The notes beneath the pieces are model-generated. The model made no database searches. It was not told the DNA's origin and saw nothing but the letters and a program-made list of their open reading frames with translations. A stretch of 64,000 nucleotides of DNA from Elusimicrobiales bacterium. GTDB lineage: Bacteria > Elusimicrobiota > Elusimicrobia > Elusimicrobiales > UBA9959. Where the stretch lies: the NCBI GenBank assembly GCA_023701245.1, contig JAMPXK010000006.1, forward strand, positions 3,152 through 67,151, given 5' to 3'. Both the position numbers and the translations under genes were made by a program. This document shows, in pieces, positions 1 to 64,000 of this stretch (position 1 is its first letter; each line of letters begins with the position of its first letter).

Positions 1-33
1 TTCGCGCATGATGTTCTCCTGTTCTTTCCGGGT

Positions 34-1083
34 TCAGGCGTAAAGCTTTTCGTAGGCTTTGCGGATCACCGGGCTTTCCCGCAGTATGTTGATGGTGACC
101 TCGGCGTGGCCCTTGGTGTAGCCGTTGCCGATGATCATGTTGACGTCCTTGCCCACGCCCTCGGCGCCCAGCGCCGACTTGGTGAAGGACGTGGCCATGC
201 TGAAGAAGTACACCGTGCCGTCGTCCTTGCACATCAGGATGGAGGCCATCTCCGTGTTCTGCACGTTCACGCAGTTGATGACCACGTCGGCCAGCTTCCC
301 GTCAGTAAGCGCCGCTATTTTCTCGTAGCAGCCGACGGCGTCGGTGGCGTTGGCCTGTATCGCCTCGTGGAAGAAGCCGTATTCTTTCATCTTGCTGACG
401 CCTTCGGCGGAATATTCGATGCCGATGATCTTGCCGGTCACGCCGGCGCGGCGCCGGGCCTCGTATGCGCACAGGATGCCGGACTTGCCGCCGCCGCCGA
501 TGATGACCACGGTGTTGCCGGGGCGCACCAGTTTGGCGGTCTGGGCCGGGGCGCCGGCCACGTCGAGAATGGCGAGGGCCAGCGTCTCGGGCAGGTCCTT
601 GGGCAGCTTGGCGTAGATGCCGCTCTCGAACAGGATGGCTTTCGCCTTCACGTTCACCTGTTCGGTGCCTTTCTTGATGCCCAGCACTTTCTCTATCTTG
701 AGGGGGGTCAGCGACAGCGAGACGAGGCTGGCTATCTTATCCCCCTCCTTGAGGTCTATCTTGCCCTCCAGGGCCGGGCCGATCTTGGCCACCTTGCCTA
801 TGAACATGCCGCCGGAGCCGGTCACGGGGTTCTGCATCTTGCCGCGCTCGCCGACGATCTTGAGGATGGCGTCCTGGATCTTCATTTCGTCGCCGTTCAC
901 GGAAGCCTTGATCTGGGTGAAGGAGGCGGAGTCTATGTTGAGGGTCTCCACGTCCACCAGGATCTCGTTGTCGTAGATGGCGTCCATGTCGTTGGAAATT
1001 TTGAGCGCCGGCTGGGGCAGCACGCCTTTGGGGTCTATTACCCGGTGCGCGCCGAAGGGATTGCCGTTCTTAAGTATTTTCAT
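34..1083 (-). CDS. kdd: L-erythro-3,5-diaminohexanoate dehydrogenase (lysine fermentation)
   Basis: 349-aa ORF with Rossmann motif IIGGGGKSG. Overall Kdd-like sequence, directly adjacent to a Kce (BKACE) gene and CoA-transferase A/B genes, the classic lysine fermentation arrangement. Confidence 0.75.
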   Translation of the reverse strand: MKILKNGNPFGAHRVIDPKGVLPQPALKISNDMDAIYDNEILVDVETLNIDSASFTQIKASVNGDEMKIQDAILKIVGERGKMQNPVTGSGGMFIGKVAKIGPALEGKIDLKEGDKIASLVSLSLTPLKIEKVLGIKKGTEQVNVKAKAILFESGIYAKLPKDLPETLALAILDVAGAPAQTAKLVRPGNTVVIIGGGGKSGILCAYEARRRAGVTGKIIGIEYSAEGVSKMKEYGFFHEAIQANATDAVGCYEKIAALTDGKLADVVINCVNVQNTEMASILMCKDDGTVYFFSMATSFTKSALGAEGVGKDVNMIIGNGYTKGHAEVTINILRESPVIRKAYEKLYA

Positions 1084-1101
1084 GTTCTGTCTCCTGTTGA
1101 A

Positions 1102-1920
1102 TTAAGCTCCGCGCAGGCCGAAAAGTTTTCTTACGTCTGCTGGGGTGGCGATCTCCAGCTGGGCCTCTTTCGACATCCTTACGGCCCGCTCCACGAACTC
1201 GGCGTTGGACGCGGCCAGCCGGCCCTTGGCGTAGTAGATATTGTCCTCGAAGCCCACGCGGATATAACCGCCGGCCGCTATGGCCAGGCAGATGCCCGGG
1301 ATGTGAGCGCGGCCTATGCCCATCACGGTGAAATGGCTCTCGGCGGGCATCTGGTCCATCATGTAGCCCAGGGTCTTGGGCGTCAGCGACAGCGCCGCCG
1401 GCACCTGCATCACGAAGCCGTAGTGGTAGGGAGGTTTTATGAGGCCTTCCTTGATGAGGATATGGGAGGACTGGACGTGCGAGACGTCGAAGCATTCCAG
1501 TGTGGGATGCACCTTGTGCTTGTTCATCTCGCTGGCGAACTGCCGCATGATGGGCAGCGTGTTCACTATATAGTCGTTGCCGAAATTTACCGTGCCGCAG
1601 TCGAGCGAGGCCATATCCGGCTCCAGCGCCACGGGCGCTATGCGCTCTTCGGGGGTCATGCCCACGGCGCCGCCGGTGGTGATCTCCACCACCACGTCGG
1701 TCTTTTTGCGGATAAGGTCTATGGCCTTCTTAAAAACTTTAACGTCGGCGGTGGGGCCGCCGTCTTCGCCGCGGGCGTGCAGATGCACTATGGCCGCGCC
1801 GGCCCGGCAGCATTCCTCGGCCGAGGCCGCGAGCTCCTCCGGGGTTACCGGCAGGGCCGGGCACTGCTTCTTCGTGGTCTCCGCGCCGGTGAGCGCGCAG
1901 GTTATCACCATTTTGGCCAT
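1102..1920 (-). CDS. kce: 3-keto-5-aminohexanoate cleavage enzyme (BKACE/DUF849 family)
   Basis: 272-aa ORF. N-terminus MAKMVITCALTGAETTK...PVTPEE and VHLHARGEDGGP are typical of BKACE/Kce. Lies between kdd and the CoA-transferase genes. Confidence 0.8.
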   Translation of the reverse strand: MAKMVITCALTGAETTKKQCPALPVTPEELAASAEECCRAGAAIVHLHARGEDGGPTADVKVFKKAIDLIRKKTDVVVEITTGGAVGMTPEERIAPVALEPDMASLDCGTVNFGNDYIVNTLPIMRQFASEMNKHKVHPTLECFDVSHVQSSHILIKEGLIKPPYHYGFVMQVPAALSLTPKTLGYMMDQMPAESHFTVMGIGRAHIPGICLAIAAGGYIRVGFEDNIYYAKGRLAASNAEFVERAVRMSKEAQLEIATPADVRKLFGLRGA

Positions 1921-1929
1921 GATATGTCC

Positions 1930-2589
1930 CTAGAACTTCCCAAGTTTGCCCGCCACGTGCAGCGGGGCCTCGGTGGCCTTTATCACTTCTTCCACCGTGG
2001 TGTCTTCGGCTATCTCCTCCAGCACCAGGCCTTTCTTGGTGACGCGGATGAAGGCCATGTCGGTGACTATCAGGTCCACTTCGCCTTTGGCGGTCAGCGG
2101 GAGGGTGCACTTTTTTAATATCTTGGGGGCGCCGTTCTTGCTGGTGTGTTCCATGGCCACTATCACGTTCTTGGCGCCGGCCACCAGGTCCATGGCGCCG
2201 CCCATGCCGGGCACCATCTTGCCGGGGATCATGTAGTTGGCGAGGTTGCCTTCCATGTCCACTTCCAGGCCGCCGAGCACCGTGTAGTCCACGTGGCCGC
2301 CGCGGATGATGGCGAAGCTCATGGAGGAATCGAAGAAGGCCCCGCCGGGCACGATGGTGACGGGCTGGCCGCCGGCGTTGACCACCCGGGGGTCTTCCTT
2401 GCCTTTCTGGGCCGCCGGGCCCAGGCCGGTGAAGCCGTTCTCGGACTGCAGCAGGATGGTGCGGCCCGCGGGGATATAGTTGGCCACCATGGTGGGCATG
2501 CCTATGCCGAGGTTGACCAGCGCCCCGTCGGGGAATTCCTGCGCTATGCGCTTTACCAGCCTGACTCTTTTAAGTTCTTTGGGGTCCAT
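1930..2589 (-). CDS. atoA: 3-oxoacid/acetoacetate CoA-transferase subunit B
   Basis: 219-aa ORF. LVNLGIGMPT and SENGFTGLGP motifs are characteristic of family I CoA-transferase beta subunits. Confidence 0.85.
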   Translation of the reverse strand: MDPKELKRVRLVKRIAQEFPDGALVNLGIGMPTMVANYIPAGRTILLQSENGFTGLGPAAQKGKEDPRVVNAGGQPVTIVPGGAFFDSSMSFAIIRGGHVDYTVLGGLEVDMEGNLANYMIPGKMVPGMGGAMDLVAGAKNVIVAMEHTSKNGAPKILKKCTLPLTAKGEVDLIVTDMAFIRVTKKGLVLEEIAEDTTVEEVIKATEAPLHVAGKLGKF

Positions 2590-2601
2590 TGAAATTCTCC
2601 T

Positions 2602-3282
2602 TTACGCTTTGAGCTGCAGGTTGGCGGCCGGCAGGGTGGATTTCACTATGGCGGAGACGAAGATGCCGGGGATGGTGACCTTGTCCGGGTCCAGCTCGCC
2701 GGGTTCCACTATCTTCTCGGCTTCCAGGATGACGTGGTCGGCGGCCATGGCCATGACCACGGCCATGTTCTTGGTGGCACCGGGCAGGAAGGCGTTTCCG
2801 TATTTGTCGGCGACCTCGGCCTTGATGAAGGCGAAGTCCGCGCCCAGCGGCAGTTCCAGCAGGTAATCCTTGCCGCCGAGGTTCAGTTTCTGTTTCCCCT
2901 CTTCCACGGCCGTGCCTATGCCGGTGGGGGTCAGCACGCCGCCCAGGCCCGCGCCTTTGGCCCTGATGCGCTCGGCGAAGGTGCCCTGGGGCACCAGCGT
3001 GACCTTCATTTCGCCGGAATTCATCTTAGCCCCGGATACGGGATTGGTGCCGATATGGGAGGCGGTCAGCGTGGCCGCGCGGTTCTGGCAGACCAGCCGA
3101 CCTACGCCCACGTCGGGGTAGGCGGTGTCGCTGGTGATGAGGTTGAGGTTCTTGGCGCCCTTGTTGATGAGAGCGTCTATGAGGGTGAACGCGTTGCCGC
3201 AGCCCATGAAGCCGGCCACCATCAGGGTGGCGCCGTCCTTGATATCCTCTACAGCCTTATCCGCCGTTAAAATTGGTTTCAT
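2602..3282 (-). CDS. atoD: 3-oxoacid/acetoacetate CoA-transferase subunit A
   Basis: 226-aa ORF. GATLMVAGFMGCG N-terminal motif of CoA-transferase alpha subunits. AAGGAG SD sits 6 nt upstream of the ATG. Confidence 0.85.
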   Translation of the reverse strand: MKPILTADKAVEDIKDGATLMVAGFMGCGNAFTLIDALINKGAKNLNLITSDTAYPDVGVGRLVCQNRAATLTASHIGTNPVSGAKMNSGEMKVTLVPQGTFAERIRAKGAGLGGVLTPTGIGTAVEEGKQKLNLGGKDYLLELPLGADFAFIKAEVADKYGNAFLPGATKNMAVVMAMAADHVILEAEKIVEPGELDPDKVTIPGIFVSAIVKSTLPAANLQLKA

Positions 3283-3369
3283 GCCTGACTCCTTAAAGTG
3301 CCGCCGCGATTTTTTATATTTAACAACTTATTATATTATAATGGCAAGACAGCAGGCTGTTAACCAGGA

Positions 3370-3503
3370 GCGGGTGGCGAGGGGGTGCCTTCAGAAGGCC
3401 CTCACGGAGGCCCGAGCTTGCGCAGCGCGAGGGCCGAGTGAGGAGGGGCGGGCACGGTGTGTCCCGACCCCGTGCCTGAGGAAGGCACCCCCTCGCCACC
3501 CGC
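3370..3503. repeat. Type-1 nested-hairpin intergenic element, copy A
   Basis: Perfect 23-bp inverted arms (3370-3392 gcgggtggcgagggggtgccttc / 3481-3503) enclose a core shared with copies at 9896-10023 and 53788-53942. Confidence 0.9.
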
Positions 3504-3532
3504 GAACCTGCAAGCCTGTCGCTGGAGAATTT

Positions 3533-4348
3533 ATGCATAAGGTACATATCGACCACCGGGCGGGCATGATCAAAGAGAACATGGCGCGCATAAAGCGCAA
3601 GATCCTGGTGATGAGCAACAAGGGCGGCGTGGGCAAGAGCACCGTGGCGGTGAACTTCGCGGCCCTGCTGGCCAAAGCCGGCCAGCGCACCGGCCTGCTC
3701 GACATAGACATCCACGGCCCCTCCGCCGCCCGCATGACCGGCATGGAGGGCAAGGCCCACGCCACCGACGGCGCGCTGATAGAGCCGCTGCAGGCCGCCC
3801 CCAACCTCAAAATGATCTCCATGGGCTCGGTGCTGAGCGCCGCCGACACGCCCGTAGTCTGGCGCGGGCCGCTCAAGCTCGGAGTCCTCAAACAGTTCCT
3901 CTCCGACGTGAAATGGGGCGACCTGGACGCGCTTATAATCGACGCCCCCCCCGGCACCGGCGACGAACCGCTGACCATCTGCCAGCTGATCCCCGAAATG
4001 ACCGGCGCCGTGGTGGTCACCACCGGGCAGCAGGTGGCGCTGCTGGATTCCCGCAAGGCGGTAAATTTCCTCAAGACCCTCGGCATCCCGGTACTGGGCA
4101 TCCTGGAGAACATGACGGCTTTCCATTGCCCCCATTGCTCCAAAGAAGTGAACCTCTTCAAGACCGGCGGCGGCGCGCAGGCCGCCCGCGAACTGGGCGT
4201 GCCGTTCCTGGGCTCGGTGCCGTTCGCCCCGGCCATGGTGGACGCCGGCGACGAGGGCCGTTTTTTTGCCGTGGAACGCCCGGAGGCGCCGCCTTCCGCC
4301 GCGCTAGCGCGCGCGCTCGGTAAGACGCTCGAGGGGATATTGAAGTGA
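3533..4348 (+). CDS. apbC: Mrp/ApbC/NBP35-family Fe-S cluster carrier ATPase
   Basis: Deviant Walker A SNKGGVGKST; CPHC motif (AFHCPHCSKE). The ORF-track start at 3125 is rejected because it reads through the repeat element. ATG 3533 is chosen, ATG 3566 is also possible. Confidence 0.8.
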   Translation: MHKVHIDHRAGMIKENMARIKRKILVMSNKGGVGKSTVAVNFAALLAKAGQRTGLLDIDIHGPSAARMTGMEGKAHATDGALIEPLQAAPNLKMISMGSVLSAADTPVVWRGPLKLGVLKQFLSDVKWGDLDALIIDAPPGTGDEPLTICQLIPEMTGAVVVTTGQQVALLDSRKAVNFLKTLGIPVLGILENMTAFHCPHCSKEVNLFKTGGGAQAARELGVPFLGSVPFAPAMVDAGDEGRFFAVERPEAPPSAALARALGKTLEGILK

Positions 4349-5199
4349 CACGGGCAACCTTGCTGCTTTCCGCGCTGCTTTTTTCCGCGCCCGCCGCGGC
4401 CGAATTCGCGCCTTTCGGCGCTCAGGCGCAGGCCGGGGCGCCGGCGCTAAGCTTCTGCGCGCAGGGAAAATTCCTGATCTATACCGGGGAATGCTCCCCC
4501 CTGGCCGCGGCCAAGGATTCCATAAGCGCCAAGGCCTGCGGCGACGTGGCGGCGGTGCTGGGCCAGGCCCTGCCCTCCCTCTATCCTAATGCCCAGGTAG
4601 AGAGCTATTCCGGCCTTACTTCGGAAGAAGTCATGGAAACCATGATGAAGCCCAATGTCCTGGGCTTTTTTTTCATCGGCCGCGGCGACGTCAAAGGCGC
4701 TTTCGTCACCGGGCCCGGGCAGGAGAAGATCTACCCTGATATTTCGGCCTGCCTGTCCAGTTACGATCTTTTCGGGGGGTTTACCTCGCACAGCCGGTTC
4801 TCGCCCGTCTCCCCGGCCCCCGCGGCCATGCGCGGCCGGGTGCTCAGCCGCACCGAGCTCGTCTATGCCGGGGCCGGCGCGGCGCCGGACTCCTGGGCCA
4901 AATTCTGCAAGCCCAAGTGGGGCCTGGTCTACCCGACGCGCACTTTCGCCGGACGCCTGAAAGGCGACGCCATGAAGTTCGTGGCGCTGCTGCAGGAAGA
5001 AAAGCGCAGGCATGTGCTTAAAACGCTGGCCACAATTTGCGACAACTGCCCGGGCCACGTCGCCGCCGGCAGCGAGCTGGCCCGGCTCTGCCCGCCCAAT
5101 TCGGACGTCTGCAAACTGCGCAAGATCACCCCCGGGTCCGAGGGGTTCATCCTTAAGAATTACTGCGCGGCCCTGGCTCCCTCCCCGGTCAAAGATTAA
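4345..5199 (+). CDS. Hypothetical secreted cysteine-rich protein
   Basis: 284-aa ORF with signal peptide (LLLSALLFSAPAAA-EF) and multiple Cys. GTG start overlaps the apbC stop (GTGA), suggesting translational coupling. No family recognised. Confidence 0.5.
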   Translation: MTRATLLLSALLFSAPAAAEFAPFGAQAQAGAPALSFCAQGKFLIYTGECSPLAAAKDSISAKACGDVAAVLGQALPSLYPNAQVESYSGLTSEEVMETMMKPNVLGFFFIGRGDVKGAFVTGPGQEKIYPDISACLSSYDLFGGFTSHSRFSPVSPAPAAMRGRVLSRTELVYAGAGAAPDSWAKFCKPKWGLVYPTRTFAGRLKGDAMKFVALLQEEKRRHVLKTLATICDNCPGHVAAGSELARLCPPNSDVCKLRKITPGSEGFILKNYCAALAPSPVKD

Positions 5200-5217
5200 C
5201 TATAATCTAATACGCAT

Positions 5218-6318
5218 ATGGCGAAGATCCTGCATACGGCCGACCTGCATATAACGGACGGCGAAGAAAAGAACTACTGCTACGGCGTGCTCGACGAGAT
5301 AATAGCCCTGGCCGCCGCGGAGCGGGCGGACGCGCTGGTGCTGGCCGGGGACCTCTTCGATTCTTTCGGGGATTTCGAGGCGCTGCGCAAGGAAGTCTGC
5401 CGCAAGTTCGAGCCGCTGGCCGCCACCGGCTGCCGCGTTATCTATATCCCCGGCAACCACGAAGCCCGCGGGTCCCAGGCGGACCTGTCCGCCTACAACC
5501 TGGACCCGGTCCTGTTCTGCGCCGCGCGGCCATTTTCCCTGGTAGAGGCGGGCGACGCCGAATTCCTCTGCGTGCCGCACGCCGACAGTTACGACGGCTA
5601 CCGGGACTGGAAAGTGCCCCCCAAACAAAGCGGCCTTTGCCGCGTCGCCGTGGTGCACGCCCTCAATTCCTCCATCTACTCCGGGCCGGAGGAAGAAACG
5701 GATTCCAGGACCGGCGTGATGGACGAGGATATCTTCGCGCGCTTCGGCGTGGATTACGCCGCTTTCGGGCACGTGCATTCCGGGCGGCAGCAGACCCTGG
5801 GCGGGGTAGTGGCCTGTTACCCGGGTTCCCCCCGCGTCTGGCGGGCCCACCCGCGTGAAGCCGGTCAGAAATCCGTGTGCCTGGTGGAAACCTCCGGTGC
5901 CGGAGTTTCCGTGCGCGTCCTCCCTCTCAAGGCCGCCGGGGAGTACCGGGAGTATTCTCTGCCGCTGGACCTGGCCGGCGCCCTGGCGCCCGCCGCCGTA
6001 GAAAAGCTGCTGGCCGCGGCCGGCGCGTTGGACCTGGTGGCCGTGTCCCTTACCGGCGTGGTGGAGGACGAGAACGCGGCCAAGGCCTCGGCTGAAAAGC
6101 TGCGGGAGGGCCTGGCCGGCAGATGCCGCCTGGCCCGCGTCACGCTGGACACTGTTGTGGCCGCAGCGCTCTCTTCCAACGCCCTGGCCCGGGCCTTCCT
6201 GGCCGAGATGGACAAGCTGGAGCCGGAGCAGGCTGACGCGGCGGGCTACCGCCGCTGGCTGCTGGCGCGGCAGTACGGGCTGGAAGAACTGGCCGCCCGC
6301 GCCGGGGAGGCCGCGTGA
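5218..6318 (+). CDS. Calcineurin-like metallophosphoesterase, SbcD/Mre11-like (YhaO/SbcF-like)
   Basis: Motifs HTADLH, AGDLFD, GNHE and GHVH in the canonical order of Mre11/SbcD phosphoesterases. Overlaps the downstream ATPase gene by 4 nt. Confidence 0.75.
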   Translation: MAKILHTADLHITDGEEKNYCYGVLDEIIALAAAERADALVLAGDLFDSFGDFEALRKEVCRKFEPLAATGCRVIYIPGNHEARGSQADLSAYNLDPVLFCAARPFSLVEAGDAEFLCVPHADSYDGYRDWKVPPKQSGLCRVAVVHALNSSIYSGPEEETDSRTGVMDEDIFARFGVDYAAFGHVHSGRQQTLGGVVACYPGSPRVWRAHPREAGQKSVCLVETSGAGVSVRVLPLKAAGEYREYSLPLDLAGALAPAAVEKLLAAAGALDLVAVSLTGVVEDENAAKASAEKLREGLAGRCRLARVTLDTVVAAALSSNALARAFLAEMDKLEPEQADAAGYRRWLLARQYGLEELAARAGEAA

Positions 6319-8630
6319 TAAAGCGCCTCGAACTGGAAGATTTCGGCAAGTTCCGCAAAACCTCCCTGGTCTTCGGGCCTTTCACGCTGGTGACCGGCCC
6401 CAACGAGGCAGGCAAGACCACCGTTTTCGACGCGCTCTTCGACGCGCTTTGCGCCGGGTCCAAGCACGAAGGGCGGCCGCTCTGGAAGAACATGGCCGCC
6501 CGTTACGGGGCCATCCGCCGGTCCTCCGTCGTCTGGGAGGACGGTTTCGCTCCGCTGCAATTCGGCGACAACGAGTTCCTTGAGATCTTCGCTATCCGCG
6601 GCGGGGAACTTTCCGTAAAGCACCCCGAGAATAAAGGGGCGTCCTCCTGGGCGGAAGCGGCGGAGAACGCGCTGCTTAATTCCGGGCTCAACCCGGCCCG
6701 GCTGGCCGCCGGTCTCAGGGACAAGGCGGAAAGCGCGCGCAAAGGTTCCATCCAGGCCAGGCTGCACCGTTTGAAAGAGGCCATAACGGACAAGGGGCCC
6801 ATGATAGCGGCGCTCCGGTCGGAGCGCGACGCCGTGCTGGCCGGAGCCCAAACCGCCGCCGGGCTCGCGGCCGAGCGGGAGCGCCGCGCCGCCGCCCTGG
6901 AATTGAAAAATTCCGAACTGGCGCAGTTGGGCGCTAAGGTGGAAGAACTCTCCTCCGCGGCCCGCCTGGCCGCCGCCATAGAGGGCATAAATACGCTGCG
7001 GGACCTGAAGGAAGCCAGGGAGGAGGCGGCCGCCCTGGCGGCCTACGCTTCCAGCGAGCTGCCGGCCTACCGGGCCTTGAAACATACCCAGTCCGAAATG
7101 GAGAAGGCAGAGGCTTCCGCGGCCGCGGCCCTGGCCGAAAAACGCTCCGCGCTCGACGCGGCGCAGAAGGCCGCCGCCGAACTTTCCGCTAAAGCCGGCC
7201 AGCTGCAGCCTCGCGGCGAAATGGCCCTGGTCCTGGCCGACAAACTGGCGGCTTTCGCGGCCGAGCCCGGCAAAGTCACCCGCGTGCTGAATACCCGGCT
7301 CCGTTTCGGCCTCTGGGCGGGCGGCCTGGCGCTTGCGGCGCTGGTGGCGTACTCGGGCGCCGGTGCCGTGGCCTACGCGGCCGCGGCCGCTATCCTGGGC
7401 GCGGCCGGCTGGGCCGGGTTCAAACTCGCTTTTACCCAGACCATGGTTCCCCGCGGTCCGGGTGAGGAAGCCGCTTTCCTGGCCGGCGTGGCCGCCACCT
7501 GGTCCACGGTCTGCGAGGCCCCCCTCCCTAAGCAGGGCGTGGAAGACGCCCGCAACTACCTGGCCCGGGCCAGGGCGGACCAGGAAGCCGCGGCCGAGGC
7601 CGCCGAGGCCAAGGTTTCCGAAGTGGAATTCCTGATAGCTTCGGCCAGTTCGGCGGAGGCCGACCTGGAGGACCGGGCGCGCAGGGCCCGCAAGGCGGCC
7701 GCCGAGGCCGACAAGTGGCTGAAGGCCCGCGCCTGCGCGACCGAGGACGAATACCAGGCGAAGCTGGCCGAGTATAAAGCCCGCGCGGCCCGCTGCGCCG
7801 ATATGGAACAGCGCCTGGCGGTGTTCCTGCGCCGCAACAATTGCTCCGCCGAGAAAGAGCTGAAGGATAAACTGCATACCGAGAAAGAATCCATAGAGCG
7901 GCGCGGGATCGGTCCCGAACAGGCGAACGGGCCCGAACTGGAACGCCTCAAGCACGCGCAGGCCCTGCTGGCGCAGGAAGTCAGGGAACTGGAAGCGGCG
8001 CTCAACAAGGTCGCTTCCGAACTTGAGACGGCCAAGGCCGTTTCCGGGGTGCGCCTCGGCGGCCTGCCGGAAAGAATAAACCTGGCCGAGACGGAACTGG
8101 AAGCGGAGAAGGCGGAACTGGCGGAACTGGAACTGCAGGCGCAGGCCTGCCTGCTCGCCGCCGGGGTTTTCGACCGCCTTGGCGAGAGCTCGCTGCTGGC
8201 TTTCGAGGAACTCGGCAAGGAAGTTTCCTCCGTGCTGCAGGCGGTGCTGCCGGCGGCAAGCGCTGAATTCAGGGTTTTTGAAGCGGCGGGAGCGGCGGTT
8301 ACGGACGCCACCGGCCTGCGCCGGCCCGTGCGGAACCTTTCTTCGGGCACGCGCGACCTTTTTATGCTGGCCGCGCGCCTGGCCATAGCCAGGCGCTCAC
8401 GCCTGGGCCAGGCCGGCCCCGCGCCGGCGCTGCTGCTGCTGGACGAACCTTTTTATACGCTGGACCAGGCGCGGACGCGCCTGGCACTGCTGCTGCTGGC
8501 CGCCTTCCACAAGAACACCGGCTGGCAGATCATAATCCTTACCAAGGACCCTGGCGTCGCCGCCGAAGCCGCCCGCCTGGACGGGGTCAAGGCGACGGAA
8601 GTGGCCCTCGAACCTCCCAAGCCGCTCTAA
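6315..8630 (+). CDS. SMC/Rad50-like AAA ATPase with membrane-spanning apex (YhaN/SbcE-like)
   Basis: Walker A GPNEAGKTT, signature LSSGTRD, Walker B LLLLDEP, and long Ala/Glu-rich coiled coils. Two hydrophobic helices sit mid-protein (LWAGGLALAALVAY...AAGWAGFKLAF) where Rad50 has its hook. Confidence 0.75.
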   Translation: MIKRLELEDFGKFRKTSLVFGPFTLVTGPNEAGKTTVFDALFDALCAGSKHEGRPLWKNMAARYGAIRRSSVVWEDGFAPLQFGDNEFLEIFAIRGGELSVKHPENKGASSWAEAAENALLNSGLNPARLAAGLRDKAESARKGSIQARLHRLKEAITDKGPMIAALRSERDAVLAGAQTAAGLAAERERRAAALELKNSELAQLGAKVEELSSAARLAAAIEGINTLRDLKEAREEAAALAAYASSELPAYRALKHTQSEMEKAEASAAAALAEKRSALDAAQKAAAELSAKAGQLQPRGEMALVLADKLAAFAAEPGKVTRVLNTRLRFGLWAGGLALAALVAYSGAGAVAYAAAAAILGAAGWAGFKLAFTQTMVPRGPGEEAAFLAGVAATWSTVCEAPLPKQGVEDARNYLARARADQEAAAEAAEAKVSEVEFLIASASSAEADLEDRARRARKAAAEADKWLKARACATEDEYQAKLAEYKARAARCADMEQRLAVFLRRNNCSAEKELKDKLHTEKESIERRGIGPEQANGPELERLKHAQALLAQEVRELEAALNKVASELETAKAVSGVRLGGLPERINLAETELEAEKAELAELELQAQACLLAAGVFDRLGESSLLAFEELGKEVSSVLQAVLPAASAEFRVFEAAGAAVTDATGLRRPVRNLSSGTRDLFMLAARLAIARRSRLGQAGPAPALLLLDEPFYTLDQARTRLALLLLAAFHKNTGWQIIILTKDPGVAAEAARLDGVKATEVALEPPKPL

Positions 8631-9877
8631 ACCGCCGCCCGCCGGGCCAGCCGGTAGGCGGCCAGGGCCTCCGGGAACGGCGACAAGACCCGCTCCAGCA
8701 CTCCCTTGCATTCCGAGATCGCGGTGCCGTAATTGGTTATGGGGATCCCGGCCGCCGCGGCCCGGCCCATGCGGTTGAGTATCTCCGCGCGGTTGAGCAT
8801 GCAGCCGCCGCACTGGATGGCCAGCTTGTAATCCCCCAGTCCGCCCGGCAGGTCGTGCCCGGCGAAAGTGTCTATCTTCAACTCCCCCCCGGCGGTTTCC
8901 TTAAGCCAGCGCGGCAGCTTTACTCGGCCGATGTCGTCCTCTATGGCATGGTGGCTGCAGGCTTCCAGGACGGCCACCCGGTCTCCGGGCCGCAGGCCGC
9001 GTATGGCGGCGGCCCCGGCGGCGTAGGCGGACAGGTCCCCTTTAAAACGGGCGAACAGGATGGAAAAAGTGGTGCAGGGCACGCCGGGCGGCGTGTGCTT
9101 GACCATGAAGTCCACCACCTGGGAATCGCAGACCACCAGCGCCGGCGGCTCTTTGAGGGCGTCCAGGGCCCGGAGGTATTCGTGCTCGCGGCAGACCAGC
9201 GGCAGGGCGCCGTGGTCCAGCAGGTCGCGCATGGCCTGGACCTGCGGCAATATTATGCGGCCCTTGGGGGCTTCTTTGTCTATGGGGATGATGAACACCG
9301 CGGTCTGGCCGGGTTTTACCAGGTCTCCCAGTATGACGGCCGGGGCGCCGGCCGGCGGCGCGCCGAGGCGCAGCAGGCGTTCTTTCACGGCGGCCACGGC
9401 GGCCTCACGGCGGGTCTTATCCACGGCGGAGCAGAGGATGGGGGCTATGCCGCGGCCGGCCAGGGCGGCGGAGAGTTCCGGGGCGGGCGCGGCGATATCG
9501 GTCTTGTTGACCAGGACGATAACGGGAATGCGCTTTTCGGCGGCGGCCGCCAGGATCTCCTCTTCGCAGTCGCCCCAGCCGGCGGGTTCGGCTACCAGCA
9601 GGGCCACGTCGGCGCGGTCGAAGATGCGGCGGGCGCGTTCTTTGCGGAGTTCGCCCAGGCGGCTGTTGTCGTCGAGGCCGGCGGTGTCGAGGAAGACCAC
9701 GGGACCGACGGGCAGGAGTTCCATGCTCTTCTCCACCACGTCGGTGGTGGTGCCGGGGACCGGCGAGGTAATGGCTACGTCCTGGCCGGCCAGCATATTG
9801 AGCACGCTGGACTTGCCGACGTTGGTGCGGCCGAAGATGGCGATCTGGAGTCTCATCGATTTAGGCGTGCTGTTCAT
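8627..9877 (-). CDS. hydF: [FeFe] hydrogenase maturase GTPase HydF
   Basis: G1 GRTNVGKSS, G3 DTAG, NKTD. C-terminal EACSHH...QCGGC cluster motif. Start moved to ATG 9877 (MNSTPKS, GGAAAGGA SD); the longer ORF reads through repeat copy B. Confidence 0.88.
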   Translation of the reverse strand: MNSTPKSMRLQIAIFGRTNVGKSSVLNMLAGQDVAITSPVPGTTTDVVEKSMELLPVGPVVFLDTAGLDDNSRLGELRKERARRIFDRADVALLVAEPAGWGDCEEEILAAAAEKRIPVIVLVNKTDIAAPAPELSAALAGRGIAPILCSAVDKTRREAAVAAVKERLLRLGAPPAGAPAVILGDLVKPGQTAVFIIPIDKEAPKGRIILPQVQAMRDLLDHGALPLVCREHEYLRALDALKEPPALVVCDSQVVDFMVKHTPPGVPCTTFSILFARFKGDLSAYAAGAAAIRGLRPGDRVAVLEACSHHAIEDDIGRVKLPRWLKETAGGELKIDTFAGHDLPGGLGDYKLAIQCGGCMLNRAEILNRMGRAAAAGIPITNYGTAISECKGVLERVLSPFPEALAAYRLARRAAV

Positions 9878-9895
9878 AGTAGTCCTTTCCTCGGG

Positions 9896-10023
9896 TCCGG
9901 CGGGGGTATGGGGTCTGAAGGCCCTCTCGGAGGCCGAGGCTTGCGTAAGCGACGAGGCCGAGTGAGGAGCGGCGCGAACGGTGTTCGCGACCGCGTGCCT
10001 GAGGACCCCATACCCCCGCCGGA
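9896..10023. repeat. Type-1 nested-hairpin intergenic element, copy B
   Basis: Perfect 20-bp arms (9896-9915 tccggcgggggtatggggtc / 10004-10023) around the conserved core. Lies between the hydE stop and the hydF start. Confidence 0.9.
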
Positions 10024-10029
10024 ACCCCT

Positions 10030-11022
10030 TTATGCCCGCTTCAAACTGTGGCCGAAACCTTCGGCGCGCTGCCGGCCCAGGGAGGCCAGCATGGCGTCCA
10101 CGCAGCCGGCGCACTGCTCCGGCTGTTCTCCGGTGCAGATCTTGCCGGGGTACAGGCTGTAGTCGGCGCGGTTCTCCATGGGGCTGATGTTGGGCATCAG
10201 CACGTTGGCGCCGCAGCCCAGGGCCTTCTGCCTCCCCCTGGGGTCCAGGGTGCCCATGGCGGTGGTGGCCGGGATATGGGTGTTCTTGGTGACGATGCGG
10301 GTCAGCGCCACCATGCGCAGGGCGGCGTCGAGCGTGCCGCAGTCGGCCCCGGCCATGGGGGTTTCGGGGCTGGCGATGAACGGGCCTATGCCCACCATGT
10401 CCAGGTCCAGCTTCTTGAAGAGGAGGATGTCGTCGGCCATGCTTTCCAGGCTCTGGCCGGGCAGGCCGGCCATTACGCCGGACCCTACCTGGAACCCGGC
10501 ATCCTTGAGGCGCGCCAGACAGGCGAAACGCCTGTCGTAATCCGAGTCCGGCTTGAGCATGCTGAAAAGGCGCCGGTCGGAGGTTTCGAAGCGCAGCAGG
10601 AAACGGTCGGCCCCGGCGGCGCGCAGCAGCCTGTACTCTTCGGCGGAGTACTCCCCTACGGAAAGGGTGATGGCCAGGCCGGTCTCGGTCTTTACTTTTT
10701 CCACTACGGCGGCCAGCTCCCTGGGCCCGTAATGGGGGTCTTCGCCGGACTGCATCACCACGGTTTGGTACTTCAGGCGGACGGCGGTGCGGGCGCAGTC
10801 CAGTATCTGCGCCGGGCTCAGGCGGTAGCGGCGCACTTTGGCGTTGCCGGCCCTTATGCCGCAGTAGTAGCAGCGGCGGCGGCAGTAGTTGGAGAACTCT
10901 ATGAGGCCGCGCAGGTGTACGCCGTCGCCTACCTGCTCGCGGCGCACCTTGTCCGCCAGGGCATAGAGATCCGCCGGATCGCTATCCGGGTTGAGGGCGG
11001 CGATGATCTCATTTTTGTTCAT
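10030..11022 (-). CDS. hydE: [FeFe] hydrogenase maturase HydE (radical SAM)
   Basis: 330-aa ORF. Radical-SAM CRRRCYYCGI (CX3CX2C), BioB-like fold signature, position between hydG and hydF. Confidence 0.88.
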   Translation of the reverse strand: MNKNEIIAALNPDSDPADLYALADKVRREQVGDGVHLRGLIEFSNYCRRRCYYCGIRAGNAKVRRYRLSPAQILDCARTAVRLKYQTVVMQSGEDPHYGPRELAAVVEKVKTETGLAITLSVGEYSAEEYRLLRAAGADRFLLRFETSDRRLFSMLKPDSDYDRRFACLARLKDAGFQVGSGVMAGLPGQSLESMADDILLFKKLDLDMVGIGPFIASPETPMAGADCGTLDAALRMVALTRIVTKNTHIPATTAMGTLDPRGRQKALGCGANVLMPNISPMENRADYSLYPGKICTGEQPEQCAGCVDAMLASLGRQRAEGFGHSLKRA

Positions 11023-11039
11023 ATTTGGCCCGGCCCGGG

Positions 11040-11067
11040 CCCCCCTTCCGCAAAGGGTTCGCGGGGG
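11040..11067. repeat. Partial type-2 element (shares 26 of 27 aligned nt with the 3' part of the 16386-16479 element)
   Basis: cccccc-ttccgcaaagggt-t-cgcggggg here versus ccccccc-ttccgcaaagggt-g-cgcgggg at about 16439-16466. Lies in the 70-nt hydG-hydE gap. Confidence 0.7.
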
Positions 11068-11092
11068 AGCGCCACTGACAGCCCGCTGTTAT

Positions 11093-12571
11093 TCAGAAGC
11101 ATAGGTCCCGCTCGCCGCCTTCTATCCTTTTGTAGTAGGTTTCCAAAAGCTTCAGGGTCTCCGGAGGGAAATGCGCTCCGCGGTCGCGGATCTCGTTGAT
11201 CTCGCGGCGGATCAGCGCTTCGCCTTTGGCCCTGGTGGCTTCGGAGGCGAAGTCGTCGAGCCATTCGCGGTAGGTGAGCACGGCGTTGAGCTTGCAGAAG
11301 CGGCTTTCATGCCCGCTCTTGAGCAGTTTCATGATGTGGTCGCCGGTGCGGCCGCAGCGGTAGCCGGAGGCGCAGAAGGAGGTGATGTGGCCCAGGTCGG
11401 CCAGCTCGCCTATCACCTCGTCGAGGGAGCGGGTGTCGCCCAGGATGAACTGCTGTTTCTCGGCTTCCTGCGCGCCGGCGCGCTCGGAGTAGGCGCCTAT
11501 GCCTATGCGGGTGCTGGCGTCGCGCTGGGTGCACATGCCTATGACCTCGCGGATGGTCTCCGGGCGCTCGCGGGCGGTGACTATCATGCCGGCGTAGGGG
11601 ACGGCCAGGCGCAGTACGGCCACCAGCTTCTTGAAATCGGCGTCGGAAACGTTGCGGAGGCTGGCCTCGGGCAGGCTGGTGCCGTCGGCGTTCTCCAGGC
11701 GCGGGAAAGAGATGGTATGCGGGCCGACGCCGAAGCGCGCTTCCAGTTCGCGCGCGTGCGCTACCAGGCCCAGCACTTCGAATTTCCAGTCGGGGTTGAG
11801 GCCGAAGAGGGCGCCCAGGGCCACGTCGTCTATGCCGGCGGCGAAGGCCCGGTGCATGACGTAGAGGCGCCAGCGGTAGTCGGCTTTGGGGGTGCCGCCG
11901 GGATGAAGTCTGGCGTAGAGCTCCCGGTCGTAGGTTTCCTGGAAGACCTGGTAGGTGCCGAGGCCGGCGGCCTTGAGCAGCTTCAGGTCCTCGACGTTCA
12001 TGGGGGCGGCGTTGACGTTGACGCGGCGTATCTGGCCGAAGCCCTTGCGGGTGGGCACTTTGACGGCGTAGATGGTCTTCATGGCCTCGGCTATGTACTG
12101 CGCGCCGGTGGCGGGATGTTCGCCGGTGACGAAGATGAGGCGCTTATGGCCTATGCGCCCGGCGAGGGCTTCGGCCTCGGACCGGATCTCTTCCATGGAG
12201 AGTTTGCGGCGCACGGCCCCGGCGTTGCCGGTGCGGAAGCCGCAGTAGAGGCAGTTGTTGACGCAGAAGTTGGAGGCGTAGAGCGGGGCGAAGGTGATGA
12301 CGCGGTTGTCGTAGACCTTGCGCTTGACATCGCGGGCGGCCTGGTAGATCTCTTCGAGCAGGCCGGGGTCGGTGACGGCCAGGAGCGCCGCGGCGTCTTC
12401 GGGCGGGAGGGCCTCGGAGACGGCGAGCGAACGGGCGAGGATCTCGCGGACGCGGTCGGCCGAAGGGGCCGGGGCGGCGAGCGCCGCTTTCAGCGCTTTA
12501 TCGTCTATGAAGTCTTTGCCGTCTTTGAGGTAGTCTGCGTAGGTGTCTGCGTTAACGGTCACGGTTTGCAT
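11093..12571 (-). CDS. hydG: [FeFe] hydrogenase maturase HydG (radical SAM tyrosine lyase)
   Basis: Radical-SAM CVNNCLYCGF, ThiH-like body, C-terminal Cys triad. Start moved to ATG 12571 (MQTVTVN, GGAGA SD); the longer ORF reads into repeat element F. Confidence 0.88.
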   Translation of the reverse strand: MQTVTVNADTYADYLKDGKDFIDDKALKAALAAPAPSADRVREILARSLAVSEALPPEDAAALLAVTDPGLLEEIYQAARDVKRKVYDNRVITFAPLYASNFCVNNCLYCGFRTGNAGAVRRKLSMEEIRSEAEALAGRIGHKRLIFVTGEHPATGAQYIAEAMKTIYAVKVPTRKGFGQIRRVNVNAAPMNVEDLKLLKAAGLGTYQVFQETYDRELYARLHPGGTPKADYRWRLYVMHRAFAAGIDDVALGALFGLNPDWKFEVLGLVAHARELEARFGVGPHTISFPRLENADGTSLPEASLRNVSDADFKKLVAVLRLAVPYAGMIVTARERPETIREVIGMCTQRDASTRIGIGAYSERAGAQEAEKQQFILGDTRSLDEVIGELADLGHITSFCASGYRCGRTGDHIMKLLKSGHESRFCKLNAVLTYREWLDDFASEATRAKGEALIRREINEIRDRGAHFPPETLKLLETYYKRIEGGERDLCF

Positions 12572-12597
12572 AAGGTCTCCTTGGTTCGGGGCCGCCA

Positions 12598-12698
12598 GGG
12601 TGTTACCCTGGGCCCCACACCCGGGGAACCGTTGCGCGGTTCCCCCGTCCCTTACGGGACGGGTCCCCCTCCCCAAGTGGGGCGTGCGGGTAACACCC
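12598..12698. repeat. Type-2 nested-hairpin intergenic element (copy F)
   Basis: Outer stems GGGTGTTACCC/GGGTAACACCC and GCCCCAC/GTGGGGC enclose hairpins GGGGAACC[gttgcgc]GGTTCCCC and CGTCCC[ttac]GGGACG. Confidence 0.85.
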
Positions 12699-12720
12699 CG
12701 CCGTCCCCTCCAAACAGCGC

Positions 12721-13896
12721 CTAGTGCACGGCTTCGGTTGCGACCGGCACCGGCGCGTCCTTGAGCGTCAGCTCGAAGGAGGTCCCTTCACCGTACTTGG
12801 ACTGCACTTTTACGTCGCCGCCGTAAAGCTTTACCACTTTCTTGAGTATGGACAGGCCGAGGCCGCTGCCGTCGATGTTGCGGGTGTGCTCGTTCTTCAT
12901 GCGCACGAATTCCCCGAACAGTTTGGCGAGCTCCTGCTCCGTCATGCCTATGCCGGTGTCCGAGCAGCGTATGGCTACGGCGCCGTCCTGGCGGGCCAGT
13001 TCGAGGACCGCCCGGCCGCCTTCGCGGTTGTACTTGACGGCGTTGGTCAGCAGGTTGGACAGGACCATGTCCACTTCGCCCGGGTCGGCCGTCATCAGCA
13101 GCTGCGCCGGGGCTTTGAGCTCCACCGTGACTTTTTTGGCTTCGGCCAGGGCGGCGATGTTCTCCAGTATGAGCCCGGCGGTCTTTACCAGGTCCACCTG
13201 TTCTATGGCGCGCCGTTTTTTGCCGGATTCCAGGCGGGTAAGGTCCAGCAGGTCCATGACGAGTTTTCTCATGCCGCCTATGCGGGTGACGCTGCGGTCC
13301 ACCATGGCGTCGTAGGCGGCCAGCTCGGGGCCTTTCAGGCGCTCTTTCATGAGGTGCATGTAGCCTTCCACCGCGGCCAGCGGGCTCTTGAGCTCGTGCG
13401 CGAGGACCGAGATGAATTCGAAACGCACCTGGCGCTTCTCGTCCTCCAGCTTTTTGGCCTTGCGCTGCAGGTAGACGCTGCGCGCGGCCTTGGAGATGGT
13501 GGCGCGGAGTTCTTCCGGAGTAAAGGGCTTGGCCAGGAAGTCGAAAGCCCCGCGCTTGGTGGCGGTGACCGCCACTTCCAGCGAGGCGAAGGCCGTTATC
13601 ATGATGGTCAGGAAATCCCCCGCCCCCGGGGCGGCTGCCAGCACGTCTATGCCGGTCATGTCCGGCAGTTTATAGTCCAGGAGCAGGATGTCCGGGCTCT
13701 TGGCTTTCAGCGCGGCCAGGGCTTCGTCGCCGGTGGAGGCGCTGCGCACGGCGAAGGTGACGGTCTCGCTGAAGTCGGGCAGGGGCACGCTGAAGCCTTC
13801 CAGGGAGCGTTCCGCCCCCGCGCGCATGCCGGCCTCGTCGTCGACGATGAGTACGTCCAGCTGGTGGACGGGCAGGGGGTCAGGCATGACGCTCAC
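12721..13896 (-). CDS. Hybrid response-regulator receiver / histidine kinase (REC-HisKA-HATPase_c)
   Basis: N-terminal REC (VLIVDDE...LLLDYKLPDMTG), H-box SVLAHELKSPL, and N/G boxes (LTNAVKYN, DTGIGM, GSGLGLS). No transmembrane or DNA-binding region. Confidence 0.85.
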   Translation of the reverse strand: MSVMPDPLPVHQLDVLIVDDEAGMRAGAERSLEGFSVPLPDFSETVTFAVRSASTGDEALAALKAKSPDILLLDYKLPDMTGIDVLAAAPGAGDFLTIMITAFASLEVAVTATKRGAFDFLAKPFTPEELRATISKAARSVYLQRKAKKLEDEKRQVRFEFISVLAHELKSPLAAVEGYMHLMKERLKGPELAAYDAMVDRSVTRIGGMRKLVMDLLDLTRLESGKKRRAIEQVDLVKTAGLILENIAALAEAKKVTVELKAPAQLLMTADPGEVDMVLSNLLTNAVKYNREGGRAVLELARQDGAVAIRCSDTGIGMTEQELAKLFGEFVRMKNEHTRNIDGSGLGLSILKKVVKLYGGDVKVQSKYGEGTSFELTLKDAPVPVATEAVH

Positions 13897-14290
13897 CCGC
13901 GCCCATAAGGCGCTTAAGTTCGCTCTTGAGCTGCTCGAAGCGCAGTTCCTTGTGGATTATGGCGTCGGCCTTTATCCAGGTCTTGGGGTCATGGGCCTTG
14001 TCGAAGTAGAAGCCGGTCTCCTTGGTGACCGAGGTCACGATGACCACCGGGATACTGGGGTCCATCTTCTTTATCTTGTGGCTCAGCACGAAGCCGGAAT
14101 CGGGGTTCTCCATCATCAGGTCCAGGACGGCGGCCTTGAAATTGCCGGGCCGGATGAGAGGCTCGGCCTCTTTCTGGGTGGAGGCGCTGACCACTTCGTA
14201 GTCTTCGCTTTCGAGGTAGATCTTCATCTGTTCCATCATATCCGGGTCGTCTTCCACTACCAGGATCTTTATTTTGTTCTTGTCGGTCAT
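13880..14290 (-). CDS. Single-domain response regulator (REC only)
   Basis: 136-aa ORF with ILVVEDD and AAVLDLMM receiver motifs and no output domain. Overlaps the downstream REC-HK gene by 17 nt. Confidence 0.85.
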   Translation of the reverse strand: MTDKNKIKILVVEDDPDMMEQMKIYLESEDYEVVSASTQKEAEPLIRPGNFKAAVLDLMMENPDSGFVLSHKIKKMDPSIPVVIVTSVTKETGFYFDKAHDPKTWIKADAIIHKELRFEQLKSELKRLMGAGERHA

Positions 14291-14314
14291 AGTATTCTCC
14301 TGTCGCCGCTTAGA

Positions 14315-16348
14315 TCATTTGCCCGCGGTCTCCGCTTTCATCTTGATCGCCCCGGCGTCGCGCGCCACGCGGGGCAGTTTTACCGTAAAGGTGGTGCCCG
14401 TCGGGCCCTTGGCCGGGTCGGAGTTGCTCTCTACCGCGATGCTGCCGCGGTGCACTTTGATGATGCCGTAAGAGACCGCCAGCCCCAGGCCGGTCCCCTT
14501 GCCTATCTGCTTGGTGGTGAAGAAAGGCTCGAAGATCTTCTTGGCATTCTCCGGCTTTATGCCGCAGCCGGTGTCCGAAACGCTGAAGCAGACGCTTTCG
14601 CGCTCGGGGAAGGTGCGGATGGTGAGCGCGCCGGCGCCGCCCATGGCTTCCAGGGCGTTGGTCACCAGGTTGGTAAGCACCTGGATTATCTGGTCGGGGT
14701 CCATCTCGGCCTGCAGGTCCTCGCCGGAGCGGTCCACGGTCAGCTTCAGCGTGGCCGGGACCGACGCCGTCTTGAAATAGTTGTCGATGAGGCGTACCAG
14801 GCTGGTCTGGCGGAAGAACGGCTTGTTCTTGCGGGCGAAGTTGAGCAGCCCGCCCACGATCTTCTTGCAACGGTCGGCCTGCTCGGTTATCATCTTGGCG
14901 TCGGCGAAGACGCGGGTGTCCTTCTGGCACTGTTCGGCCAGCAGGTGGGCGTAGAGCAGCACCACGCCGAGCGGGTTGTTGAGCTCATGGGCCACTCCGG
15001 CGGCCAGCTGGCCCATGCTGGCGAGCTTTTCCGACTGCATCAGGGCCTGCTTGGTCTTGGCCAGCTGGTTGTAGGAGACCGTCAGTTCGTCGGCGGTGGT
15101 CTTGAGCCGGTCTATGGTGTAGGGGAGGCACATTTCGCTTTCGGCTATGCCGCGGATGATGGCCACGGCGTGCTCCACGCAGGTGGGGTAGCCGCAGGCG
15201 CCGCAGTTCAGTTCGTCCTCCGGCCTGGTCTTGCCCATCTTGGCCAGGACGGCCTTGAGCTCCTCGCCGGCCGGCAGTTTCATGCGCCGGTCCTCGGCTT
15301 CGAAGGAGGCGCCGTAGTTCAGGCCGCGGAAGCGGCGCACGCTCTCTTCCCAGTCGTTGAGGCGGATGCTGAAATAGCTTTTGCGGGCGTAGCGGCGCAG
15401 GGCGGCCTCGCGCGCGTGCTTGGAGGACTTTACGCTGATGCCGGGGCCCATGATGCAGCCGTTGCAGCAGAGCAGGTCTATGAAATCGGCGTCGATGTCT
15501 CCGTGCTCCATGTTCTTGAGCACTTCCGGGAAGTTCTCCAGCCCTTCCGAAGAGAGGAAGCGGCCGCTCAGCAGGTCCTCTTCGAGTTCGGCGGAGTTGA
15601 GCAGGCCGCCGCCCATGGGGTAGAGCACGCCCTTGGCGGGATGCGGCGGGTCGAACTGGGCGTCCAGGGCGCTGTTGCGGTCCACGCCGGCGTCCTTGAG
15701 GATGGTGCGCAGCTCCACGAAGGTTATGGATTCCGCTATGTCGGCCAGGTTGCGGGCGGTCTCTTCCTTCTTGGCCACGCACGGCCCGATGAAGACCACT
15801 TTTACTTCGGGACCGTACATGTCGTGTATGACCCGGGCCTCGGCCACCATGGGGGAGACTATGGGCGCGAGGCTGCCCACCAGGGCCGGGTGGTATTTTT
15901 CCACGAAGGAGACCACTGCGGGGCAGGCGGTGCTGATGAATTTTTTGCCGGGGTTCTCGTTGATGAGCTTGCGGTACTGCAGGGAGACCATGTCCGCGCC
16001 GAAGGCCACTTCGCAGACATGTTTGAAGCCGAGGGCCTTTAACATGCCGGCGAACCGCAGGGGGTCTATCCCGCCGAATTCAACGGGGAAACTTGGGGCC
16101 AGGGCGGCGGCGACGGGCGCGCCGCTCTTGAGGAGGGCTTTTACGGCGCGGATGGAGTCCAGGGTCTCTTTGGCGCCGCGGCTGCACATGAGCACGCAGT
16201 TGGCGCAGCCTATGCAGCGCTCCTTTATGACCTCGGCCTGGCCGCCGGAGATGCGGATGGCCTTGGCGGGGCAGCCGCGCACGCAGGTATAGCACGCCTT
16301 GCAGCGTTCTTTGATGGTCCTTACTAGTGGCTCGCTATCGGGTGTCAT
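14315..16348 (-). CDS. Sensory [FeFe]-hydrogenase-like protein fused to a histidine kinase
   Basis: Contains a 2x[4Fe-4S] ferredoxin motif. The H-cluster-domain motifs are altered: STACP, GPCVAKKEE, LLCCNGCIMGPG. A CX2CX4CX16C motif (CGACGYPTC...C) follows, then H-box VAHELNNPL and HATPase_c. Start set to ATG 16348 (MTPDSEP). Confidence 0.85.
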   Translation of the reverse strand: MTPDSEPLVRTIKERCKACYTCVRGCPAKAIRISGGQAEVIKERCIGCANCVLMCSRGAKETLDSIRAVKALLKSGAPVAAALAPSFPVEFGGIDPLRFAGMLKALGFKHVCEVAFGADMVSLQYRKLINENPGKKFISTACPAVVSFVEKYHPALVGSLAPIVSPMVAEARVIHDMYGPEVKVVFIGPCVAKKEETARNLADIAESITFVELRTILKDAGVDRNSALDAQFDPPHPAKGVLYPMGGGLLNSAELEEDLLSGRFLSSEGLENFPEVLKNMEHGDIDADFIDLLCCNGCIMGPGISVKSSKHAREAALRRYARKSYFSIRLNDWEESVRRFRGLNYGASFEAEDRRMKLPAGEELKAVLAKMGKTRPEDELNCGACGYPTCVEHAVAIIRGIAESEMCLPYTIDRLKTTADELTVSYNQLAKTKQALMQSEKLASMGQLAAGVAHELNNPLGVVLLYAHLLAEQCQKDTRVFADAKMITEQADRCKKIVGGLLNFARKNKPFFRQTSLVRLIDNYFKTASVPATLKLTVDRSGEDLQAEMDPDQIIQVLTNLVTNALEAMGGAGALTIRTFPERESVCFSVSDTGCGIKPENAKKIFEPFFTTKQIGKGTGLGLAVSYGIIKVHRGSIAVESNSDPAKGPTGTTFTVKLPRVARDAGAIKMKAETAGK

Positions 16349-16385
16349 AATCGTTGTCTGACTTAAGTCCTGAGCTATTAGTGGC

Positions 16386-16479
16386 GCCCGGGATATTGCC
16401 CCACGCACCCTGGAAGATGGAAACCCTTGCGTCGGTTTCCCCCCCTTCCGCAAAGGGTGCGCGGGGCAATATCCCGGGC
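16386..16479. repeat. Type-2 nested-hairpin intergenic element (copy D)
   Basis: 25-bp arms with one mismatch (16386-16410 / 16455-16479) enclose GGAAACC[cttgcgtc]GGTTTCC and CCCTT[ccgca]AAGGG hairpins. Lies between the hydA stop and the sensor-kinase start. Confidence 0.88.
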
Positions 16480-16492
16480 ACCCTTCTGCTGT

Positions 16493-18217
16493 CTACGTTA
16501 GGTCCGCCGCCTTGCGCCTGGCGTACTTAGTGTGCAGGAGGTGGTGGCTCTTCTCGCCGAGGGGCTTGCCGAGGAAGTCCTTGTAGAGGGCCTGCACGGC
16601 CTTGTTGGCGTGCGAGGTGCGGATCTTCTCGGAGGCGTCGATATTGTACAGGGCGCGCATGCGCTCGGCTACGGCGGCCTTGTTGCGGGCGAAGGGCTGG
16701 CCGCCGCCGTTGATGCAGCCGCCGGGGCAGGTCATGATCTCTATGAAGTGGAGGTCCTTCCTGCCGTTCTTGATCTCTTCCAGCAGTTTGCGGGCGTTGC
16801 CCAGGCCGCTGACGGCCGCTACCCCGGCTTCCAGGGCGCCGATCTTGAGGCGGGCTTCCTTGATGCCGTTCTGGCCGCGCACGGCTTCCACCTTGAGGGT
16901 GCCCAGTTCCTTGCCGGTGAGCAGGTAATGGGCGGTGCGCAGGGCGGCTTCCATGACGCCGCCGGAGGCGCCGAAGATCTTGCCGGCGGTGCTGCGGTCC
17001 CCGAAGGGCATATCCGGCTCTTCGGGCTGCAGGGTCTTAAGGTCTATGCCGTAAATGCGCAGCAGCTGGGCCAGTTCGCGCGTGGTCACCACCGCGTCGA
17101 TGTCGGGGGTGCCGTCGCGGCCCATCTCGGGGCGGGTCACTTCGAATTTCTTGGCGGTGCAGGGCATGACCGAGACGCTGTACATCCTGGCCGGGTCGAG
17201 CCCCTGCTTTTTGGCGTAGTAGGTCTTGATCATGGCTCCCAGCATCTGCTGCGGGCTCTTGCAGGTGGAGAGGTTGGGCAGCAGTTCGGGATAGAAGGTC
17301 TCCACGAACTTTATCCACCCGGGCGAGCAGGAGGTGAACATGGGCAGCGGGCCGCCGGTCTTTATGCGGTGCGCCAGTTCGCTGGCCTCCTCCATGATGG
17401 TCAGGTCGGCCGCGAAGGAGGTGTCGAAGACGGCCTTGAAGCCCATCTTGCGGAAAGCCGCGGTCATGACGCCGTTGACGTCGGTGCCGGCGGGCAGGCC
17501 GAACTCCTCGGCGAGGGACACGGAGATGGACGGGGCGTGCTGCACCACCACGTGCAGTTTCTTGTCGGAGAGGGCTTCCATGACCGCCTGGATGTCGCTC
17601 TTCTCCATCAGGGCGCCGGTGGGGCAGACGTTGATGCACTGCCCGCAGTTGACGCAGGAGGAGACGTTGAGGCTGGAGTCGAAAGCGCAGCCGATGGAGG
17701 TGTCCGAGCCGCGCTTTACGAAGTCTATGCAGGAGACGCCCTGCACCTCCTCGCAGACGCGCACGCACTTGCCGCAGAGAATGCACTTGTCGGGGTCGCG
17801 GGAGATGGAGGGGCTGGAAATATCCAGGGGCTTCTTCTTCTTGGCCACGGGGAAGCGGCGGCCGGTCACGCCGTAGTCGCGGCTGAGGCGGTTAAGCTCG
17901 CAGGTGGGCTGCTTGGCGCAGTAGAGGCAGTCGTCGGGATGAGAACCCAGCAGCAGTTCCACCACGGTCTTGCGGGCGTTTATGACGCGCGGGCTGTTGG
18001 TGAGGATCTTCATCCCCTCGGCCGCCGGGAAAGAGCAGCTGGGCAGGAGGTTGCCCTGGCCTTCCGCTTCTACCACGCAGATGCGGCAGGCGCCGGAGGG
18101 CAGCATGCCTTCCATGTGGCAGAGGGTGGGCACATGCACGCCTTCGCGGCGCAGCACGGTGAGCAGGGTTTCCCCCGCCTGGGCTTCTACGGTCTTTCCG
18201 TTCACGGTGAGTTTCAT
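16493..18217 (-). CDS. hydA: [FeFe] hydrogenase catalytic subunit (HydA/HndD type, multi-cluster N-terminus)
   Basis: N-terminal 2Fe-2S, HX3CX2CX5C and 2x[4Fe-4S] motifs. H-cluster motifs MPCTAKKFE and EIMTCPGGCINGGGQP are canonical, but motif 1 reads TSCSPGW. Confidence 0.88.
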   Translation of the reverse strand: MKLTVNGKTVEAQAGETLLTVLRREGVHVPTLCHMEGMLPSGACRICVVEAEGQGNLLPSCSFPAAEGMKILTNSPRVINARKTVVELLLGSHPDDCLYCAKQPTCELNRLSRDYGVTGRRFPVAKKKKPLDISSPSISRDPDKCILCGKCVRVCEEVQGVSCIDFVKRGSDTSIGCAFDSSLNVSSCVNCGQCINVCPTGALMEKSDIQAVMEALSDKKLHVVVQHAPSISVSLAEEFGLPAGTDVNGVMTAAFRKMGFKAVFDTSFAADLTIMEEASELAHRIKTGGPLPMFTSCSPGWIKFVETFYPELLPNLSTCKSPQQMLGAMIKTYYAKKQGLDPARMYSVSVMPCTAKKFEVTRPEMGRDGTPDIDAVVTTRELAQLLRIYGIDLKTLQPEEPDMPFGDRSTAGKIFGASGGVMEAALRTAHYLLTGKELGTLKVEAVRGQNGIKEARLKIGALEAGVAAVSGLGNARKLLEEIKNGRKDLHFIEIMTCPGGCINGGGQPFARNKAAVAERMRALYNIDASEKIRTSHANKAVQALYKDFLGKPLGEKSHHLLHTKYARRKAADLT

Positions 18218-18227
18218 GGTGGTATCC

Positions 18228-20189
18228 TCAAGCGGCGCTGACGGCCTTGAATTTGCAGACGGTCCTGCAGGAACCGCAGGAAATGCACTTCTCGGCTATG
18301 ATGTAGTGGGGCACTTTGGGCTTGCCCACTATGGCCTGCGTGGGGCAGCCTTTCATGCAGAGCGTGCAGCCTTTGCACTTTTCCGCGTCTATGGAGAATT
18401 CCAGCATCTCGGTGCAGGCGCCGGCGGGGCACTTGCGCTCGAAGATGTGGGCTTCGTATTCGTCGCGGAACCAGCGCAGGGTGCTGAGCACCGGGTTGGG
18501 GGCGCTCTGCCCCAGGCCGCACAGGCTGGTCTCGCGGATGACCTGGCTCAAGTCCTCCAGGTTCATGATGCCTGAGAAGCGGGCCAGGGCGTCGGCGTCC
18601 TTTTCGCCGCGGCGGTGGCGGGTGATGGCTTTCAGGATCTCCAGCATGCGCAGCGTGCCTTCGCGGCAGGGAATGCACTTGCCGCAGCTCTCGCGCTTTA
18701 TGAAGTCCATGAAGTACTTGGCCACGTCCACCATGCAGGTTGTCTCGTCCATGACCACGAGGCCGCCGGACCCCATCATGGCGCCCACGGTCTTGAGGGA
18801 CTCGTAGTCCACCTGGATGGTCATGTGGCTCTGGGGGATGCAGCCGCCCGACGGGCCGCCTATCTGCACGGCCTTGAACCCCAGGCCGTTCTCTATGCCG
18901 CCGCCTATGTCGAAGACGATCTCTTTGAGCGTGGTGCCCATCGGGATCTCCACCAGACCGGTGCGGTTGACCTTGCCGGAGAGGGCGAAGACCTTGGTGC
19001 CTTTGGACCCCTTGGTGCCGATGGCGGCGAAGGCCGCCGGGCCCTGCGAAATTATCTCGGGGACATTGGCGAAGGTCTCCACGTTGTTGATGACGGTGGG
19101 CTTGCCGAACAGCCCCTTTACCGCCGGGTACGGCGGGCGCGGCTTGGGCATGCCCCGCCGGCCTTCTATGCTGTTCATCAGCGCGGTTTCCTCTCCGCAG
19201 ACGAAGGCGCCCGCGCCCATCTTTATGATGACGTCCAGGTCGAAGCCGCTGCCGTAGATGTTCTCTCCCAGCAGGCCGTAGGCCTTGGCGTCCGCTATGG
19301 CTTTTTTCAGGTTCTTGATGGCCAGCGGGTACTCCGCGCGGATATAGATGTACGCCTTGGAGGCGTGGATGGCGTAGGCGCCGATGGCGATGCCTTCCAG
19401 CACGCGGTGCGGGTCGCCCTCTATGACGGAGCGGTCCATGAAGGCGCCGGGGTCCCCCTCGTCGGCGTTGCAGATGATGTATTTCTGGTCGGCGTCGGAG
19501 GAAAGGGCTATCTTCCATTTCTTGCCGGTCGGGAAACCGCCGCCGCCGCGGCCGCGCAGGCCGCTGGCCTCTATCACGTCGCAGGCCTGGATCGGCGTCA
19601 TGGTGTGGATCACCTTCAGGAAAGCCCCGTAGCCGCCTCGGGCGATATGTTCCTGTATGGAGAGCGGGTCCACTATGCCCACGTGCTTGAGCACGAAGCG
19701 CAGCTGTTTGGCGAAAAAGGGATGGTCGCTGAGCAGCGGGACTTTGGGCCACTTCTTGCCCCCGTCCTCGAATTGGCCGAGCAGGTGCTCCTTGAGAGGG
19801 GCCCTGTCCTTGAAGACGGAATCCAGGAGGGCCGGGGTTATGTCGCCGGTGGCGGCCTGGAAGCCTACCCTCGCGTGGCCCGGCAGCTGTACGTCCAGCA
19901 GGGGCTCGGCGGCGCAGAGGCCGATGCAGCCCACCTCCAGGATATCAGCTTCCAGCTTGTTGTCCTTCAGGTATTTCCTGGCCGCTTCCAGGGTCTTTGC
20001 GGCGCCGGCGGCCAGGCCGCAGGTGCCGGCTCCCACGTAGATTATGGCGCGCTCGGCGCTCTCGCGGCGCAGAGCCGCGGCCTTTTGGGCGTAATCCTCC
20101 GAGCCGAAGGCGCGGGTGAGAAAAGCCTTGCGGGCGGAGGCCGGGATCCCGGCGAGATTGTTGTCTATTAAACCGTTATTTTGCGGCAT
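18228..20189 (-). CDS. hydB: NuoF-like flavoprotein subunit of bifurcating-type hydrogenase (HydB/HndC)
   Basis: 653 aa. GLRGRGGGGFPTGKKW (FMN/NADH site), SCGKCIPCREG (N3-type cluster), C-terminal 2x[4Fe-4S] (CKGCTLCMKGCP, CISCGSCRTVC), N-terminal thioredoxin-like Cys pattern. Confidence 0.88.
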   Translation of the reverse strand: MPQNNGLIDNNLAGIPASARKAFLTRAFGSEDYAQKAAALRRESAERAIIYVGAGTCGLAAGAAKTLEAARKYLKDNKLEADILEVGCIGLCAAEPLLDVQLPGHARVGFQAATGDITPALLDSVFKDRAPLKEHLLGQFEDGGKKWPKVPLLSDHPFFAKQLRFVLKHVGIVDPLSIQEHIARGGYGAFLKVIHTMTPIQACDVIEASGLRGRGGGGFPTGKKWKIALSSDADQKYIICNADEGDPGAFMDRSVIEGDPHRVLEGIAIGAYAIHASKAYIYIRAEYPLAIKNLKKAIADAKAYGLLGENIYGSGFDLDVIIKMGAGAFVCGEETALMNSIEGRRGMPKPRPPYPAVKGLFGKPTVINNVETFANVPEIISQGPAAFAAIGTKGSKGTKVFALSGKVNRTGLVEIPMGTTLKEIVFDIGGGIENGLGFKAVQIGGPSGGCIPQSHMTIQVDYESLKTVGAMMGSGGLVVMDETTCMVDVAKYFMDFIKRESCGKCIPCREGTLRMLEILKAITRHRRGEKDADALARFSGIMNLEDLSQVIRETSLCGLGQSAPNPVLSTLRWFRDEYEAHIFERKCPAGACTEMLEFSIDAEKCKGCTLCMKGCPTQAIVGKPKVPHYIIAEKCISCGSCRTVCKFKAVSAA

Positions 20190-20661
20190 TTGAGTTCTCC
20201 GTTTTCCTGATGTCGTCCACTAGTTTGCGGAGTTTGTCGGGGGTGATCTTGGCGTGGAACTCCCCGTTAAGGCTGATGACCGGGGCCAGGCCGCAGGCGC
20301 CTATGCAGGCCACCACTTCTATGCTGAAAAGCCCGTCGCGGGTGGTGTCCCCCGCTTTAATGCCCAGGACCTCTTCGCACATCTTGAGCACGGCCGCCGA
20401 GCCCTTTACGTGGCAGGCGGTGCCGCGGCAGATCATGATGTGGTACCTGCCCACCGGTTTGAACCTGAACTGGTTGTAGAACGTGGCCACCCCGTAAACC
20501 TTGCTGGCGGGGATATTGAGGTGTTTGGCCACCTTCAGCGCGGCGGGCTTGGAGATGTAGCCGTCCGCGGCCTGGACGTCCTGCAGGATCGGTATCAGCT
20601 TGTCCCTCTTGGCGAAGCTGTAGTTTTCCAGGACCTTGTCCACTTTGCTCGGGGCGCTCAT
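20176..20661 (-). CDS. hydC: NuoE-like [2Fe-2S] subunit (HydC/HndA)
   Basis: 161 aa. Thioredoxin-like ferredoxin pattern CRGTACH...ACIGACGLAP. Overlaps hydB by 14 nt. Confidence 0.88.
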   Translation of the reverse strand: MSAPSKVDKVLENYSFAKRDKLIPILQDVQAADGYISKPAALKVAKHLNIPASKVYGVATFYNQFRFKPVGRYHIMICRGTACHVKGSAAVLKMCEEVLGIKAGDTTRDGLFSIEVVACIGACGLAPVISLNGEFHAKITPDKLRKLVDDIRKTENSNAAK

Positions 20662-20665
20662 GGTG

Positions 20666-21298
20666 TTACTCCTTAAGTTTGCTCTTGCGGGCGAAATACG
20701 CCACTTTTTCTATCGAAAGCGTGATGTCCAGCTGTTCCAGGAAAACGCCCGGCGGCAGTTTCAGCTGTACCGGCGCGAAGTTCACAATGCCGCGGACCCC
20801 GGAACGCACCAGGATGTCTGCCGCCTCCTGCGCGGAGGCGGCGGGCACCGTTATGATGCCTACCGCCGCCTTTTCGCGTGAGACGGTCTTTTCCAGCTGG
20901 CCGATATGGTGCACCTGGCAGCCCGAGTAGACCCGGTCGGTCTTTTCCGGGTCCTGGTCGAAAGCCGCCACTATGCTGAGGTTGGGCCTGCGCTTGAGGA
21001 AGTAGGAAAGTATGGCCTTTCCGAGGTTGCCCACCCCCACCAGCACCATCTTGGTAAGCGACGCGGATTCCAGGTGCGAGTAGAGCTCGGTCATGAACTC
21101 CTTTATGGGATAGCCCCGCTGCGGGGTCCCCTTGAGCTTGAAGTTCATCAGGTCTCGCCGGACCTGCTCCGGCGAAACCCCCACCGCTGCCGCCAGTTCA
21201 TGCGAGAAGACATGCTCAGAACCCGCCTCCAGGCGGTTGTGGAGGAACTGACAGTAGCGGAAGAACCGCTCTACGGTGCGCTGGGGTATCCTTGTCAT
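20666..21298 (-). CDS. rex: Redox-sensing transcriptional repressor Rex
   Basis: 210 aa. N-terminal winged helix (IPQRTVERFFRYCQFL) and Rossmann GVGNLG. Typical Rex length, immediately upstream of hydCBA. Confidence 0.88.
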   Translation of the reverse strand: MTRIPQRTVERFFRYCQFLHNRLEAGSEHVFSHELAAAVGVSPEQVRRDLMNFKLKGTPQRGYPIKEFMTELYSHLESASLTKMVLVGVGNLGKAILSYFLKRRPNLSIVAAFDQDPEKTDRVYSGCQVHHIGQLEKTVSREKAAVGIITVPAASAQEAADILVRSGVRGIVNFAPVQLKLPPGVFLEQLDITLSIEKVAYFARKSKLKE

Positions 21299-21306
21299 AT
21301 CGCTCC

Positions 21307-21723
21307 TTACTTGGTGCGGCCTTCCACGTTGACCTGCTCCTTTTTAAGGGCGAGCAGTTCTTTCACCCTGGCCAGGAACTCTTTGGGCTTTATGGGTTTC
21401 TCCATGAAGGCGTCCACCGGCAGGAACTCCCCGTCCTTTTCCCCGAACTTCTGGGGCGAAGTTTCGTTCACGGAGGTGAGCATCATGATGGGCACGTACT
21501 TCAGGGCCTCGGTGCGGCGGAACTTCTGCGCGGTGGTGAAGCCTTCCGTGGAGTCGTCCATCATGACGTCCAGTATTATCAGGTCCGGCTTTGCCTTGGC
21601 GGCCTTCTCGAACCCTTCCTTGCCGTTGATCGCCGTCACAACGGTGTGACCGGCCCCCTGCAGGACCACTTCGCAGGTGTCCAGGATGTCCTTATCGTCG
21701 TCTATGCAGATTATCTTTGCCAT
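21307..21723 (-). CDS. Single-domain response regulator (REC only), first gene of the rex-hyd transcription unit
   Basis: 138 aa. IICIDDD and LIILDVMM receiver motifs, no output domain. GGAGGAAAGT SD before the ATG. Confidence 0.85.
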   Translation of the reverse strand: MAKIICIDDDKDILDTCEVVLQGAGHTVVTAINGKEGFEKAAKAKPDLIILDVMMDDSTEGFTTAQKFRRTEALKYVPIMMLTSVNETSPQKFGEKDGEFLPVDAFMEKPIKPKEFLARVKELLALKKEQVNVEGRTK

Positions 21724-21752
21724 ACTTTCCTCCGGGTCTTAGCGTTTGAAGT

Positions 21753-21806
21753 GTAACGTTTACTGCCGCATCGTTATTTAATAACGTTAATTAAGTAACG
21801 TTGACT
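21753..21806. promoter_or_regulatory. Candidate operator array: three TAACGTT motifs and a 15-nt palindrome in the leader of the REC-rex-hyd operon
   Basis: AACGTT at 21755-60, 21783-88 and 21797-802. Palindrome CGTTATTTAATAACG at 21772-21786. The region is a sharp low-GC island. Confidence 0.35.
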
Positions 21807-21814
21807 ACAGAAAT

Positions 21815-21843
21815 AGTATACGTCATCGTTTGTATTTTGTCAA
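21815..21843 (-). promoter_or_regulatory. Sigma-70-type promoter for the REC-rex-hydCBA unit
   Basis: Minus strand reads TTGACA (21843-21838), 17 nt, TATACT (21820-21815). It lies about 90 nt upstream of ATG 21723. Confidence 0.55.
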
Positions 21844-22009
21844 TACCTATTTTAAAGCGTGGATTTAACGTCGGGAGAGCATCGTTAACGGTCCGTTACA
21901 CAGTGCCGGAAAGACGCGGGCGGAGCTTGGCCGGCGGCCGCGCGCGCCGCCTCCCCCGGCCGGGCTTGGTAACGCTGCCCGCCTTCCCCCCCCAGGGCCC
22001 CGGGGCGGT

Positions 22010-22040
22010 AAAAAAACGGCCCTTCCGCTGGGAAGGGCCG
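22010..22040 (-). terminator. Rho-independent terminator after the 22065-24348 gene pair
   Basis: Minus strand: CGGCCCTTCC-cagc-GGAAGGGCCG followed by TTTTTTT. Confidence 0.75.
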
Positions 22041-22064
22041 TCTATTCTGGCGGTCTGGAGGGCG

Positions 22065-23834
22065 CTACAGTTTGAACTTTGGCAGTTTCAGTTTGCCCGG
22101 GGCGGCCGTCTGTTTCAGTTTTTTCTCCAGGTCGCCGGTAAAGCCTCCCAGGGACTTTTCCCCGGCGCCCAGCTTTTCCTTCAGCTCGGCTTCCTTGCCG
22201 CTCGTCAGGGCGTCCAGTTTCTTCTTGTACGGTTCCAGGGCCGCGTCCACCTTCTTGGCGGCCTCGTCCTGCGCTTTTTTCAGCTCGGCCCCCAGGGCCT
22301 TCGAGAAACCCGCGGAGAGCGCGGCCGCCAGGTCCGTCTCTACCGAGAACTTCGGCTCTCCGACGGTGCCAGAGAGGTCGGACCAGATGGCCGCCGAATT
22401 GAGGCCGCTGAAGGAGCCCAGCAGCGCGGTCCTCACCTGGGGCGTCTTTACGGAATCCGCCCTGGGGGCGAAGGAGGCCCCGGCGATATTAAAAGCCGCG
22501 CGGCCGGAGAGCTTCTCCCCTTGCGTGGCGAATTTTCCGTCGAAGTTGCCGGTCCCGCCGACTGTCACGGAGATGGAACTGTCCGACCCCAGCTTAAGGT
22601 CCTTTACCTGCATCCCGGAATAGACGGCCAGCACCCGCGTCTTTACGGTCTCGCCGGTGGCGTCGGCCAGGGCGTTGACCTCCAGCCTGCGCGGGCCCCT
22701 GGCGCCTTTGATCTCGGCTACCAGCGGCCGCCCGTAGACCTTGGGCTGCGTGGTAATGCCCTCTACGCGGCCGGCGTACTCCAGCGGTTCCTCGAGGCCC
22801 AGCTCCCCGGAGAGCGCCAGCTCCCTTATAAGGAAAGAGGGCCAGGACTTCTCCCTGGGGAAGTGCACCACCCGGCCGCGGGCGGCTTCGCGGGCCAGGG
22901 TTTTGGCCGTGGCGCTCTGGGGCATGTAGCGGCGGGCGATAGCCAGCCACTTCAAACCTTTTTGGGTCTTTTCGGCTATGGCCGGGCCCGCCAGCATCTT
23001 GGCGAGGGACTCTTTGTCCAGGGACGGCAGTTTCATCCTGCCCATCACGGCGGCCGTATCTTTGCGGCGGGCCTCCTCCACGGCTTTCATGCCCGCCCTG
23101 GCTTCCGCCAGTTTGGTTTCCAGCTCGGCCTTATCCTTCTTGAAGTCCGCGGAAAGCTTCTTAAGTTCTTTGCCGGCCGCCGCGTAATCCTTGGCCTGCT
23201 TGGCGAAATTGGTCTCCGCCCTGGCCTTCTCGTAATCCGCCTTCAGGGCGTCCATGCGGGCCTGGTAGCGCTGGAAATCGGCTTTCTCGAAGAGCTTTTT
23301 ATAGTCCTCCTCGTATTTCTTTTCCAGCTCCCGGGCCAGCCTTACGGATTCCAGCGAGTCCGCGTCCACTTTGTAGGCGGCCATCGCGTCGGATTTGACG
23401 TCGGCCGCACGGTCCAGCGCGAAATCCCGGGAAGACGCTTTCATTTCCCTGGTAAAGGCGGACTCTTCTTCCTTGACGAAAGGCAGGCGCGCGGAGGTCT
23501 TGCGCGGGGTGCCGAATTTGAGGCCGGCCAGGGAGGCTTTATCCACCACGATCTTTTTTTCGAGCAGCGGCCGCCCTTCCATCCTGAACTCCAGCAGGGA
23601 GAATTCGCAGAGGTTGGAGAACTCCGCATTGGCGTCGCCCACGCTCACCTCGCGTACGGCCATGGAAGGCGGCAGCAGGGTGGTTTTCACGGAGGCGATC
23701 TCGGCCCTGGCCCCGGCGGCCTTCTCCAGGCCCTTTACCAGGCCCCACTTCAGCAGGGGGTCGAAAGCGAAGAAAAAGAAGGCCCAGACCAGCAGCAGCA
23801 GGACAAGGCGGGGCGCGATGTAGGACCAGCGCAT
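22065..23834 (-). CDS. Membrane-anchored coiled-coil protein, TIGR03545-like (uncharacterised family)
   Basis: 589 aa. N-terminal TM helix (LVLLLLVWAFFFFAF), central Lys/Glu/Ala coiled coil, paired with a DUF2062-like gene. Family assignment is from memory and needs HMM confirmation. Confidence 0.55.
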   Translation of the reverse strand: MRWSYIAPRLVLLLLVWAFFFFAFDPLLKWGLVKGLEKAAGARAEIASVKTTLLPPSMAVREVSVGDANAEFSNLCEFSLLEFRMEGRPLLEKKIVVDKASLAGLKFGTPRKTSARLPFVKEEESAFTREMKASSRDFALDRAADVKSDAMAAYKVDADSLESVRLARELEKKYEEDYKKLFEKADFQRYQARMDALKADYEKARAETNFAKQAKDYAAAGKELKKLSADFKKDKAELETKLAEARAGMKAVEEARRKDTAAVMGRMKLPSLDKESLAKMLAGPAIAEKTQKGLKWLAIARRYMPQSATAKTLAREAARGRVVHFPREKSWPSFLIRELALSGELGLEEPLEYAGRVEGITTQPKVYGRPLVAEIKGARGPRRLEVNALADATGETVKTRVLAVYSGMQVKDLKLGSDSSISVTVGGTGNFDGKFATQGEKLSGRAAFNIAGASFAPRADSVKTPQVRTALLGSFSGLNSAAIWSDLSGTVGEPKFSVETDLAAALSAGFSKALGAELKKAQDEAAKKVDAALEPYKKKLDALTSGKEAELKEKLGAGEKSLGGFTGDLEKKLKQTAAPGKLKLPKFKL

Positions 23835-23835
23835 A

Positions 23836-24348
23836 TTACACCCCCTCCTTGAAGTACCAGTCGAAGAGGAACGAGGCTTTCATGCCTTTCACTACCCTGG
23901 AATTCATGACCTGGTCCCGGAATTTTTCGTTGTAGAAGACCCCGAAACGGCGGCCGGCGAAATAGACCGGGACAAAGAGCGCCGCGCCCGCGGTCAGGCC
24001 TCCCAGCAGTACCGTGTTATTGAAGGCGGTCCAGGGCAGTACCGGCATATTGTAGAGCGCGGTCCACAGCGGGGCCAGAGCGTCGGCCGTCAGCAGTGCG
24101 TAGCCGAGCGGGTCGGTAAGTTTGTCCGCCAGCGGGTTGACGAAGGAGACCAGGAACATGGCGATGAGGCCCATGGGGATGTTCACCTTGAGCGCCATGA
24201 GCAGCACCAGCAGCAGTTGCGCCGTCAGGTTGCCCTTGGGGATGAGGCCTATTACGAAGCCGAGCGCGATGCCCCAGCCTATCTGGGACGGATCGGTATC
24301 GGAGGTGAGGCCTTTGATGAATTGACGCAGGATTCCTAGTGGGTTCAT
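23836..24348 (-). CDS. Small polytopic membrane protein, DUF2062/TIGR03546-like
   Basis: Start set to ATG 24348 (MNPLGILRQF...). Has 3-4 predicted TM helices. The stop abuts the start of the 589-aa gene (1-nt gap). Confidence 0.55.
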   Translation of the reverse strand: MNPLGILRQFIKGLTSDTDPSQIGWGIALGFVIGLIPKGNLTAQLLLVLLMALKVNIPMGLIAMFLVSFVNPLADKLTDPLGYALLTADALAPLWTALYNMPVLPWTAFNNTVLLGGLTAGAALFVPVYFAGRRFGVFYNEKFRDQVMNSRVVKGMKASFLFDWYFKEGV

Positions 24349-24400
24349 CCTTAAAATATATAAAACATCGCCGGCCTCGGCAAGCCGGTTCTGCCGGTTT

Positions 24401-24991
24401 TTGTATAATTTGGGCGTGGCAAACTTGGAACTCCTGCTTATAGCGCTCGGCCTCTCTATGGACGCCTTCGCGGTCGCCGTGGCCAGCGGCGCTACCATGA
24501 AGCGCCTGCACCTGCCTCACGCCCTGAAGATGGGTTTTTTCTTCGGCGCCTTCCAGGCCCTTATGCCGGTGCTGGGCTGGCTGGCCGGGCTGGGGATGCG
24601 GAGCTTTATCTCCGGCGTGGACCATTGGATAGCTTTCGTCCTGCTGACCGGTATAGGCGGGAAGATGCTTTACGAGGCTTTCCGGATAAAGGAAGAGGAA
24701 GACTGCGGCGGGCCCAAGACCTGTCCTTTCGATAACGGGACCCTGACGGTACTGGCCATCGCCACCAGCATAGACGCGCTGGCGGTCGGCATAACTTTCT
24801 CGGTGCTGCAGGTCTCCATAATCTCGCCGGTCCTGGTGATAGGCCTGGTGACCTTCCTGATGTCCGTCGCCGGGGTTAAAATGGGGTCCGCCGGCGGCCA
24901 TTTCTTCGAACATAAAATGGAAGCCGCCGGCGGGTTGATCCTGATCGCAATAGGGCTGAAGATCCTGCTCGGGCACCTCGGGGTCTTTTAA
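24401..24991 (+). CDS. mntP: Manganese efflux pump MntP
   Basis: Duplicated SMDAF / SIDAL(A) motifs (LSMDAFAVAVA, TSIDALAVGIT) and six hydrophobic segments. The start is uncertain: TTG 24401 overlaps a TATAAT box, and GTG 24416 is more likely. Confidence 0.8.
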   Translation: MYNLGVANLELLLIALGLSMDAFAVAVASGATMKRLHLPHALKMGFFFGAFQALMPVLGWLAGLGMRSFISGVDHWIAFVLLTGIGGKMLYEAFRIKEEEDCGGPKTCPFDNGTLTVLAIATSIDALAVGITFSVLQVSIISPVLVIGLVTFLMSVAGVKMGSAGGHFFEHKMEAAGGLILIAIGLKILLGHLGVF

Positions 24992-24994
24992 CCC

Positions 24995-25684
24995 TTACTT
25001 GTCCTTTTCCCTGAACCACTTCTCCTTGCCATAGAGCTTCTGTATGCAGTCCTCGCACAGGCCGTGCGTAAAGCGCGCGTTGGACCGTTCCTCCAGGTAA
25101 ACCTCCACTTTCTGCCAGAAGCCTTTGTCGTCGCGGATCTTCTTGCAGTTGGCGCAGATGGGGATGAGCCCCTGCAGGGTCCGGACTTCCTTCAGGGTAT
25201 CCTCCAACTGGGCGTTCTTGCTGATGATCTGGATGTGACCGGTCACTATCTCGCTGAATTCCTCCATCAGGCGGACGATAGGGCCCTCGAAGTTGTTGGG
25301 TTTTTTGTCGAACAGGCAGATGCTGCCGAAGATGTCCCCGTCGGGATTGAAGATCGGCACGCCGGCGTAGGCGACAAAGCCCGCCCTGGCGCCTTCGCTA
25401 TCCTTCCAGAAATCGCTTTTGGTGGCGTCCGGGATGATGAGCTTTTCCCTGGCCTGGATGACGGCCGCGCAGTAGATGCGCAGGCCCTGGCCCATGTCTA
25501 TTCGGGCGTCTTCCTTGAAGGTGGCGTCATTGCCCTGGCTTGCCCCGATTATGCGCAGGGAATTGTCCTCCACGATATTGATGGTGGCGGCGGGCACCTG
25601 CGCCACCTGGGCCAGCAGGTCCGCGATGTTGCGCCACTTGAGGACGGCTATGTCCGGGATCTGTGCGTGTTTCTTTTCGGGCAT
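24995..25684 (-). CDS. GAF-domain protein with C-terminal Cys/His (zinc-ribbon-like) module
   Basis: 229 aa. GAF-like body (FVAYAGVPIFNPDGDIFGSICLFD) followed by IPICANCKKIRDDKGFWQKVEVYLEERSNARFTHGLCEDC. Last gene of the TonB-receptor/kinase operon. Confidence 0.7.
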   Translation of the reverse strand: MPEKKHAQIPDIAVLKWRNIADLLAQVAQVPAATINIVEDNSLRIIGASQGNDATFKEDARIDMGQGLRIYCAAVIQAREKLIIPDATKSDFWKDSEGARAGFVAYAGVPIFNPDGDIFGSICLFDKKPNNFEGPIVRLMEEFSEIVTGHIQIISKNAQLEDTLKEVRTLQGLIPICANCKKIRDDKGFWQKVEVYLEERSNARFTHGLCEDCIQKLYGKEKWFREKDK

Positions 25685-25693
25685 GGTTGCTTC

Positions 25694-26137
25694 CTAGACC
25701 GGCAGCTTTGAAACCGTGGCCCAGTACATCTCGAAGCGGCGGGCCAGTTCGAGGAATTCCTCCAGGGAGGCGGGCTTGGTGATGTAGGAGGCCGCCCCGT
25801 TCTCGTAGCTGCGCACGATGTCCTCGTGGCGCGAGGAGGTGGTCAGCATGACCACGGGGATGCCGCGCAGGGCGGGGTCGCCCTTCAGGCGCTTGAGCAC
25901 CGTCATCCCGTCCATGAGGGGCAGGGTGATGTCCAGCAGTATCAGCGCCGGCTTGAAGGGTTTTTTTCCCGTATGGCGCCCGGAGGCGGCCAGCAGGTCC
26001 AGCGCTTCCTGGCCGTCACGGGCCACCTGCACGTCGTTGATGACCTTGAATTCCTTGAAGGCGCGCTGCGCTATAAGTACGTCGTCCTCGTTGTCCTCCA
26101 CCAGCAGTATGCTGAGGTTTTCCTGTTCGTTCGCCAT
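25694..26137 (-). CDS. Single-domain response regulator (REC only)
   Basis: 147 aa. ILLVEDNEDD and LILLDITLPLMDG motifs, KP at the expected position, no output domain. Confidence 0.85.
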   Translation of the reverse strand: MANEQENLSILLVEDNEDDVLIAQRAFKEFKVINDVQVARDGQEALDLLAASGRHTGKKPFKPALILLDITLPLMDGMTVLKRLKGDPALRGIPVVMLTTSSRHEDIVRSYENGAASYITKPASLEEFLELARRFEMYWATVSKLPV

Positions 26138-26154
26138 GGGGTGTGCTCTCCTTG

Positions 26155-27996
26155 TTAAGGTCTGTTCCTGAGGTCGGCGGGTATCAGGAAGTAGAATACG
26201 GATCCCGCCCCCTCTTTCGACTCCACCCAGACCTTGCCGCCGTGTTCTTCCACGATCTTTTTGACTATAGCCAGTCCCGCGCCCGTTCCCCCGCCGAACT
26301 CCTGGCGGGAATGCAGGCGCTTGAACATCTTGAAGATCTCCTCGTAGTACTGGGCGGGAATGCCTATGCCGTTGTCGCTTACTGAAAATTTCCAGTAGTA
26401 TTCCCCGAACCTCTCCGCCGCTACCCGCACACTCGGGGCCGTGCTGGTATTGTACTTCAGGGCGTTGGCTATAAGGTTCTGAAAGACCTGGCGCAGTTTG
26501 ACCGGGTCGCCGAAGAGCGTGGGCAGCCCCGGCGCCAGCGTTATCTGCGCCTTCTTCTCCTCTATGGCGCTGGCCAGGCTGGCCTCCGCTTCGGCGGCCA
26601 GGACGGCGGTGGAGGTGTCTTCGTACGGGTTGCGCACCCGCGCCAGGCGCGCGTAGCTCAGCAGGTCGTCTATCAAGCGCCGCATTCTCGAGGAGGCTTT
26701 GGAGATCCTGCCCAGGTAGTCGGCCGCCTGGGGTTCCAGCTTCTTGGCGAAATCGGCCAGCAGGATATTGGAGAACATCTCTATGCCGCGCAGCGGCTCT
26801 TTGAGGTCGTGGGAAACGGTGTGGGCGAAGGCGTCCAGTTCGCTGTTGACCATTTCCACTTCTTTAAGGTACTGCGTGAGTTTTGCTTCCGACTGCTTGT
26901 GCTGGGTGGTGTCCTTGAGTATGATGACCGCTTCGCGGCGGCCCGCCCCCCCGGTGAAGGCGGCCGACAGCATGACCGGGATGCGGCTGCCGTCTCCGGC
27001 CTTGAAAAGCAGGTCCATCTCCTTGGTGTGCCCGGTCCAGGACAGCAGGCTGAAAGGTTCCACGCCGCCGTCGGCCTGCGGTTCCAGGAGGTCCTTGATG
27101 TTCAGCGGGGTCTTGAAGTCGTGCCCCGAGAAGACGTGGGCGGCCATGTTGGCCTTCAGGATCTTACCCTCCTCGTCCGTGATGATAAGGGGGTCCGGCA
27201 TGCTCTCCAGCAGGGAATCCAGGTACTGCTTGGAAACCGTGGTCTCGGCCAGGCCTTTGGCCAGCTTATTGAAACTGATAGCTACGTCGCCGAGTTCGTC
27301 TCCGGAGATGACGGGGATGAGCACGTTGTAGTCCCCGTCGCGTACCTTGCGTATGCCGGTGCGCAGCTGGTTGAGCTGCCCGAGGACTATGCGCACGAAC
27401 AGGGCCGACAGCCCCAGCGCCGCGGCCGCGATAAGGACCGCGATTAGGATCAGCCTGTAGATGATGGAGGTTTCCGCCTTTTTGGCGTGCGTGAGCGGCA
27501 GGCCGGCGTACAGGAAGCCGGCCGGGGCCGCCCCGCCCCCGAGCCCCTCGAAAAGGATATCCTCGTTGGAAGGCTTATCCTTCTTGCGCAGGGGCAGCAG
27601 GATCTCCACCGTTTCTTCCCCGTTGTAATCGGCCCGGCGGAAACGGGCCTTTTCTACCGGAGAGGGCGAGTCGAAAAGCCGGCTTTTAAGGACGGTGCCG
27701 GTAAGGGCCACGTTGGTGTGCGCCACGATGGTCCCGTCCGTGGCGACTACGGCGGCGTAGAGGGCCCCGGTCTTCTGCCCGAACAGGTGCAGGGCCTTTA
27801 TCGCTTCAAGTTCGCTGCGGGCGGCCAGGGCTTTCTGCAGGGGCGCGGAAACGTCGCCGGCGGCCGCCGCGGCGTTATCCGTTATCTGGGCGCTCAGGGC
27901 CTCCGTGACGGCCTTGCCGGAAAAATGGATGTTCACCCACAGCGAGACGCCCACCAGCACGAGGATAAAAGAGAAGATCTTGAAATGGAGTTTCAT
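26155..27996 (-). CDS. Sensor histidine kinase (periplasmic Cache-like domain, HAMP, PAS, HisKA, HATPase_c)
   Basis: Two TM segments flank a periplasmic region of about 170 aa. H-box VSHDLKEPL; N/G boxes LIANALKYN, DNGIGI, GGTGAGLA. Start ATG 27996 overlaps the upstream stop (ATGA). Confidence 0.85.
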   Translation of the reverse strand: MKLHFKIFSFILVLVGVSLWVNIHFSGKAVTEALSAQITDNAAAAAGDVSAPLQKALAARSELEAIKALHLFGQKTGALYAAVVATDGTIVAHTNVALTGTVLKSRLFDSPSPVEKARFRRADYNGEETVEILLPLRKKDKPSNEDILFEGLGGGAAPAGFLYAGLPLTHAKKAETSIIYRLILIAVLIAAAALGLSALFVRIVLGQLNQLRTGIRKVRDGDYNVLIPVISGDELGDVAISFNKLAKGLAETTVSKQYLDSLLESMPDPLIITDEEGKILKANMAAHVFSGHDFKTPLNIKDLLEPQADGGVEPFSLLSWTGHTKEMDLLFKAGDGSRIPVMLSAAFTGGAGRREAVIILKDTTQHKQSEAKLTQYLKEVEMVNSELDAFAHTVSHDLKEPLRGIEMFSNILLADFAKKLEPQAADYLGRISKASSRMRRLIDDLLSYARLARVRNPYEDTSTAVLAAEAEASLASAIEEKKAQITLAPGLPTLFGDPVKLRQVFQNLIANALKYNTSTAPSVRVAAERFGEYYWKFSVSDNGIGIPAQYYEEIFKMFKRLHSRQEFGGGTGAGLAIVKKIVEEHGGKVWVESKEGAGSVFYFLIPADLRNRP

Positions 27997-28865
27997 GGGA
28001 AGAGGTAATTGGCCCGGCGCAGTATCTCGGGGGTGAGCTGCAGCTTGCACTTGCGGGCTGCGGAGGCGTTCAGCGTAAGTTCCACCGCCGGCGGGAAGAT
28101 GATCTCCGGCAGTTTTTCGCCGGCCCTGAGGGCCAGGACGGCCCGCGCCGCCGTTTCCCCCATATCCTTGAAGCTGACGCCGATGGAGGCCGCCGCCCCT
28201 TCGCGGGTCATCCCCTTGGTGGAGCCGTAGAACGGGATGCCGTTGTCCCAGGAGAAGTCCCGCATGATCATCAGATTTTCCGGGGTCAGCAGCAGCGGGT
28301 CGGGAGGGAGCCAGAAGGCGTCGGCCGTTCCCCTGGTCTGCCGCAGCAGCGAAGGCATATCCTCTATCGAAGGCACTTTTACGGCGGTGACGGCTATGCC
28401 GTGCGCGGCGCCTTCCTTTGTCAAATTATCGTCGAAATTCCCGAAGACCGGGGTCATCCAGAAAACGCGCAGGCGCCGTATGCCTGGCTGCAGTTCCTTT
28501 ATCCTTAAAAAAATTTCCGTGAAAGAAGGGATCAGGCTGATCTTCGCGCCCTTGGTCCTGCCCGCCGGGTCGCTGACAAAGATCCCCGGAGCCATGCAGT
28601 AGACCACTTGCAGCGGGGCCGGGTAGGAATAGTTGGCCGCTTTTCCCCCGAAAGCCACCACGATGTCGGCAGCGGGCGGGAAGGAGGGTTTGCCTGCGGC
28701 CAGGTTGGAATAGGGTACCTCGCTGCCGTAAGCGGCCTGGAAAGCGGAAAAAGCTTCCATGTAGGCGCCGCCGTCGGAGGACAGTACGGCCACCGTCTCC
28801 CCGGCGAGAACGGCCGCCGGACAGGCCAGCAGCAGGCAGAGTGCCAGCGGGCGGCTAGAATTCAT
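27993..28865 (-). CDS. Periplasmic ABC-type substrate-binding-like protein (PF04392-like), no cognate permease or ATPase nearby
   Basis: 290 aa. Signal peptide, motifs DAFWLPPDP and NGIPFYG. Clear paralog of 57663-58520. Overlaps the TonB-receptor gene by 11 nt. Confidence 0.65.
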   Translation of the reverse strand: MNSSRPLALCLLLACPAAVLAGETVAVLSSDGGAYMEAFSAFQAAYGSEVPYSNLAAGKPSFPPAADIVVAFGGKAANYSYPAPLQVVYCMAPGIFVSDPAGRTKGAKISLIPSFTEIFLRIKELQPGIRRLRVFWMTPVFGNFDDNLTKEGAAHGIAVTAVKVPSIEDMPSLLRQTRGTADAFWLPPDPLLLTPENLMIMRDFSWDNGIPFYGSTKGMTREGAAASIGVSFKDMGETAARAVLALRAGEKLPEIIFPPAVELTLNASAARKCKLQLTPEILRRANYLFP

Positions 28866-30819
28866 AGGCCGCCTTCAAGAAGATCTCGCGCGAGGCGGCA
28901 GGCAGCGGCGCGTGACCGCCGGTGTAGGGCTGTATATAGGCGTAGTTGGACTTGAAGACGTCCTTTATTCCCAGGTTCAGCGTCAGGCGCGGCAGCAGGC
29001 GGTCTTTCGCCTGGAGGTTAAGGTCCGCTATAACGCGCTCTCCGAAAGACCGCAGGGCCCCGTCCCCGGCGTAGCCGTAGCGGCGGGACAGGTAAATGGC
29101 CGAAGGGTTGGCGCTGAAGCCCTTGCCAAGGGGCAGGGAGGCGCCGGCGACGAACTTATGCCGGGGAAAGCCCAGCAGGCAGCTGCCGTGTGCCGGAACG
29201 CTGTAGACGTCCACCCGGTTGCCGCGGGCGGCGTAGGTCTGGTAGGCCAGGTCGGCGCGGTAAGTGCCGCTCTTGAATTTAACCGCCACGCCCATGCCCC
29301 GCGTGCCGGTCCTGTCGTAATTGCGGTAGGTTTCCGCGTTGTTGACGTAGGTGAAGATTATCGGCCGCTTTATGGTGGTCTGGAAGAGATTGGCGGAGAA
29401 GTACAGCGTTTCCGAGGCCTTATAGCCGGCTTCCAGTTCCGCGGAGGTGGCCTTTTCGGGCTTGATCTCTATCCCGTTGTCCGAGGCCAGGCGGATGTTC
29501 TCTATGGCCGGGGCGCGGAAAGCCTGGCTGTAGATGGCCTTGAAGTTGAAATCGTTGAACAGCCGGGTGACGGCGAAACGCGGCACCAGCGAGGCGCCGT
29601 ACTGGGAGTGTTTGTCGTAGCGGGCGCCGACCACAAAATTGGCGGCGGCGGGATTGAAACTGCCCTGGCCGAAGAAAGCGTAATTGTCGAAGTTCGCCTC
29701 CTCCTTGCCGCTAGCGTACCGGGAGGGCGCGGCGGTGAGCTCGTCCACCTTCACCCCGTCGTGAAAGTACTCGCCGCCGGCCAGCACTTCGGCGCCGGTC
29801 CCGAAGCTCCGGAAGGCCGTGAACGCCGCGGTGACGCGCTGCGTCTTCTTGTCGTAGGCGAAATATTCGTCCTTTTCAAGCCAGGCCATGGTCCTGGCGT
29901 AGCTGAGGCGCGGCTCCAGCTTTACCAGCCAGGGCAGGTACAGGGTGTGCTTGAATTCCGCGAAAACGGAAGGGAACTGCACCTTGGCGGACCCGGTGGA
30001 AAGCACTTCCCCGAAATGGTCCCTCTCCCGAAGGGTGTAGCTGTCGAGGATGAGGCGCAGGGAAGTGTCTTTGCCGGCCGCCTGCAGGTTGAGGCTGCGG
30101 GGGCGCAGGTCGGAGGCGCGGTTCATGCTGTAGGAGGTCCCGGAGAAATCCGTGTAGCGGCGGTCGCTGCGCTGGGCTTCTCCCCAGTGGGCCTTGCCGG
30201 AGATCTCGGTGCCGTTGAAAACCTTGCCGAAGGCGTAGCCGGCGTAATTGCGGGCCCTGGCGCGCTCGCCCTGGCCGTAGGCCGCGTAGGCGAGGCTGCC
30301 GTCCAGCGCCCTGGCCGTGCGGGTGCGGATATTGATCACGGCCAGCTCCGCGAAACCGCCGTAGAGGGCGGAGCCGGGACCTTTTATGATCTCTATCTCT
30401 TCTATCTGGTCCACGGGAAAACGGTCGAACTGTACTGTGGAATAGAGGGGTTCGTTGTAGCTCTGGCCGTCCCACATCAGCAGGACCTTGCCTTCGTTGC
30501 CCCAGTTGCCGCGCACCCCGAGGCCCAGGTTGCCCTGGACGTCCATGCCGAAGTCGAATTCCGGGACCAGTTTCAGGACGTCCGTCAGGTCCCGCGCACC
30601 GAGGGCCTGGATCTCTTCCCTGGTGATAACGGCTACCAGTCCGGGCGTTTCACGCAGGCCCATGGCGCTGCGGCTGGCCACCGAAGTCTTTATATTGAGG
30701 GCCTGCTCCAGGGTTGCCCGTTCGAGGCTGAAGAATTCGTCCTCATCGGTGCGCGCGGGCCACCCGGCCAGGAGCGTGCCCGGCAGCAGCAAAAGAGAGA
30801 GAATTAAAAGGCGTAGCAT
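28855..30819 (-). CDS. TonB-dependent outer-membrane receptor
   Basis: 654 aa. Signal peptide, plug motifs (ETPGLVAVITREEI, IEIIKGPGSALYG), beta-barrel repeats, C-terminal aromatic (..AAYEF). No N-terminal signalling extension. Confidence 0.85.
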   Translation of the reverse strand: MLRLLILSLLLLPGTLLAGWPARTDEDEFFSLERATLEQALNIKTSVASRSAMGLRETPGLVAVITREEIQALGARDLTDVLKLVPEFDFGMDVQGNLGLGVRGNWGNEGKVLLMWDGQSYNEPLYSTVQFDRFPVDQIEEIEIIKGPGSALYGGFAELAVINIRTRTARALDGSLAYAAYGQGERARARNYAGYAFGKVFNGTEISGKAHWGEAQRSDRRYTDFSGTSYSMNRASDLRPRSLNLQAAGKDTSLRLILDSYTLRERDHFGEVLSTGSAKVQFPSVFAEFKHTLYLPWLVKLEPRLSYARTMAWLEKDEYFAYDKKTQRVTAAFTAFRSFGTGAEVLAGGEYFHDGVKVDELTAAPSRYASGKEEANFDNYAFFGQGSFNPAAANFVVGARYDKHSQYGASLVPRFAVTRLFNDFNFKAIYSQAFRAPAIENIRLASDNGIEIKPEKATSAELEAGYKASETLYFSANLFQTTIKRPIIFTYVNNAETYRNYDRTGTRGMGVAVKFKSGTYRADLAYQTYAARGNRVDVYSVPAHGSCLLGFPRHKFVAGASLPLGKGFSANPSAIYLSRRYGYAGDGALRSFGERVIADLNLQAKDRLLPRLTLNLGIKDVFKSNYAYIQPYTGGHAPLPAASREIFLKAAYEF

Positions 30820-30849
30820 GGTCCCCCCACGGGCGGCGTCTCCGGGCGG

Positions 30850-31044
30850 TCAGGGCGCGGGCCGGCGCGGCACGATGATGACGGCGGCCGCGTAGGCTAT
30901 GACGCCCGGGATGATGGCGGTCGCGAGCAGGAGGAATACGAATCCCAGGCGCAGCACCACCGGGTCCACTTCGAAATACTCTCCCAGCCCCCCGAGTATC
31001 CCGGCGAAGACTTTATTGGTGTCGCTTCGGTAAAGACGCTTCAT
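30850..31044 (-). CDS. PspC-domain small membrane protein
   Basis: 64 aa. MKRLYRSDTNKVFAGILGGLGEYFEVDPVVLRLGFV is the PspC domain signature, followed by one TM helix. Confidence 0.8.
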   Translation of the reverse strand: MKRLYRSDTNKVFAGILGGLGEYFEVDPVVLRLGFVFLLLATAIIPGVIAYAAAVIIVPRRPAP

Positions 31045-31127
31045 AGCGGATATTCTAATATATTATCACCGGCAACGCTTGCTTTTTCTGGGCCAAGGCG
31101 GCCGGCAAAATTGTAAGATTACGGGTA

Positions 31128-32555
31128 ATGGTCCGGGACGTCATCATCATAGGGGCCGGTATAAGCGGCGCGGCCATAGCCCGGGAGCTTTCCCGCTACC
31201 GGCTCAAGGTGCTTCTTCTGGAGAAGGAGGCCGAGCCGGCCTTCGGCGTTTCCAAATCCAACAGCGGCATCATCCACGCCGGCACGCAGAACCCGCCGTC
31301 TTCCCTTAAAGGCTGGCTGTGCGTGGAAGGCAACCGCCTGCTGCGCGAGGAACTCGCCGCGGACCTGGGACTCCATTTCGTGCAGTGCGGCCAGCTGATA
31401 GTCGTTTTCGACCTGGCGGACCTGCCGGAACTGGATAAGATCAAGGCCGAAGGCGAGGCCCTGGGCGTAAAAGGCCTGGAAATAGTGGACCGCGCCTGGC
31501 TGGACGCCAGGGAGCCCAATCTCGGCCCCGAAGTAAAGGCGGCGCTCTACGTTCCCAGCGCCGGCATCATAAGCCCCTACCGCTTCGTTTACGCCCTGGT
31601 GGAGAACGCCGTGCGCAACGGTGTCCGCCTGGAAACTTCCTCCAGGGTGACCGCGGTAAGGCGCCGCCCCGAAGGTTTCGAGGTGGTCGCCGGCGGCCAG
31701 GTTTTCCGTTCCAGGTTCGTGGTCAACGCCGCCGGCCTCTACGCGGACGAAGTCTCCGCCATGGCGGGAGCCCCGACCTTTAAGATAACGCCGCGCAAGG
31801 GCGAAGAGTACCTGCTCGATAAGAAGCGCGAGCATATCGCCAACCATATTATTTTCCCCCTGCCTTCGAAGACGTCCAAAGGCATTCTCATAATCAAGAC
31901 CTCGGACGGGAACCCGATGATAGGTCCCACCGCGCACGAGACGCCGGACAAAGAGGACCTGGCCACCACCGACGCGGGGCTGGCCGAGGTGCTGGCCGGC
32001 GCCCGGCGTATGATGCCCTCACTCGACCGGTCCGACATCATCGCCTACTTCGCCGGCCTGCGGCCGGCCTCCGGCAAGGACTTCATCATCCGTCACGAAG
32101 ACGCCGTGCCCGGGCTGGTGAACGTGGCCGGGATCCAATCCCCCGGCCTGACCTCCGCGCCGGCTATCGCGGTGATGGTGGCCGGCCTGCTGAAGGAGCG
32201 CGGCCTGCCCCTGACGCCGAAAGAAGAATTCCACCGCCTGCGCCCGCGCCCCGTGCACCTCTTCCAGGTGCCGTTGGAGGAGACGGCGCGGCTGATAGAG
32301 AAAGATCCCTCCTACGGCGACATAGTCTGCCGCTGCGAACTCGTCTCTGCGCAGGAGGTGCGCGACGCTATCAGGCGCGGCGCCCGCACCCTCGACGGCG
32401 TAAAGTTCCGCACCAGGGCGCAGTCCGGCCGCTGCCACGGCGGATTCTGCACCACGCGCATCATCAAACTCATGCAGGAAGAACTGGGCCTGCCCGTTAC
32501 CGCCGTCTCCAAGCGCGGCCCCGGGTCCGAACTCATAAAGGACGAACGCAAATGA
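31128..32555 (+). CDS. FAD-dependent oxidoreductase, GlpA-like (glycerol-3-phosphate dehydrogenase family) with BFD-like [2Fe-2S] domain
   Basis: Dinucleotide fold VIIIGAGISGAA. C-terminal CRCELVS...GRCHGGFC. Followed by the usual second flavoprotein and a DUF1667 gene. Confidence 0.75.
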   Translation: MVRDVIIIGAGISGAAIARELSRYRLKVLLLEKEAEPAFGVSKSNSGIIHAGTQNPPSSLKGWLCVEGNRLLREELAADLGLHFVQCGQLIVVFDLADLPELDKIKAEGEALGVKGLEIVDRAWLDAREPNLGPEVKAALYVPSAGIISPYRFVYALVENAVRNGVRLETSSRVTAVRRRPEGFEVVAGGQVFRSRFVVNAAGLYADEVSAMAGAPTFKITPRKGEEYLLDKKREHIANHIIFPLPSKTSKGILIIKTSDGNPMIGPTAHETPDKEDLATTDAGLAEVLAGARRMMPSLDRSDIIAYFAGLRPASGKDFIIRHEDAVPGLVNVAGIQSPGLTSAPAIAVMVAGLLKERGLPLTPKEEFHRLRPRPVHLFQVPLEETARLIEKDPSYGDIVCRCELVSAQEVRDAIRRGARTLDGVKFRTRAQSGRCHGGFCTTRIIKLMQEELGLPVTAVSKRGPGSELIKDERK

Positions 32556-32629
32556 ACCCTATCTATCTCCGGCACGGCAGTTCCAGGACCCGCAGGTTCC
32601 TGCGCGGGAACTAGGCGGCGCTTCGCACT

Positions 32630-33610
32630 ATGAAAGAGAGGCAACTGGTGGTGGTAGGAGGCGGCCCGGCGGGCATGGCGGCGGCGCTGGCGGCCAGGGA
32701 GGCCGGCGTCGCCGACGTGCTGCTGCTGGAACGCGACCAGCACCTGGGCGGCATCCTTAACCAGTGCATCCATCCCGGTTTCGGGCTGCATCATTTCAAG
32801 GAAGAGCTTACGGGCCCGGAATACGCGGACCGCTTCGCCGCGCGCGTCCTGGCGGATCCCGGTATAGAGGTCCGCCTTAAGTCTTTCGCCGTAAAGCTTA
32901 CCCCGGACCGCCGGATCTCTTTCCTGCGCCCCGGAGCCCTGGAGGAAGTGCAGGCCGGGGCCGTGGTGCTGGCCACCGGCTGCCGGGAACGCACCCGCGA
33001 GATGATCCCCATCCCGGGTACGCGGCCCGCCGGGGTCTACCCCGCCGGCCTCGCCCAGAAGATGGTGAATATGGAAGGCTGGATCCCGGGCCGCGAGGCG
33101 GTCATCGTGGGGTCGGGGGATATCGGCCTTATAATGGCCCGCCGCATGGCGCTGGAAGGCGTCCTGGTGAAGGCCGTCATCGAGATACAGAAGAGCAGCC
33201 GCGGGCTCGTGCGCAACGTCGTGCAGTGCCTGGAAGATTTCGGGATCCCGCTGTATTTCCAGCACCGTATCTCCATGGTACGCGGCCGGGACCGCGTAGA
33301 GAGCGTGGACGTGGTGCGCGTGGACGACGAGTTCAGGGATATCCCCGGCTCGGACTTTTCCCTCTCCTGCGACACGGTCCTGGTCTCCGTCGGCCTGATC
33401 CCGGAGAACGAACTGCTGGAGATGGCCGGGGCCCTGATAGACCGCAAGACCAACACCCCCGTGGCTCCCGACGTGAACCTTACTTCCCTGCCCGGCATCT
33501 TCGCCTGCGGCAACGCCTGCAAGGTCTATGACCTGGCCGACTGGGTCACCCGCGACAGCCAGCTGGCCGGGCGCATGGCCGCCAGATACCTGGGAGTTGC
33601 CGACCTATGA
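32630..33610 (+). CDS. Pyridine nucleotide-disulfide-type FAD/NAD(P) oxidoreductase
   Basis: VVVGGGPAGMAAA and VIVGSGDIGL dinucleotide motifs. Overlaps the DUF1667 gene start by 4 nt. Confidence 0.75.
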   Translation: MKERQLVVVGGGPAGMAAALAAREAGVADVLLLERDQHLGGILNQCIHPGFGLHHFKEELTGPEYADRFAARVLADPGIEVRLKSFAVKLTPDRRISFLRPGALEEVQAGAVVLATGCRERTREMIPIPGTRPAGVYPAGLAQKMVNMEGWIPGREAVIVGSGDIGLIMARRMALEGVLVKAVIEIQKSSRGLVRNVVQCLEDFGIPLYFQHRISMVRGRDRVESVDVVRVDDEFRDIPGSDFSLSCDTVLVSVGLIPENELLEMAGALIDRKTNTPVAPDVNLTSLPGIFACGNACKVYDLADWVTRDSQLAGRMAARYLGVADL

Positions 33611-33969
33611 AACGCAGAATGACCTGCATAGAGTGTCCCCAGGGCTGCAGTCTCGAAGTGGAGGCCGACGGTTCCCGCTTTATCGGCGTCACCGGCTATA
33701 AGTGCCGGCGCGGCGGCGCCTACGCCAGGCAGGAGACCGAAGCTCCACTGCGCACCCTGACCACCTCGGTGCTGACCAGCGGCCTGGAGCTCAAGATGCT
33801 GCCGGTCCGCACTTCCCGGCCCATTCCGAAGGCCAGGCTGTTCGAGGCGATGGCGGCCGTCAAGCTCATCGTAGTGACTTCTCCGGTCAAGGCAGGCGCC
33901 GTTATCGCGCCCGACTTCCTTGGCCTGGGCGTGGACCTTGTGGCCTGCCGCCCCCTGCTTAAAAAATGA
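33607..33969 (+). CDS. DUF1667-domain protein
   Basis: 120 aa. [12 protein letters not shown]...YKCRRG N-terminal Cys pattern typical of DUF1667 partners of GlpA-like flavoproteins. Confidence 0.7.
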
Positions 33970-34472
33970 GACACCGCCTGGTAATTTTTCTGCTGTCAGG
34001 GTTGGCCGCCTGCGCGCCGGCCCCGGAGGCTCCCATGGACGAAAAACTTAAAAAGCTGACGCCCCTGCAGTACGAGGTGACGCGCAACTGCGGCACGGAG
34101 CCGCCGTTCAAGAACGAATATTGGGATAACCACAGGGCCGGGATCTACGTGGACGTGATCAGCGGCGAGCCGCTCTTCCTGTCCTCGGACAAGTTCGACT
34201 CCGGTTCCGGCTGGCCCAGCTTCACGCGCCCGGTCCCCGGCGCCAAGGTGCAGGAGCGCCGCGACGTCTCGCTGGGAATGGAAAGGACGGAGGTGCGCTC
34301 CGGGTCCAGCGACTCCCACCTGGGTCACGTCTTCCCCGACGGACCCGGCCCCGGCGGGCTGCGCTACTGCGTCAATTCCGCCGCGCTGCGTTTCGTGGCG
34401 CTGGAGGATATGGAGAAAGAAGGCTACGGGCAATACATCCCCCAGGTCAAGGCCGCCAGCCAGGGGAATTAA
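33966..34472 (+). CDS. msrB: Peptide-methionine (R)-S-oxide reductase MsrB, lipoprotein form
   Basis: Lipobox LAAC, GWPSF, HLGHVF and catalytic RYCVNS motifs. The two zinc CxxC pairs are absent. Confidence 0.85.
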
Positions 34473-34642
34473 GTCTCTTCGCGGAACCAGCTTTCCTTGC
34501 CGTAAAGCTCGTGCATGCAGTCCTTGCAAAGCCCGTGCGTAAAGCGCGCGGCCGAATGCTTTTCCAGGTAAGTCTCCACTTTCTGCCAGAACCCCTTGTC
34601 GTCCAGGACGCTTTTACCTCTGGCGCAGAGTTTCGGCGGTCT
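34469..34642 (-). pseudogene. Remnant of a paralog of the C-terminal Cys/His module of 24995-25684
   Basis: Open frame without a start codon encodes ..[54 protein letters not shown]. By eye about three quarters of nt match 24995-25150. An upstream ATG (34679) is in another frame and stops after 21 codons. Confidence 0.7.
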
Positions 34643-34723
34643 TCAGTTCTGCGGCGGCTGGTTTCTTTGCTTTTCGCATGATCCCCTCCCTGCACGACCA
34701 TTTTATATTGATTGCCCGGGTAT

Positions 34724-34752
34724 TTGACACATGCCGCCATATTTTTTACATT
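34724..34752 (+). promoter_or_regulatory. Candidate promoter for the Ehr-type operon
   Basis: TTGACA (34724-29), 17 nt, TACATT (34747-52), within a local low-GC patch about 80 nt upstream of ATG 34832. Confidence 0.35.
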
Positions 34753-34831
34753 ATTGATACCGCTTGTTTTCCCCGCCACGGGAAACTTCAGCGTCGTTCT
34801 TTCGGCGTGGTCGTCAGGGTCTTTGCTATAA

Positions 34832-36799
34832 ATGCCGCTCTTCCTGCTTTCCTTTCTCCTGCTGCTTTGCGGCGCCGCGCTGCCGCTTTTGCTGTGGCGG
34901 CGCCCGCTCGCGGCCCAGCGCTCCGCGGTCTGCTGCGCCGTGGCCGCTTCCGCGGTGGGTCTGGTTCCCGTCCTGCGCGTGCTCTTTACCGGGGTGCCCG
35001 CTTCCTTTTCCTTCCCCTGGTCCGTCCCCCTGGCCTCTTTCTCGCTGCTGCTGGACCCGCTTTCCGCTCTTTTCGCGGTTCCCCTGCTCCTGCTTACCGG
35101 CCTGGCGGCGGTGTACGGCGCCGGGTATCTGGCGGCCTGCGCGGGCAAAAAACCGCTGGCCCTGGCCTGGGCCGCTTTCAACCTCCTTACCGCCTCCATG
35201 CTGCTGGTTTTTTCGGCGGCTAACGCCGTGCTCTTCCTGCTAGGCTGGGAACTCATGGCGGCGGCTTCCTTTCTCTTGGTGCTTTTCGAGCATGAGCGCG
35301 AGCAGGCCCGCAAAGCCGGCTTTATCTACCTGGCGGCGGGCGGTACCGGCGCCCTGCTGCTGCTGGGCCTTTTTCTGCTCCTGGGAGCGGGCGCGCCCTC
35401 CATGGATTTTTCGGATTTCAGGGTTCCCTCCGGCGGCGCGGCGACGGCCGCTTTTCTGCTTGCCCTCGGTGGCTTCGGCCTTAAGGCCGGCTTCATCCCG
35501 CTCCATGTCTGGCTGCCCGAGGCCCACCCGGCCGCCCCCAGTCATGTTTCGGCGGTAATGAGCGGCATCATGATAAAGACGGGGCTCTATGGCATCATCC
35601 GGGTGCTTGGCCTGCTGAAGCCCTGGCCGGAATGGTGGGGCTGGCTGCTGCTCGGTCTCGGCCTGGTTTCCTGCCTTGGCGGCGCCTTGTTCGCCCTGGC
35701 CCAGCACGAACTCAAACGGGTCCTGGCGTATTCCAGCATAGAGAACGTCGGCATTATCCTGCTGGCGCTCGGCCTCGGCGTGGTTGCGGCGGCCTGCGGC
35801 GCGCATCAACTGGCTTCGCTGGCTTTTGCCGGCGCCCTGCTGCACGTTTTCAACCACGCCCTTTTCAAGGGGCTGCTCTTTATGGGCGCCGGGGCCGTCC
35901 TGCACGGCACTGGTACCGGAGAGTTGGAGGCCCTTGGCGGCCTTTCCAAACGCATGCCCGCGGCCGCGGCTTTCTTCATGGCCGGCTCCGCGGCGGCCTG
36001 CGCGCTGCCCCCCCTAAACGGCTTTGCCGGGGAGTTCCTTGTTTACCTGGGAGCTTTGCGGGCGCTCAATTCCCCGGGGTCCGTCGCGCTGGCCGGCGTG
36101 CTGGCCGGGCTGGCCCTGGCGGCCGCCGGCGCCGTGGCCGCGGCCGCTTTCACCCGGGCCGCGGGTACCGCTTTCCTGGGCGAGCCGCGCACCGAGCGCG
36201 CCGCCGGGGCTCACGCGCCGGGGCCGCTCATGGCCGTTCCCATGTTCCTGCTGGCGCTGCTCTGCCTGCTGTCCGGGCTGGCCGCGCCGCTGCTGCTCGG
36301 CCCTCTTTCCGCAGCCGTAAGCGCGGGGTTCGGAGGTTATTACGGTTTTGCGGCCGGCCTGGAAGCCATGGGCCCGTTCCTGTATATTTCCGCGGCCGCT
36401 CTCTGCCTGCTGGGGCTTATAGCTCTGGCCGCGGCCAAGCGCCGGGCTTTCCTGGGCGGGCGGCAGCCGGCTTCAGGGGTGACCTGGGACTGCGGCTATG
36501 CCGCCCCGACGGCGCGAATGCAGTACGGGGCTTCTTCTTTCGCGCAGCCGCTCACGGATTTCTTCCAGCCGCTCCTGCGTAAACTGGGGCAGTACCCGGT
36601 CATTTCCGAATATTTCCCGGCCAAGGCTTCTTTCTCCACCGAGGCCCAGGCGGTTTTTTATAATTCGGTCTATACCCCCGCCGCGGTGCGCCTGCGCGAC
36701 CTGGCCTACAGGTTCAGCTGGCTGCAGCACGGCCGGTTGCAGCTTTACATCATGTATATCGTCGTCACGCTTATAGGGCTCCTGCTATGGAAATTGTAA
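34832..36799 (+). CDS. NuoL/HyfB-like antiporter-type membrane subunit (EhrA-like)
   Basis: 655 aa, highly hydrophobic. Motifs GWELMAAASFLLV, HVWLPEAHPAAPSHVSA and AYSSIENVG are typical of Mrp/NuoL-type subunits. Confidence 0.8.
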   Translation: MPLFLLSFLLLLCGAALPLLLWRRPLAAQRSAVCCAVAASAVGLVPVLRVLFTGVPASFSFPWSVPLASFSLLLDPLSALFAVPLLLLTGLAAVYGAGYLAACAGKKPLALAWAAFNLLTASMLLVFSAANAVLFLLGWELMAAASFLLVLFEHEREQARKAGFIYLAAGGTGALLLLGLFLLLGAGAPSMDFSDFRVPSGGAATAAFLLALGGFGLKAGFIPLHVWLPEAHPAAPSHVSAVMSGIMIKTGLYGIIRVLGLLKPWPEWWGWLLLGLGLVSCLGGALFALAQHELKRVLAYSSIENVGIILLALGLGVVAAACGAHQLASLAFAGALLHVFNHALFKGLLFMGAGAVLHGTGTGELEALGGLSKRMPAAAAFFMAGSAAACALPPLNGFAGEFLVYLGALRALNSPGSVALAGVLAGLALAAAGAVAAAAFTRAAGTAFLGEPRTERAAGAHAPGPLMAVPMFLLALLCLLSGLAAPLLLGPLSAAVSAGFGGYYGFAAGLEAMGPFLYISAAALCLLGLIALAAAKRRAFLGGRQPASGVTWDCGYAAPTARMQYGASSFAQPLTDFFQPLLRKLGQYPVISEYFPAKASFSTEAQAVFYNSVYTPAAVRLRDLAYRFSWLQHGRLQLYIMYIVVTLIGLLLWKL

Positions 36800-37704
36800 A
36801 GCCCTTCTGCCAGTACCTGGCCGCCATGACGCTGGCGCCGCTCCTGCCCGGCATAGTCAACCGGGTGAAGGCCTTTTTCGCCGGCCGCCGCGGCCAGCCC
36901 GTGCTGCAGCTCTACTTCGATCTCTACAAGCTGCTGAATAAGACGCCGGTCTACAGCCGTACCGCCACCTGGGTCTTCCGCGCCGGGCCGGTGGCGGGCG
37001 TCAGTGCCCTGGTCATGGCCCTCCTCCTGCTGCCTTTCGCCGGCCGCCCCTCCTTCCTCTCTTTCGAAGGCGATTTTATTTTCCTGATCTACCTGCTGGG
37101 CCTGGCCAGGTTCGCCACGGTGCTGGCCGCCCTGGATACCGGGTCCGCTTTCGAAGGGATGGGCGCCAGCCGCGAGATGCAGTTCGCCGTCTTCGCGGAG
37201 CCGGCCTTTTTCCTGGGGCTGGCGGCCCTGGTCAGGGTGAGCGGCCAGACCTCGCTGGCCGGCATCTTCGGCGCGCTTACGCCGGAGACGTGGCGTCAGG
37301 CGGCGCCGGTGCTGGCCTTGCTTACGGCTTCTTTTTTTATAGTCCTCCTGGCCGAGAATTCCAGGGTGCCGGCCGACGACCCCAACACGCACCTGGAACT
37401 TACCATGATACACGAGGTGATGGTGCTGGACCACAGCGGGCCGGACCTGGCCTATATCCTTTACGGGGCGGCCCTGAAACTGTGGCTGTTCGCGGCGCTG
37501 ATAGCCTGCATGGTGCTGCCGCGCCACAGCGGGTCCTGGGCCGCAGACGCGGGGCTGTTCCTGCTGGTCATGGCCGGCGTGGCCGCGGCCGTAGGGATAG
37601 TGGAATCTGTGATGGCCAGGCTGAGGCTGACCAAGGTGCCGTATATGCTGATAACGGCTTTCGCGTTCTCGGCGCTGGCGCTGATCTTCCAGATGGGCAG
37701 ATAA
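36787..37704 (+). CDS. NuoH/HycD-like membrane subunit (EhrB-like)
   Basis: 305 aa. N-terminal RVKAFFAGRRGQPVLQ and PADDPNTHLELTMIHEV resemble formate-hydrogenlyase subunit 4/HyfC. Confidence 0.78.
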   Translation: MEIVKPFCQYLAAMTLAPLLPGIVNRVKAFFAGRRGQPVLQLYFDLYKLLNKTPVYSRTATWVFRAGPVAGVSALVMALLLLPFAGRPSFLSFEGDFIFLIYLLGLARFATVLAALDTGSAFEGMGASREMQFAVFAEPAFFLGLAALVRVSGQTSLAGIFGALTPETWRQAAPVLALLTASFFIVLLAENSRVPADDPNTHLELTMIHEVMVLDHSGPDLAYILYGAALKLWLFAALIACMVLPRHSGSWAADAGLFLLVMAGVAAAVGIVESVMARLRLTKVPYMLITAFAFSALALIFQMGR

Positions 37705-37705
37705 T

Positions 37706-38371
37706 ATGCACACTTTCGCCGAACTCATGATCGTTCTGATAATACTGCTGGACATGGCGCTGGCCGTTACGGGCTCGCTTTCGTCCTGTATCCGCCTTGT
37801 GGCGGCCCAGGGCGTGGTGGCGGGCCTGCTGCCGCTGCTGGCCGCCGGCGGCGCGACGCATACCCGGGCGCTGGTCTTTGCCGCCGTCATCATCACGCTC
37901 AAGGGGGTTGTTTTCCCCTGGCTGCTGCTGCGGGCGAGGGACCGGTCGGGGGCGCGCAAGGACGTGGAGCCCCTGATCAGCTACCCCGCCTCCATTCTGC
38001 TCTGCCTGGGCGCGTTCATAGCCTCGTCCTGGCTGGGCTCGCGCCTGCCGCTGCCCGAAAGCGGCGTGGCGTGGACGGTGCCGGCCTCGCTCGCCACGAT
38101 CTTCACCGGGTTCCTGCTCATCACCACGCGCAGCAAAGCCATAACGCAGGTGCTGGGGTACCTGGTCATAGAGAACGGCATCTACATTTTCGGCCTGGCG
38201 CTGTTCGTGGAGCAGCCCATGCTGGTGGAACTGGCCATCCTGCTCGACGTCTTCGTCGCAGTTTTCGTGATGGGCATAGCCATCTTCCACATCAGCCGCG
38301 AATTCGACCACATAGACACGGCGGAGCTTTCCGAACTGAACGACTGGCGCCGCGGGGAGTACGGCAAATGA
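37706..38371 (+). CDS. HyfE-like small membrane subunit (EhrC-like)
   Basis: 221 aa. VLGYLVIENGIYIFGLAL and LLDVFVAVFVMG are typical of HyfE/hydrogenase-4 component E. Confidence 0.75.
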   Translation: MHTFAELMIVLIILLDMALAVTGSLSSCIRLVAAQGVVAGLLPLLAAGGATHTRALVFAAVIITLKGVVFPWLLLRARDRSGARKDVEPLISYPASILLCLGAFIASSWLGSRLPLPESGVAWTVPASLATIFTGFLLITTRSKAITQVLGYLVIENGIYIFGLALFVEQPMLVELAILLDVFVAVFVMGIAIFHISREFDHIDTAELSELNDWRRGEYGK

Positions 38372-39867
38372 TCCTGCCCCTGCTGCTGCTGCCGTTCTGC
38401 GCCGGGCTGCTGGCCTTTATCGTCCGCGAAGACCGCCTGCGCCGCGGCCTCCTGGTCTGGACCTCGCGGATGCATTTCTTTTTCACCGCGCTCCAGGTCT
38501 GGGGACAGCTCTCAGGCATCCATGGTTTCACGCCGCTCCAGGCCCTGCAGGGCGGCGCCGCGCCAGCCTGGTTCGCTTTCGACGCGCTCGGCCTGTTGTT
38601 CCTGGGTATTACGTCGCTGCTGTTCCTGGGCGCCTCCCATTACGCCTCGTATTACCTGGCGGCCGAGAAGCGCGATCCCGGCGAGGACGCCGAAGGGCTG
38701 TTCGTCTTCAACAACGCGCCGGAGGCGGTGTTCACCGGCTGCCTGCTGCTTTTCCTGGCCGCCATGACGGCGGTCACGGCCAGCCGCCACATGGGCCTGT
38801 TGTGGGCCGCCGTGGAGGCCACCACGCTGCTGAGCGCGCCGCTCATCTATTTCCACCGGCATAAACGTTCGCTGGAGGCCACCTGGAAATACCTGCTGAT
38901 CTGCTCCGTGGGGATAGCGCTGGCCCTTATGGGCAACATGTTCCTGGGGGCCGCCGGCCTGAAGGCCGGCGGAGGCCTGGAGCTGGGAGGCCTGCTGGCC
39001 GGCGCGGGCGGCCTGGACAAGCCGCTGCTCAAGGCGGCGTTCCTGTTCCTGTTCGTGGGCTATGGCACCAAGATGGGCCTCTCCCCCTTCCACACCTGGC
39101 TGCCGGACGCGCACAGCGAGGCGCCGGCGGTGGTTTCCGCGCTGCTTTCAGGCGCCCTGCTCAACTGCGCCTTCCTGGGGATACTTCGCGTCAACTCCGT
39201 CTGTGCCGCGGCCGGGCTGGCTGACTTCACCGGCGGGATACTTGCGCTTTTCGGCTTGTTCTCCGTGGTTACGGCCGCGCTGTTCATGCTGGGGCAGCGG
39301 GACTACAAGCGCATGCTGGCCTACTCCAGCATAGAGCATATGGGCATACTTTCTTTAGGCGCCGGCCTGGGCGGCGCGGCCATGTTCGGCGCCCTGCTGG
39401 GCGCCCTCAGCCATTCCCTGGCCAAGGCGGGGCTCTTCTTCACTTCCGGCAACGTGCTGGCCGCGGAGAAGACCAAGCGCATTTCCGAAGTGCGCGGGCT
39501 CTGGCGGCGGGCGCCTCGCACGGCGGCCCTCTGGCTGGCCGGCTTCTTCCTGATAACCGGCCTGCCCCCTTCCGGCGTCTTTCTCTCCAAGTTCCTCATC
39601 CTGAGGGAAACTTTCGAGCGGGGGCAGTACTGGCTCGCCGGGACTTTGCTGTTCTTCCTCGCGGTGCTGTTCGCGGGGATGGCCAAGGTGTTCATTTCCA
39701 TGGTCTTCGGGCCGCGGGAAGAAAAGGAGGGCGGCAAGCCCTTTACGGAGCCGGGCGCCATGCTGCTGCCGGCGCTGCTTTTCTTCCTGCTGGTGATCGG
39801 CCTGGGGCTCTATCTGCCCGCCTGGCTCGGCGGCCTGCTGGACGCGGCTGCGGGAGGCGGCTTATGA
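38368..39867 (+). CDS. NuoM/N/HyfF-like antiporter-type membrane subunit (EhrD-like)
   Basis: Start ATG 38368 overlaps the upstream stop (ATGA). Motifs PFHTWLPDAHSEAPAVVSALLSG and AYSSIEHMG. The longer ORF-track start (38071) is rejected. Confidence 0.8.
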   Translation: MILPLLLLPFCAGLLAFIVREDRLRRGLLVWTSRMHFFFTALQVWGQLSGIHGFTPLQALQGGAAPAWFAFDALGLLFLGITSLLFLGASHYASYYLAAEKRDPGEDAEGLFVFNNAPEAVFTGCLLLFLAAMTAVTASRHMGLLWAAVEATTLLSAPLIYFHRHKRSLEATWKYLLICSVGIALALMGNMFLGAAGLKAGGGLELGGLLAGAGGLDKPLLKAAFLFLFVGYGTKMGLSPFHTWLPDAHSEAPAVVSALLSGALLNCAFLGILRVNSVCAAAGLADFTGGILALFGLFSVVTAALFMLGQRDYKRMLAYSSIEHMGILSLGAGLGGAAMFGALLGALSHSLAKAGLFFTSGNVLAAEKTKRISEVRGLWRRAPRTAALWLAGFFLITGLPPSGVFLSKFLILRETFERGQYWLAGTLLFFLAVLFAGMAKVFISMVFGPREEKEGGKPFTEPGAMLLPALLFFLLVIGLGLYLPAWLGGLLDAAAGGGL

Positions 39868-41315
39868 GGACCGACCCCCTTTCCGCCTTCAATTTCCCGG
39901 CGTCCGACATGGAGCCGGCGCTGTTCTTCGAGACCGCGGCTTCTCGGCTGGCGGCCGGAGGCAGGACGCTGGCCTATTTCGCCCTGCCGGAGGGCGGCGG
40001 GTTCCGCCTGGTGATGGCGATAGGTTTCGACCGGGAGGGCCGCGTGGAGGTGTATTCCTCGCGGGTTTCCGGACCGTTCAGGGCGCTTACCCCCTCTTTC
40101 CCCCAGCTGCATCTTTTCGAAAGGGAGATCTATGAGCAGTCGGGGCTGAAGCCGGAAGGCCATCCCTGGCTTAAACCGATCCGCTTCAATACCCCGGGCG
40201 CGGTGCCCGGCGTAGCCGACTACTTCACCGTGCACGGCAGCCAGGTGCACGAAGTGGCGGTAGGCCCCGTCCACGCCGGGGTCATAGAGCCGGGGCATTT
40301 CCGTTTCCAGTGCCACGGGGAGCGGGTTTTCCACCTTGAGATCATGCTGGGCTACCAGCACCGGGGCGTTGAAAAACGCCTTTCCTCCGGGCCCGACGCG
40401 CGGGCTATCCATTACGCGGAAACTCTGGCCGGCGACACCACGGCCGGGCACGCCTGGGCTTACTGCGGCGCGCTGGAGGCCCTGTGCGGGGTCAACGTGC
40501 CGCCGCGGGCGCAGGTCCTGCGCGGGATAATGCTGGAACTGGAGCGCCTGGCCAACCATACCGGCGACCTGGGCGCCCTTGCCGGCGACGTGGCCTACCT
40601 GCCCACCGCCTCTTTCTGCGGCCGCCTGCGCGGGGATTTCCTGAACATGACGGCCCTGATCTGCGGCAACCGCTTCGGCCGCAACATGTTCCGCCCTGGC
40701 GGCGTTAATTTCGACCTGGACCCGGCGCTGGTGAAGGAGCTTAAGCTGCGCCTCGCCGCCGCCTTCCGCGACGTGGAGCGGGCCGCGGCCCTGCTCTGGG
40801 ACACCGGGTCCGTGGCCGACAGGTTCGAGGGTACCGGCGTGGTCTCAAAAGAAGCGGCGGAAGGCCTGGGCCTGGTGGGACCGGCCGCGCGCGCCTCCGG
40901 CGTCGGGCTGGATACCCGCCGTAATTTTCCCTACGGGCCTTACGAAGGTTTTACCATGAGCGTTTCCGGCAGCGGGGACGTTTATTCCCGCGCCTATGTG
41001 CGCTGGCTGGAGATACAGAAGTCGGCCGAACTGGCAGCCGCCTGGCTGGAGGCCCTGCCGCAGGGCCCCCTGGCCGCCGACTGCGGAGAGCTCAGGCCCG
41101 ACAGCGGCGCGGTCTCCCTGGTGGAGGGCTGGCGCGGCCAGATCTGCCATTTCGCCCTGACCGGCGCCGACGGGCGGCTGCGGCATTACAAGGTGGCCGA
41201 TCCGTCCTTTCATAACTGGCAGGGGCTGGCGATGGCCCTGCGCGGCGCGGAGATCTCCGATTTCCCGCTCTGCAACAAGAGCTTCAACCTTTCCTACTGC
41301 GGGAGGGATTTGTGA
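39864..41315 (+). CDS. NuoC-NuoD/HycE-like large subunit lacking the [NiFe]-binding cysteines (EhrL-like)
   Basis: NuoC-like part (LFEREIYEQSGLKPEGHPWLKP) fused to a NuoD/HycE-like part (GPVHAGVIEPGHFRF). At the position of the N-terminal CxxC motif it reads LAGDTTAGH. The C-terminus is DFPLCNKSFNLSYCGRDL, not DPCxxCxxR. Confidence 0.8.
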   Translation: MRTDPLSAFNFPASDMEPALFFETAASRLAAGGRTLAYFALPEGGGFRLVMAIGFDREGRVEVYSSRVSGPFRALTPSFPQLHLFEREIYEQSGLKPEGHPWLKPIRFNTPGAVPGVADYFTVHGSQVHEVAVGPVHAGVIEPGHFRFQCHGERVFHLEIMLGYQHRGVEKRLSSGPDARAIHYAETLAGDTTAGHAWAYCGALEALCGVNVPPRAQVLRGIMLELERLANHTGDLGALAGDVAYLPTASFCGRLRGDFLNMTALICGNRFGRNMFRPGGVNFDLDPALVKELKLRLAAAFRDVERAAALLWDTGSVADRFEGTGVVSKEAAEGLGLVGPAARASGVGLDTRRNFPYGPYEGFTMSVSGSGDVYSRAYVRWLEIQKSAELAAAWLEALPQGPLAADCGELRPDSGAVSLVEGWRGQICHFALTGADGRLRHYKVADPSFHNWQGLAMALRGAEISDFPLCNKSFNLSYCGRDL

Positions 41316-42049
41316 TCAAGGCATTGTTCGCCCGCCTCAGGCAGGGCTACCGCACGGCGCCTTTCCCCTCACCGGAGCCGAAGCTGCCCCCGCGCTACCT
41401 GGGCCGCCCGGAACTGAGGTCCCCGAAGCTGGAAAAAGCGGCCGCGGCCTGCCCGTACGGCGCCATCGCCGCCGGAGAGGCGCCTTCGCTGGACCTGGGG
41501 CGCTGCGTTTTCTGCGGGCAATGCGCCGCGGCGGCGCCGGAGGCCGTTGTGTTCACCCGCGACTATAAACTTTGCGCCTCAAACCGCCAGGCGCTCGTTA
41601 TAAGCGGCCGGGACCTGGCCCGCGCGCAGGCGCTGGGCGCCCGGCTGCGCGGCCTGTTCGGGCGCTCGCTGCGCCTGCGCCAGGTGAGCGCCGGCGGCTG
41701 CGGCGCCTGCGAGGCGGACTGCAATGTCCTGGGCACCCTGGCTTTCGATATGGGGCGCTTCGGCATCCAGTTCGTGGCTTCGCCGCGCCACGCCGACGGG
41801 ATCCTGGTGACGGGGCCCGTGACGAAGAACATGGAACTCGCCCTGCGCAAGACTTACGACGCGGTGTCCTCCCCCAAAGTGGTCATAGCCTGCGGCTCCT
41901 GCGCCATCGCCGGCGGGCCTTACGCCGGGCACGAAGAATGCGCGGGCATCCCGGCCGACATCCCCGTGGACCTCTACCTGCCCGGCTGTCCTCCCCACCC
42001 CCTTACCATCCTCGACGGGCTCCTGCGCCTGCTCGGCCGCATAGCTTAG
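41312..42049 (+). CDS. NuoB/HycG-like small subunit with N-terminal one-cluster ferredoxin-like segment (EhrS-like)
   Basis: GGCGACEADC, GSCAIAGGPY and LPGCPPHP are the NuoB [4Fe-4S] ligand motifs. The N-terminal part has ..ACPYGAI.. and CVFCGQCAAAAP. Confidence 0.8.
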   Translation: MIKALFARLRQGYRTAPFPSPEPKLPPRYLGRPELRSPKLEKAAAACPYGAIAAGEAPSLDLGRCVFCGQCAAAAPEAVVFTRDYKLCASNRQALVISGRDLARAQALGARLRGLFGRSLRLRQVSAGGCGACEADCNVLGTLAFDMGRFGIQFVASPRHADGILVTGPVTKNMELALRKTYDAVSSPKVVIACGSCAIAGGPYAGHEECAGIPADIPVDLYLPGCPPHPLTILDGLLRLLGRIA

Positions 42050-42088
42050 TACCCCCGCCTCTGCCGGCTGCCGGGGCGGCGGCGCCTG

Positions 42089-42116
42089 TTGATTTTGGCG
42101 GATGAAGTTGTATAAT
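42089..42116 (+). promoter_or_regulatory. Sigma-70-type promoter for 42147-43079
   Basis: TTGATT (42089-94), 16 nt, TATAAT (42111-16), with the local TTGTATAATTGGG context seen at two other promoters. Confidence 0.55.
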
Positions 42117-42146
42117 TGGGGTAGAGCGCGAGTTGAGCGAAATCAA

Positions 42147-43079
42147 ATGATCAAACTGCTTTTCACCCTGCTGCTGGCCGCGGTTACGGCCCGGGCCGCC
42201 GAACCTTTCAGCCTTAACGCCCTTGGCGCGCCGGACCTGGCCGAACTTCAGCTGCCTGCCCCCCCCGCCGTGCTTGTGCCGCTGCGCGCCGAGCCCGAAC
42301 CCCAGCCGGCGCAGAAGTATTTCAACGCCTACGTTCTCAAGGCCATAGACTACCTTTACAAGAACTACGGCCTCAAGGGTTACGACATCAACTCCATCCT
42401 GACGCACGACATCGACTACAACGGCGGCGTTATCAAGGCCCGCCGCCCCCCGCTGACCATGTGCGTGGCCGCGCAGATGGAGATCCTCCTTACCGCTTTC
42501 GCCGTGTACCTCTCGGAGACCGGTGACAGCTCGCCGTACTATTACCTGCCCAAGCGCAGCTACGAGGGCCTGGCCGTCACCGATCTCAAGGGCCATATCT
42601 GGGTCAATTCCGAGTTCAACGCCAACGGCACCGCCGACGCGCTGATCAATTTCGGCATGGGCGAGCGCCGGCCTTTCGAGAACCTGACCCCCGGCGATTT
42701 CGTGAACATCAACCGCACCAACCGCACCGGCCACGCGGTGACCTTCCTTGGTTATATCGATAAGACCGGCAGGGTACTGCCCAGGTACGATGCCTCGGTG
42801 GTGGGCTTCAAGTATTTCTCCTCGCAAGGCAGGCTGGAGGTCGGCCAGGGCGGCCTGGATTACCGCTACGCCGTGTTCAGCAAGTTCGGCTGTCCCGAGA
42901 TGCCCTATAAGCGAGACTGCGAGGTCATCTATTCCGCGGACCAGAGGATGCTGAACACCGGCACTATGCTGGCGCCCAAATTCTGGACCGGCGTTAAACC
43001 GGAGGCTTCCGCGGCCGTCCCCGGCGCGCAGACCGTGCTCAACCGCTCCTACTTCCTCGGGCTGACCACCGACGACTGA
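42147..43079 (+). CDS. Secreted hypothetical protein, possible Cys-His hydrolase
   Basis: Start ATG 42147 (MIKLLFTLLLAAVTARA-AEP signal peptide). Candidate nucleophile in PLTMCVAAQME and His in RTGHAVTFLGY. No family recognised with confidence. Confidence 0.5.
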   Translation: MIKLLFTLLLAAVTARAAEPFSLNALGAPDLAELQLPAPPAVLVPLRAEPEPQPAQKYFNAYVLKAIDYLYKNYGLKGYDINSILTHDIDYNGGVIKARRPPLTMCVAAQMEILLTAFAVYLSETGDSSPYYYLPKRSYEGLAVTDLKGHIWVNSEFNANGTADALINFGMGERRPFENLTPGDFVNINRTNRTGHAVTFLGYIDKTGRVLPRYDASVVGFKYFSSQGRLEVGQGGLDYRYAVFSKFGCPEMPYKRDCEVIYSADQRMLNTGTMLAPKFWTGVKPEASAAVPGAQTVLNRSYFLGLTTDD

Positions 43080-43097
43080 CGCCCGGCGCCAAGGCGC

Positions 43098-43130
43098 AAA
43101 AAAGCCCCGGGACCTCCCGGGGCTTTTTTT
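43098..43130. terminator. Bidirectional Rho-independent terminator
   Basis: AAAAAA-GCCCCGGG-acct-CCCGGGGC-TTTTTTT between convergent genes ending at 43079 (+) and 43144 (-). Confidence 0.8.
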
Positions 43131-43143
43131 GGGCTCGGGCGGC

Positions 43144-44964
43144 TTAAGCGGGCGTCTTTACGGCGTCCAGCAGCTTCTTGTATTCCGCCAGCGGACCGGC
43201 CAGGCCCTTTATGGCCGTCTCCCAGAATTCCGGCTTGCCTATGTCGGCGCCCAGGCTGCGCCGGGCCACCCCTTCGGCCGTGTCGGAACCGGTCAGCCGC
43301 AGGAAGGCCTCGTACTTGGGCAGGAAGGCCGGCCCCTCCGCCTTGAATTTCCTGAACAGGGTAGCCGCCATCAGGAAGCCGAACGTGTACGGGTAGTTAT
43401 AGAAGGAGACCCCGGACATGTAGAAATGCAGCTTGGAAGCCCAGAACAGCTGGTCCTCGCCGCCCTCGGTCAGCGCGTCGCCGAACACCTGCCGCTGCGC
43501 CTGCGCCATCAGCTCCCTGAGCCGCGCCGGGGAGACTTCCCCTCGCTGGCGCTCCTCGTGGAACGCCTTTTCGAAGCGGAAGCGCACGGTGATGTCGAGG
43601 ATGGTGACCGCCGCGCCGGTAAGATATTCGTCGAGCATTATCAGCTTCTGCGCCTGGGGCACGGCCGGGTCGCCCTGGATGCCTTCCGCCAGCAGGTGTT
43701 CTCCGAAGATGGAAGCGGTCTCTGCCAGGGTCATGGGATACTCGGTGGCCCAGGCCCGCATCTCCTTCATCAGGTGGCCGTGCCAGGCGTGACCCATCTC
43801 GTGGGCCAGGGTGTTGACGTCGCCCAGGGTCCCGTTGAACGTCATGAAGACGCGGCCCTCGCCTGTGAGGTGAGAGCCGGTGCAGAAAGCGCCGGGGCGC
43901 TTGCCGCCGCGGGCCTCGCTCTCCAGCCAGCCTTTGCGCACGAAATCCTTGTAGAACGCCCCCAGCCCGGGGTAAACGCGGCTGAAGGCGGCCTCTACCT
44001 TGGCCGACCCGTCCTCCCAGGAATAGGTCTTGCTGTCCTTGAGCGGCAGAGGGGCTTCGCGTTCGTAGAAAGCGATGCCCTTGCGCCCCATGGCCGCCGC
44101 CTTTACGCGGAGGATCTCCCGGACAGGTTCCAGGTTGCGCTCCACGGCGGCGTACATGGCGTCCAGGGTGGAGCGCTTTATGCCGGCGCCGAAAAGCGAT
44201 TGATCCAGGAAATGCTTTATCCCGCGGCGCCTGTAAAGCGTAAGGCGGGTGCCGGCCATGGCGTTAAGCGCGGCGGCGCAGGAGTCTTCTATGGAGGCCC
44301 AGGCCTTGTTGCCGCCCTCGAAGGCGGCGCGGCCGACGGCGCGGTCCGGGTCTGACATCAGGGCGCGCCAGCGTGAGATGGGAAGAGTTTCCACGCGGCC
44401 GTCGGGCCAGCACATCTCGAAGGAAAGCTTGCTGGAGATCTTGTTGTAGAGCCGGTTCCACGACTGGAAGCCGTCCACGGACAGGTCGGCAGCCAGCTTT
44501 TCCTCGGCGGGGCTCATGGTGCGGCGGGCCTGCTCGCGCACGCGCTTGAGCGAGTAGGCAACGTCCCTGAGCTTTTCGCGCCTGATAAAGGCGGCGAAGG
44601 TCTTTTCCGGCACGTCCTTGAAGGCCCGCAGCATGTCCACGCCGAACTTGGAGTATTCCGCGCCCAGCGAGGAAAGCGCGGCTTCCTCGGCCGCGTACGC
44701 CTCGTTTTCGGCGTGGGCGGCGCCCAGGCAGCCGACATAGGCGAAGATGTGGCCCAGGCGGGTTTCGGCGTTCTCGGCCGCCAGCAGGAGTTTTTCCCAG
44801 GCATTCGCCGTCTTAGGGGAGAGCGGGGCCAGCGCGGCCGCCTTTTTCTGCAGAACCGCTATGTCCGCCCCGAGCTTTTTCTTGAAAGCCCGCATTTCCG
44901 GACCGTCGAAAGCCGGAAAAAAACTTTTCAGGTCCCACTGGACGCCTTTCTTGTCGCTTTTCAT
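43144..44964 (-). CDS. pepF: Oligoendopeptidase F family (M3B) metallopeptidase
   Basis: 606 aa. HEMGHAWH zinc motif; overall PepF-like length and sequence. GGAGGG SD and a TATAAT box at 44990-44995 (minus). Confidence 0.82.
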
Positions 44965-45086
44965 ATTCCCTCCGTTGGCTGACCTCCCAATTATACAATT
45001 TCGCCATTTTCAATTTGACCGGGTGGCGCCAAAGAGTTAACATCACAAGTGGGGGTTCTCTCTCTCATTGTCCACAGGAGGAAATC

Positions 45087-45707
45087 ATGAAAATACTATT
45101 GGTTTATTACTCTATGTACGGCCATATCCACGAAATGGTCAAAGCCGCCGCGGAAGGCGCAAAAAGCGCCGGGGCGGAAGTGGTGATAAAGCGCGTGCCC
45201 GAAACACTGACGGAAACGGGGCTGGCCAAAATGGGCGCCCTGGAGGCCCAGAAAGCCCAGGCCGGCGTGCCGGTCTGTTCGCCTGAGGACCTGGCGGCCG
45301 CAGACGGCATCATCTTCGCCACCCCTACCCGCTTCGGCAATATGTGCGCCCAGATGCGGCAGTTCCTGGATTCCACCGGCGGGCTTTGGCTGAAAGGCGC
45401 CCTGGTGGGGAAGGTGGGCAGCGTCATGACCAGTTCCGCCACACAGCACGGCGGGCAGGAGTCCACCCTGCTGACCTTCCACACCAACCTGCTGCACCAC
45501 GGCATGGTGATAGCCGGCCTGCCTTATTCTTTCCAGGGGCAGATGGGCGTGACCGAACTTACGGGCTGCTCCCCTTACGGCGCCTCCACCATCGCCGGGG
45601 GACAGGGCGAACGCATGCCCAGCGCCAACGAACTGGCCGGGGCCCGGTTCCAGGGTAGATATGTAGCGCAGCTGGCTGGCAAACTTGCCGGGCTGAAGCT
45701 GGGTTAA
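45087..45707 (+). CDS. wrbA: NAD(P)H:quinone oxidoreductase, WrbA-type flavodoxin-like protein
   Basis: [45 protein letters not shown] 5 nt upstream of ATG 45087; the longer ORF start is rejected. Confidence 0.85.
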
Positions 45708-45786
45708 GGCCGGCGCTTTAGCTGGACGCCGCGGGCGGTCCCGCGGCGTTCTTATTTTCTCCGTCGGCAAATGGTAAAATAAAAGT

Positions 45787-46314
45787 ATGGAATGCTACCT
45801 GGCCCTGGTAAAGACCCACCCTATCCTTTCCGCTATGGCCCAATTCGCCCTGCTCGGCACCCTGGGTGAAGTTTTCTCCAAGTGGCTGGCGCAGCGCCGG
45901 GTCTTCTCCCCCTTCGGAACGCGTGGAACGCTGCTGCGGATGGCCGCCTGGGCGCTGCTCGCGGTCTGTATAAAATACGCGTTCACCGGTTTTGTCGCCT
46001 TCGTGGAAGGGCTTGCCGGCCATGGGCTGCTGCCGCAGCTCGGCGCTTTCGGCAGGGCGTTTGCCGTGTCCCTGGCCATGAATCTGCAGTTCGGCCCTTT
46101 CCTGGTAATCGTCCACCGGCTCCTGGATAACGCCATAGACGGCCGCCCTAACTGGGCCAACCTAGACAAGAGCCTGCTTTCGCTGCTCTGGTTCTGGGTG
46201 CCGGCGCATACCGTCACCTTCCTGCTGCCCCCGGACTTCCGCATAGGCCTGGCCGCGCTCTGGTCGCTGGCGCTGGGCCTGCTGCTCGGCTTCTACAGCC
46301 GTCCCGCCAAATAA
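45787..46314 (+). CDS. Hypothetical integral membrane protein
   Basis: 175 aa with four hydrophobic segments. No family recognised. Confidence 0.5.
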   Translation: MECYLALVKTHPILSAMAQFALLGTLGEVFSKWLAQRRVFSPFGTRGTLLRMAAWALLAVCIKYAFTGFVAFVEGLAGHGLLPQLGAFGRAFAVSLAMNLQFGPFLVIVHRLLDNAIDGRPNWANLDKSLLSLLWFWVPAHTVTFLLPPDFRIGLAALWSLALGLLLGFYSRPAK

Positions 46315-46315
46315 A

Positions 46316-46338
46316 GAAGCCGCGCCCGGCGCGGCTTC
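46316..46338 (-). terminator. Terminator hairpin downstream of the multi-PAS kinase
   Basis: GAAGCCGCGC-ccg-GCGCGGCTTC, a perfect 10-bp stem. On the minus strand it is followed by TTTATTT. Confidence 0.6.
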
Positions 46339-46360
46339 CTGCGCTGCTTTCGCGCCGTCG

Positions 46361-48358
46361 TCAGACGGCGCGGGGCAGGTAGATCTTGAAGGTGGTGCCG
46401 CGTCCCGGCGAGCTTTCCACGCAGATGCCCCCGCCGGCCCGGTTCACTATCCCGTAGACCGTAGAGAGGCCGAGGCCGGTGCCCTGACCCGGTTTTTTGG
46501 TGGTAAAGAAAGGCTCGAAAAGGTGCTCCATGGTCTCCGGGGTCATGCCGGTGCCGGAGTCGGTCACCGTGAGCTCCCCGTAGGCGCCGGGAGGCGGGGC
46601 CAGGCGGCAGCCCGCCGCTTCCGTGCCCAGGTCCGCGTTGCGCGTGGCAAGCGTTATCCTGCCGCCATCGGGCATGGCGTCGCGCGCGTTGATGACCAGA
46701 TTCACTATCACCTGGGCTATCTGGGTAGGGTCCGCCCTGACCGGCAGCAGGCCTTCGTCCAGGCGGGTCTCCAGGTGCATATTGGAGCCTATCAGGCGCT
46801 TGAGCATCTTTTCGCTGCCTGCCGCGATGGCGTTGAGACTGACCACCTCCGGTTTCGGCTCCTGCCTGGCGCTGAAGGTCAATAACTGGCGCGTAAGGGC
46901 GGCGCCGCGCTCCGTCTCCAGCAGTATTTCGGCCAGGTCGGCCTTGGCCGGCGCGCCTTCCGGCATGGTGTCGGAAAGGATCTCCGCGTAGCCGCTGATA
47001 GAGACCAGGATGTTGTTGAAGTCGTGGGCAATGCCGCCGGCCAGGCGGCCGACCGCCTCCAGCTTCTGCGATTGGAGCAGCTGCTCCTGGAGTTTGTCCT
47101 TGGCCTGCTCGGCCTTGAGGCGCTGGGAGATCTGGGCCGTCAGCTCCTCGTTGGCCCGGGTCAGCTCCGCGGTGCGTTCCTTCACCCGCTGTTCCAGGTT
47201 CTGGTTGAGGTTGAGCACCTGCGCTTCGGTGTGCCGGCGCGCGCTGATGTCCCGGCACAAAGTCAGGATCTGCGGCACGCCCGCGCGGGTGACCACGTTG
47301 GCGTTTATCTCTACAGGAGTGAACTTGCCGGAGGGCGCGGCGTACTCTACTTCGAAATTGCAGATATAGCCGTCCCTGGCGCACCTGGCCACGGCTTCGG
47401 CGTTGCGCTCCTTCTCATGAGGCGCGGTCCACTCCAGCACGGTGCGGCCTATGACCTCCTTGAGGTCCTTGCGGCCGGTCAGGCGGACGTATTCGGTATT
47501 GGCGTCCATCACCCGGCCTTCCTTGTTTATTATGACGTAGCCGGTCCTGGTGGCTTCCACCAGGCCCCTGTAGCGGCTCTCGCTCTCGCGCAGGGCGCGC
47601 TCGGCGTTCGCCCTCTCCGTGATGTCGTCGAACATGACGAAAACCTTGTTGGCGGCTATCACCCCGAAGATAAAACAGATCTTTACCGAACCGTCCTTGC
47701 AGGTGGCCCGGTATTCTCCGCCCTCTATGGCCGTTTTCTCTGCGAAAGCCTTGTGGACCTTTCCCATCCAGCGGGCCACGACCTCCTGGCGGTATTTCGG
47801 GTCCGGGTAAGCCAGCTGCCACCAGCGGTCCATGTTGGGGATCTCGCTGTGCGGGTAGCCGAAAGTCTTTACGGCCTGCTGGTTGATGTAGACAATGGTG
47901 CCGTCCAGCTCGACGATGGCCATGGCCATCGGGGCCTGGTCGAGGATCTTGCGCAGGGTGGTTTCGCTCTCCAGCAGGGCCTGCTCGGTAAGCTTGCGCG
48001 CCGTTATGTCGGAGCCGGAGGCTATGTAGATATCTTTCTGCGGGCAGGGTATCAGGCGCCAGAGTATCCATTTACTGGTGCCGTCCTTGCAGAGGCAGCG
48101 GCTTTCATGCGAGGAGGCTGCGGCGTCCTGCAGTACCTTCCGCTCGGCTTCCTGCGCCCTGGGCCTGTCTTCGGGGTGTACCAGGTCCAGGGAGGCGCGG
48201 CCTTCGATCTCGGCAGGGGTAAAGCCGGTGGCCGCGGTCCAGGCCGGGTTGGCCTTCAGTACGCGGCCTTCCTTGTCGACCACTGAAAAGAGTTCCGCTG
48301 TGGTGTGAAAAAAATACTCGCACAGTGAAAGTTCTTCGGTTGTCAGTCGGTCCCCCAT
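46361..48358 (-). CDS. Cytoplasmic multi-PAS sensor histidine kinase
   Basis: 665 aa. At least three PAS-like repeats, H-box IAHDFNNIL, N/G boxes (NLVINARDAM, DSGTGM, GTGLGLS), no TM segment. Confidence 0.85.
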   Translation of the reverse strand: MGDRLTTEELSLCEYFFHTTAELFSVVDKEGRVLKANPAWTAATGFTPAEIEGRASLDLVHPEDRPRAQEAERKVLQDAAASSHESRCLCKDGTSKWILWRLIPCPQKDIYIASGSDITARKLTEQALLESETTLRKILDQAPMAMAIVELDGTIVYINQQAVKTFGYPHSEIPNMDRWWQLAYPDPKYRQEVVARWMGKVHKAFAEKTAIEGGEYRATCKDGSVKICFIFGVIAANKVFVMFDDITERANAERALRESESRYRGLVEATRTGYVIINKEGRVMDANTEYVRLTGRKDLKEVIGRTVLEWTAPHEKERNAEAVARCARDGYICNFEVEYAAPSGKFTPVEINANVVTRAGVPQILTLCRDISARRHTEAQVLNLNQNLEQRVKERTAELTRANEELTAQISQRLKAEQAKDKLQEQLLQSQKLEAVGRLAGGIAHDFNNILVSISGYAEILSDTMPEGAPAKADLAEILLETERGAALTRQLLTFSARQEPKPEVVSLNAIAAGSEKMLKRLIGSNMHLETRLDEGLLPVRADPTQIAQVIVNLVINARDAMPDGGRITLATRNADLGTEAAGCRLAPPPGAYGELTVTDSGTGMTPETMEHLFEPFFTTKKPGQGTGLGLSTVYGIVNRAGGGICVESSPGRGTTFKIYLPRAV

Positions 48359-48392
48359 AGAGATGAATATACAAAAAAAAGGCGCGTCCAGG

Positions 48393-48421
48393 AAAAAAGG
48401 CCCCCGCCGGCGGCGGGGGCC
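48393..48421 (-). terminator. Rho-independent terminator after DEAD-box helicase 1
   Basis: Minus strand: GGCCCCCGCC-gcc-GGCGGGGGCC followed by TTTTTT. Confidence 0.8.
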
Positions 48422-48426
48422 CTGGT

Positions 48427-50028
48427 CTACTCCGATTTGTAATCGGATTTTTTCTTTTTAAGGAACCTGGTGAACCAGTTCCCGCCGGGGGCGGCCTTCT
48501 GGGGCGGCGCCTGGCGGCTGTCCGGCCTCTGTTGGCGTCGGCCTTCGTAACGGCGCGGTTCCTCGAAATACGGGGACAGGCTTACGATGCCGCCTTTCCG
48601 GGACGGGTCGGCCCCGTAGCGGTTGGGACGGCCGTGGGCGCTTGCCTGCTGGGGCCTGCCGCCGACGGGGCCCCTGGCCGGGCGGCGCGAGTCGTCGCGG
48701 CGGCCTCCCGGGCGGGCGGAGGCGGGTCTGTTGTCGCGGCGCGGGCGGCCGCCGTGCTCCTGCTGCGGCCGGTCCGACTGCGGCGGGCGGGCCTGGCGGG
48801 GGCCCTGCGGGCGCGGCTGGCGCTGGCGCTGTTCGGGCGGCCTGCGGGCCGGTGCTCCCTGGGGCGCGGCCTCTGGCGCGCCGAAGTCCGCGGAAGCCAC
48901 GTCCGGCATCTGGACGCGCGTCAGCGGCATGCGGATAAGCCGCTCTATGTTGCGGACGTCCCGGCCCTGGTCCGGGGCGGCGAAGGTGATGGCGCGGCCG
49001 GGCTGGCCGGCGCGGCCGGTGCGGCCTATGCGGTGCACGTAATTGCCGTCCTCGTCGGGCAGGTCGTAGTTGATGACCAGTTCTATCCCGGTCACGTCTA
49101 TGCCGCGGGCGGCGATGTCGGTGGCCACCAGGACCCGGTACTTCCCCGACTTGAACCCGTCGAGGGCGTCCCGGCGCTGGGCCAGAGAACGGTTGGAATG
49201 GATCTCGGCCGCGCTGTGCGGCATTTCCCGTATGGCGCGGGCTATCTTCTTGGCGTTATGCTTGGTGCGCACGAAGAGCAGCACGCTGCCCCAGTACTTG
49301 TCCAGCAGTTTGGCCAGGAGGGCGTTCTTCTCGCTGCGGTCCACTATGAAAAGTTCCTGCTCCACCTTTTCGGCCGCCGTGCCGGGACGGGCCACTTCCA
49401 CGCGCATGGGCAGTTTCATATGACGGCTGGCCAGGCGCATGATGTCGTCGGGCATGGTGGCAGAGAAGAGCATGGTCTGCCTGTCTCCGGGGACCGCCGC
49501 TATGATCTTTTCTATCTGCGGGGCGAAACCCATGTCGAACATGCGGTCCGCTTCGTCGAGCACCAGTACCCGCACGTCCGCCAGGCTGACGGTGCGCTGC
49601 TGGAGGTGGTCTATCAAACGCCCGGGGGTGGCGATTATTATCCGCGGGCCCCGGCGCAGTTCCTGGGTCTGGCGGTTCATGCTTTCCCCGCCTATCACCA
49701 CGGCGCAGCCCATCCCCATCAGCGGGGAGAACTGGCGTACCACGTCGGCGACCTGCAGCGCGAGTTCCCTGGTCGGGACTATCACGAGGCCTTTGCCCTG
49801 GCCGGCCGCCGCGAGACGCTGGATCATGGGAACGGCGAAAGCGATGGTCTTGCCGGTGCCGGTCTGGGCTATGCCCACCATGTCGCCGCCGCCGGCGGCC
49901 ACCGGGATGGCTTTCTGCTGGATGGGAGTGGGGACTTTGAACTTCAGTTTATCTAAAGCTTCAAGGAGTTTGGGGGCTATGCCCAGGCCGTAAAAGCCGG
50001 GCGAGGTGTCGGTTTTTGTTTCAGTCAT
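48427..50028 (-). CDS. DEAD-box ATP-dependent RNA helicase with Arg/Pro/Gln-rich C-terminal tail
   Basis: Q-motif, AQTGTGKT, DEAD, SAT and HRIGRTGRAG motifs. ATG 50028 is preferred over the TTG 50034 of the ORF track, which overlaps a GATAAT box. Confidence 0.88.
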   Translation of the reverse strand: MTETKTDTSPGFYGLGIAPKLLEALDKLKFKVPTPIQQKAIPVAAGGGDMVGIAQTGTGKTIAFAVPMIQRLAAAGQGKGLVIVPTRELALQVADVVRQFSPLMGMGCAVVIGGESMNRQTQELRRGPRIIIATPGRLIDHLQQRTVSLADVRVLVLDEADRMFDMGFAPQIEKIIAAVPGDRQTMLFSATMPDDIMRLASRHMKLPMRVEVARPGTAAEKVEQELFIVDRSEKNALLAKLLDKYWGSVLLFVRTKHNAKKIARAIREMPHSAAEIHSNRSLAQRRDALDGFKSGKYRVLVATDIAARGIDVTGIELVINYDLPDEDGNYVHRIGRTGRAGQPGRAITFAAPDQGRDVRNIERLIRMPLTRVQMPDVASADFGAPEAAPQGAPARRPPEQRQRQPRPQGPRQARPPQSDRPQQEHGGRPRRDNRPASARPGGRRDDSRRPARGPVGGRPQQASAHGRPNRYGADPSRKGGIVSLSPYFEEPRRYEGRRQQRPDSRQAPPQKAAPGGNWFTRFLKKKKSDYKSE

Positions 50029-50105
50029 ACTCAATTATCCCATATACGGGGTCCCTATTGATATAGGGCGCCCCGCCGGCGGGCCGTTTTTTATATAATA
50101 ACGGC

Positions 50106-50600
50106 GTGAAGAAACTCCTGCTGGTCCTCGCTCTCGCCTGCCCCTGCGGCGCCGCCGCGCAGGAGCCGCAGGAAAAGCGCCTTAACGGGCTTGAGCGGCG
50201 CGTTACCAGCGTGGAAAAGCGCGTTACCAGGCTGGAAGGGTCGCCTCCCTCCTCCCGCGAGGTCAAAGCCTCGCCCGAGACCGCCGCGCCGCTGGCCGCC
50301 GTCTTCATTAAGAAAAAACAGGTGGTAGGCAAAAAGATCGGCTTCATGCTGTACCTGGAGCTGGAGAACGTTTCCCGCCGGCGGTTCTACGCCTTCAACG
50401 GGGTCCTGGTTTTTCGCGACGAGACCGGGGCCGCGATCTGGTCCAAACCTTACGCCTACGGCGAACCCCTGCTGCCCGGCGAGGTGATAGAGGTCTCTCT
50501 GGGCATCTCCAGCGAGCAGACCAGGGAATACCTTAAATTCCTCAAGGCCAAGTCGGTGACGGTGGCGCTGGAAAAGCAGGAGGTCTACGGCGCTGAGTAG
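50106..50600 (+). CDS. Hypothetical secreted protein
   Basis: 164 aa. Signal peptide MKKLLLVLALACPCGAAAQ. GTG start 6 nt after a TATAAT box. No family recognised. Confidence 0.5.
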   Translation: MKKLLLVLALACPCGAAAQEPQEKRLNGLERRVTSVEKRVTRLEGSPPSSREVKASPETAAPLAAVFIKKKQVVGKKIGFMLYLELENVSRRRFYAFNGVLVFRDETGAAIWSKPYAYGEPLLPGEVIEVSLGISSEQTREYLKFLKAKSVTVALEKQEVYGAE

Positions 50601-50642
50601 TCCGTCTGCGCCGCGCTGCGGGGCCCGCCTGGCGGGCCTTTT

Positions 50643-51107
50643 TTATTCCAGGATCTTGTCGAGGGCCGGGGTTATGGCGAGTTTGTACCAATGGGCGGTA
50701 GCCGCGGTGCAGCGGTGCTTGTCCGGGCAGACCTTTACAAAACCGAAGCGCAGATGGCAGCAGATGGTGACCAGGTTCCCGTCTTCGCAGGAGTACCAGA
50801 CCTCGCCGGCGCCCTGCGCGATGGCGTAGCGCAGGCGGGCCGACGTGAGGCGCTTCGCCACGCCCATTTCCCTGAACTCGGGCCTGACCAGCAGGGCGTC
50901 CATTATCCAGCGGCCTTTTTCGAAATAGATGACGCTGAGGCCGGCCAGTTCTTCCCCGGCGTAGGCCGCGAAGTAGGCGTGGGGCTGCCTGCCCAGGCGC
51001 TTTACGGCGCGGCCCTGGTAGAAGTCCTCGAAGCGGGCCTTCCAGGCCTTATCCTCGCGCTCCACTTTGCGTACCGTGATCTTGAGTGCGGTCATCATAC
51101 CTGTCAA
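50643..51107 (-). CDS. GNAT-family N-acetyltransferase
   Basis: 154 aa. The segment LLVRPEFREMGVAKRL resembles the acetyl-CoA-binding motif A of GNATs. Confidence 0.6.
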   Translation of the reverse strand: MTGMMTALKITVRKVEREDKAWKARFEDFYQGRAVKRLGRQPHAYFAAYAGEELAGLSVIYFEKGRWIMDALLVRPEFREMGVAKRLTSARLRYAIAQGAGEVWYSCEDGNLVTICCHLRFGFVKVCPDKHRCTAATAHWYKLAITPALDKILE

Positions 51108-51252
51108 TTATAGCGAAAGACCGCAGCGGGCGCATCGGCCATAAGCCCCAGCCGGCAGTGGGCCGAATAGCGCCGCCGCTCTGGGGCTAAAGCCTCTTCA
51201 GCGGGCGGAGGCATTCTTATAGTATATAACGGTACCGCCTATAGGAGGCCGC

Positions 51253-52401
51253 TTGAAGACTATTTTAACAGTACTGCTGCTGCTTGTTCCCGCGCTGCCG
51301 GCGTTCACCGCCGGGGCCGCCGCGCCGCAAAGCGCCGCTCTCGGCGCCCTGCCACGCGAACTTCCGTCCCTTCCTCCCTCCCTGCTCGCCCCGCTCCCGG
51401 AAAGGGCCGGGTACGACTGGGCGGGTCTGCCGGCGTATATCTTTACCGAGACCGAACGCCTGGCGCCTCCATTGGTGGACGCCATCGGGCGTACCAGGCG
51501 GACCCTGGACGTGGCCTTGTACAATCTGCAGATAGACGATACCGTGGCCGCGCTGGTGCGGGCCAAGGAACGCGGGGTAAAGGTGCGCGTGCTCTTTGAC
51601 GGCGCGCATGTTTACCCGGAGGCGGGCCGCCAGATAAAGGCCATCATAGATTCCGGCATAGAGACCCGGGTGATGAACGGGCGCGGCGGTACCGGCGCCA
51701 TGCACTGCAAGTACGCCGTGTTCGACGGGACGCTGCTGCAGACCGGGTCGGCCAACTGGAGCGGCTTCGCCGAAAGCTTCAGCTATGAGAACATCATGTT
51801 CGTCTCCGACGCGGACGTAGTGGCCGGCTATGAGAGGAATTTCGACTGGATGTGGCGGCAGGCCCGTCCCGCCGGCCAGCCGACCGCGCCCGCCGAGAAA
51901 CCCACCCCCCCGCCTTCCGACCCCACCCCCGACGTGAATTTTAACGGGACGCTCCTGCCGGATTATGTGTTCTCCCCCCGGGGCGGCACCGAGGCGGCCA
52001 TCGTCAGGGCCATAGACGCCGCCCGCGCCGAGGCTGACGTGGCCATGTTCACCTTTACTTCCGCAAATATCATGGACGCCCTTAAGCGGGCGGCGGCCCG
52101 CGGCGTCCGGGTGAAGCTGATGCTGTTCGCAGGGCAGAAATTTCCTTTCCTGCAGGAGGCCAAGGCCAACCGCATGGAACTCCGCTTCAAGGAAGGCCGG
52201 CTGGAAAAAGGCCAGATGCACAATAAATTCGCCGTGCTGGACGGGCGCCTGCTCATAAACGGGTCCTTCAACTGGACCGCCACGGCGGAGAACAGCAATA
52301 CCGAGAACACCATCTTCACCACGGCCCCGGAATACGTGGCCCCCTACAAGGCGGAATTTGACAAGCTCTACCGGCAAGCTTTCGGCCCTAAAGCCGACTA
52401 G
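51253..52401 (+). CDS. Secreted phospholipase-D-superfamily protein with two HKD motifs (Nuc-like nuclease or phospholipase)
   Basis: Signal peptide. HCKYAVFDGTLLQTGSANWS and HNKFAVLDGRLLINGSFNWT. TTG start 4 nt after an AGGAGG SD. Confidence 0.78.
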   Translation: MKTILTVLLLLVPALPAFTAGAAAPQSAALGALPRELPSLPPSLLAPLPERAGYDWAGLPAYIFTETERLAPPLVDAIGRTRRTLDVALYNLQIDDTVAALVRAKERGVKVRVLFDGAHVYPEAGRQIKAIIDSGIETRVMNGRGGTGAMHCKYAVFDGTLLQTGSANWSGFAESFSYENIMFVSDADVVAGYERNFDWMWRQARPAGQPTAPAEKPTPPPSDPTPDVNFNGTLLPDYVFSPRGGTEAAIVRAIDAARAEADVAMFTFTSANIMDALKRAAARGVRVKLMLFAGQKFPFLQEAKANRMELRFKEGRLEKGQMHNKFAVLDGRLLINGSFNWTATAENSNTENTIFTTAPEYVAPYKAEFDKLYRQAFGPKAD

Positions 52402-52413
52402 ACTTCCCTGCGT

Positions 52414-52452
52414 TAAAAAGAAAAGGCCGCCAGTCAGGCGGCCTTTTCTTTT
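52414..52452. terminator. Bidirectional Rho-independent terminator
   Basis: AAAAGGCCGCC-agtca-GGCGGCCTTTT with A-rich and T-rich flanks, between convergent genes ending at 52401 (+) and 52467 (-). Confidence 0.8.
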
Positions 52453-52466
52453 GCTGCGGGAAGGCG

Positions 52467-53738
52467 TCAGCGGCGGCGGCGGCCCCCGCCTCCGGCGGGT
52501 CTGCGCGCGGAGCGCTGGTTCCAGCCGCGGCCGGCGGCCGCGTGATTGTAGCCCCACAGGGTCTCGGCCGGGATCTCCGGGTGGGTGACCTGGTTCATGG
52601 GGATGCCGGTGAGGGTCTCTATACTGCGCACGTCCCCGCCCTGCTCGGGCATGGCGAAGGTGATGGCGCGGCCTGGCTGGCCGGCGCGGCCGGTGCGGCC
52701 TATGCGGTGCACGTAAGCGTCGTCCTCGGCGGGCATCTCGTAGTTTATCACCACTTCTATGCCGGTCACGTCTATGCCGCGGGCGGCGATGTCGGTGGCC
52801 ACGAGGATGCGGTACTTGCCGGACTTGAAGCCTTCCATCGCGTCCTTGCGCTGGCCCATGGTGCGGTCGGAGTGGATCTCGGCCACGGGGTGGCCCATGT
52901 AGTCCAGTATCTGCGCCACCTTGGCGGCGTCGTAGCGGGTCTCCACGAAAATGAGCACGGTGCCGGTGTACTTCTCCAGGAGCTTGGAGAGCAGCAGGGG
53001 CTTCATGCCGCTGCGCACCACGTAGAGTTCCTGGATCACGTTGGCGGCGGCGGTGCCGGACTTGGCCACTTCTATGCGGATCGGCAGCTTCATGTGCTGG
53101 CTGGCCAGTTTCATCACCTCGTCGGGAATGGTGGCGGAGAAGAGCATGGTCTGCCGTTCCTTGGGCAGCTCGCGGATGATGCGGTTGATCTGCGGGGCGA
53201 AACCCATGTCGAACATGCGGTCGGCCTCGTCGAGCACCAGGATGCGGGCGTCGTGCACTTTGGCGGCGCCGCGCTCGATATGGTCGTAGACGCGGCCCGG
53301 GGTGCCTATGAGGATCCTGGCCTTGCGGTTGAGGTCGCGCAGCTGGGATTCTTTGCCTTCGCCGCCTATGAGGCAGGCGACGCCCATGTTGAAGGCGGGC
53401 GCGAAATCGCGGCAGACTTCTGCCACCTGGATGGCGAGTTCGCGGGTGGGCAGCAGCACCAGGGCCTTGCCCGGGCCGGCGGCCAGGCGCTGGATCATGG
53501 GCAGCGAGAAAGCGATGGTCTTGCCGGTGCCGGTCTGCGCTATGCCCACCATGTCCTTGCCTTCGGTGGCGATGGGGATGGATTTCTGCTGGATGGGCGT
53601 GGGGGTGACGAAGCCCTTCTTGTCGAGGATGTCCATGAGCTTCGGGGCGATGCCGAGCCCGTAGAAGCCGGAGGCCTTTTTCTTCAAGCCCAGGGTGCGC
53701 AGGGCTTTGAGGCCTATGTTCTTGAGTAGCTTTTTCAT
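52467..53738 (-). CDS. DEAD-box ATP-dependent RNA helicase (second paralog)
   Basis: AQTGTGKT, DEAD, SAT and HRIGRTGRAG motifs. Short Gly/Arg tail. TATAAT box 11 nt upstream of the ATG. Confidence 0.88.
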   Translation of the reverse strand: MKKLLKNIGLKALRTLGLKKKASGFYGLGIAPKLMDILDKKGFVTPTPIQQKSIPIATEGKDMVGIAQTGTGKTIAFSLPMIQRLAAGPGKALVLLPTRELAIQVAEVCRDFAPAFNMGVACLIGGEGKESQLRDLNRKARILIGTPGRVYDHIERGAAKVHDARILVLDEADRMFDMGFAPQINRIIRELPKERQTMLFSATIPDEVMKLASQHMKLPIRIEVAKSGTAAANVIQELYVVRSGMKPLLLSKLLEKYTGTVLIFVETRYDAAKVAQILDYMGHPVAEIHSDRTMGQRKDAMEGFKSGKYRILVATDIAARGIDVTGIEVVINYEMPAEDDAYVHRIGRTGRAGQPGRAITFAMPEQGGDVRSIETLTGIPMNQVTHPEIPAETLWGYNHAAAGRGWNQRSARRPAGGGGRRRR

Positions 53739-53787
53739 ATGGTATCTATATTATAGTCTTTTTCCCCCCGCACCCGCGATTGATACT

Positions 53788-53942
53788 GGGCCGGCATGGA
53801 TATGGCTCGGTCGGGCCTTCGCGCAGGCCTGAGCTTGCGTAAGCGCGAAGGCCGGGTGGAGCGAAGCGACACCGCAGTGTGAGGAGCGGCGGCCACGGTG
53901 TGGCCGACCGCGTGCCCGACCGAGCCATATCCATGCCGGCCC
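53788..53942. repeat. Type-1 nested-hairpin intergenic element, copy C
   Basis: Perfect 29-bp arms (53788-53816 gggccggcatggatatggctcggtcgggc / 53914-53942) around the conserved core, with an extra insert of about 24 nt. Confidence 0.9.
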
Positions 53943-53969
53943 TTACTATGAACTGTGGCGAACTGTGGG

Positions 53970-55373
53970 CTAGTTGAGTTCGAATTCTTCGCCGGGGGCG
54001 GGGCTTTTGACGTTCTTTATGCCTTCCCTGCCCAGGGCTTCTGTCAGGGCCGCGCGGGCTTCGGGTTCGCCGTGCACCAGGAAGACGCCGCGCCGCGGGG
54101 CGCAGGCCTTCACGAAAGAGACGATGTCGTTATTGTCCGCGTGGGAAGAGAAAACGTGCATGGTCTCTATGGAGGCCGCCACCTCGTGCTCCATGCCGAA
54201 GATCTTCACCAGTTTCTGCCCGTCCTGCAGGCGCCGCCCCAGCGTGCCCTGCGCCTGGTAGCCCACCAGCAGCACTATGTTCTCCGGCCCGGAGATGTTG
54301 TTGCGCAGGTGGTGCAGCACGCGGCCGCCTTCGCACATGCCCGAGGCCGAGATTATCAGCATCGGCCCCTTCTTGTTGTTGAGCGCCTGCGACTCTTCCT
54401 TGGTGCGCAGGTAGCGGATATAGTCGAAGCCGAACGGGTCGCCGTCCATGCGCGCGTAGGCCTGGAACTTGTCGTCGAAGGAGAAGTCGTCGCGGAACTT
54501 GCTGAAGATCTCGGTCAGGCTGACGGCCATGGGGCTGTCCACGTAGACGGGGATCTCGGGCGCGGCTTTTTCCCTGAACAGGCGGTCCAGGATAAAGACT
54601 ATCTCCTGCGTGCGCTCCAGGGCGAAACTGGGGATGATCACCTTGGCCCGGGTCGCTACCGCGCGCCGGATGACTTCCGCCAGTTTTTCCCCGGCGTCGG
54701 CCAGCTTCTCGTGCAGCCGCCCGCCGTAGGTGCTTTCCACCACCAGGTAGTCCACGCCCTCCGGGGCCACCGGGCTTTCCATCAGCAGGCCTTCCTGGCG
54801 GCCCAGGTCGCCGGTATAGAGCAGGCGGCGCCGCCCGCCTTCGGTGTCCAGGTCCAGCTGGCACATGGCCGAACCCATCACGTGGCCGGCGTTGAGAAAG
54901 CGCGCCTCTACGCCCGGCAGCGGGGCAAAGGCGGTATTGTAGGCCGTGGGTTTGAGGTGGGCCAGGGCCTTCTTCGCGTCTTCCTCGTCGTAAAGCGGTT
55001 CTATGGTAAGTTTTTCCGCGGCATGGATCTTGTTGTAGAACCGGGCGTCGCCCACCTGCAGGCGCGCCGAATCCGCCAGCATTATGCCGGCTATTTCCGC
55101 CGTGCCGGCGGTGGCGTACAGCGGGCCGTCGCAGCCGTCGCGGTAAAGCGAAGGCAGCAGGCCGCAGTGGTCTATATGCGCGTGCGAGAGCAGCACCGCG
55201 TCCACCGAGGCGGGCGGGAAGGCGAAGGAGCGGTTCTTCTTCTGCGCGTCGTTGCGGTGCCCCTGGAACATGCCGCAGTCCAGGAGCAGTGAGCCCGCCG
55301 GCGTCTCCAGCAGGTGGCGCGAGCCGGTCACTTCCCCCGCCGCGCCGTGGAACGAGATCTTGGTTTTTGACAT
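53970..55373 (-). CDS. Metallo-beta-lactamase / beta-CASP family ribonuclease
   Basis: 467 aa. LLDCGMFQG, HAHIDHCG (HxHxDH), a beta-CASP-like middle region, C-terminal VHGE. Confidence 0.8.
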   Translation of the reverse strand: MSKTKISFHGAAGEVTGSRHLLETPAGSLLLDCGMFQGHRNDAQKKNRSFAFPPASVDAVLLSHAHIDHCGLLPSLYRDGCDGPLYATAGTAEIAGIMLADSARLQVGDARFYNKIHAAEKLTIEPLYDEEDAKKALAHLKPTAYNTAFAPLPGVEARFLNAGHVMGSAMCQLDLDTEGGRRRLLYTGDLGRQEGLLMESPVAPEGVDYLVVESTYGGRLHEKLADAGEKLAEVIRRAVATRAKVIIPSFALERTQEIVFILDRLFREKAAPEIPVYVDSPMAVSLTEIFSKFRDDFSFDDKFQAYARMDGDPFGFDYIRYLRTKEESQALNNKKGPMLIISASGMCEGGRVLHHLRNNISGPENIVLLVGYQAQGTLGRRLQDGQKLVKIFGMEHEVAASIETMHVFSSHADNNDIVSFVKACAPRRGVFLVHGEPEARAALTEALGREGIKNVKSPAPGEEFELN

Positions 55374-55374
55374 G

Positions 55375-55851
55375 CTAGTTTCTCCGTGGCGCGAAATCCC
55401 GCAGCGGCCCGAGGGTCTTGCGCATCAGTATTTCGTCGCTGCCCTTCCTGAAAAAGTCCTTCAACACCCCCGCTTTTTTGTAGCCGAGGCGCCTGTAGAA
55501 GCGGAGGGCTCCTTTATTAAAGGAAGAGACGCACAGGAAGACATTGGGCGAGCGGGCGAAGATCTTCTTCTCCGCGAAGCGCATCAGCGCTTCCCCCAGC
55601 CCCCGCCCCCGGAAGCCCGGCGCGGTGAACAGGGACTGGATATACCCGCGGAAGGTGCCGTACATGGTGATGGTCACCAGCCCGGCCAGGGCGCCGCCTT
55701 CCTTTATCATATAGGTCTCGCGGAAAGGTACGCTGAAAGTGGCAAGGCAATGCGCCGGGCCCAGGCCCAGGGCGCGCCAGGGGTCCGAAGCGGCCATCAG
55801 CGCGGCCGCGGCCTTTTTGTCCTTACCGGAAGCCAGGCGGGTTACCTTCAC
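55375..55851 (-). CDS. GNAT-family N-acetyltransferase
   Basis: 158 aa. FTAPGFRGRGLGEALM (motif A, R-G-x-G). GTG start. The stop lies 1 nt from the beta-CASP start. Confidence 0.7.
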   Translation of the reverse strand: MKVTRLASGKDKKAAAALMAASDPWRALGLGPAHCLATFSVPFRETYMIKEGGALAGLVTITMYGTFRGYIQSLFTAPGFRGRGLGEALMRFAEKKIFARSPNVFLCVSSFNKGALRFYRRLGYKKAGVLKDFFRKGSDEILMRKTLGPLRDFAPRRN

Positions 55852-55905
55852 GCTCTAGATAATACTAAATTCGCGCCGGCGGGCATAAAATGGGATAATA
55901 TTCCC

Positions 55906-56550
55906 ATGCTGCACGACTTTCTGGATTACGCGGCCTTCGCTTTCCTGGCTTTGTTCCCCATCCTCAATCCCCCGGCCATGTCGCCTATCTTCCTGGATAT
56001 GACCGACGCCCTGGCCGATGAGGACCGGCATAAACTGGCCTGGCTGATAGGCAAATATACCTTTATGCTGCTGTTCGCGGTGCTGGTGGCCGGCGGCTGG
56101 CTGCTCAAGATCTTCGGCATCTCGGTCCCCGTCATCCGGGTGGCCGGCGGCCTGCTGCTCTTCAACACGGCCTGGAAGATGCTCAATAACGAACCTAAAT
56201 TCTCGCCCGAGGAGCATGAGGAGCTAAAAGGCCGTGTTTCTTCCCGCGCGTTCTTCCCTATGACCATGCCGGTTACCGCCGGCCCCGGTTCCATAGCCGT
56301 TACGCTTACCCTGGTGCCGGCCGGCTCGCTGCTGGCCTCCGGGACCTGGGTTAAGTTCGCCGGGGACGCGGCGGGGATAGCCCTGGCCGCTCTTAGCGTT
56401 TTTCTTTTCTACCGTTATTCGGAGAACCTGCTGCGCCGGCTGGGCCGCGCCGGGGCGCAGACCATTTCCAAGATCTCCGCTTTTATCCTGCTGGCCATCG
56501 GCGTGCAGATAATCTGGCAGGGGCTGCGCGGGCTTATGGCCGCCGGTTAA
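55906..56550 (+). CDS. MarC/UPF0056-family integral membrane protein
   Basis: 214 aa from ATG 55906. FLALFPILNPPAMSPIFL and FFPMTMPVTAGPGSIA are typical MarC motifs. The longer ORF-track start is rejected. Confidence 0.78.
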   Translation: MLHDFLDYAAFAFLALFPILNPPAMSPIFLDMTDALADEDRHKLAWLIGKYTFMLLFAVLVAGGWLLKIFGISVPVIRVAGGLLLFNTAWKMLNNEPKFSPEEHEELKGRVSSRAFFPMTMPVTAGPGSIAVTLTLVPAGSLLASGTWVKFAGDAAGIALAALSVFLFYRYSENLLRRLGRAGAQTISKISAFILLAIGVQIIWQGLRGLMAAG

Positions 56551-56570
56551 GAAGTCCCGCTTGCTTTCGA

Positions 56571-56595
56571 GGGGCGCTGTCGCGCCCCTTTTTTT
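56571..56595 (+). terminator. Rho-independent terminator after the MarC-family gene
   Basis: GGGGCGC-tgtc-GCGCCCC followed by TTTTTTT. Confidence 0.8.
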
Positions 56596-56725
56596 ATCCC
56601 AATATTTGACCGGGGGCCAAAGGACCTATGCCGCATATAGGCCTTTTGGCCCTTGCGGAATAGGCCGTATGGCTTAAACTATGTTTGATTTAAGTCATTG
56701 ACCAGTGTCAAGCAGCGGAGGAAAG

Positions 56726-57607
56726 TTGAAACTCAACGGTGTACTGCTCGCGGCTGTTCTTACGGTCCTTCCCTTTTCCCGCCTGGCGGCGCAAGCCCCG
56801 GCTTTCGAGGCCCTCAGGGTTTCGGCGGCCGGGGTCGATCTTTCCGCACTGCCCCAGCCCGAGGCGCGCCTCTTTAACGCCCCCCTTCCCGGCCACCGCG
56901 CCCTTTCCGGCAAGGCGCTCTTCGATTACCTGCATCAGGCCACCGTGCCCGCTCCCCGCAAAGCGTTCCCTTCCTACGACGGCTCGCGGGCTTTCATGTA
57001 TTCCAAGGCCGATAATGCCGGCTGCAACGGCGCCCCCGGCATCATAACCCTGTATTCCCGCGTCTGCGTGAACGGCTCCAGCGACAGCGGCAACGCCTAC
57101 CGCGAGACCGGGGATATGAACAAGGACGGCGTCGTGGACAACTTCATCAACGCCGAGCATATCTGGCCGCAGAGCTATTTCAACAGCGCCCTGCCCATGG
57201 TGGCGGACCTCCACCACCTCGCCCCCACTTTCCCTACGCCCAACGGCCGCCGGGGCAACCTCCGGTTCGCGCGCGTCTCCAAGCCCATCTACAGCACCTC
57301 GTCCGGCTCTATGCTCGGTAAAGAAGGTTTCGAGCCGGCCGACGAGGCCAAAGGCAATGTCGCCCGCGCCATCTTCTACTTCGTGGTGCGCTACCATGAC
57401 CGCAATATCCGGCAGGGAATGGATTATACGGGTTTCTGGATCAACAATGTGCAGATGCTGCTGGAGTGGAACCGGCAGGACCCGCCCGACGCCGCTGAAC
57501 TGCGCCGCAACGCGCTCGTAGAGGAATTCCAGGGCAACCGCAATCCTTTCATAGACGAGCCGGCCCTGGCCGAGCAGATAGGCGCCGACGTTTTCAGGGC
57601 TCATTAA
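56726..57607 (+). CDS. Extracellular endonuclease I family (EndA/Dns-like), paralog 1
   Basis: NAEHIWPQSYF, DLHHLAPTF, KGNVARAIFYF, GNRNPFID. TTG 56726 (4 nt after GGAGG) is preferred over GTG 56705 and gives signal peptide MKLNGVLLAAVLTVLPF. Confidence 0.82.
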   Translation: MKLNGVLLAAVLTVLPFSRLAAQAPAFEALRVSAAGVDLSALPQPEARLFNAPLPGHRALSGKALFDYLHQATVPAPRKAFPSYDGSRAFMYSKADNAGCNGAPGIITLYSRVCVNGSSDSGNAYRETGDMNKDGVVDNFINAEHIWPQSYFNSALPMVADLHHLAPTFPTPNGRRGNLRFARVSKPIYSTSSGSMLGKEGFEPADEAKGNVARAIFYFVVRYHDRNIRQGMDYTGFWINNVQMLLEWNRQDPPDAAELRRNALVEEFQGNRNPFIDEPALAEQIGADVFRAH

Positions 57608-57627
57608 AGCCCGGCGCCGGTCAGCAG

Positions 57628-57657
57628 GAAGGCCCCTTCCGGGGCCTTCTTTTTTTT
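57628..57657 (+). terminator. Rho-independent terminator after endonuclease I paralog 1
   Basis: GAAGGCCCC-ttcc-GGGGCCTTC followed by TTTTTTTT. Confidence 0.85.
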
Positions 57658-57662
57658 ATCGG

Positions 57663-58520
57663 TTATCTGGCCGCCACAGGCCAGCGGCATTTTTCGGGCA
57701 GAACTTTGTTGACCCGCAGGCGGACGTCCTCTACGTAAGTCACCTGCGGCAGCCGGTCGCCCTTATGCAGGGTCCTCAGGGCGCGCGCGGCGGCGGCCCC
57801 CGCCTGGGCGAACTCCGGGGCGTAGGAAGCCGTAGCCCCGCTCCCCACTAGGGCGGAGGTAGGGGCGTAGAAGGGAATGCCGTTGGCGCAGGAAAAACTG
57901 GCCAGGAGCATGATGCTGGACTGGGTGATCAGGGCGGGGTCCGGCATGAGCCAGAAGGCGTCCATCTTTCCCATCAGCCGGCGCAGGCGCTCCGGGAAAG
58001 CTTCCGGATTCTTCAATTTGGAGGAGATCACCTCTATGCCGGCGGCTTTGCCCGCCTCCCGCAGGTCCGAAATGTAGTCTTCACCGGGATAGGCCGTCCA
58101 GAAAACGGCCAGGCGCCGCAGGCCCGGCTGAAAGGCCTTGTAAGCGGCCAGGGCGGGGCCGGGGGCGGGTACCATGGAGATCTCGTGAAAGCCGCGGCCC
58201 CGGAGGGCCACCGGGGCCAGCGCGTAGACTATATGCGCGCCCTGCGGGTAATCAAGGGCGGCGGCCTTCGCCCCGAAAGCCGCGGTATGCCTGGTTTCGT
58301 CAGTTGGAACCTCTCCTGGTTGGGAAAGGTCGAACAGGGTGAAAGGTTCCCCCATCTCGGCTTTGAACTCCAGATACGCCTCGGCGTAGGGGCCGGTGTT
58401 GACGGAGAGTACGGCGGTCAGGTCACCGGCCAGGCAGGCCGAGGGCAACAGCAGCAGCGCGCCGGCCGCCAGCCAGGGCGGCGGTCTCAGTCGTTTGTTC
58501 CTGTCTCTGTTCTCCGTCAT
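57663..58520 (-). CDS. Periplasmic ABC-type substrate-binding-like protein (PF04392-like), paralog 2
   Basis: 285 aa. Signal peptide; DAFWLMPDP and NGIPFYAP match paralog 27993-28865. Immediately downstream of a TonB-dependent receptor. Confidence 0.65.
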   Translation of the reverse strand: MTENRDRNKRLRPPPWLAAGALLLLPSACLAGDLTAVLSVNTGPYAEAYLEFKAEMGEPFTLFDLSQPGEVPTDETRHTAAFGAKAAALDYPQGAHIVYALAPVALRGRGFHEISMVPAPGPALAAYKAFQPGLRRLAVFWTAYPGEDYISDLREAGKAAGIEVISSKLKNPEAFPERLRRLMGKMDAFWLMPDPALITQSSIMLLASFSCANGIPFYAPTSALVGSGATASYAPEFAQAGAAAARALRTLHKGDRLPQVTYVEDVRLRVNKVLPEKCRWPVAAR

Positions 58521-58528
58521 TTCACCCT

Positions 58529-60718
58529 TTAAAATTTATAGGTCAGGCCGGCCGTCGCCTCGAAAGGATTTTGCGGCGCCCCGGCCATGGTGTCCGGCCC
58601 TGCACCGTAGGCTGCATTGTAGTAACGGCGGTCAAAAATATTCTTAAACTGCAGATAGGCCGTGAGGCCGGCCAGTTTGGCGCAGGCGTAGCGTATGAGC
58701 AGGTCCGCTACGGCAAAGGGCGCCACTCTTCCCCCGTCCTGATTGCGGCTATAGGAGCGGTAGAGCAGTTTTGGCGTTACGGACAATCTGCCGCGCAGCA
58801 CGGACAGGCCCGCCAGGAGCGTGTGTCTGGAGTTGAACGGCATCGGGGCGCCGTCCTGTCTGGCTTCCGAAAGTGTATATGACGCCCAAGGTTCCAGGCT
58901 GCAGCGGCCGGCACGCCATACGGCGTCGGCGCGTAAAGTGGTGCCGAAGGTCTCCGCGGTTCCGGTGTTGATGGGTTGTTCCAGTGTGTCAACTTCCACG
59001 CCCTTGAACAGACCGGGGCCTATGGAGACGTCCTGGATAAGGTCATAGACTTTGGTGTAATACGGATTCAGGGAGACCCTGAGGGAACTCCCGAAAGAAT
59101 GGGTCAAAGAGGCTTCCGCGGAGCGCAGCTTTTCCGGGGCCAGGCCCTCGTTGGGAATATGGAAGAAGTAACTATGATAGCCGCTGGCCGCCGTCGGCGA
59201 TGAAACAAAAGAACCGAAATGCCTGTGCGTGTCGCTCGGAGAGGGCGAGAGGAAGGCTTCTCCGTAGAGAAGCTTGACCACTGTGTCCTCACTGGCGCCC
59301 GGCTTCCAGACAAGCCCCGCCCGCGGGTTCCAGGTCTCGCCATAAGTGCTGTTGCGGTCGTAGCGCAATGCCAGTGACAGGGAAACGTTCCCCAGCTGGC
59401 TGGCCTGGAGCCTTATGAAAGCCCCGGTATTGGAGTACACCAGGGAATAGAAATCCACCGGGATGTCGGAGCCGGTGTAGGTAAAGCCCTGGGAGACCGG
59501 GCTTTTCGAAGTGTCGAACTTGCGGGAAAGGTCCGCGGTGTAGGGCAGTACCGTGCTCTGCTGGTAGGTCAGTCCCAACAGTACGGGGTATCCTTGAGCC
59601 GGCTCGAACGACAATAACTCATGGATGGACGTGGTCTGCGCCGAAGCGTATTTATAAGCGGGCTGATAGGAAGAAAAAGAGTTGAGGAACTTGGTCTCGG
59701 GTGAAAGTTCGTAATCGTAATAGGAGGCCAGGCTGGTAAGGGTCCACGCCTCGTCGGGAGAAGTATACGAGTGCCTGCCGTAGACGGTCCAATAGCCGGT
59801 GGCGAAACGGGCGTCCTTCACGTACTGTGAGAATTCCGGCTTTACGCCTATGGAAGAGGAATGGGACTCTCCCATGCGGATGAACCCCATGTCTACATTT
59901 CCAAGGGTCACGCGGGAATTCATGTAGGAGGATACTTCCCTGGCGTCATACGGGCGCGGCGCCACGGTAGCCGTTGCCGTGCTTCCCACTGTCTTCATAA
60001 GGCCCTGCTGGTACTCGCCGTTGTGCCAGGCATAGTCTGTTTTGTAGAAGGCCGGAAGTTCCGGCCCTTCCGAACTGGCCGCGGCGTACGTAAGGGAAGC
60101 GGAGGGCAGCCGGGCACCGGGGACGTTGCTGCTCAGCCGGGATCCGGCGGATGCGTCCGCGTTCTTCGAATCGAATCTGCCGTACGCCGCGGACACGCGG
60201 CTGTGGTTGTCGGAGCGGGTTACCACGTTTATGACCCCGCTGAACGCGTCCGCCCCATATAGGGAAGACATCGGGCCGAGTACCACCTCCACCCTTTGGG
60301 CGTCCGCCAGCGACAACTGCTGCGCTATCGCGAACATATCTCCTGTAGGCGGGGTAATGCGCACCCCGTCGTACATCACGAGCAGGCGCTCATTATCATG
60401 AATGCCCCGGACGCTTATCACATTCAATCTCCCCTCGTCGGAATTGCGCTGCACCTGGAATTGGGGAGTGTCGTTGAGCAGGTCCGCCAGGGACCTGTAA
60501 CCGCGTTTTTCCAGGGTCTCGGCAGTAATGACATAAGCGGTGGCGGCCGTGTCGGAAGGGCGTTCTTCGGCGTAGGAAGCCGCCAGCAGCGGCGTGTCCA
60601 TGATGTCGCCCAGCGTGGACTGGAAAAAGTCCACATCCGAGCCCTCCGGCTGGGCGCAGCTTGTGGCGGCGTAAAAGAACAGGCCGCATGCTGCGGCTAA
60701 AAACGCTTTCTGTCTCAT
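58529..60718 (-). CDS. TonB-dependent outer-membrane receptor (second)
   Basis: 729 aa. Signal peptide, plug (AYVITAETLEKRGY, VEVVLGPMSSLYGADAF), barrel, C-terminal ..GLTYKF. Confidence 0.85.
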   Translation of the reverse strand: MRQKAFLAAACGLFFYAATSCAQPEGSDVDFFQSTLGDIMDTPLLAASYAEERPSDTAATAYVITAETLEKRGYRSLADLLNDTPQFQVQRNSDEGRLNVISVRGIHDNERLLVMYDGVRITPPTGDMFAIAQQLSLADAQRVEVVLGPMSSLYGADAFSGVINVVTRSDNHSRVSAAYGRFDSKNADASAGSRLSSNVPGARLPSASLTYAAASSEGPELPAFYKTDYAWHNGEYQQGLMKTVGSTATATVAPRPYDAREVSSYMNSRVTLGNVDMGFIRMGESHSSSIGVKPEFSQYVKDARFATGYWTVYGRHSYTSPDEAWTLTSLASYYDYELSPETKFLNSFSSYQPAYKYASAQTTSIHELLSFEPAQGYPVLLGLTYQQSTVLPYTADLSRKFDTSKSPVSQGFTYTGSDIPVDFYSLVYSNTGAFIRLQASQLGNVSLSLALRYDRNSTYGETWNPRAGLVWKPGASEDTVVKLLYGEAFLSPSPSDTHRHFGSFVSSPTAASGYHSYFFHIPNEGLAPEKLRSAEASLTHSFGSSLRVSLNPYYTKVYDLIQDVSIGPGLFKGVEVDTLEQPINTGTAETFGTTLRADAVWRAGRCSLEPWASYTLSEARQDGAPMPFNSRHTLLAGLSVLRGRLSVTPKLLYRSYSRNQDGGRVAPFAVADLLIRYACAKLAGLTAYLQFKNIFDRRYYNAAYGAGPDTMAGAPQNPFEATAGLTYKF

Positions 60719-60751
60719 TGCTCTATCCCCCCTCGAAAAAACGCGGTCAGG

Positions 60752-62035
60752 CTACTGCGCCAGCTTGTATGGGTCTTCGGTAACGCTGAGCATGTACATG
60801 GCTGCCTTGACGTTCCTGGGGACGGCCTTGCCTATCATGGCCGCGCCCGGGTAAAAAGTTGTCCCTTCCAGTTCCGTGGTGAACGCGAAGACGCCGCGCT
60901 TCTCATAGGCCCAGTCCATGGTGTCGCCCGTGGCCACGTAAAGGTCGCTGGCCTGCTGGGGCCTGTAGCCGGTGGCGGCGGCCATGGCCTTGGCCATGGT
61001 CTCGAAAACCTTGCGGTCGCGGGCGCTCTCTACCGGAGTGCTTTTGCCCGCCCAGGGGTACAGCAGGAGGCTGGAGTAGGAATGATAGCTCATCAGCGTC
61101 CGTAACCCGGGCCTGGTTTCTATAAAGGCCTTTACCGCCAGAGTTTCGGGTTCGGAGAAAGCGTAGGGCCCGCAATAGGTGTCGGCGCCGGGCGAATGGG
61201 AGGCGCCGGCCTGGCACCAGCGGGAGTCGTAGTTGCGGTTCAGGTCCACCCCTATGCTCTTGTCCGGGTTGACGCGCGCGTTCTTGCGGTGCCAGCGGTA
61301 TTTCCCGGTCTGGAGGTCGTATTCCGCGCCGTCGGGGTTGGTCATCGGGGCGACGTAGATGTCCAGGGTGTCGAGGTACCTGCGTATCTCGGGATCGGTC
61401 TTGCGCTCGAGCAGGTAGGCGGCCACGCCCAGAGCTACTTCGTTGGAAAGGTGCTCGCGGCCGTGGTGGTTGCCCATAAAGAACGCGGCCGGCCTGGCCG
61501 ACGGGGCTTCCCCCTTCTCGGCCGGGTTTATGCGCAGGCACCAGATGTCCCGGCCCTGCACGGTTTTGCCCAGGGAGAAGAGCGAGGTTTCCGCCGGGTT
61601 GGCGGCCGCCAGGGCCCGCAGTTCCTCCAGCGTCTCGGCGTAATTGTGATAGGGCGCGTCGGCCGCCGGGAAATCCTTGAGGTGGTTTTTGGCGTAGTCC
61701 CGGATGGGCTGGCGGCTTTTGACGAAAAAGCCTTTCGCGGCCAGTTGCTCCATGGCCGTTTTCTCTATAAGGCCTGAAACGAAGCCTTCGCGGATCTCCG
61801 CGATATCCAGCCCGGCCGCGAGCAGCGCGGTGCGGTCGAATTTGTCCTCGGCGGCTACCGTGACCCAGTAGCGCGTGTCCGCCGCCAGGTGATCGAACGC
61901 TCCCGGCAGCCGCGGTTCAGGCGCGGGCGCGGCGGCCCGGGGGCCCGCGGCCTGCTCCAGCTGGGCATACGGGCCAAGGCAGAAAGCGAGAGGCGCGTTA
62001 AAGGCGAGGGCGGCGGCAAGGAGGTTTTTTTTCAT
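60752..62035 (-). CDS. M14-family zinc carboxypeptidase, secreted
   Basis: Start ATG 62035 (MKKNLLAAALAF signal peptide). HHGREH zinc motif, YHSYSSLLLYPW, TTELEG. Confidence 0.8.
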   Translation of the reverse strand: MKKNLLAAALAFNAPLAFCLGPYAQLEQAAGPRAAAPAPEPRLPGAFDHLAADTRYWVTVAAEDKFDRTALLAAGLDIAEIREGFVSGLIEKTAMEQLAAKGFFVKSRQPIRDYAKNHLKDFPAADAPYHNYAETLEELRALAAANPAETSLFSLGKTVQGRDIWCLRINPAEKGEAPSARPAAFFMGNHHGREHLSNEVALGVAAYLLERKTDPEIRRYLDTLDIYVAPMTNPDGAEYDLQTGKYRWHRKNARVNPDKSIGVDLNRNYDSRWCQAGASHSPGADTYCGPYAFSEPETLAVKAFIETRPGLRTLMSYHSYSSLLLYPWAGKSTPVESARDRKVFETMAKAMAAATGYRPQQASDLYVATGDTMDWAYEKRGVFAFTTELEGTTFYPGAAMIGKAVPRNVKAAMYMLSVTEDPYKLAQ

Positions 62036-62133
62036 TGAGGACCTGTTATGGAAATATAGCAAAACCGAGGGCTTGCGGGCCATGTTTTTAAGGTATAATA
62101 TCCGTGGCGTACTAAGACGAACTTGGAGGCATT

Positions 62134-63021
62134 TTGAAACGCAACTTGCTGTTCGCCGTACTTGCCCTGACCGCCGCAGGTTTCTGGTTCCCTTCTTCCG
62201 CGCAGGACCTGCCGAGCCTCGAACAATTCTACTCCGCCCTTCCCGGGCAGGAAGCGCCGCCTTCCCCCGCCATTCCCTTCCGCGCCGCAGCCTATCTGGC
62301 CGGCGCGGTTTCTGTTAACGGCGAGAAACTTTTTCAGTACCTGCACGAGGCCACCGAGTATCCCGTACTTGGGACCGGCACGGATTACCTTAAAGCCAAG
62401 AAGTACATGTTCTCCGTCGCCGACAATACCGGGTGCGGCGGGCGCCCGGGCGTTACCTGCGCTTATTCCCTGATCTGCGTCCCCGGGGCCAGCGAGCACG
62501 GCGCCGACTACAAGGAGCCGGGCGACGCCAACGGCGACGGCATCCAGGACAGGGACGGGATGAACGCGGAACATGTCTGGCCGCAGGGGTTCTTCGACGA
62601 AGCCAAGCCCATGAAGTCCGACCTGCATCACATTTTCCCCACCTTCATTACCGTCAACAACATGCGGGGCAGCCAGCCTTTCGGTGAAGTCTCCAGCCCC
62701 GTCTACGGCACCAACAGCGGCTCGCAGTTGGGCGATGACGGCTTCGAACCGGCCGACGCCGTCAAGGGCGACGTGGCCCGCGCCATGCTCTATTTCGTAC
62801 TGCGCTACCACGACCGCTCTATTCGCGACGGCGTGGATTACGCCGATTTCTGGAAGAACCGCGTCCCGCTGTTCATGAAATGGCACCTCCAGGACCCACC
62901 CGACGCCGCCGAGCGCCGCCGCAACGACCTGATAGATTCCTACCAGGGCAACCGCAATCCCTTCGTGGACGATCCCCGGCTTGTGGAAAAGATAGGCCTG
63001 AAGGTTTTCCAGGCGCATTGA
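62134..63021 (+). CDS. Extracellular endonuclease I family, paralog 2
   Basis: NAEHVWPQGFF, DLHHIFPTF, KGDVARAMLYF, GNRNPFVD. TTG start 4 nt after GGAGG. Signal peptide. TATAAT at 62094-62099. Confidence 0.82.
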   Translation: MKRNLLFAVLALTAAGFWFPSSAQDLPSLEQFYSALPGQEAPPSPAIPFRAAAYLAGAVSVNGEKLFQYLHEATEYPVLGTGTDYLKAKKYMFSVADNTGCGGRPGVTCAYSLICVPGASEHGADYKEPGDANGDGIQDRDGMNAEHVWPQGFFDEAKPMKSDLHHIFPTFITVNNMRGSQPFGEVSSPVYGTNSGSQLGDDGFEPADAVKGDVARAMLYFVLRYHDRSIRDGVDYADFWKNRVPLFMKWHLQDPPDAAERRRNDLIDSYQGNRNPFVDDPRLVEKIGLKVFQAH

Positions 63022-63047
63022 CCGGCCGGGCAGGAGCCCGCCGCGCG

Positions 63048-63076
63048 AGCCCCGCTTTTCGCGGGGCTTTTTATTT
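63048..63076 (+). terminator. Rho-independent terminator after endonuclease I paralog 2
   Basis: AGCCCCGC-ttttc-GCGGGGCT followed by TTTTATTT. The T-tract overlaps the stop codon of the convergent M28 gene. Confidence 0.8.
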
Positions 63077-64000
63077 GGGTAAAGGCGTAAGGCGGACTTT
63101 GCCGGCGACTACCGCCAGGTTGAGCCGCACCAGTTGGGCGGCATAGTCCCAGGAAAGGGACTCCAGCTTGTCGCAGGCTTTGTGGTAGCAGGGGTTGTGG
63201 TCGTCCCAGTGCTCTATGGACAGGTACGTGGGGATGCCGGCTTCCAGGAAAGGGACATGGTCGCTGCCCCAAGCCGGCATGGCGATGTAAGGCTGCAGTT
63301 TGGTGTAGGTCCTGGCGAGCGACCCCACCCAGTCGGCGTGGGCCGAAAATTCCTTATTGGTCTCTATCTCCAGGATCCCGTCGCGGTTCCAGGCGATCAT
63401 GTCCATGTTCACGGCCCAGGCGATCCGGGAAAGCTCGCCGGATTCCTTCAGCTTTTTAACGCAGGCGTAGCCGCCGGCTATGCCGGTCTCCTCGCCGTTG
63501 GCCGCCACGAAGATAAGGTCGTGGTCCGCCTTGTAATTGGAAAGGACCTTGGCCATCTCCAGCACCCCGGCCGAACCGGAGGCGTTGTCGTCGGCACCGG
63601 CGTTCTCATGTCCCACGGAATCCATGTGGCCTATGACCAGAAAGGCCTTAGCCCCCGCGGGGCCCGCTTTGCGGCGCGCTAGGATGTTGCATTCCTTGTC
63701 CGCCTTGCGGTTCTTGTAGCACTGGCGTTCCACGGCGTAGCCCATGCCCGCGAACTGCGCGGCGATGTAGTCCATGGCGGCCCTGTTGCCGGAAGCCGCG
63801 GACAGGTCCAGGGAGCCGGCGCTGCGCTTGCCCGTCATGGTGATGGCCTCGGCGTAGCCCATGAGCCGGCGGCTGTCTATCCCGTCCAGCAGGGAGAGTA
63901 CCGCCGGGTCGGCGGCTTTTTCCTCGCCCTTTGGCGCGGGGCCGTTGTACACTTCTCCCGGCGAGACCAGGCGCAGGCGCGCGGCCAGGGCCGGCGGCAG
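63071..64000 (-). CDS. M28-family zinc aminopeptidase (5' end probably beyond the window)
   Basis: GHMDSVG...GADDNASG...NGEETG...HWDDH... metal-ligand pattern of M28 peptidases. The frame stays open from the GTG at 63952 up to the window edge. Confidence 0.78.
   Translation of the reverse strand: MPPALAARLRLVSPGEVYNGPAPKGEEKAADPAVLSLLDGIDSRRLMGYAEAITMTGKRSAGSLDLSAASGNRAAMDYIAAQFAGMGYAVERQCYKNRKADKECNILARRKAGPAGAKAFLVIGHMDSVGHENAGADDNASGSAGVLEMAKVLSNYKADHDLIFVAANGEETGIAGGYACVKKLKESGELSRIAWAVNMDMIAWNRDGILEIETNKEFSAHADWVGSLARTYTKLQPYIAMPAWGSDHVPFLEAGIPTYLSIEHWDDHNPCYHKACDKLESLSWDYAAQLVRLNLAVVAGKVRLTPLPK

Follow-up and report, generated by a model that had tools for sequence, protein, structure and literature searches.

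The window analysed here, a stretch of 64,000 nucleotides from a groundwater "lineage V" Elusimicrobium, carries on its + strand (positions 34832-42049) a six-gene operon for an Ehr complex whose membrane and peripheral arms go back, judged from their sequences, to a Hyf-like [NiFe] hydrogenase of group 4. We consider it very probable that this complex is a redox-linked ion pump that does not act on H2. Most likely it would work reversibly as an ion-translocating oxidoreductase at the ferredoxin level, with quinone as its probable substrate; the specific assignment as a ferredoxin:quinone oxidoreductase is put forward only tentatively. The Ehr complex of Geobacteraceae is said to have been named by Coppi in 2005, and it was reportedly generalised by Marreiros et al. 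in 2013; no function has been established for the family in the literature up to 2025.

The operon comprises ehrA (34832-36799; 655 aa, a HyfB/NuoL-like, antiporter-like membrane subunit), ehrB (36787-37704; 305 aa, a NuoH/HycD/HyfC-like membrane subunit), ehrC (37706-38371; 221 aa, a HyfE-like membrane subunit with a NuoK-like C-terminal half), ehrD (38368-39867; 499 aa counted from the ATG at 38368, which overlaps the ehrC stop codon; HyfF/NuoM-N-like and antiporter-like), ehrL (39864-41315; 483 aa, a fused NuoC-NuoD/HycE-like large subunit devoid of the [NiFe] ligands) and ehrS (41312-42049; 245 aa, the small subunit, starting with a GTG that gives an N-terminus in agreement with homologues). 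All features described below lie on the same strand unless stated otherwise. GC3 of the six reading frames is of the coding type (0.78-0.87), and the genes are tightly packed: ehrA and ehrB overlap by 13 nt, a gap of 1 nt separates ehrB from ehrC, and the ehrC/ehrD, ehrD/ehrL and ehrL/ehrS junctions are overlaps of 4 nt. The same genes, order and overlapping or abutting layout had been proposed in the initial annotation of the window, and both Pfam and NCBIfam agree with it, all NCBIfam matches of the Ehr subunits scoring under the curated cut-offs. A sigma-70-like promoter candidate (TTGACA-17-TACATT, 34724..34752; 10/12 consensus positions) is found some 80 nt 5' of ehrA, within the 360-nt gap downstream of msrB; being a consensus match alone, it says nothing on function.

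The fate of the catalytic site is recorded in EhrL, which matches Pfam Complex1_49kDa (2.8e-36) and Complex1_30kDa (7.3e-5). Its best solved relative is E. coli HycE (7z0s_E; E 2.5e-42, 26% identity), with which the AlphaFold model of EhrL (pLDDT 83.8, but <50 precisely at the beta1-beta2 loop and the C-terminal motif) shares a Foldseek TM of 0.82. HMMER pairs HycE RVCGICGFAH with EhrL TLAGDTTAGH, and the alignment is unchanged against P. furiosus MbhL (6cfw_L; RMCGICSFSH); LAGDTTAGH (residues 188-196; 40425..40451) indeed replaces the L1 motif RxCGxCxxxH with the loss of both Cys, as initially annotated. The C-terminal string previously read in place of DPCxxCxxR is likewise present and the Ni-Fe ligands are lost there, but the true L2 equivalent is NLSYCGRDL (residues 475-483, at the very C-terminus; 41286..41312), paired by MAFFT with HycE DPCYSCTDR. 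The terminal residues 466-483 read DFPLCNKSFNLSYCGRDL, and FPLCNKSF, upstream of L2, is a framework common to the [NiFe]-retaining sisters of Ehr (FPLVNKSFNLCYSCTDR). The four positions of the E. coli HycE [NiFe] Cys are occupied in EhrL by A189 and T192 (L1 C->A, C->T) and by S477 and G480 (L2 C->S, C->G), with C479 one residue ahead of the second L2 position; no canonical Ni-Fe Cys was regained by alignment with correct gapping. Having lost its Ni-Fe site, Ehr is therefore no conventional hydrogenase.

Nor is EhrL a decayed enzyme, because a replacement pocket, overlooked in the initial annotation, is strongly conserved, with the signature [AS]-G-D-[TS]...H plus a C-terminal S-Y-x-G-x-D-L. 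In an alignment of 121 sequences (the query and 120 close homologues) G190, D191 and H196 are invariant and T192 is kept in 118. Across 94 distant full-length representatives of clusters at 50% identity, D191 is nearly invariant, and just four keep all four Ni-Fe Cys, the others having [AS]GD[TS] and S-Y-x-G-x-D-L; S477, G480 and D482 are nearly invariant family-wide. The rebuilt polar pocket consists of D191, T192, H196, D242, S477 and D482, joined in the subfamily of EhrL by C201 and C479. The beta1-beta2 loop (GPVHAGVIEPGHFRF) is hydrogenase-like, unlike that of complex I.

The small subunit, initially described as a NuoB-type protein with all its [4Fe-4S] ligands, does keep these ligands (C130, C133, C197 and C226; 41699..41989) in columns invariant with HycG and HyfI, but it is not a plain NuoB: a HycF/NuoI-like ferredoxin domain (residues ~1-100) is fused to the HycG/NuoB-like one (~120-245). 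Matches are to Pfam Oxidored_q6 (1.9e-25) and Fer4_15 and, on residues 1-102, to NCBIfam NuoI, HycF and HyfH. The ferredoxin domain retains one [4Fe-4S] ligand set (41450..41524), comprising C47 (the Cys-Pro of motif 1) and C65, C68 and C71 (CxxCxxC, motif 2), all in columns invariant with HycF and HyfH. All four ligands of its second cluster are missing in the alignment with the same two proteins; they are present in ~50 of 65 relatives. As predicted from these ligand sets, there is room in the peripheral arm for two [4Fe-4S] clusters here (that of the HycF-like domain and the NuoB-type one that adjoins the former active site) and for three in most relatives.

In the membrane arm, EhrA (Pfam Proton_antipo_M, 4.8e-49; NCBIfam hydrogenase 4 subunit B, 1.9e-165, 552 bits vs a cut-off of 667) is 35% identical to E. 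coli HyfB and retains the TM5 Glu, TM7 Lys, TM8 Lys/His and TM12 Glu. EhrD (Proton_antipo_M, 8.9e-53; hydrogenase 4 subunit F, 5.2e-97, under cut-off) shares 37% identity with HyfF and retains the TM5 Glu, TM7 Lys, TM8 His/Lys and TM12 Lys; the predicted lysine/glutamate/histidine chain for ion translocation is intact in both proteins. Acidic residues related to pumping are conserved in EhrB and EhrC as well. EhrB (Pfam NADHdh, 4.5e-31) has in its TM5-6 loop (DDPNTHLELTMIHE) a 3-residue insertion that, in an alignment with HyfC, HycD and NuoH, is common to Hyq, and EhrC (NCBIfam hydrogenase 4 membrane subunit, 1.4e-17, under cut-off; Pfam Oxidored_q2, 23.8 bits, slightly under cut-off) has membrane glutamates (VIENG, VELA) also kept in HyfE.

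The literature defines Ehr by its gene order, the loss of the four [NiFe] Cys and a NuoB-type cluster that is kept (PMC6349859, PMC10284858, PMC12342949). All these features are found here and, together with Geobacteraceae relatives whose EhrL is 52-59% identical (Geomonas limicola, Geobacter sp. MAG, Pelobacter sp. MAG), they uphold the Ehr assignment made initially. Ehr has already been published for lineage V Elusimicrobia (bioRxiv 10.1101/765248), and the present operon is a further member of a described and widespread complex type: at least 599 pattern-matched stretches from GTDB species-representative genomes were confirmed as related six-gene operons, mostly of the same order. Related operons occur in Elusimicrobia, Acidobacteriota, Omnitrophota, Variovorax and Meiothermus. 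A neighbour-joining tree sets Ehr and its [NiFe]-retaining sisters apart from HycE/HyfG (185/200 replicates) and recovers a Cys-less clade (134/200), a crown clade of fused-type sequences including the query (196/200) and a subclade of the query with Geobacterales (126/200). EhrL does not fall within a characterised Mbx/Nuo clade, its match to MbsL being weak (E 3.7e-17). The Ehr complex of Geobacteraceae (in G. sulfurreducens ehrA1A2BCDLS, GSU0739-45) is alike in subunit set and order, in a large subunit devoid of Ni-Fe Cys and in a small subunit with a fused ferredoxin-like domain, and the Geobacteraceae relatives share the subclade of EhrL. However, Geobacter-type clusters, including those of some of these relatives, often have two ehrA copies instead of one, most relatives keep both ferredoxin-domain clusters, and in many a gene for an EIIA(Ntr)-like regulator (HTH-EIIA) lies upstream that is absent from the present locus.

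We propose that a soluble low-potential donor, most plausibly reduced ferredoxin, would reduce the ferredoxin-like domain of EhrS, from where electrons would pass via the NuoB-type cluster to an acceptor bound in the rebuilt pocket, where EhrL, EhrS and EhrB meet; a membrane quinone is the likeliest acceptor. Charge changes at the pocket would then drive translocation of H+ or Na+ through EhrB, EhrC, EhrD and EhrA, in the manner of complex I and cyanobacterial NDH-1. We expect the reaction to be reversible, and in aerobes, nitrifiers and diazotrophs with Ehr or Hyq it may run backwards, with quinol and the ion gradient yielding reduced ferredoxin. These steps are inferred: the nearest PDB entry is HycE, with 26% identity, and Ehr itself is not known from a purified preparation or a solved structure. 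For quinone speaks the alignment of EhrL D242 and Y200 with Asp139 and Tyr87 of Nqo4, residues with roles assigned from the structure of T. thermophilus complex I. The Asp is retained almost without exception in Ehr, and its place is taken by Phe in HycE and HyfG and by Gly in three of the five [NiFe]-retaining sisters. Genes for complex I, complex II and cytochrome bd are present in lineage V Elusimicrobia (10.1101/765248), which therefore have a quinone pool, and many Ehr hosts are obligate aerobes. Against quinone, the Tyr87 equivalent is variable in the wider family (Y/F/H/C/W), the position of His38 is Ile141 in an ungapped alignment, the beta1-beta2 loop is of the hydrogenase type, and quinone biosynthesis is reportedly missing from some Ehr hosts (Riflemargulisbacteria; PMC6349859). 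The distal cluster missing from EhrS is the expected docking point of ferredoxin, which argues against that donor. The initial annotation suggested looking for conserved neighbours in relatives, but no dehydrogenase or other electron-input gene recurs beside the operon at 80 loci; this points to a diffusible donor and to Ehr as a stand-alone module.

That Ehr is still a hydrogenase, with a non-canonical EhrL site coupling H2 oxidation or evolution to quinone, appears highly improbable to us. This idea draws on Hyq of Azorhizobium and Rhizobium (hyqRBCEFGI), a relative overlooked in the initial annotation, whose six structural genes, hyqBCEFGI, have the identical order, whose large subunit is a fused NuoC-NuoD without Ni-Fe Cys and which shares the EhrB-type loop; it is, however, only about 35% identical and in a separate subclade, and HyqI (177 aa) is NuoB-only as opposed to the fused EhrS. 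Hyq is under NifA control and has been claimed to act as an H2:quinone oxidoreductase (PMC2650096), its deletion in A. caulinodans slows diazotrophic growth and alters H2 evolution (PMC2650096, PMC3357923), and as the R. johnstonii large subunit also lacks the Ni-Fe Cys, a Cys-less enzyme would be behind the published activity, should that activity be direct. Also invariant is E142 of the EP motif, the Glu that serves proton transfer in the hydrogenase beta1-beta2 loop. Yet all four cofactor ligands are gone, EhrL has no C-terminal extension for protease processing and there are no Hyp genes among the 46 window proteins scanned. The catalytic site of HyqG is speculative according to its authors (PMC3357923), the Hyq phenotypes could also stem from reductant supply to an H2-making nitrogenase, and H2 does not induce Ehr in Nitrospira moscoviensis (PMC12342949). 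The organism is, moreover, already equipped with dedicated [FeFe] hydrogenases: as initially noted, such a system co-occurs in the window, on the - strand, with HydF, HydA, NuoF-like and NuoE-like subunits, Rex, two radical-SAM genes interpreted as HydE and HydG, and a histidine kinase with a fused HydS-like sensor. Just as improbable is a redox-inactive relic serving only as a cation transporter, antiporter or scaffold. The active-site metal and, in this organism, one Fe-S cluster are gone, P-type cation ATPases occur nearby in two relatives and the EIIA(Ntr)-like regulator is frequent upstream, but the NuoB-type and the other retained ligand sets are conserved family-wide (38-40/43 and 40-42/43, respectively) and the rebuilt pocket across phyla, a pattern unlike that of a decaying redox module.

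It is very unlikely that Ehr forms the membrane module of a formate-oxidising FDH-Ehr supercomplex, a Ni-free analogue of formate hydrogenlyase (FHL). Such a complex has been proposed in Margulisbacteria and Saganbacteria (PMC6349859), FHL is the nearest solved relative, and every Ehr subunit of G. sulfurreducens is more abundant on formate (PMC7894505), which could indicate a different partner. Neither a formate dehydrogenase nor a HycB/HyfA-type connecting ferredoxin gene was found around the operon in the window or among recurrent neighbours at the 80 loci, and the distal cluster that would take the partner's electrons is lost here. We also regard as unlikely, by analogy with MBS, an acceptor other than quinone, for instance polysulfide, a different sulfur compound or some other small molecule, reduced at or near the NuoB-type cluster via subfamily Cys. 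C479 between the L2 positions and C201 beside Tyr200 are conserved in the subfamily, as are C150, C252, C267, C428 and C470 (C150, C470 and C479 occur together in 37 of the 94 representatives), and MBS of Pyrococcus (structure 6u8y) shows that different chemistry is possible in a Ni-free relative. These Cys are, however, missing from large parts of the family, including Hyq, and therefore offer no basis for a family-wide function. Mutual-information analysis gave no link among them, sulfur-metabolism genes are not recurrent beside the operon at the 80 loci, and, among the hydrogenase-type large subunits with solved structures, MbsL is the furthest removed.

Compared with better-known systems, an Ehr complex reducing quinone with ferredoxin would resemble complex I and the ferredoxin-dependent NDH-1/Fpo-like enzymes in principle, and it shares with them a Ni-free NuoD/NuoB/NuoH core, the antiporter-like channel residues and the Asp at the Nqo4-Asp139 position. 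Ehr differs in that it has just two antiporter-like subunits and is without NuoA/J/K or NuoEFG as separate proteins; its L1 and L2 motifs are replaced differently, a His38 equivalent was not found in EhrL, and EhrL branches within the radiation of Hyf-like hydrogenases and apart from NuoD. E. coli Hyf/Hyc (7z0s) provide the closest solved structure and curated models, with homologues of all of A/B/C/D/L/S and the same type of beta1-beta2 loop, but have the four Ni-Fe Cys and the C-terminal processing peptide that are absent here, separate HycF/HyfH and HycG/HyfI proteins instead of a fused EhrS, and the partners HyfA/HycB, FdhF and, in Hyf, HyfD, which are not present. Mbx/MBS of Thermococcales is likewise a Ni-free descendant of group 4 hydrogenases that couples redox chemistry to ion translocation; unlike Ehr, MBS has 13 subunits and an Mrp-type module, and its loss of the Ni-Fe site was independent of that in Ehr.

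Six plus-strand ORFs of coding-type composition (GC3 0.78–0.87) fill the region 34832–42049 of the window, and Pfam and NCBIfam searches place their products in the families named for them in the initial annotation: ehrA (34832–36799; Proton_antipo_M/HyfB), ehrB (36787–37704; NADHdh), ehrC (37706–38371; HyfE-like), ehrD (38368–39867; Proton_antipo_M/HyfF), the ATG of which overlaps the ehrC stop codon, ehrL (39864–41315; Complex1_30kDa plus Complex1_49kDa) and ehrS (41312–42049; Oxidored_q6). The genes are tightly packed, with overlaps of 13, 4, 4 and 4 nt and a single 1-nt gap at their junctions, and a sigma-70-like hexamer pair (34724–34752) lies within the 360-nt gap 5' of ehrA. The set of subunits typical of the Ehr (energy-converting hydrogenase-related) complex, i.e. 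two antiporter-like proteins, a NuoH-like protein, a HyfE-like protein and the large and small subunits, is complete, and the gene order is the same in related loci. The NCBIfam scores of all Ehr proteins fall below the curated cut-offs, so none of them can be considered an orthologue of a curated NCBIfam family.

The large subunit, EhrL (483 amino acids), is most similar among solved chains to HycE (7z0s_E; HMMER E-value 2.5e-42); Nqo4 (1.4e-40) and MbhL (2.5e-36) come next, the match to MbsL (3.7e-17) is much weaker, and no solved structure closer to it than HycE was found. An AlphaFold model (pLDDT 83.8, pTM 0.86) has HycE as its top structural match (TM 0.82), with E. coli NuoCD coming next, which confirms the fused NuoC-NuoD fold; pLDDT drops below 50 at residues 104–144 and 468–483, which are exactly the segments forming the pocket. 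The two CxxC motifs that bind Ni-Fe in [NiFe] hydrogenase large subunits (L1 and L2) have been replaced. In the HMMER alignment, R-x-C-G-x-C-x-x-x-H of HycE and MbhL (L1) pairs with T-L-A-G-D-T-T-A-G-H in EhrL, and in the MAFFT alignment with HycE and HyfG, D-P-C-Y-S-C-T-D-R (L2) pairs with N-L-S-Y-C-G-R-D-L; the four ligand positions are therefore occupied by A189, T192, S477 and G480. Both cysteine pairs are thus missing, as had been proposed, in comparison with HycE, HyfG and MbhL, and gapped alignment with either program did not bring them back. The protein ends three residues past the last ligand position, without a processing extension.

[quoted passage not shown] A respiratory complex I is likewise rejected, since the operon has six genes, only two antiporter-like subunits and a NuoI-like domain fused to the NuoB-like one, whereas complex I (Nuo/Nqo) is made up of 11–14 subunits, among them NuoA, NuoJ and NuoK, three antiporter-like proteins and a NuoI that is a protein of its own. 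The Mbx/MBS complexes, unlike the six-gene ehr, have a 13-subunit, Mrp-containing architecture, and the match to MbsL (3.7e-17) is far inferior to that to HycE (2.5e-42). A further candidate is Hyq, the rhizobial 'endo-hydrogenase'. A cluster on Rhizobium pRL11 corresponds in gene order and content to hyqBCEFGI as described by the Ludwig laboratory, and there too the Ni-Fe cysteines are absent from the large subunit (TSGDSTVAY; NCSYSGHDL). The gene order of the window operon fits the Hyq subfamily, but its small subunit is a fused protein of 245 amino acids, as opposed to a plain NuoB homologue of 177 amino acids in R. johnstonii, and the two fall into different subclades of a neighbour-joining (NJ) tree; Hyq is accordingly a Cys-less relative in another subclade. 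The initial interpretation of the operon as Ehr, together with the gene order, the missing Ni-Fe ligands and the retained proximal cluster on which it was based, is correct.

The exact EhrL sequence of the window is absent from the databases, the best match being 88% identical, which makes its source a new relative, at species level, of Elusimicrobia GWC2_64_44-like MAGs. In the databases, the 120 nearest proteins (57–88% identity; named sources: Elusimicrobia, Omnitrophota, Hydrogenedentota, Kiritimatiellae and Bryobacteraceae) share almost invariant ETLAGDTTxGH and SDFPLCNKSFNLSYCG[HR]DL motifs. A further 1.84 billion cluster representatives were searched with HMMER and the best 150 matches were taken, 94 of them full-length. 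All four cysteines are kept in only four of these 94 representatives, two of which have named sources (Desulfotomaculum and Planctomycetota); the remaining ones share an L1 equivalent of the form [AS]-G-D-[TS] and a C-terminal S-Y-x-G-x-D-L, with D191, S477, G480 and D482 nearly invariant among the 94. The relatives retaining the cysteines (referred to here as [NiFe]-retaining sisters) read FPLVNKSFNLCYSCTDR, which indicates that the FPLxNKSF framework was inherited and the ligands alone changed. The NJ tree, a crude one inferred from corrected p-distances over 358 columns of the NuoD-like part (200 bootstraps) and with a weakly supported deep branching order, separates Ehr and the [NiFe]-retaining sisters from HycE/HyfG (185/200), unites the Cys-less sequences in a single clade (134/200), and puts the window sequence into a well-supported crown clade (196/200), inside which it branches with Geobacterales (126/200). 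Covariation analysis of 216 sequences (APC-corrected mutual information), directed at whether C150, C470 and C479 form one site, was uninformative, as the top partners tracked subfamily splits; C150 and C470 may be cross-strand neighbours.

When a single genome from each GTDB species was scanned, at least 599 pattern-matched stretches proved to be relatives (599 of 600 among the matches listed). The best 80 of these at least 599 loci include those of Geomonas limicola (59%), a Geobacter sp. MAG (57%), Pelobacter and Geobacteraceae MAGs, Geothrix paludis and a Desulfovibrio isolate. The hosts of the matches range from Geobacter relatives and soil aerobes to Planctomycetota, Verrucomicrobiota and candidate phyla, and the literature adds Nitrospira and ammonia-oxidising archaea. 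In several Geobacterales loci (Pelobacter and Geobacteraceae MAGs) two ehrA genes precede B-C-D-L-S, a layout reported also for G. sulfurreducens GSU0739-45 (PMC7894505). A protein search seeded with the Geomonas protein found the family throughout Geobacteraceae, the G. sulfurreducens entry not being among the matches listed; the comparison thus points to orthology with the family-naming Geobacter cluster through other Geobacteraceae rather than through the G. sulfurreducens sequence itself. The operon also occurs on plasmids of cultured aerobes, namely Variovorax (44%), Allomeiothermus silvanus (42%), Cupriavidus, Paraburkholderia and Rhizobium. Plasmid 3 of Variovorax sp. PBL-E5 carries two paralogous clusters of the six-gene type 3.4 kb apart (3890–11174 and 14586 onward), one with a fused small subunit of 249 amino acids as in the window and the other annotated as hyfB/hydrogenase-4-like. 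The window operon adds one more member to a family that is known but uncharacterised and has been reported from lineage V before; the literature up to 2025 calls the function of this family unknown and a hydrogenase role unlikely (PMC12342949, PMC10284858, PMC10432482).

The small subunit EhrS combines two regions, residues 1–100 aligning with HycF and HyfH (with NCBIfam matches to NuoI, HycF and HyfH) and residues 120–245 aligning with HycG and HyfI. In the latter, the four proximal [4Fe-4S] ligands, C130, C133, C197 and C226, occupy columns that are invariant between EhrS, HycG and HyfI, in agreement with the claim that the NuoB-type ligands are preserved. The eight cysteines of both CxxCxxCxxxCP-type motifs are kept in about 50 of 65 relatives. 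In three Elusimicrobial sources (the window, Elusimicrobia GWC2 and an Elusimicrobiaceae MAG), substitutions in EhrS have removed four of the eight: motif 1 lacks its first three cysteines and motif 2 its last, and C47 of the Cys-Pro in motif 1 and C65, C68 and C71 of the CxxCxxC in motif 2 persist. Mapped onto a two-cluster ferredoxin fold, the missing four make up precisely the ligand set of one cluster, and the remaining four that of the other. By Nqo9 ligation, the surviving cluster corresponds to N6b, located beside N2. Because one ligand set has been lost, the peripheral arm here has room for two [4Fe-4S] clusters, compared with three in most relatives. A similar coordinated loss is seen in some Geobacter loci (L054, L060), apparently an independent event from that in Elusimicrobia; the loss lies in the EhrS N-terminal domain (window 41312–41671) and is seen also in the related loci L001 and L009.

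As for the membrane arm, alignment of EhrA and EhrD with E. coli NuoL, NuoM and NuoN shows that both proteins still have the TM5 Glu, the TM7 Lys, the Lys/His of TM8 and a Glu or Lys in TM12; two membrane glutamates are common to EhrC and HyfE, and most acidic residues of HyfC/HycD/NuoH are retained in EhrB. The TM5-6 loop of EhrB is altered (DDPNTHLELTMIHE) by a 3-residue insertion, which in an alignment of six sequences (three Cys-less and three from E. coli) is present only in the Cys-less (Ehr, Hyq) members. This loop, which in complex I lines the quinone/coupling cavity, reads RVPADDPNTHLELTMIHEVMVLDHSG in Ehr/Hyq (window 37330–37420 and the related loci L002 and L008), K(I/L)PFDxAEAEQEL-QEG in HyfC/HycD and HPFDQPEAEQEL-ADG in NuoH.

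What is conserved in Ehr here, then, is a two-cluster wire, a non-metal pocket and the ion-channel residues, and we found no structural or biochemical study of an Ehr complex among solved chains or in the literature (PMC12342949). A diffusible low-potential donor (ferredoxin) might reduce EhrS, from which electrons would pass to an acceptor in the rebuilt EhrL pocket, and charge changes at the pocket would drive ion translocation. Our tentative suggestion is that Ehr may be a ferredoxin:quinone complex, with quinone as the most likely acceptor. In favour of quinone, the hosts, many of them obligate aerobes, have quinone pools, and the Ehr module needs no partner genes. The residues Tyr87, His38 and Asp139 of T. 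thermophilus NuoD, which we take to belong to the quinone site, give a mixed picture: D242 of EhrL, aligned with Asp139 of Nqo4, is nearly invariant in Ehr (the corresponding residue is Phe in both HycE and HyfG, and three of five [NiFe]-retaining sisters have Gly), and Y200 aligns with Tyr87; speaking against quinone, Tyr200 varies across the family at large, the His38 equivalent is missing (Ile141 in EhrL) and the beta1-beta2 loop resembles that of hydrogenases. Moreover, some Ehr hosts are reported to be devoid of quinones (PMC6349859). Ehr of Geobacter rises on formate (PMC7894505), and a reversible reaction would explain this rise as well as the presence of Ehr in ferredoxin-needing nitrifiers and the nitrogen-fixation phenotypes of Hyq. 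If Ehr complexes are reversible ferredoxin:quinone ion pumps, they would also help to account for the way in which many aerobes and nitrifiers obtain low-potential reductant and fermenters pass ferredoxin electrons into respiration.

A different and, in our opinion, improbable reading is that the EhrL pocket, with D191, T192, H196, D242, S477 and D482, plus C201 and C479 in the window subfamily, could be a catalytic site of an undescribed kind, employing another metal or thiol/carboxylate chemistry fed by the NuoB-type cluster. Ehr would then represent a large overlooked class of ion-pumping reductases, or Ni-free hydrogen converters as work on Hyq implies. The window locus itself adds little beyond one more member; what Ehr does is a question that concerns the whole family and is better addressed in culturable hosts, such as Geomonas limicola, Geothrix paludis, Allomeiothermus silvanus, Variovorax and Rhizobium; what has been gained here is a sharper family signature, the recognition of Hyq as a Cys-less relative, and a small subunit that is a fusion protein and has lost its distal cluster in some members.

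The flanks of the operon are conserved in close relatives only. Genes for a GlpA-like FAD dehydrogenase with a BFD [2Fe-2S] domain, a pyridine-nucleotide-disulfide oxidoreductase, DUF1667 and MsrB (31128–34472, plus strand) lie 5' of ehr, and a gene for a protein of no assigned family and an M3 peptidase gene follow it on the 3' side; an Elusimicrobia GWC2-like relative has the same flanking genes plus an extra 77-residue gene upstream, and the GlpA-like/oxidoreductase/DUF1667/MsrB genes are absent from ehr loci in other phyla. Between msrB and the ehr promoter region there is a 36-codon minus-strand ORF (34469–34579), which is not necessarily a gene. Among the best 80 loci, neither formate dehydrogenase, NuoEF, Rnf nor ferredoxin recurs beside ehr. 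The sole recurrent neighbour, found in at least 23 of the 80 loci and in several phyla, is a gene for an HTH_17 plus PTS_EIIA_2 (EIIA-Ntr-like) protein of about 235 amino acids; these counts are lower bounds, because the ORF caller was crude (longest ORFs, with antisense shadows in high-GC loci). The gene is absent from the window and elsewhere sits directly 5' of ehrA on the same strand (L010, L011, L016, L026, L031, the Omnitrophota locus L003 and others), which makes its product a candidate dedicated regulator of the Ehr operon. P-type cation ATPase genes occur a few kb 3' of ehr in Bryobacteraceae (L002, 16845–19862) and Omnitrophota (L003, 14565–17276), and Trk potassium-uptake genes 5' of ehr in the latter; this proximity may be a coincidence.

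No Hyp ([NiFe] maturation) genes were detected among the 46 window proteins scanned; other [NiFe] hydrogenases do occur in lineage V genomes (10.1101/765248). A search of the whole window for the Rex operator TGTGAA-N6-TTCACA with up to two mismatches gave no match, and hence no link of ehr to the neighbouring Rex regulon is shown. The window does contain the co-occurring [FeFe] hydrogenase that had been noticed initially, a trimeric HydABC-type enzyme accompanied by maturases and Rex. HydF and two radical-SAM proteins, one with a BATS domain, which from their position we take to be HydE and HydG, are encoded at 8627–12676 on the minus strand, and a NUBPL/ApbC-type Fe-S carrier ATPase gene (3125–4348, plus strand) lies upstream. 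A HydS-like protein of 712 amino acids (14315–16453, minus strand), combining ferredoxin-like 4Fe-4S, Fe_hyd_lg_C, HisKA and HATPase_c domains, is a putative H2 sensor, with a hydrogenase directly fused to a histidine kinase, and its gene adjoins those for HydA, NuoF-like and NuoE-like proteins, Rex and response regulators. Both this type of fusion and the arrangement of the [FeFe] genes in the window correspond to those described for groundwater lineage V Elusimicrobia (10.1101/765248).
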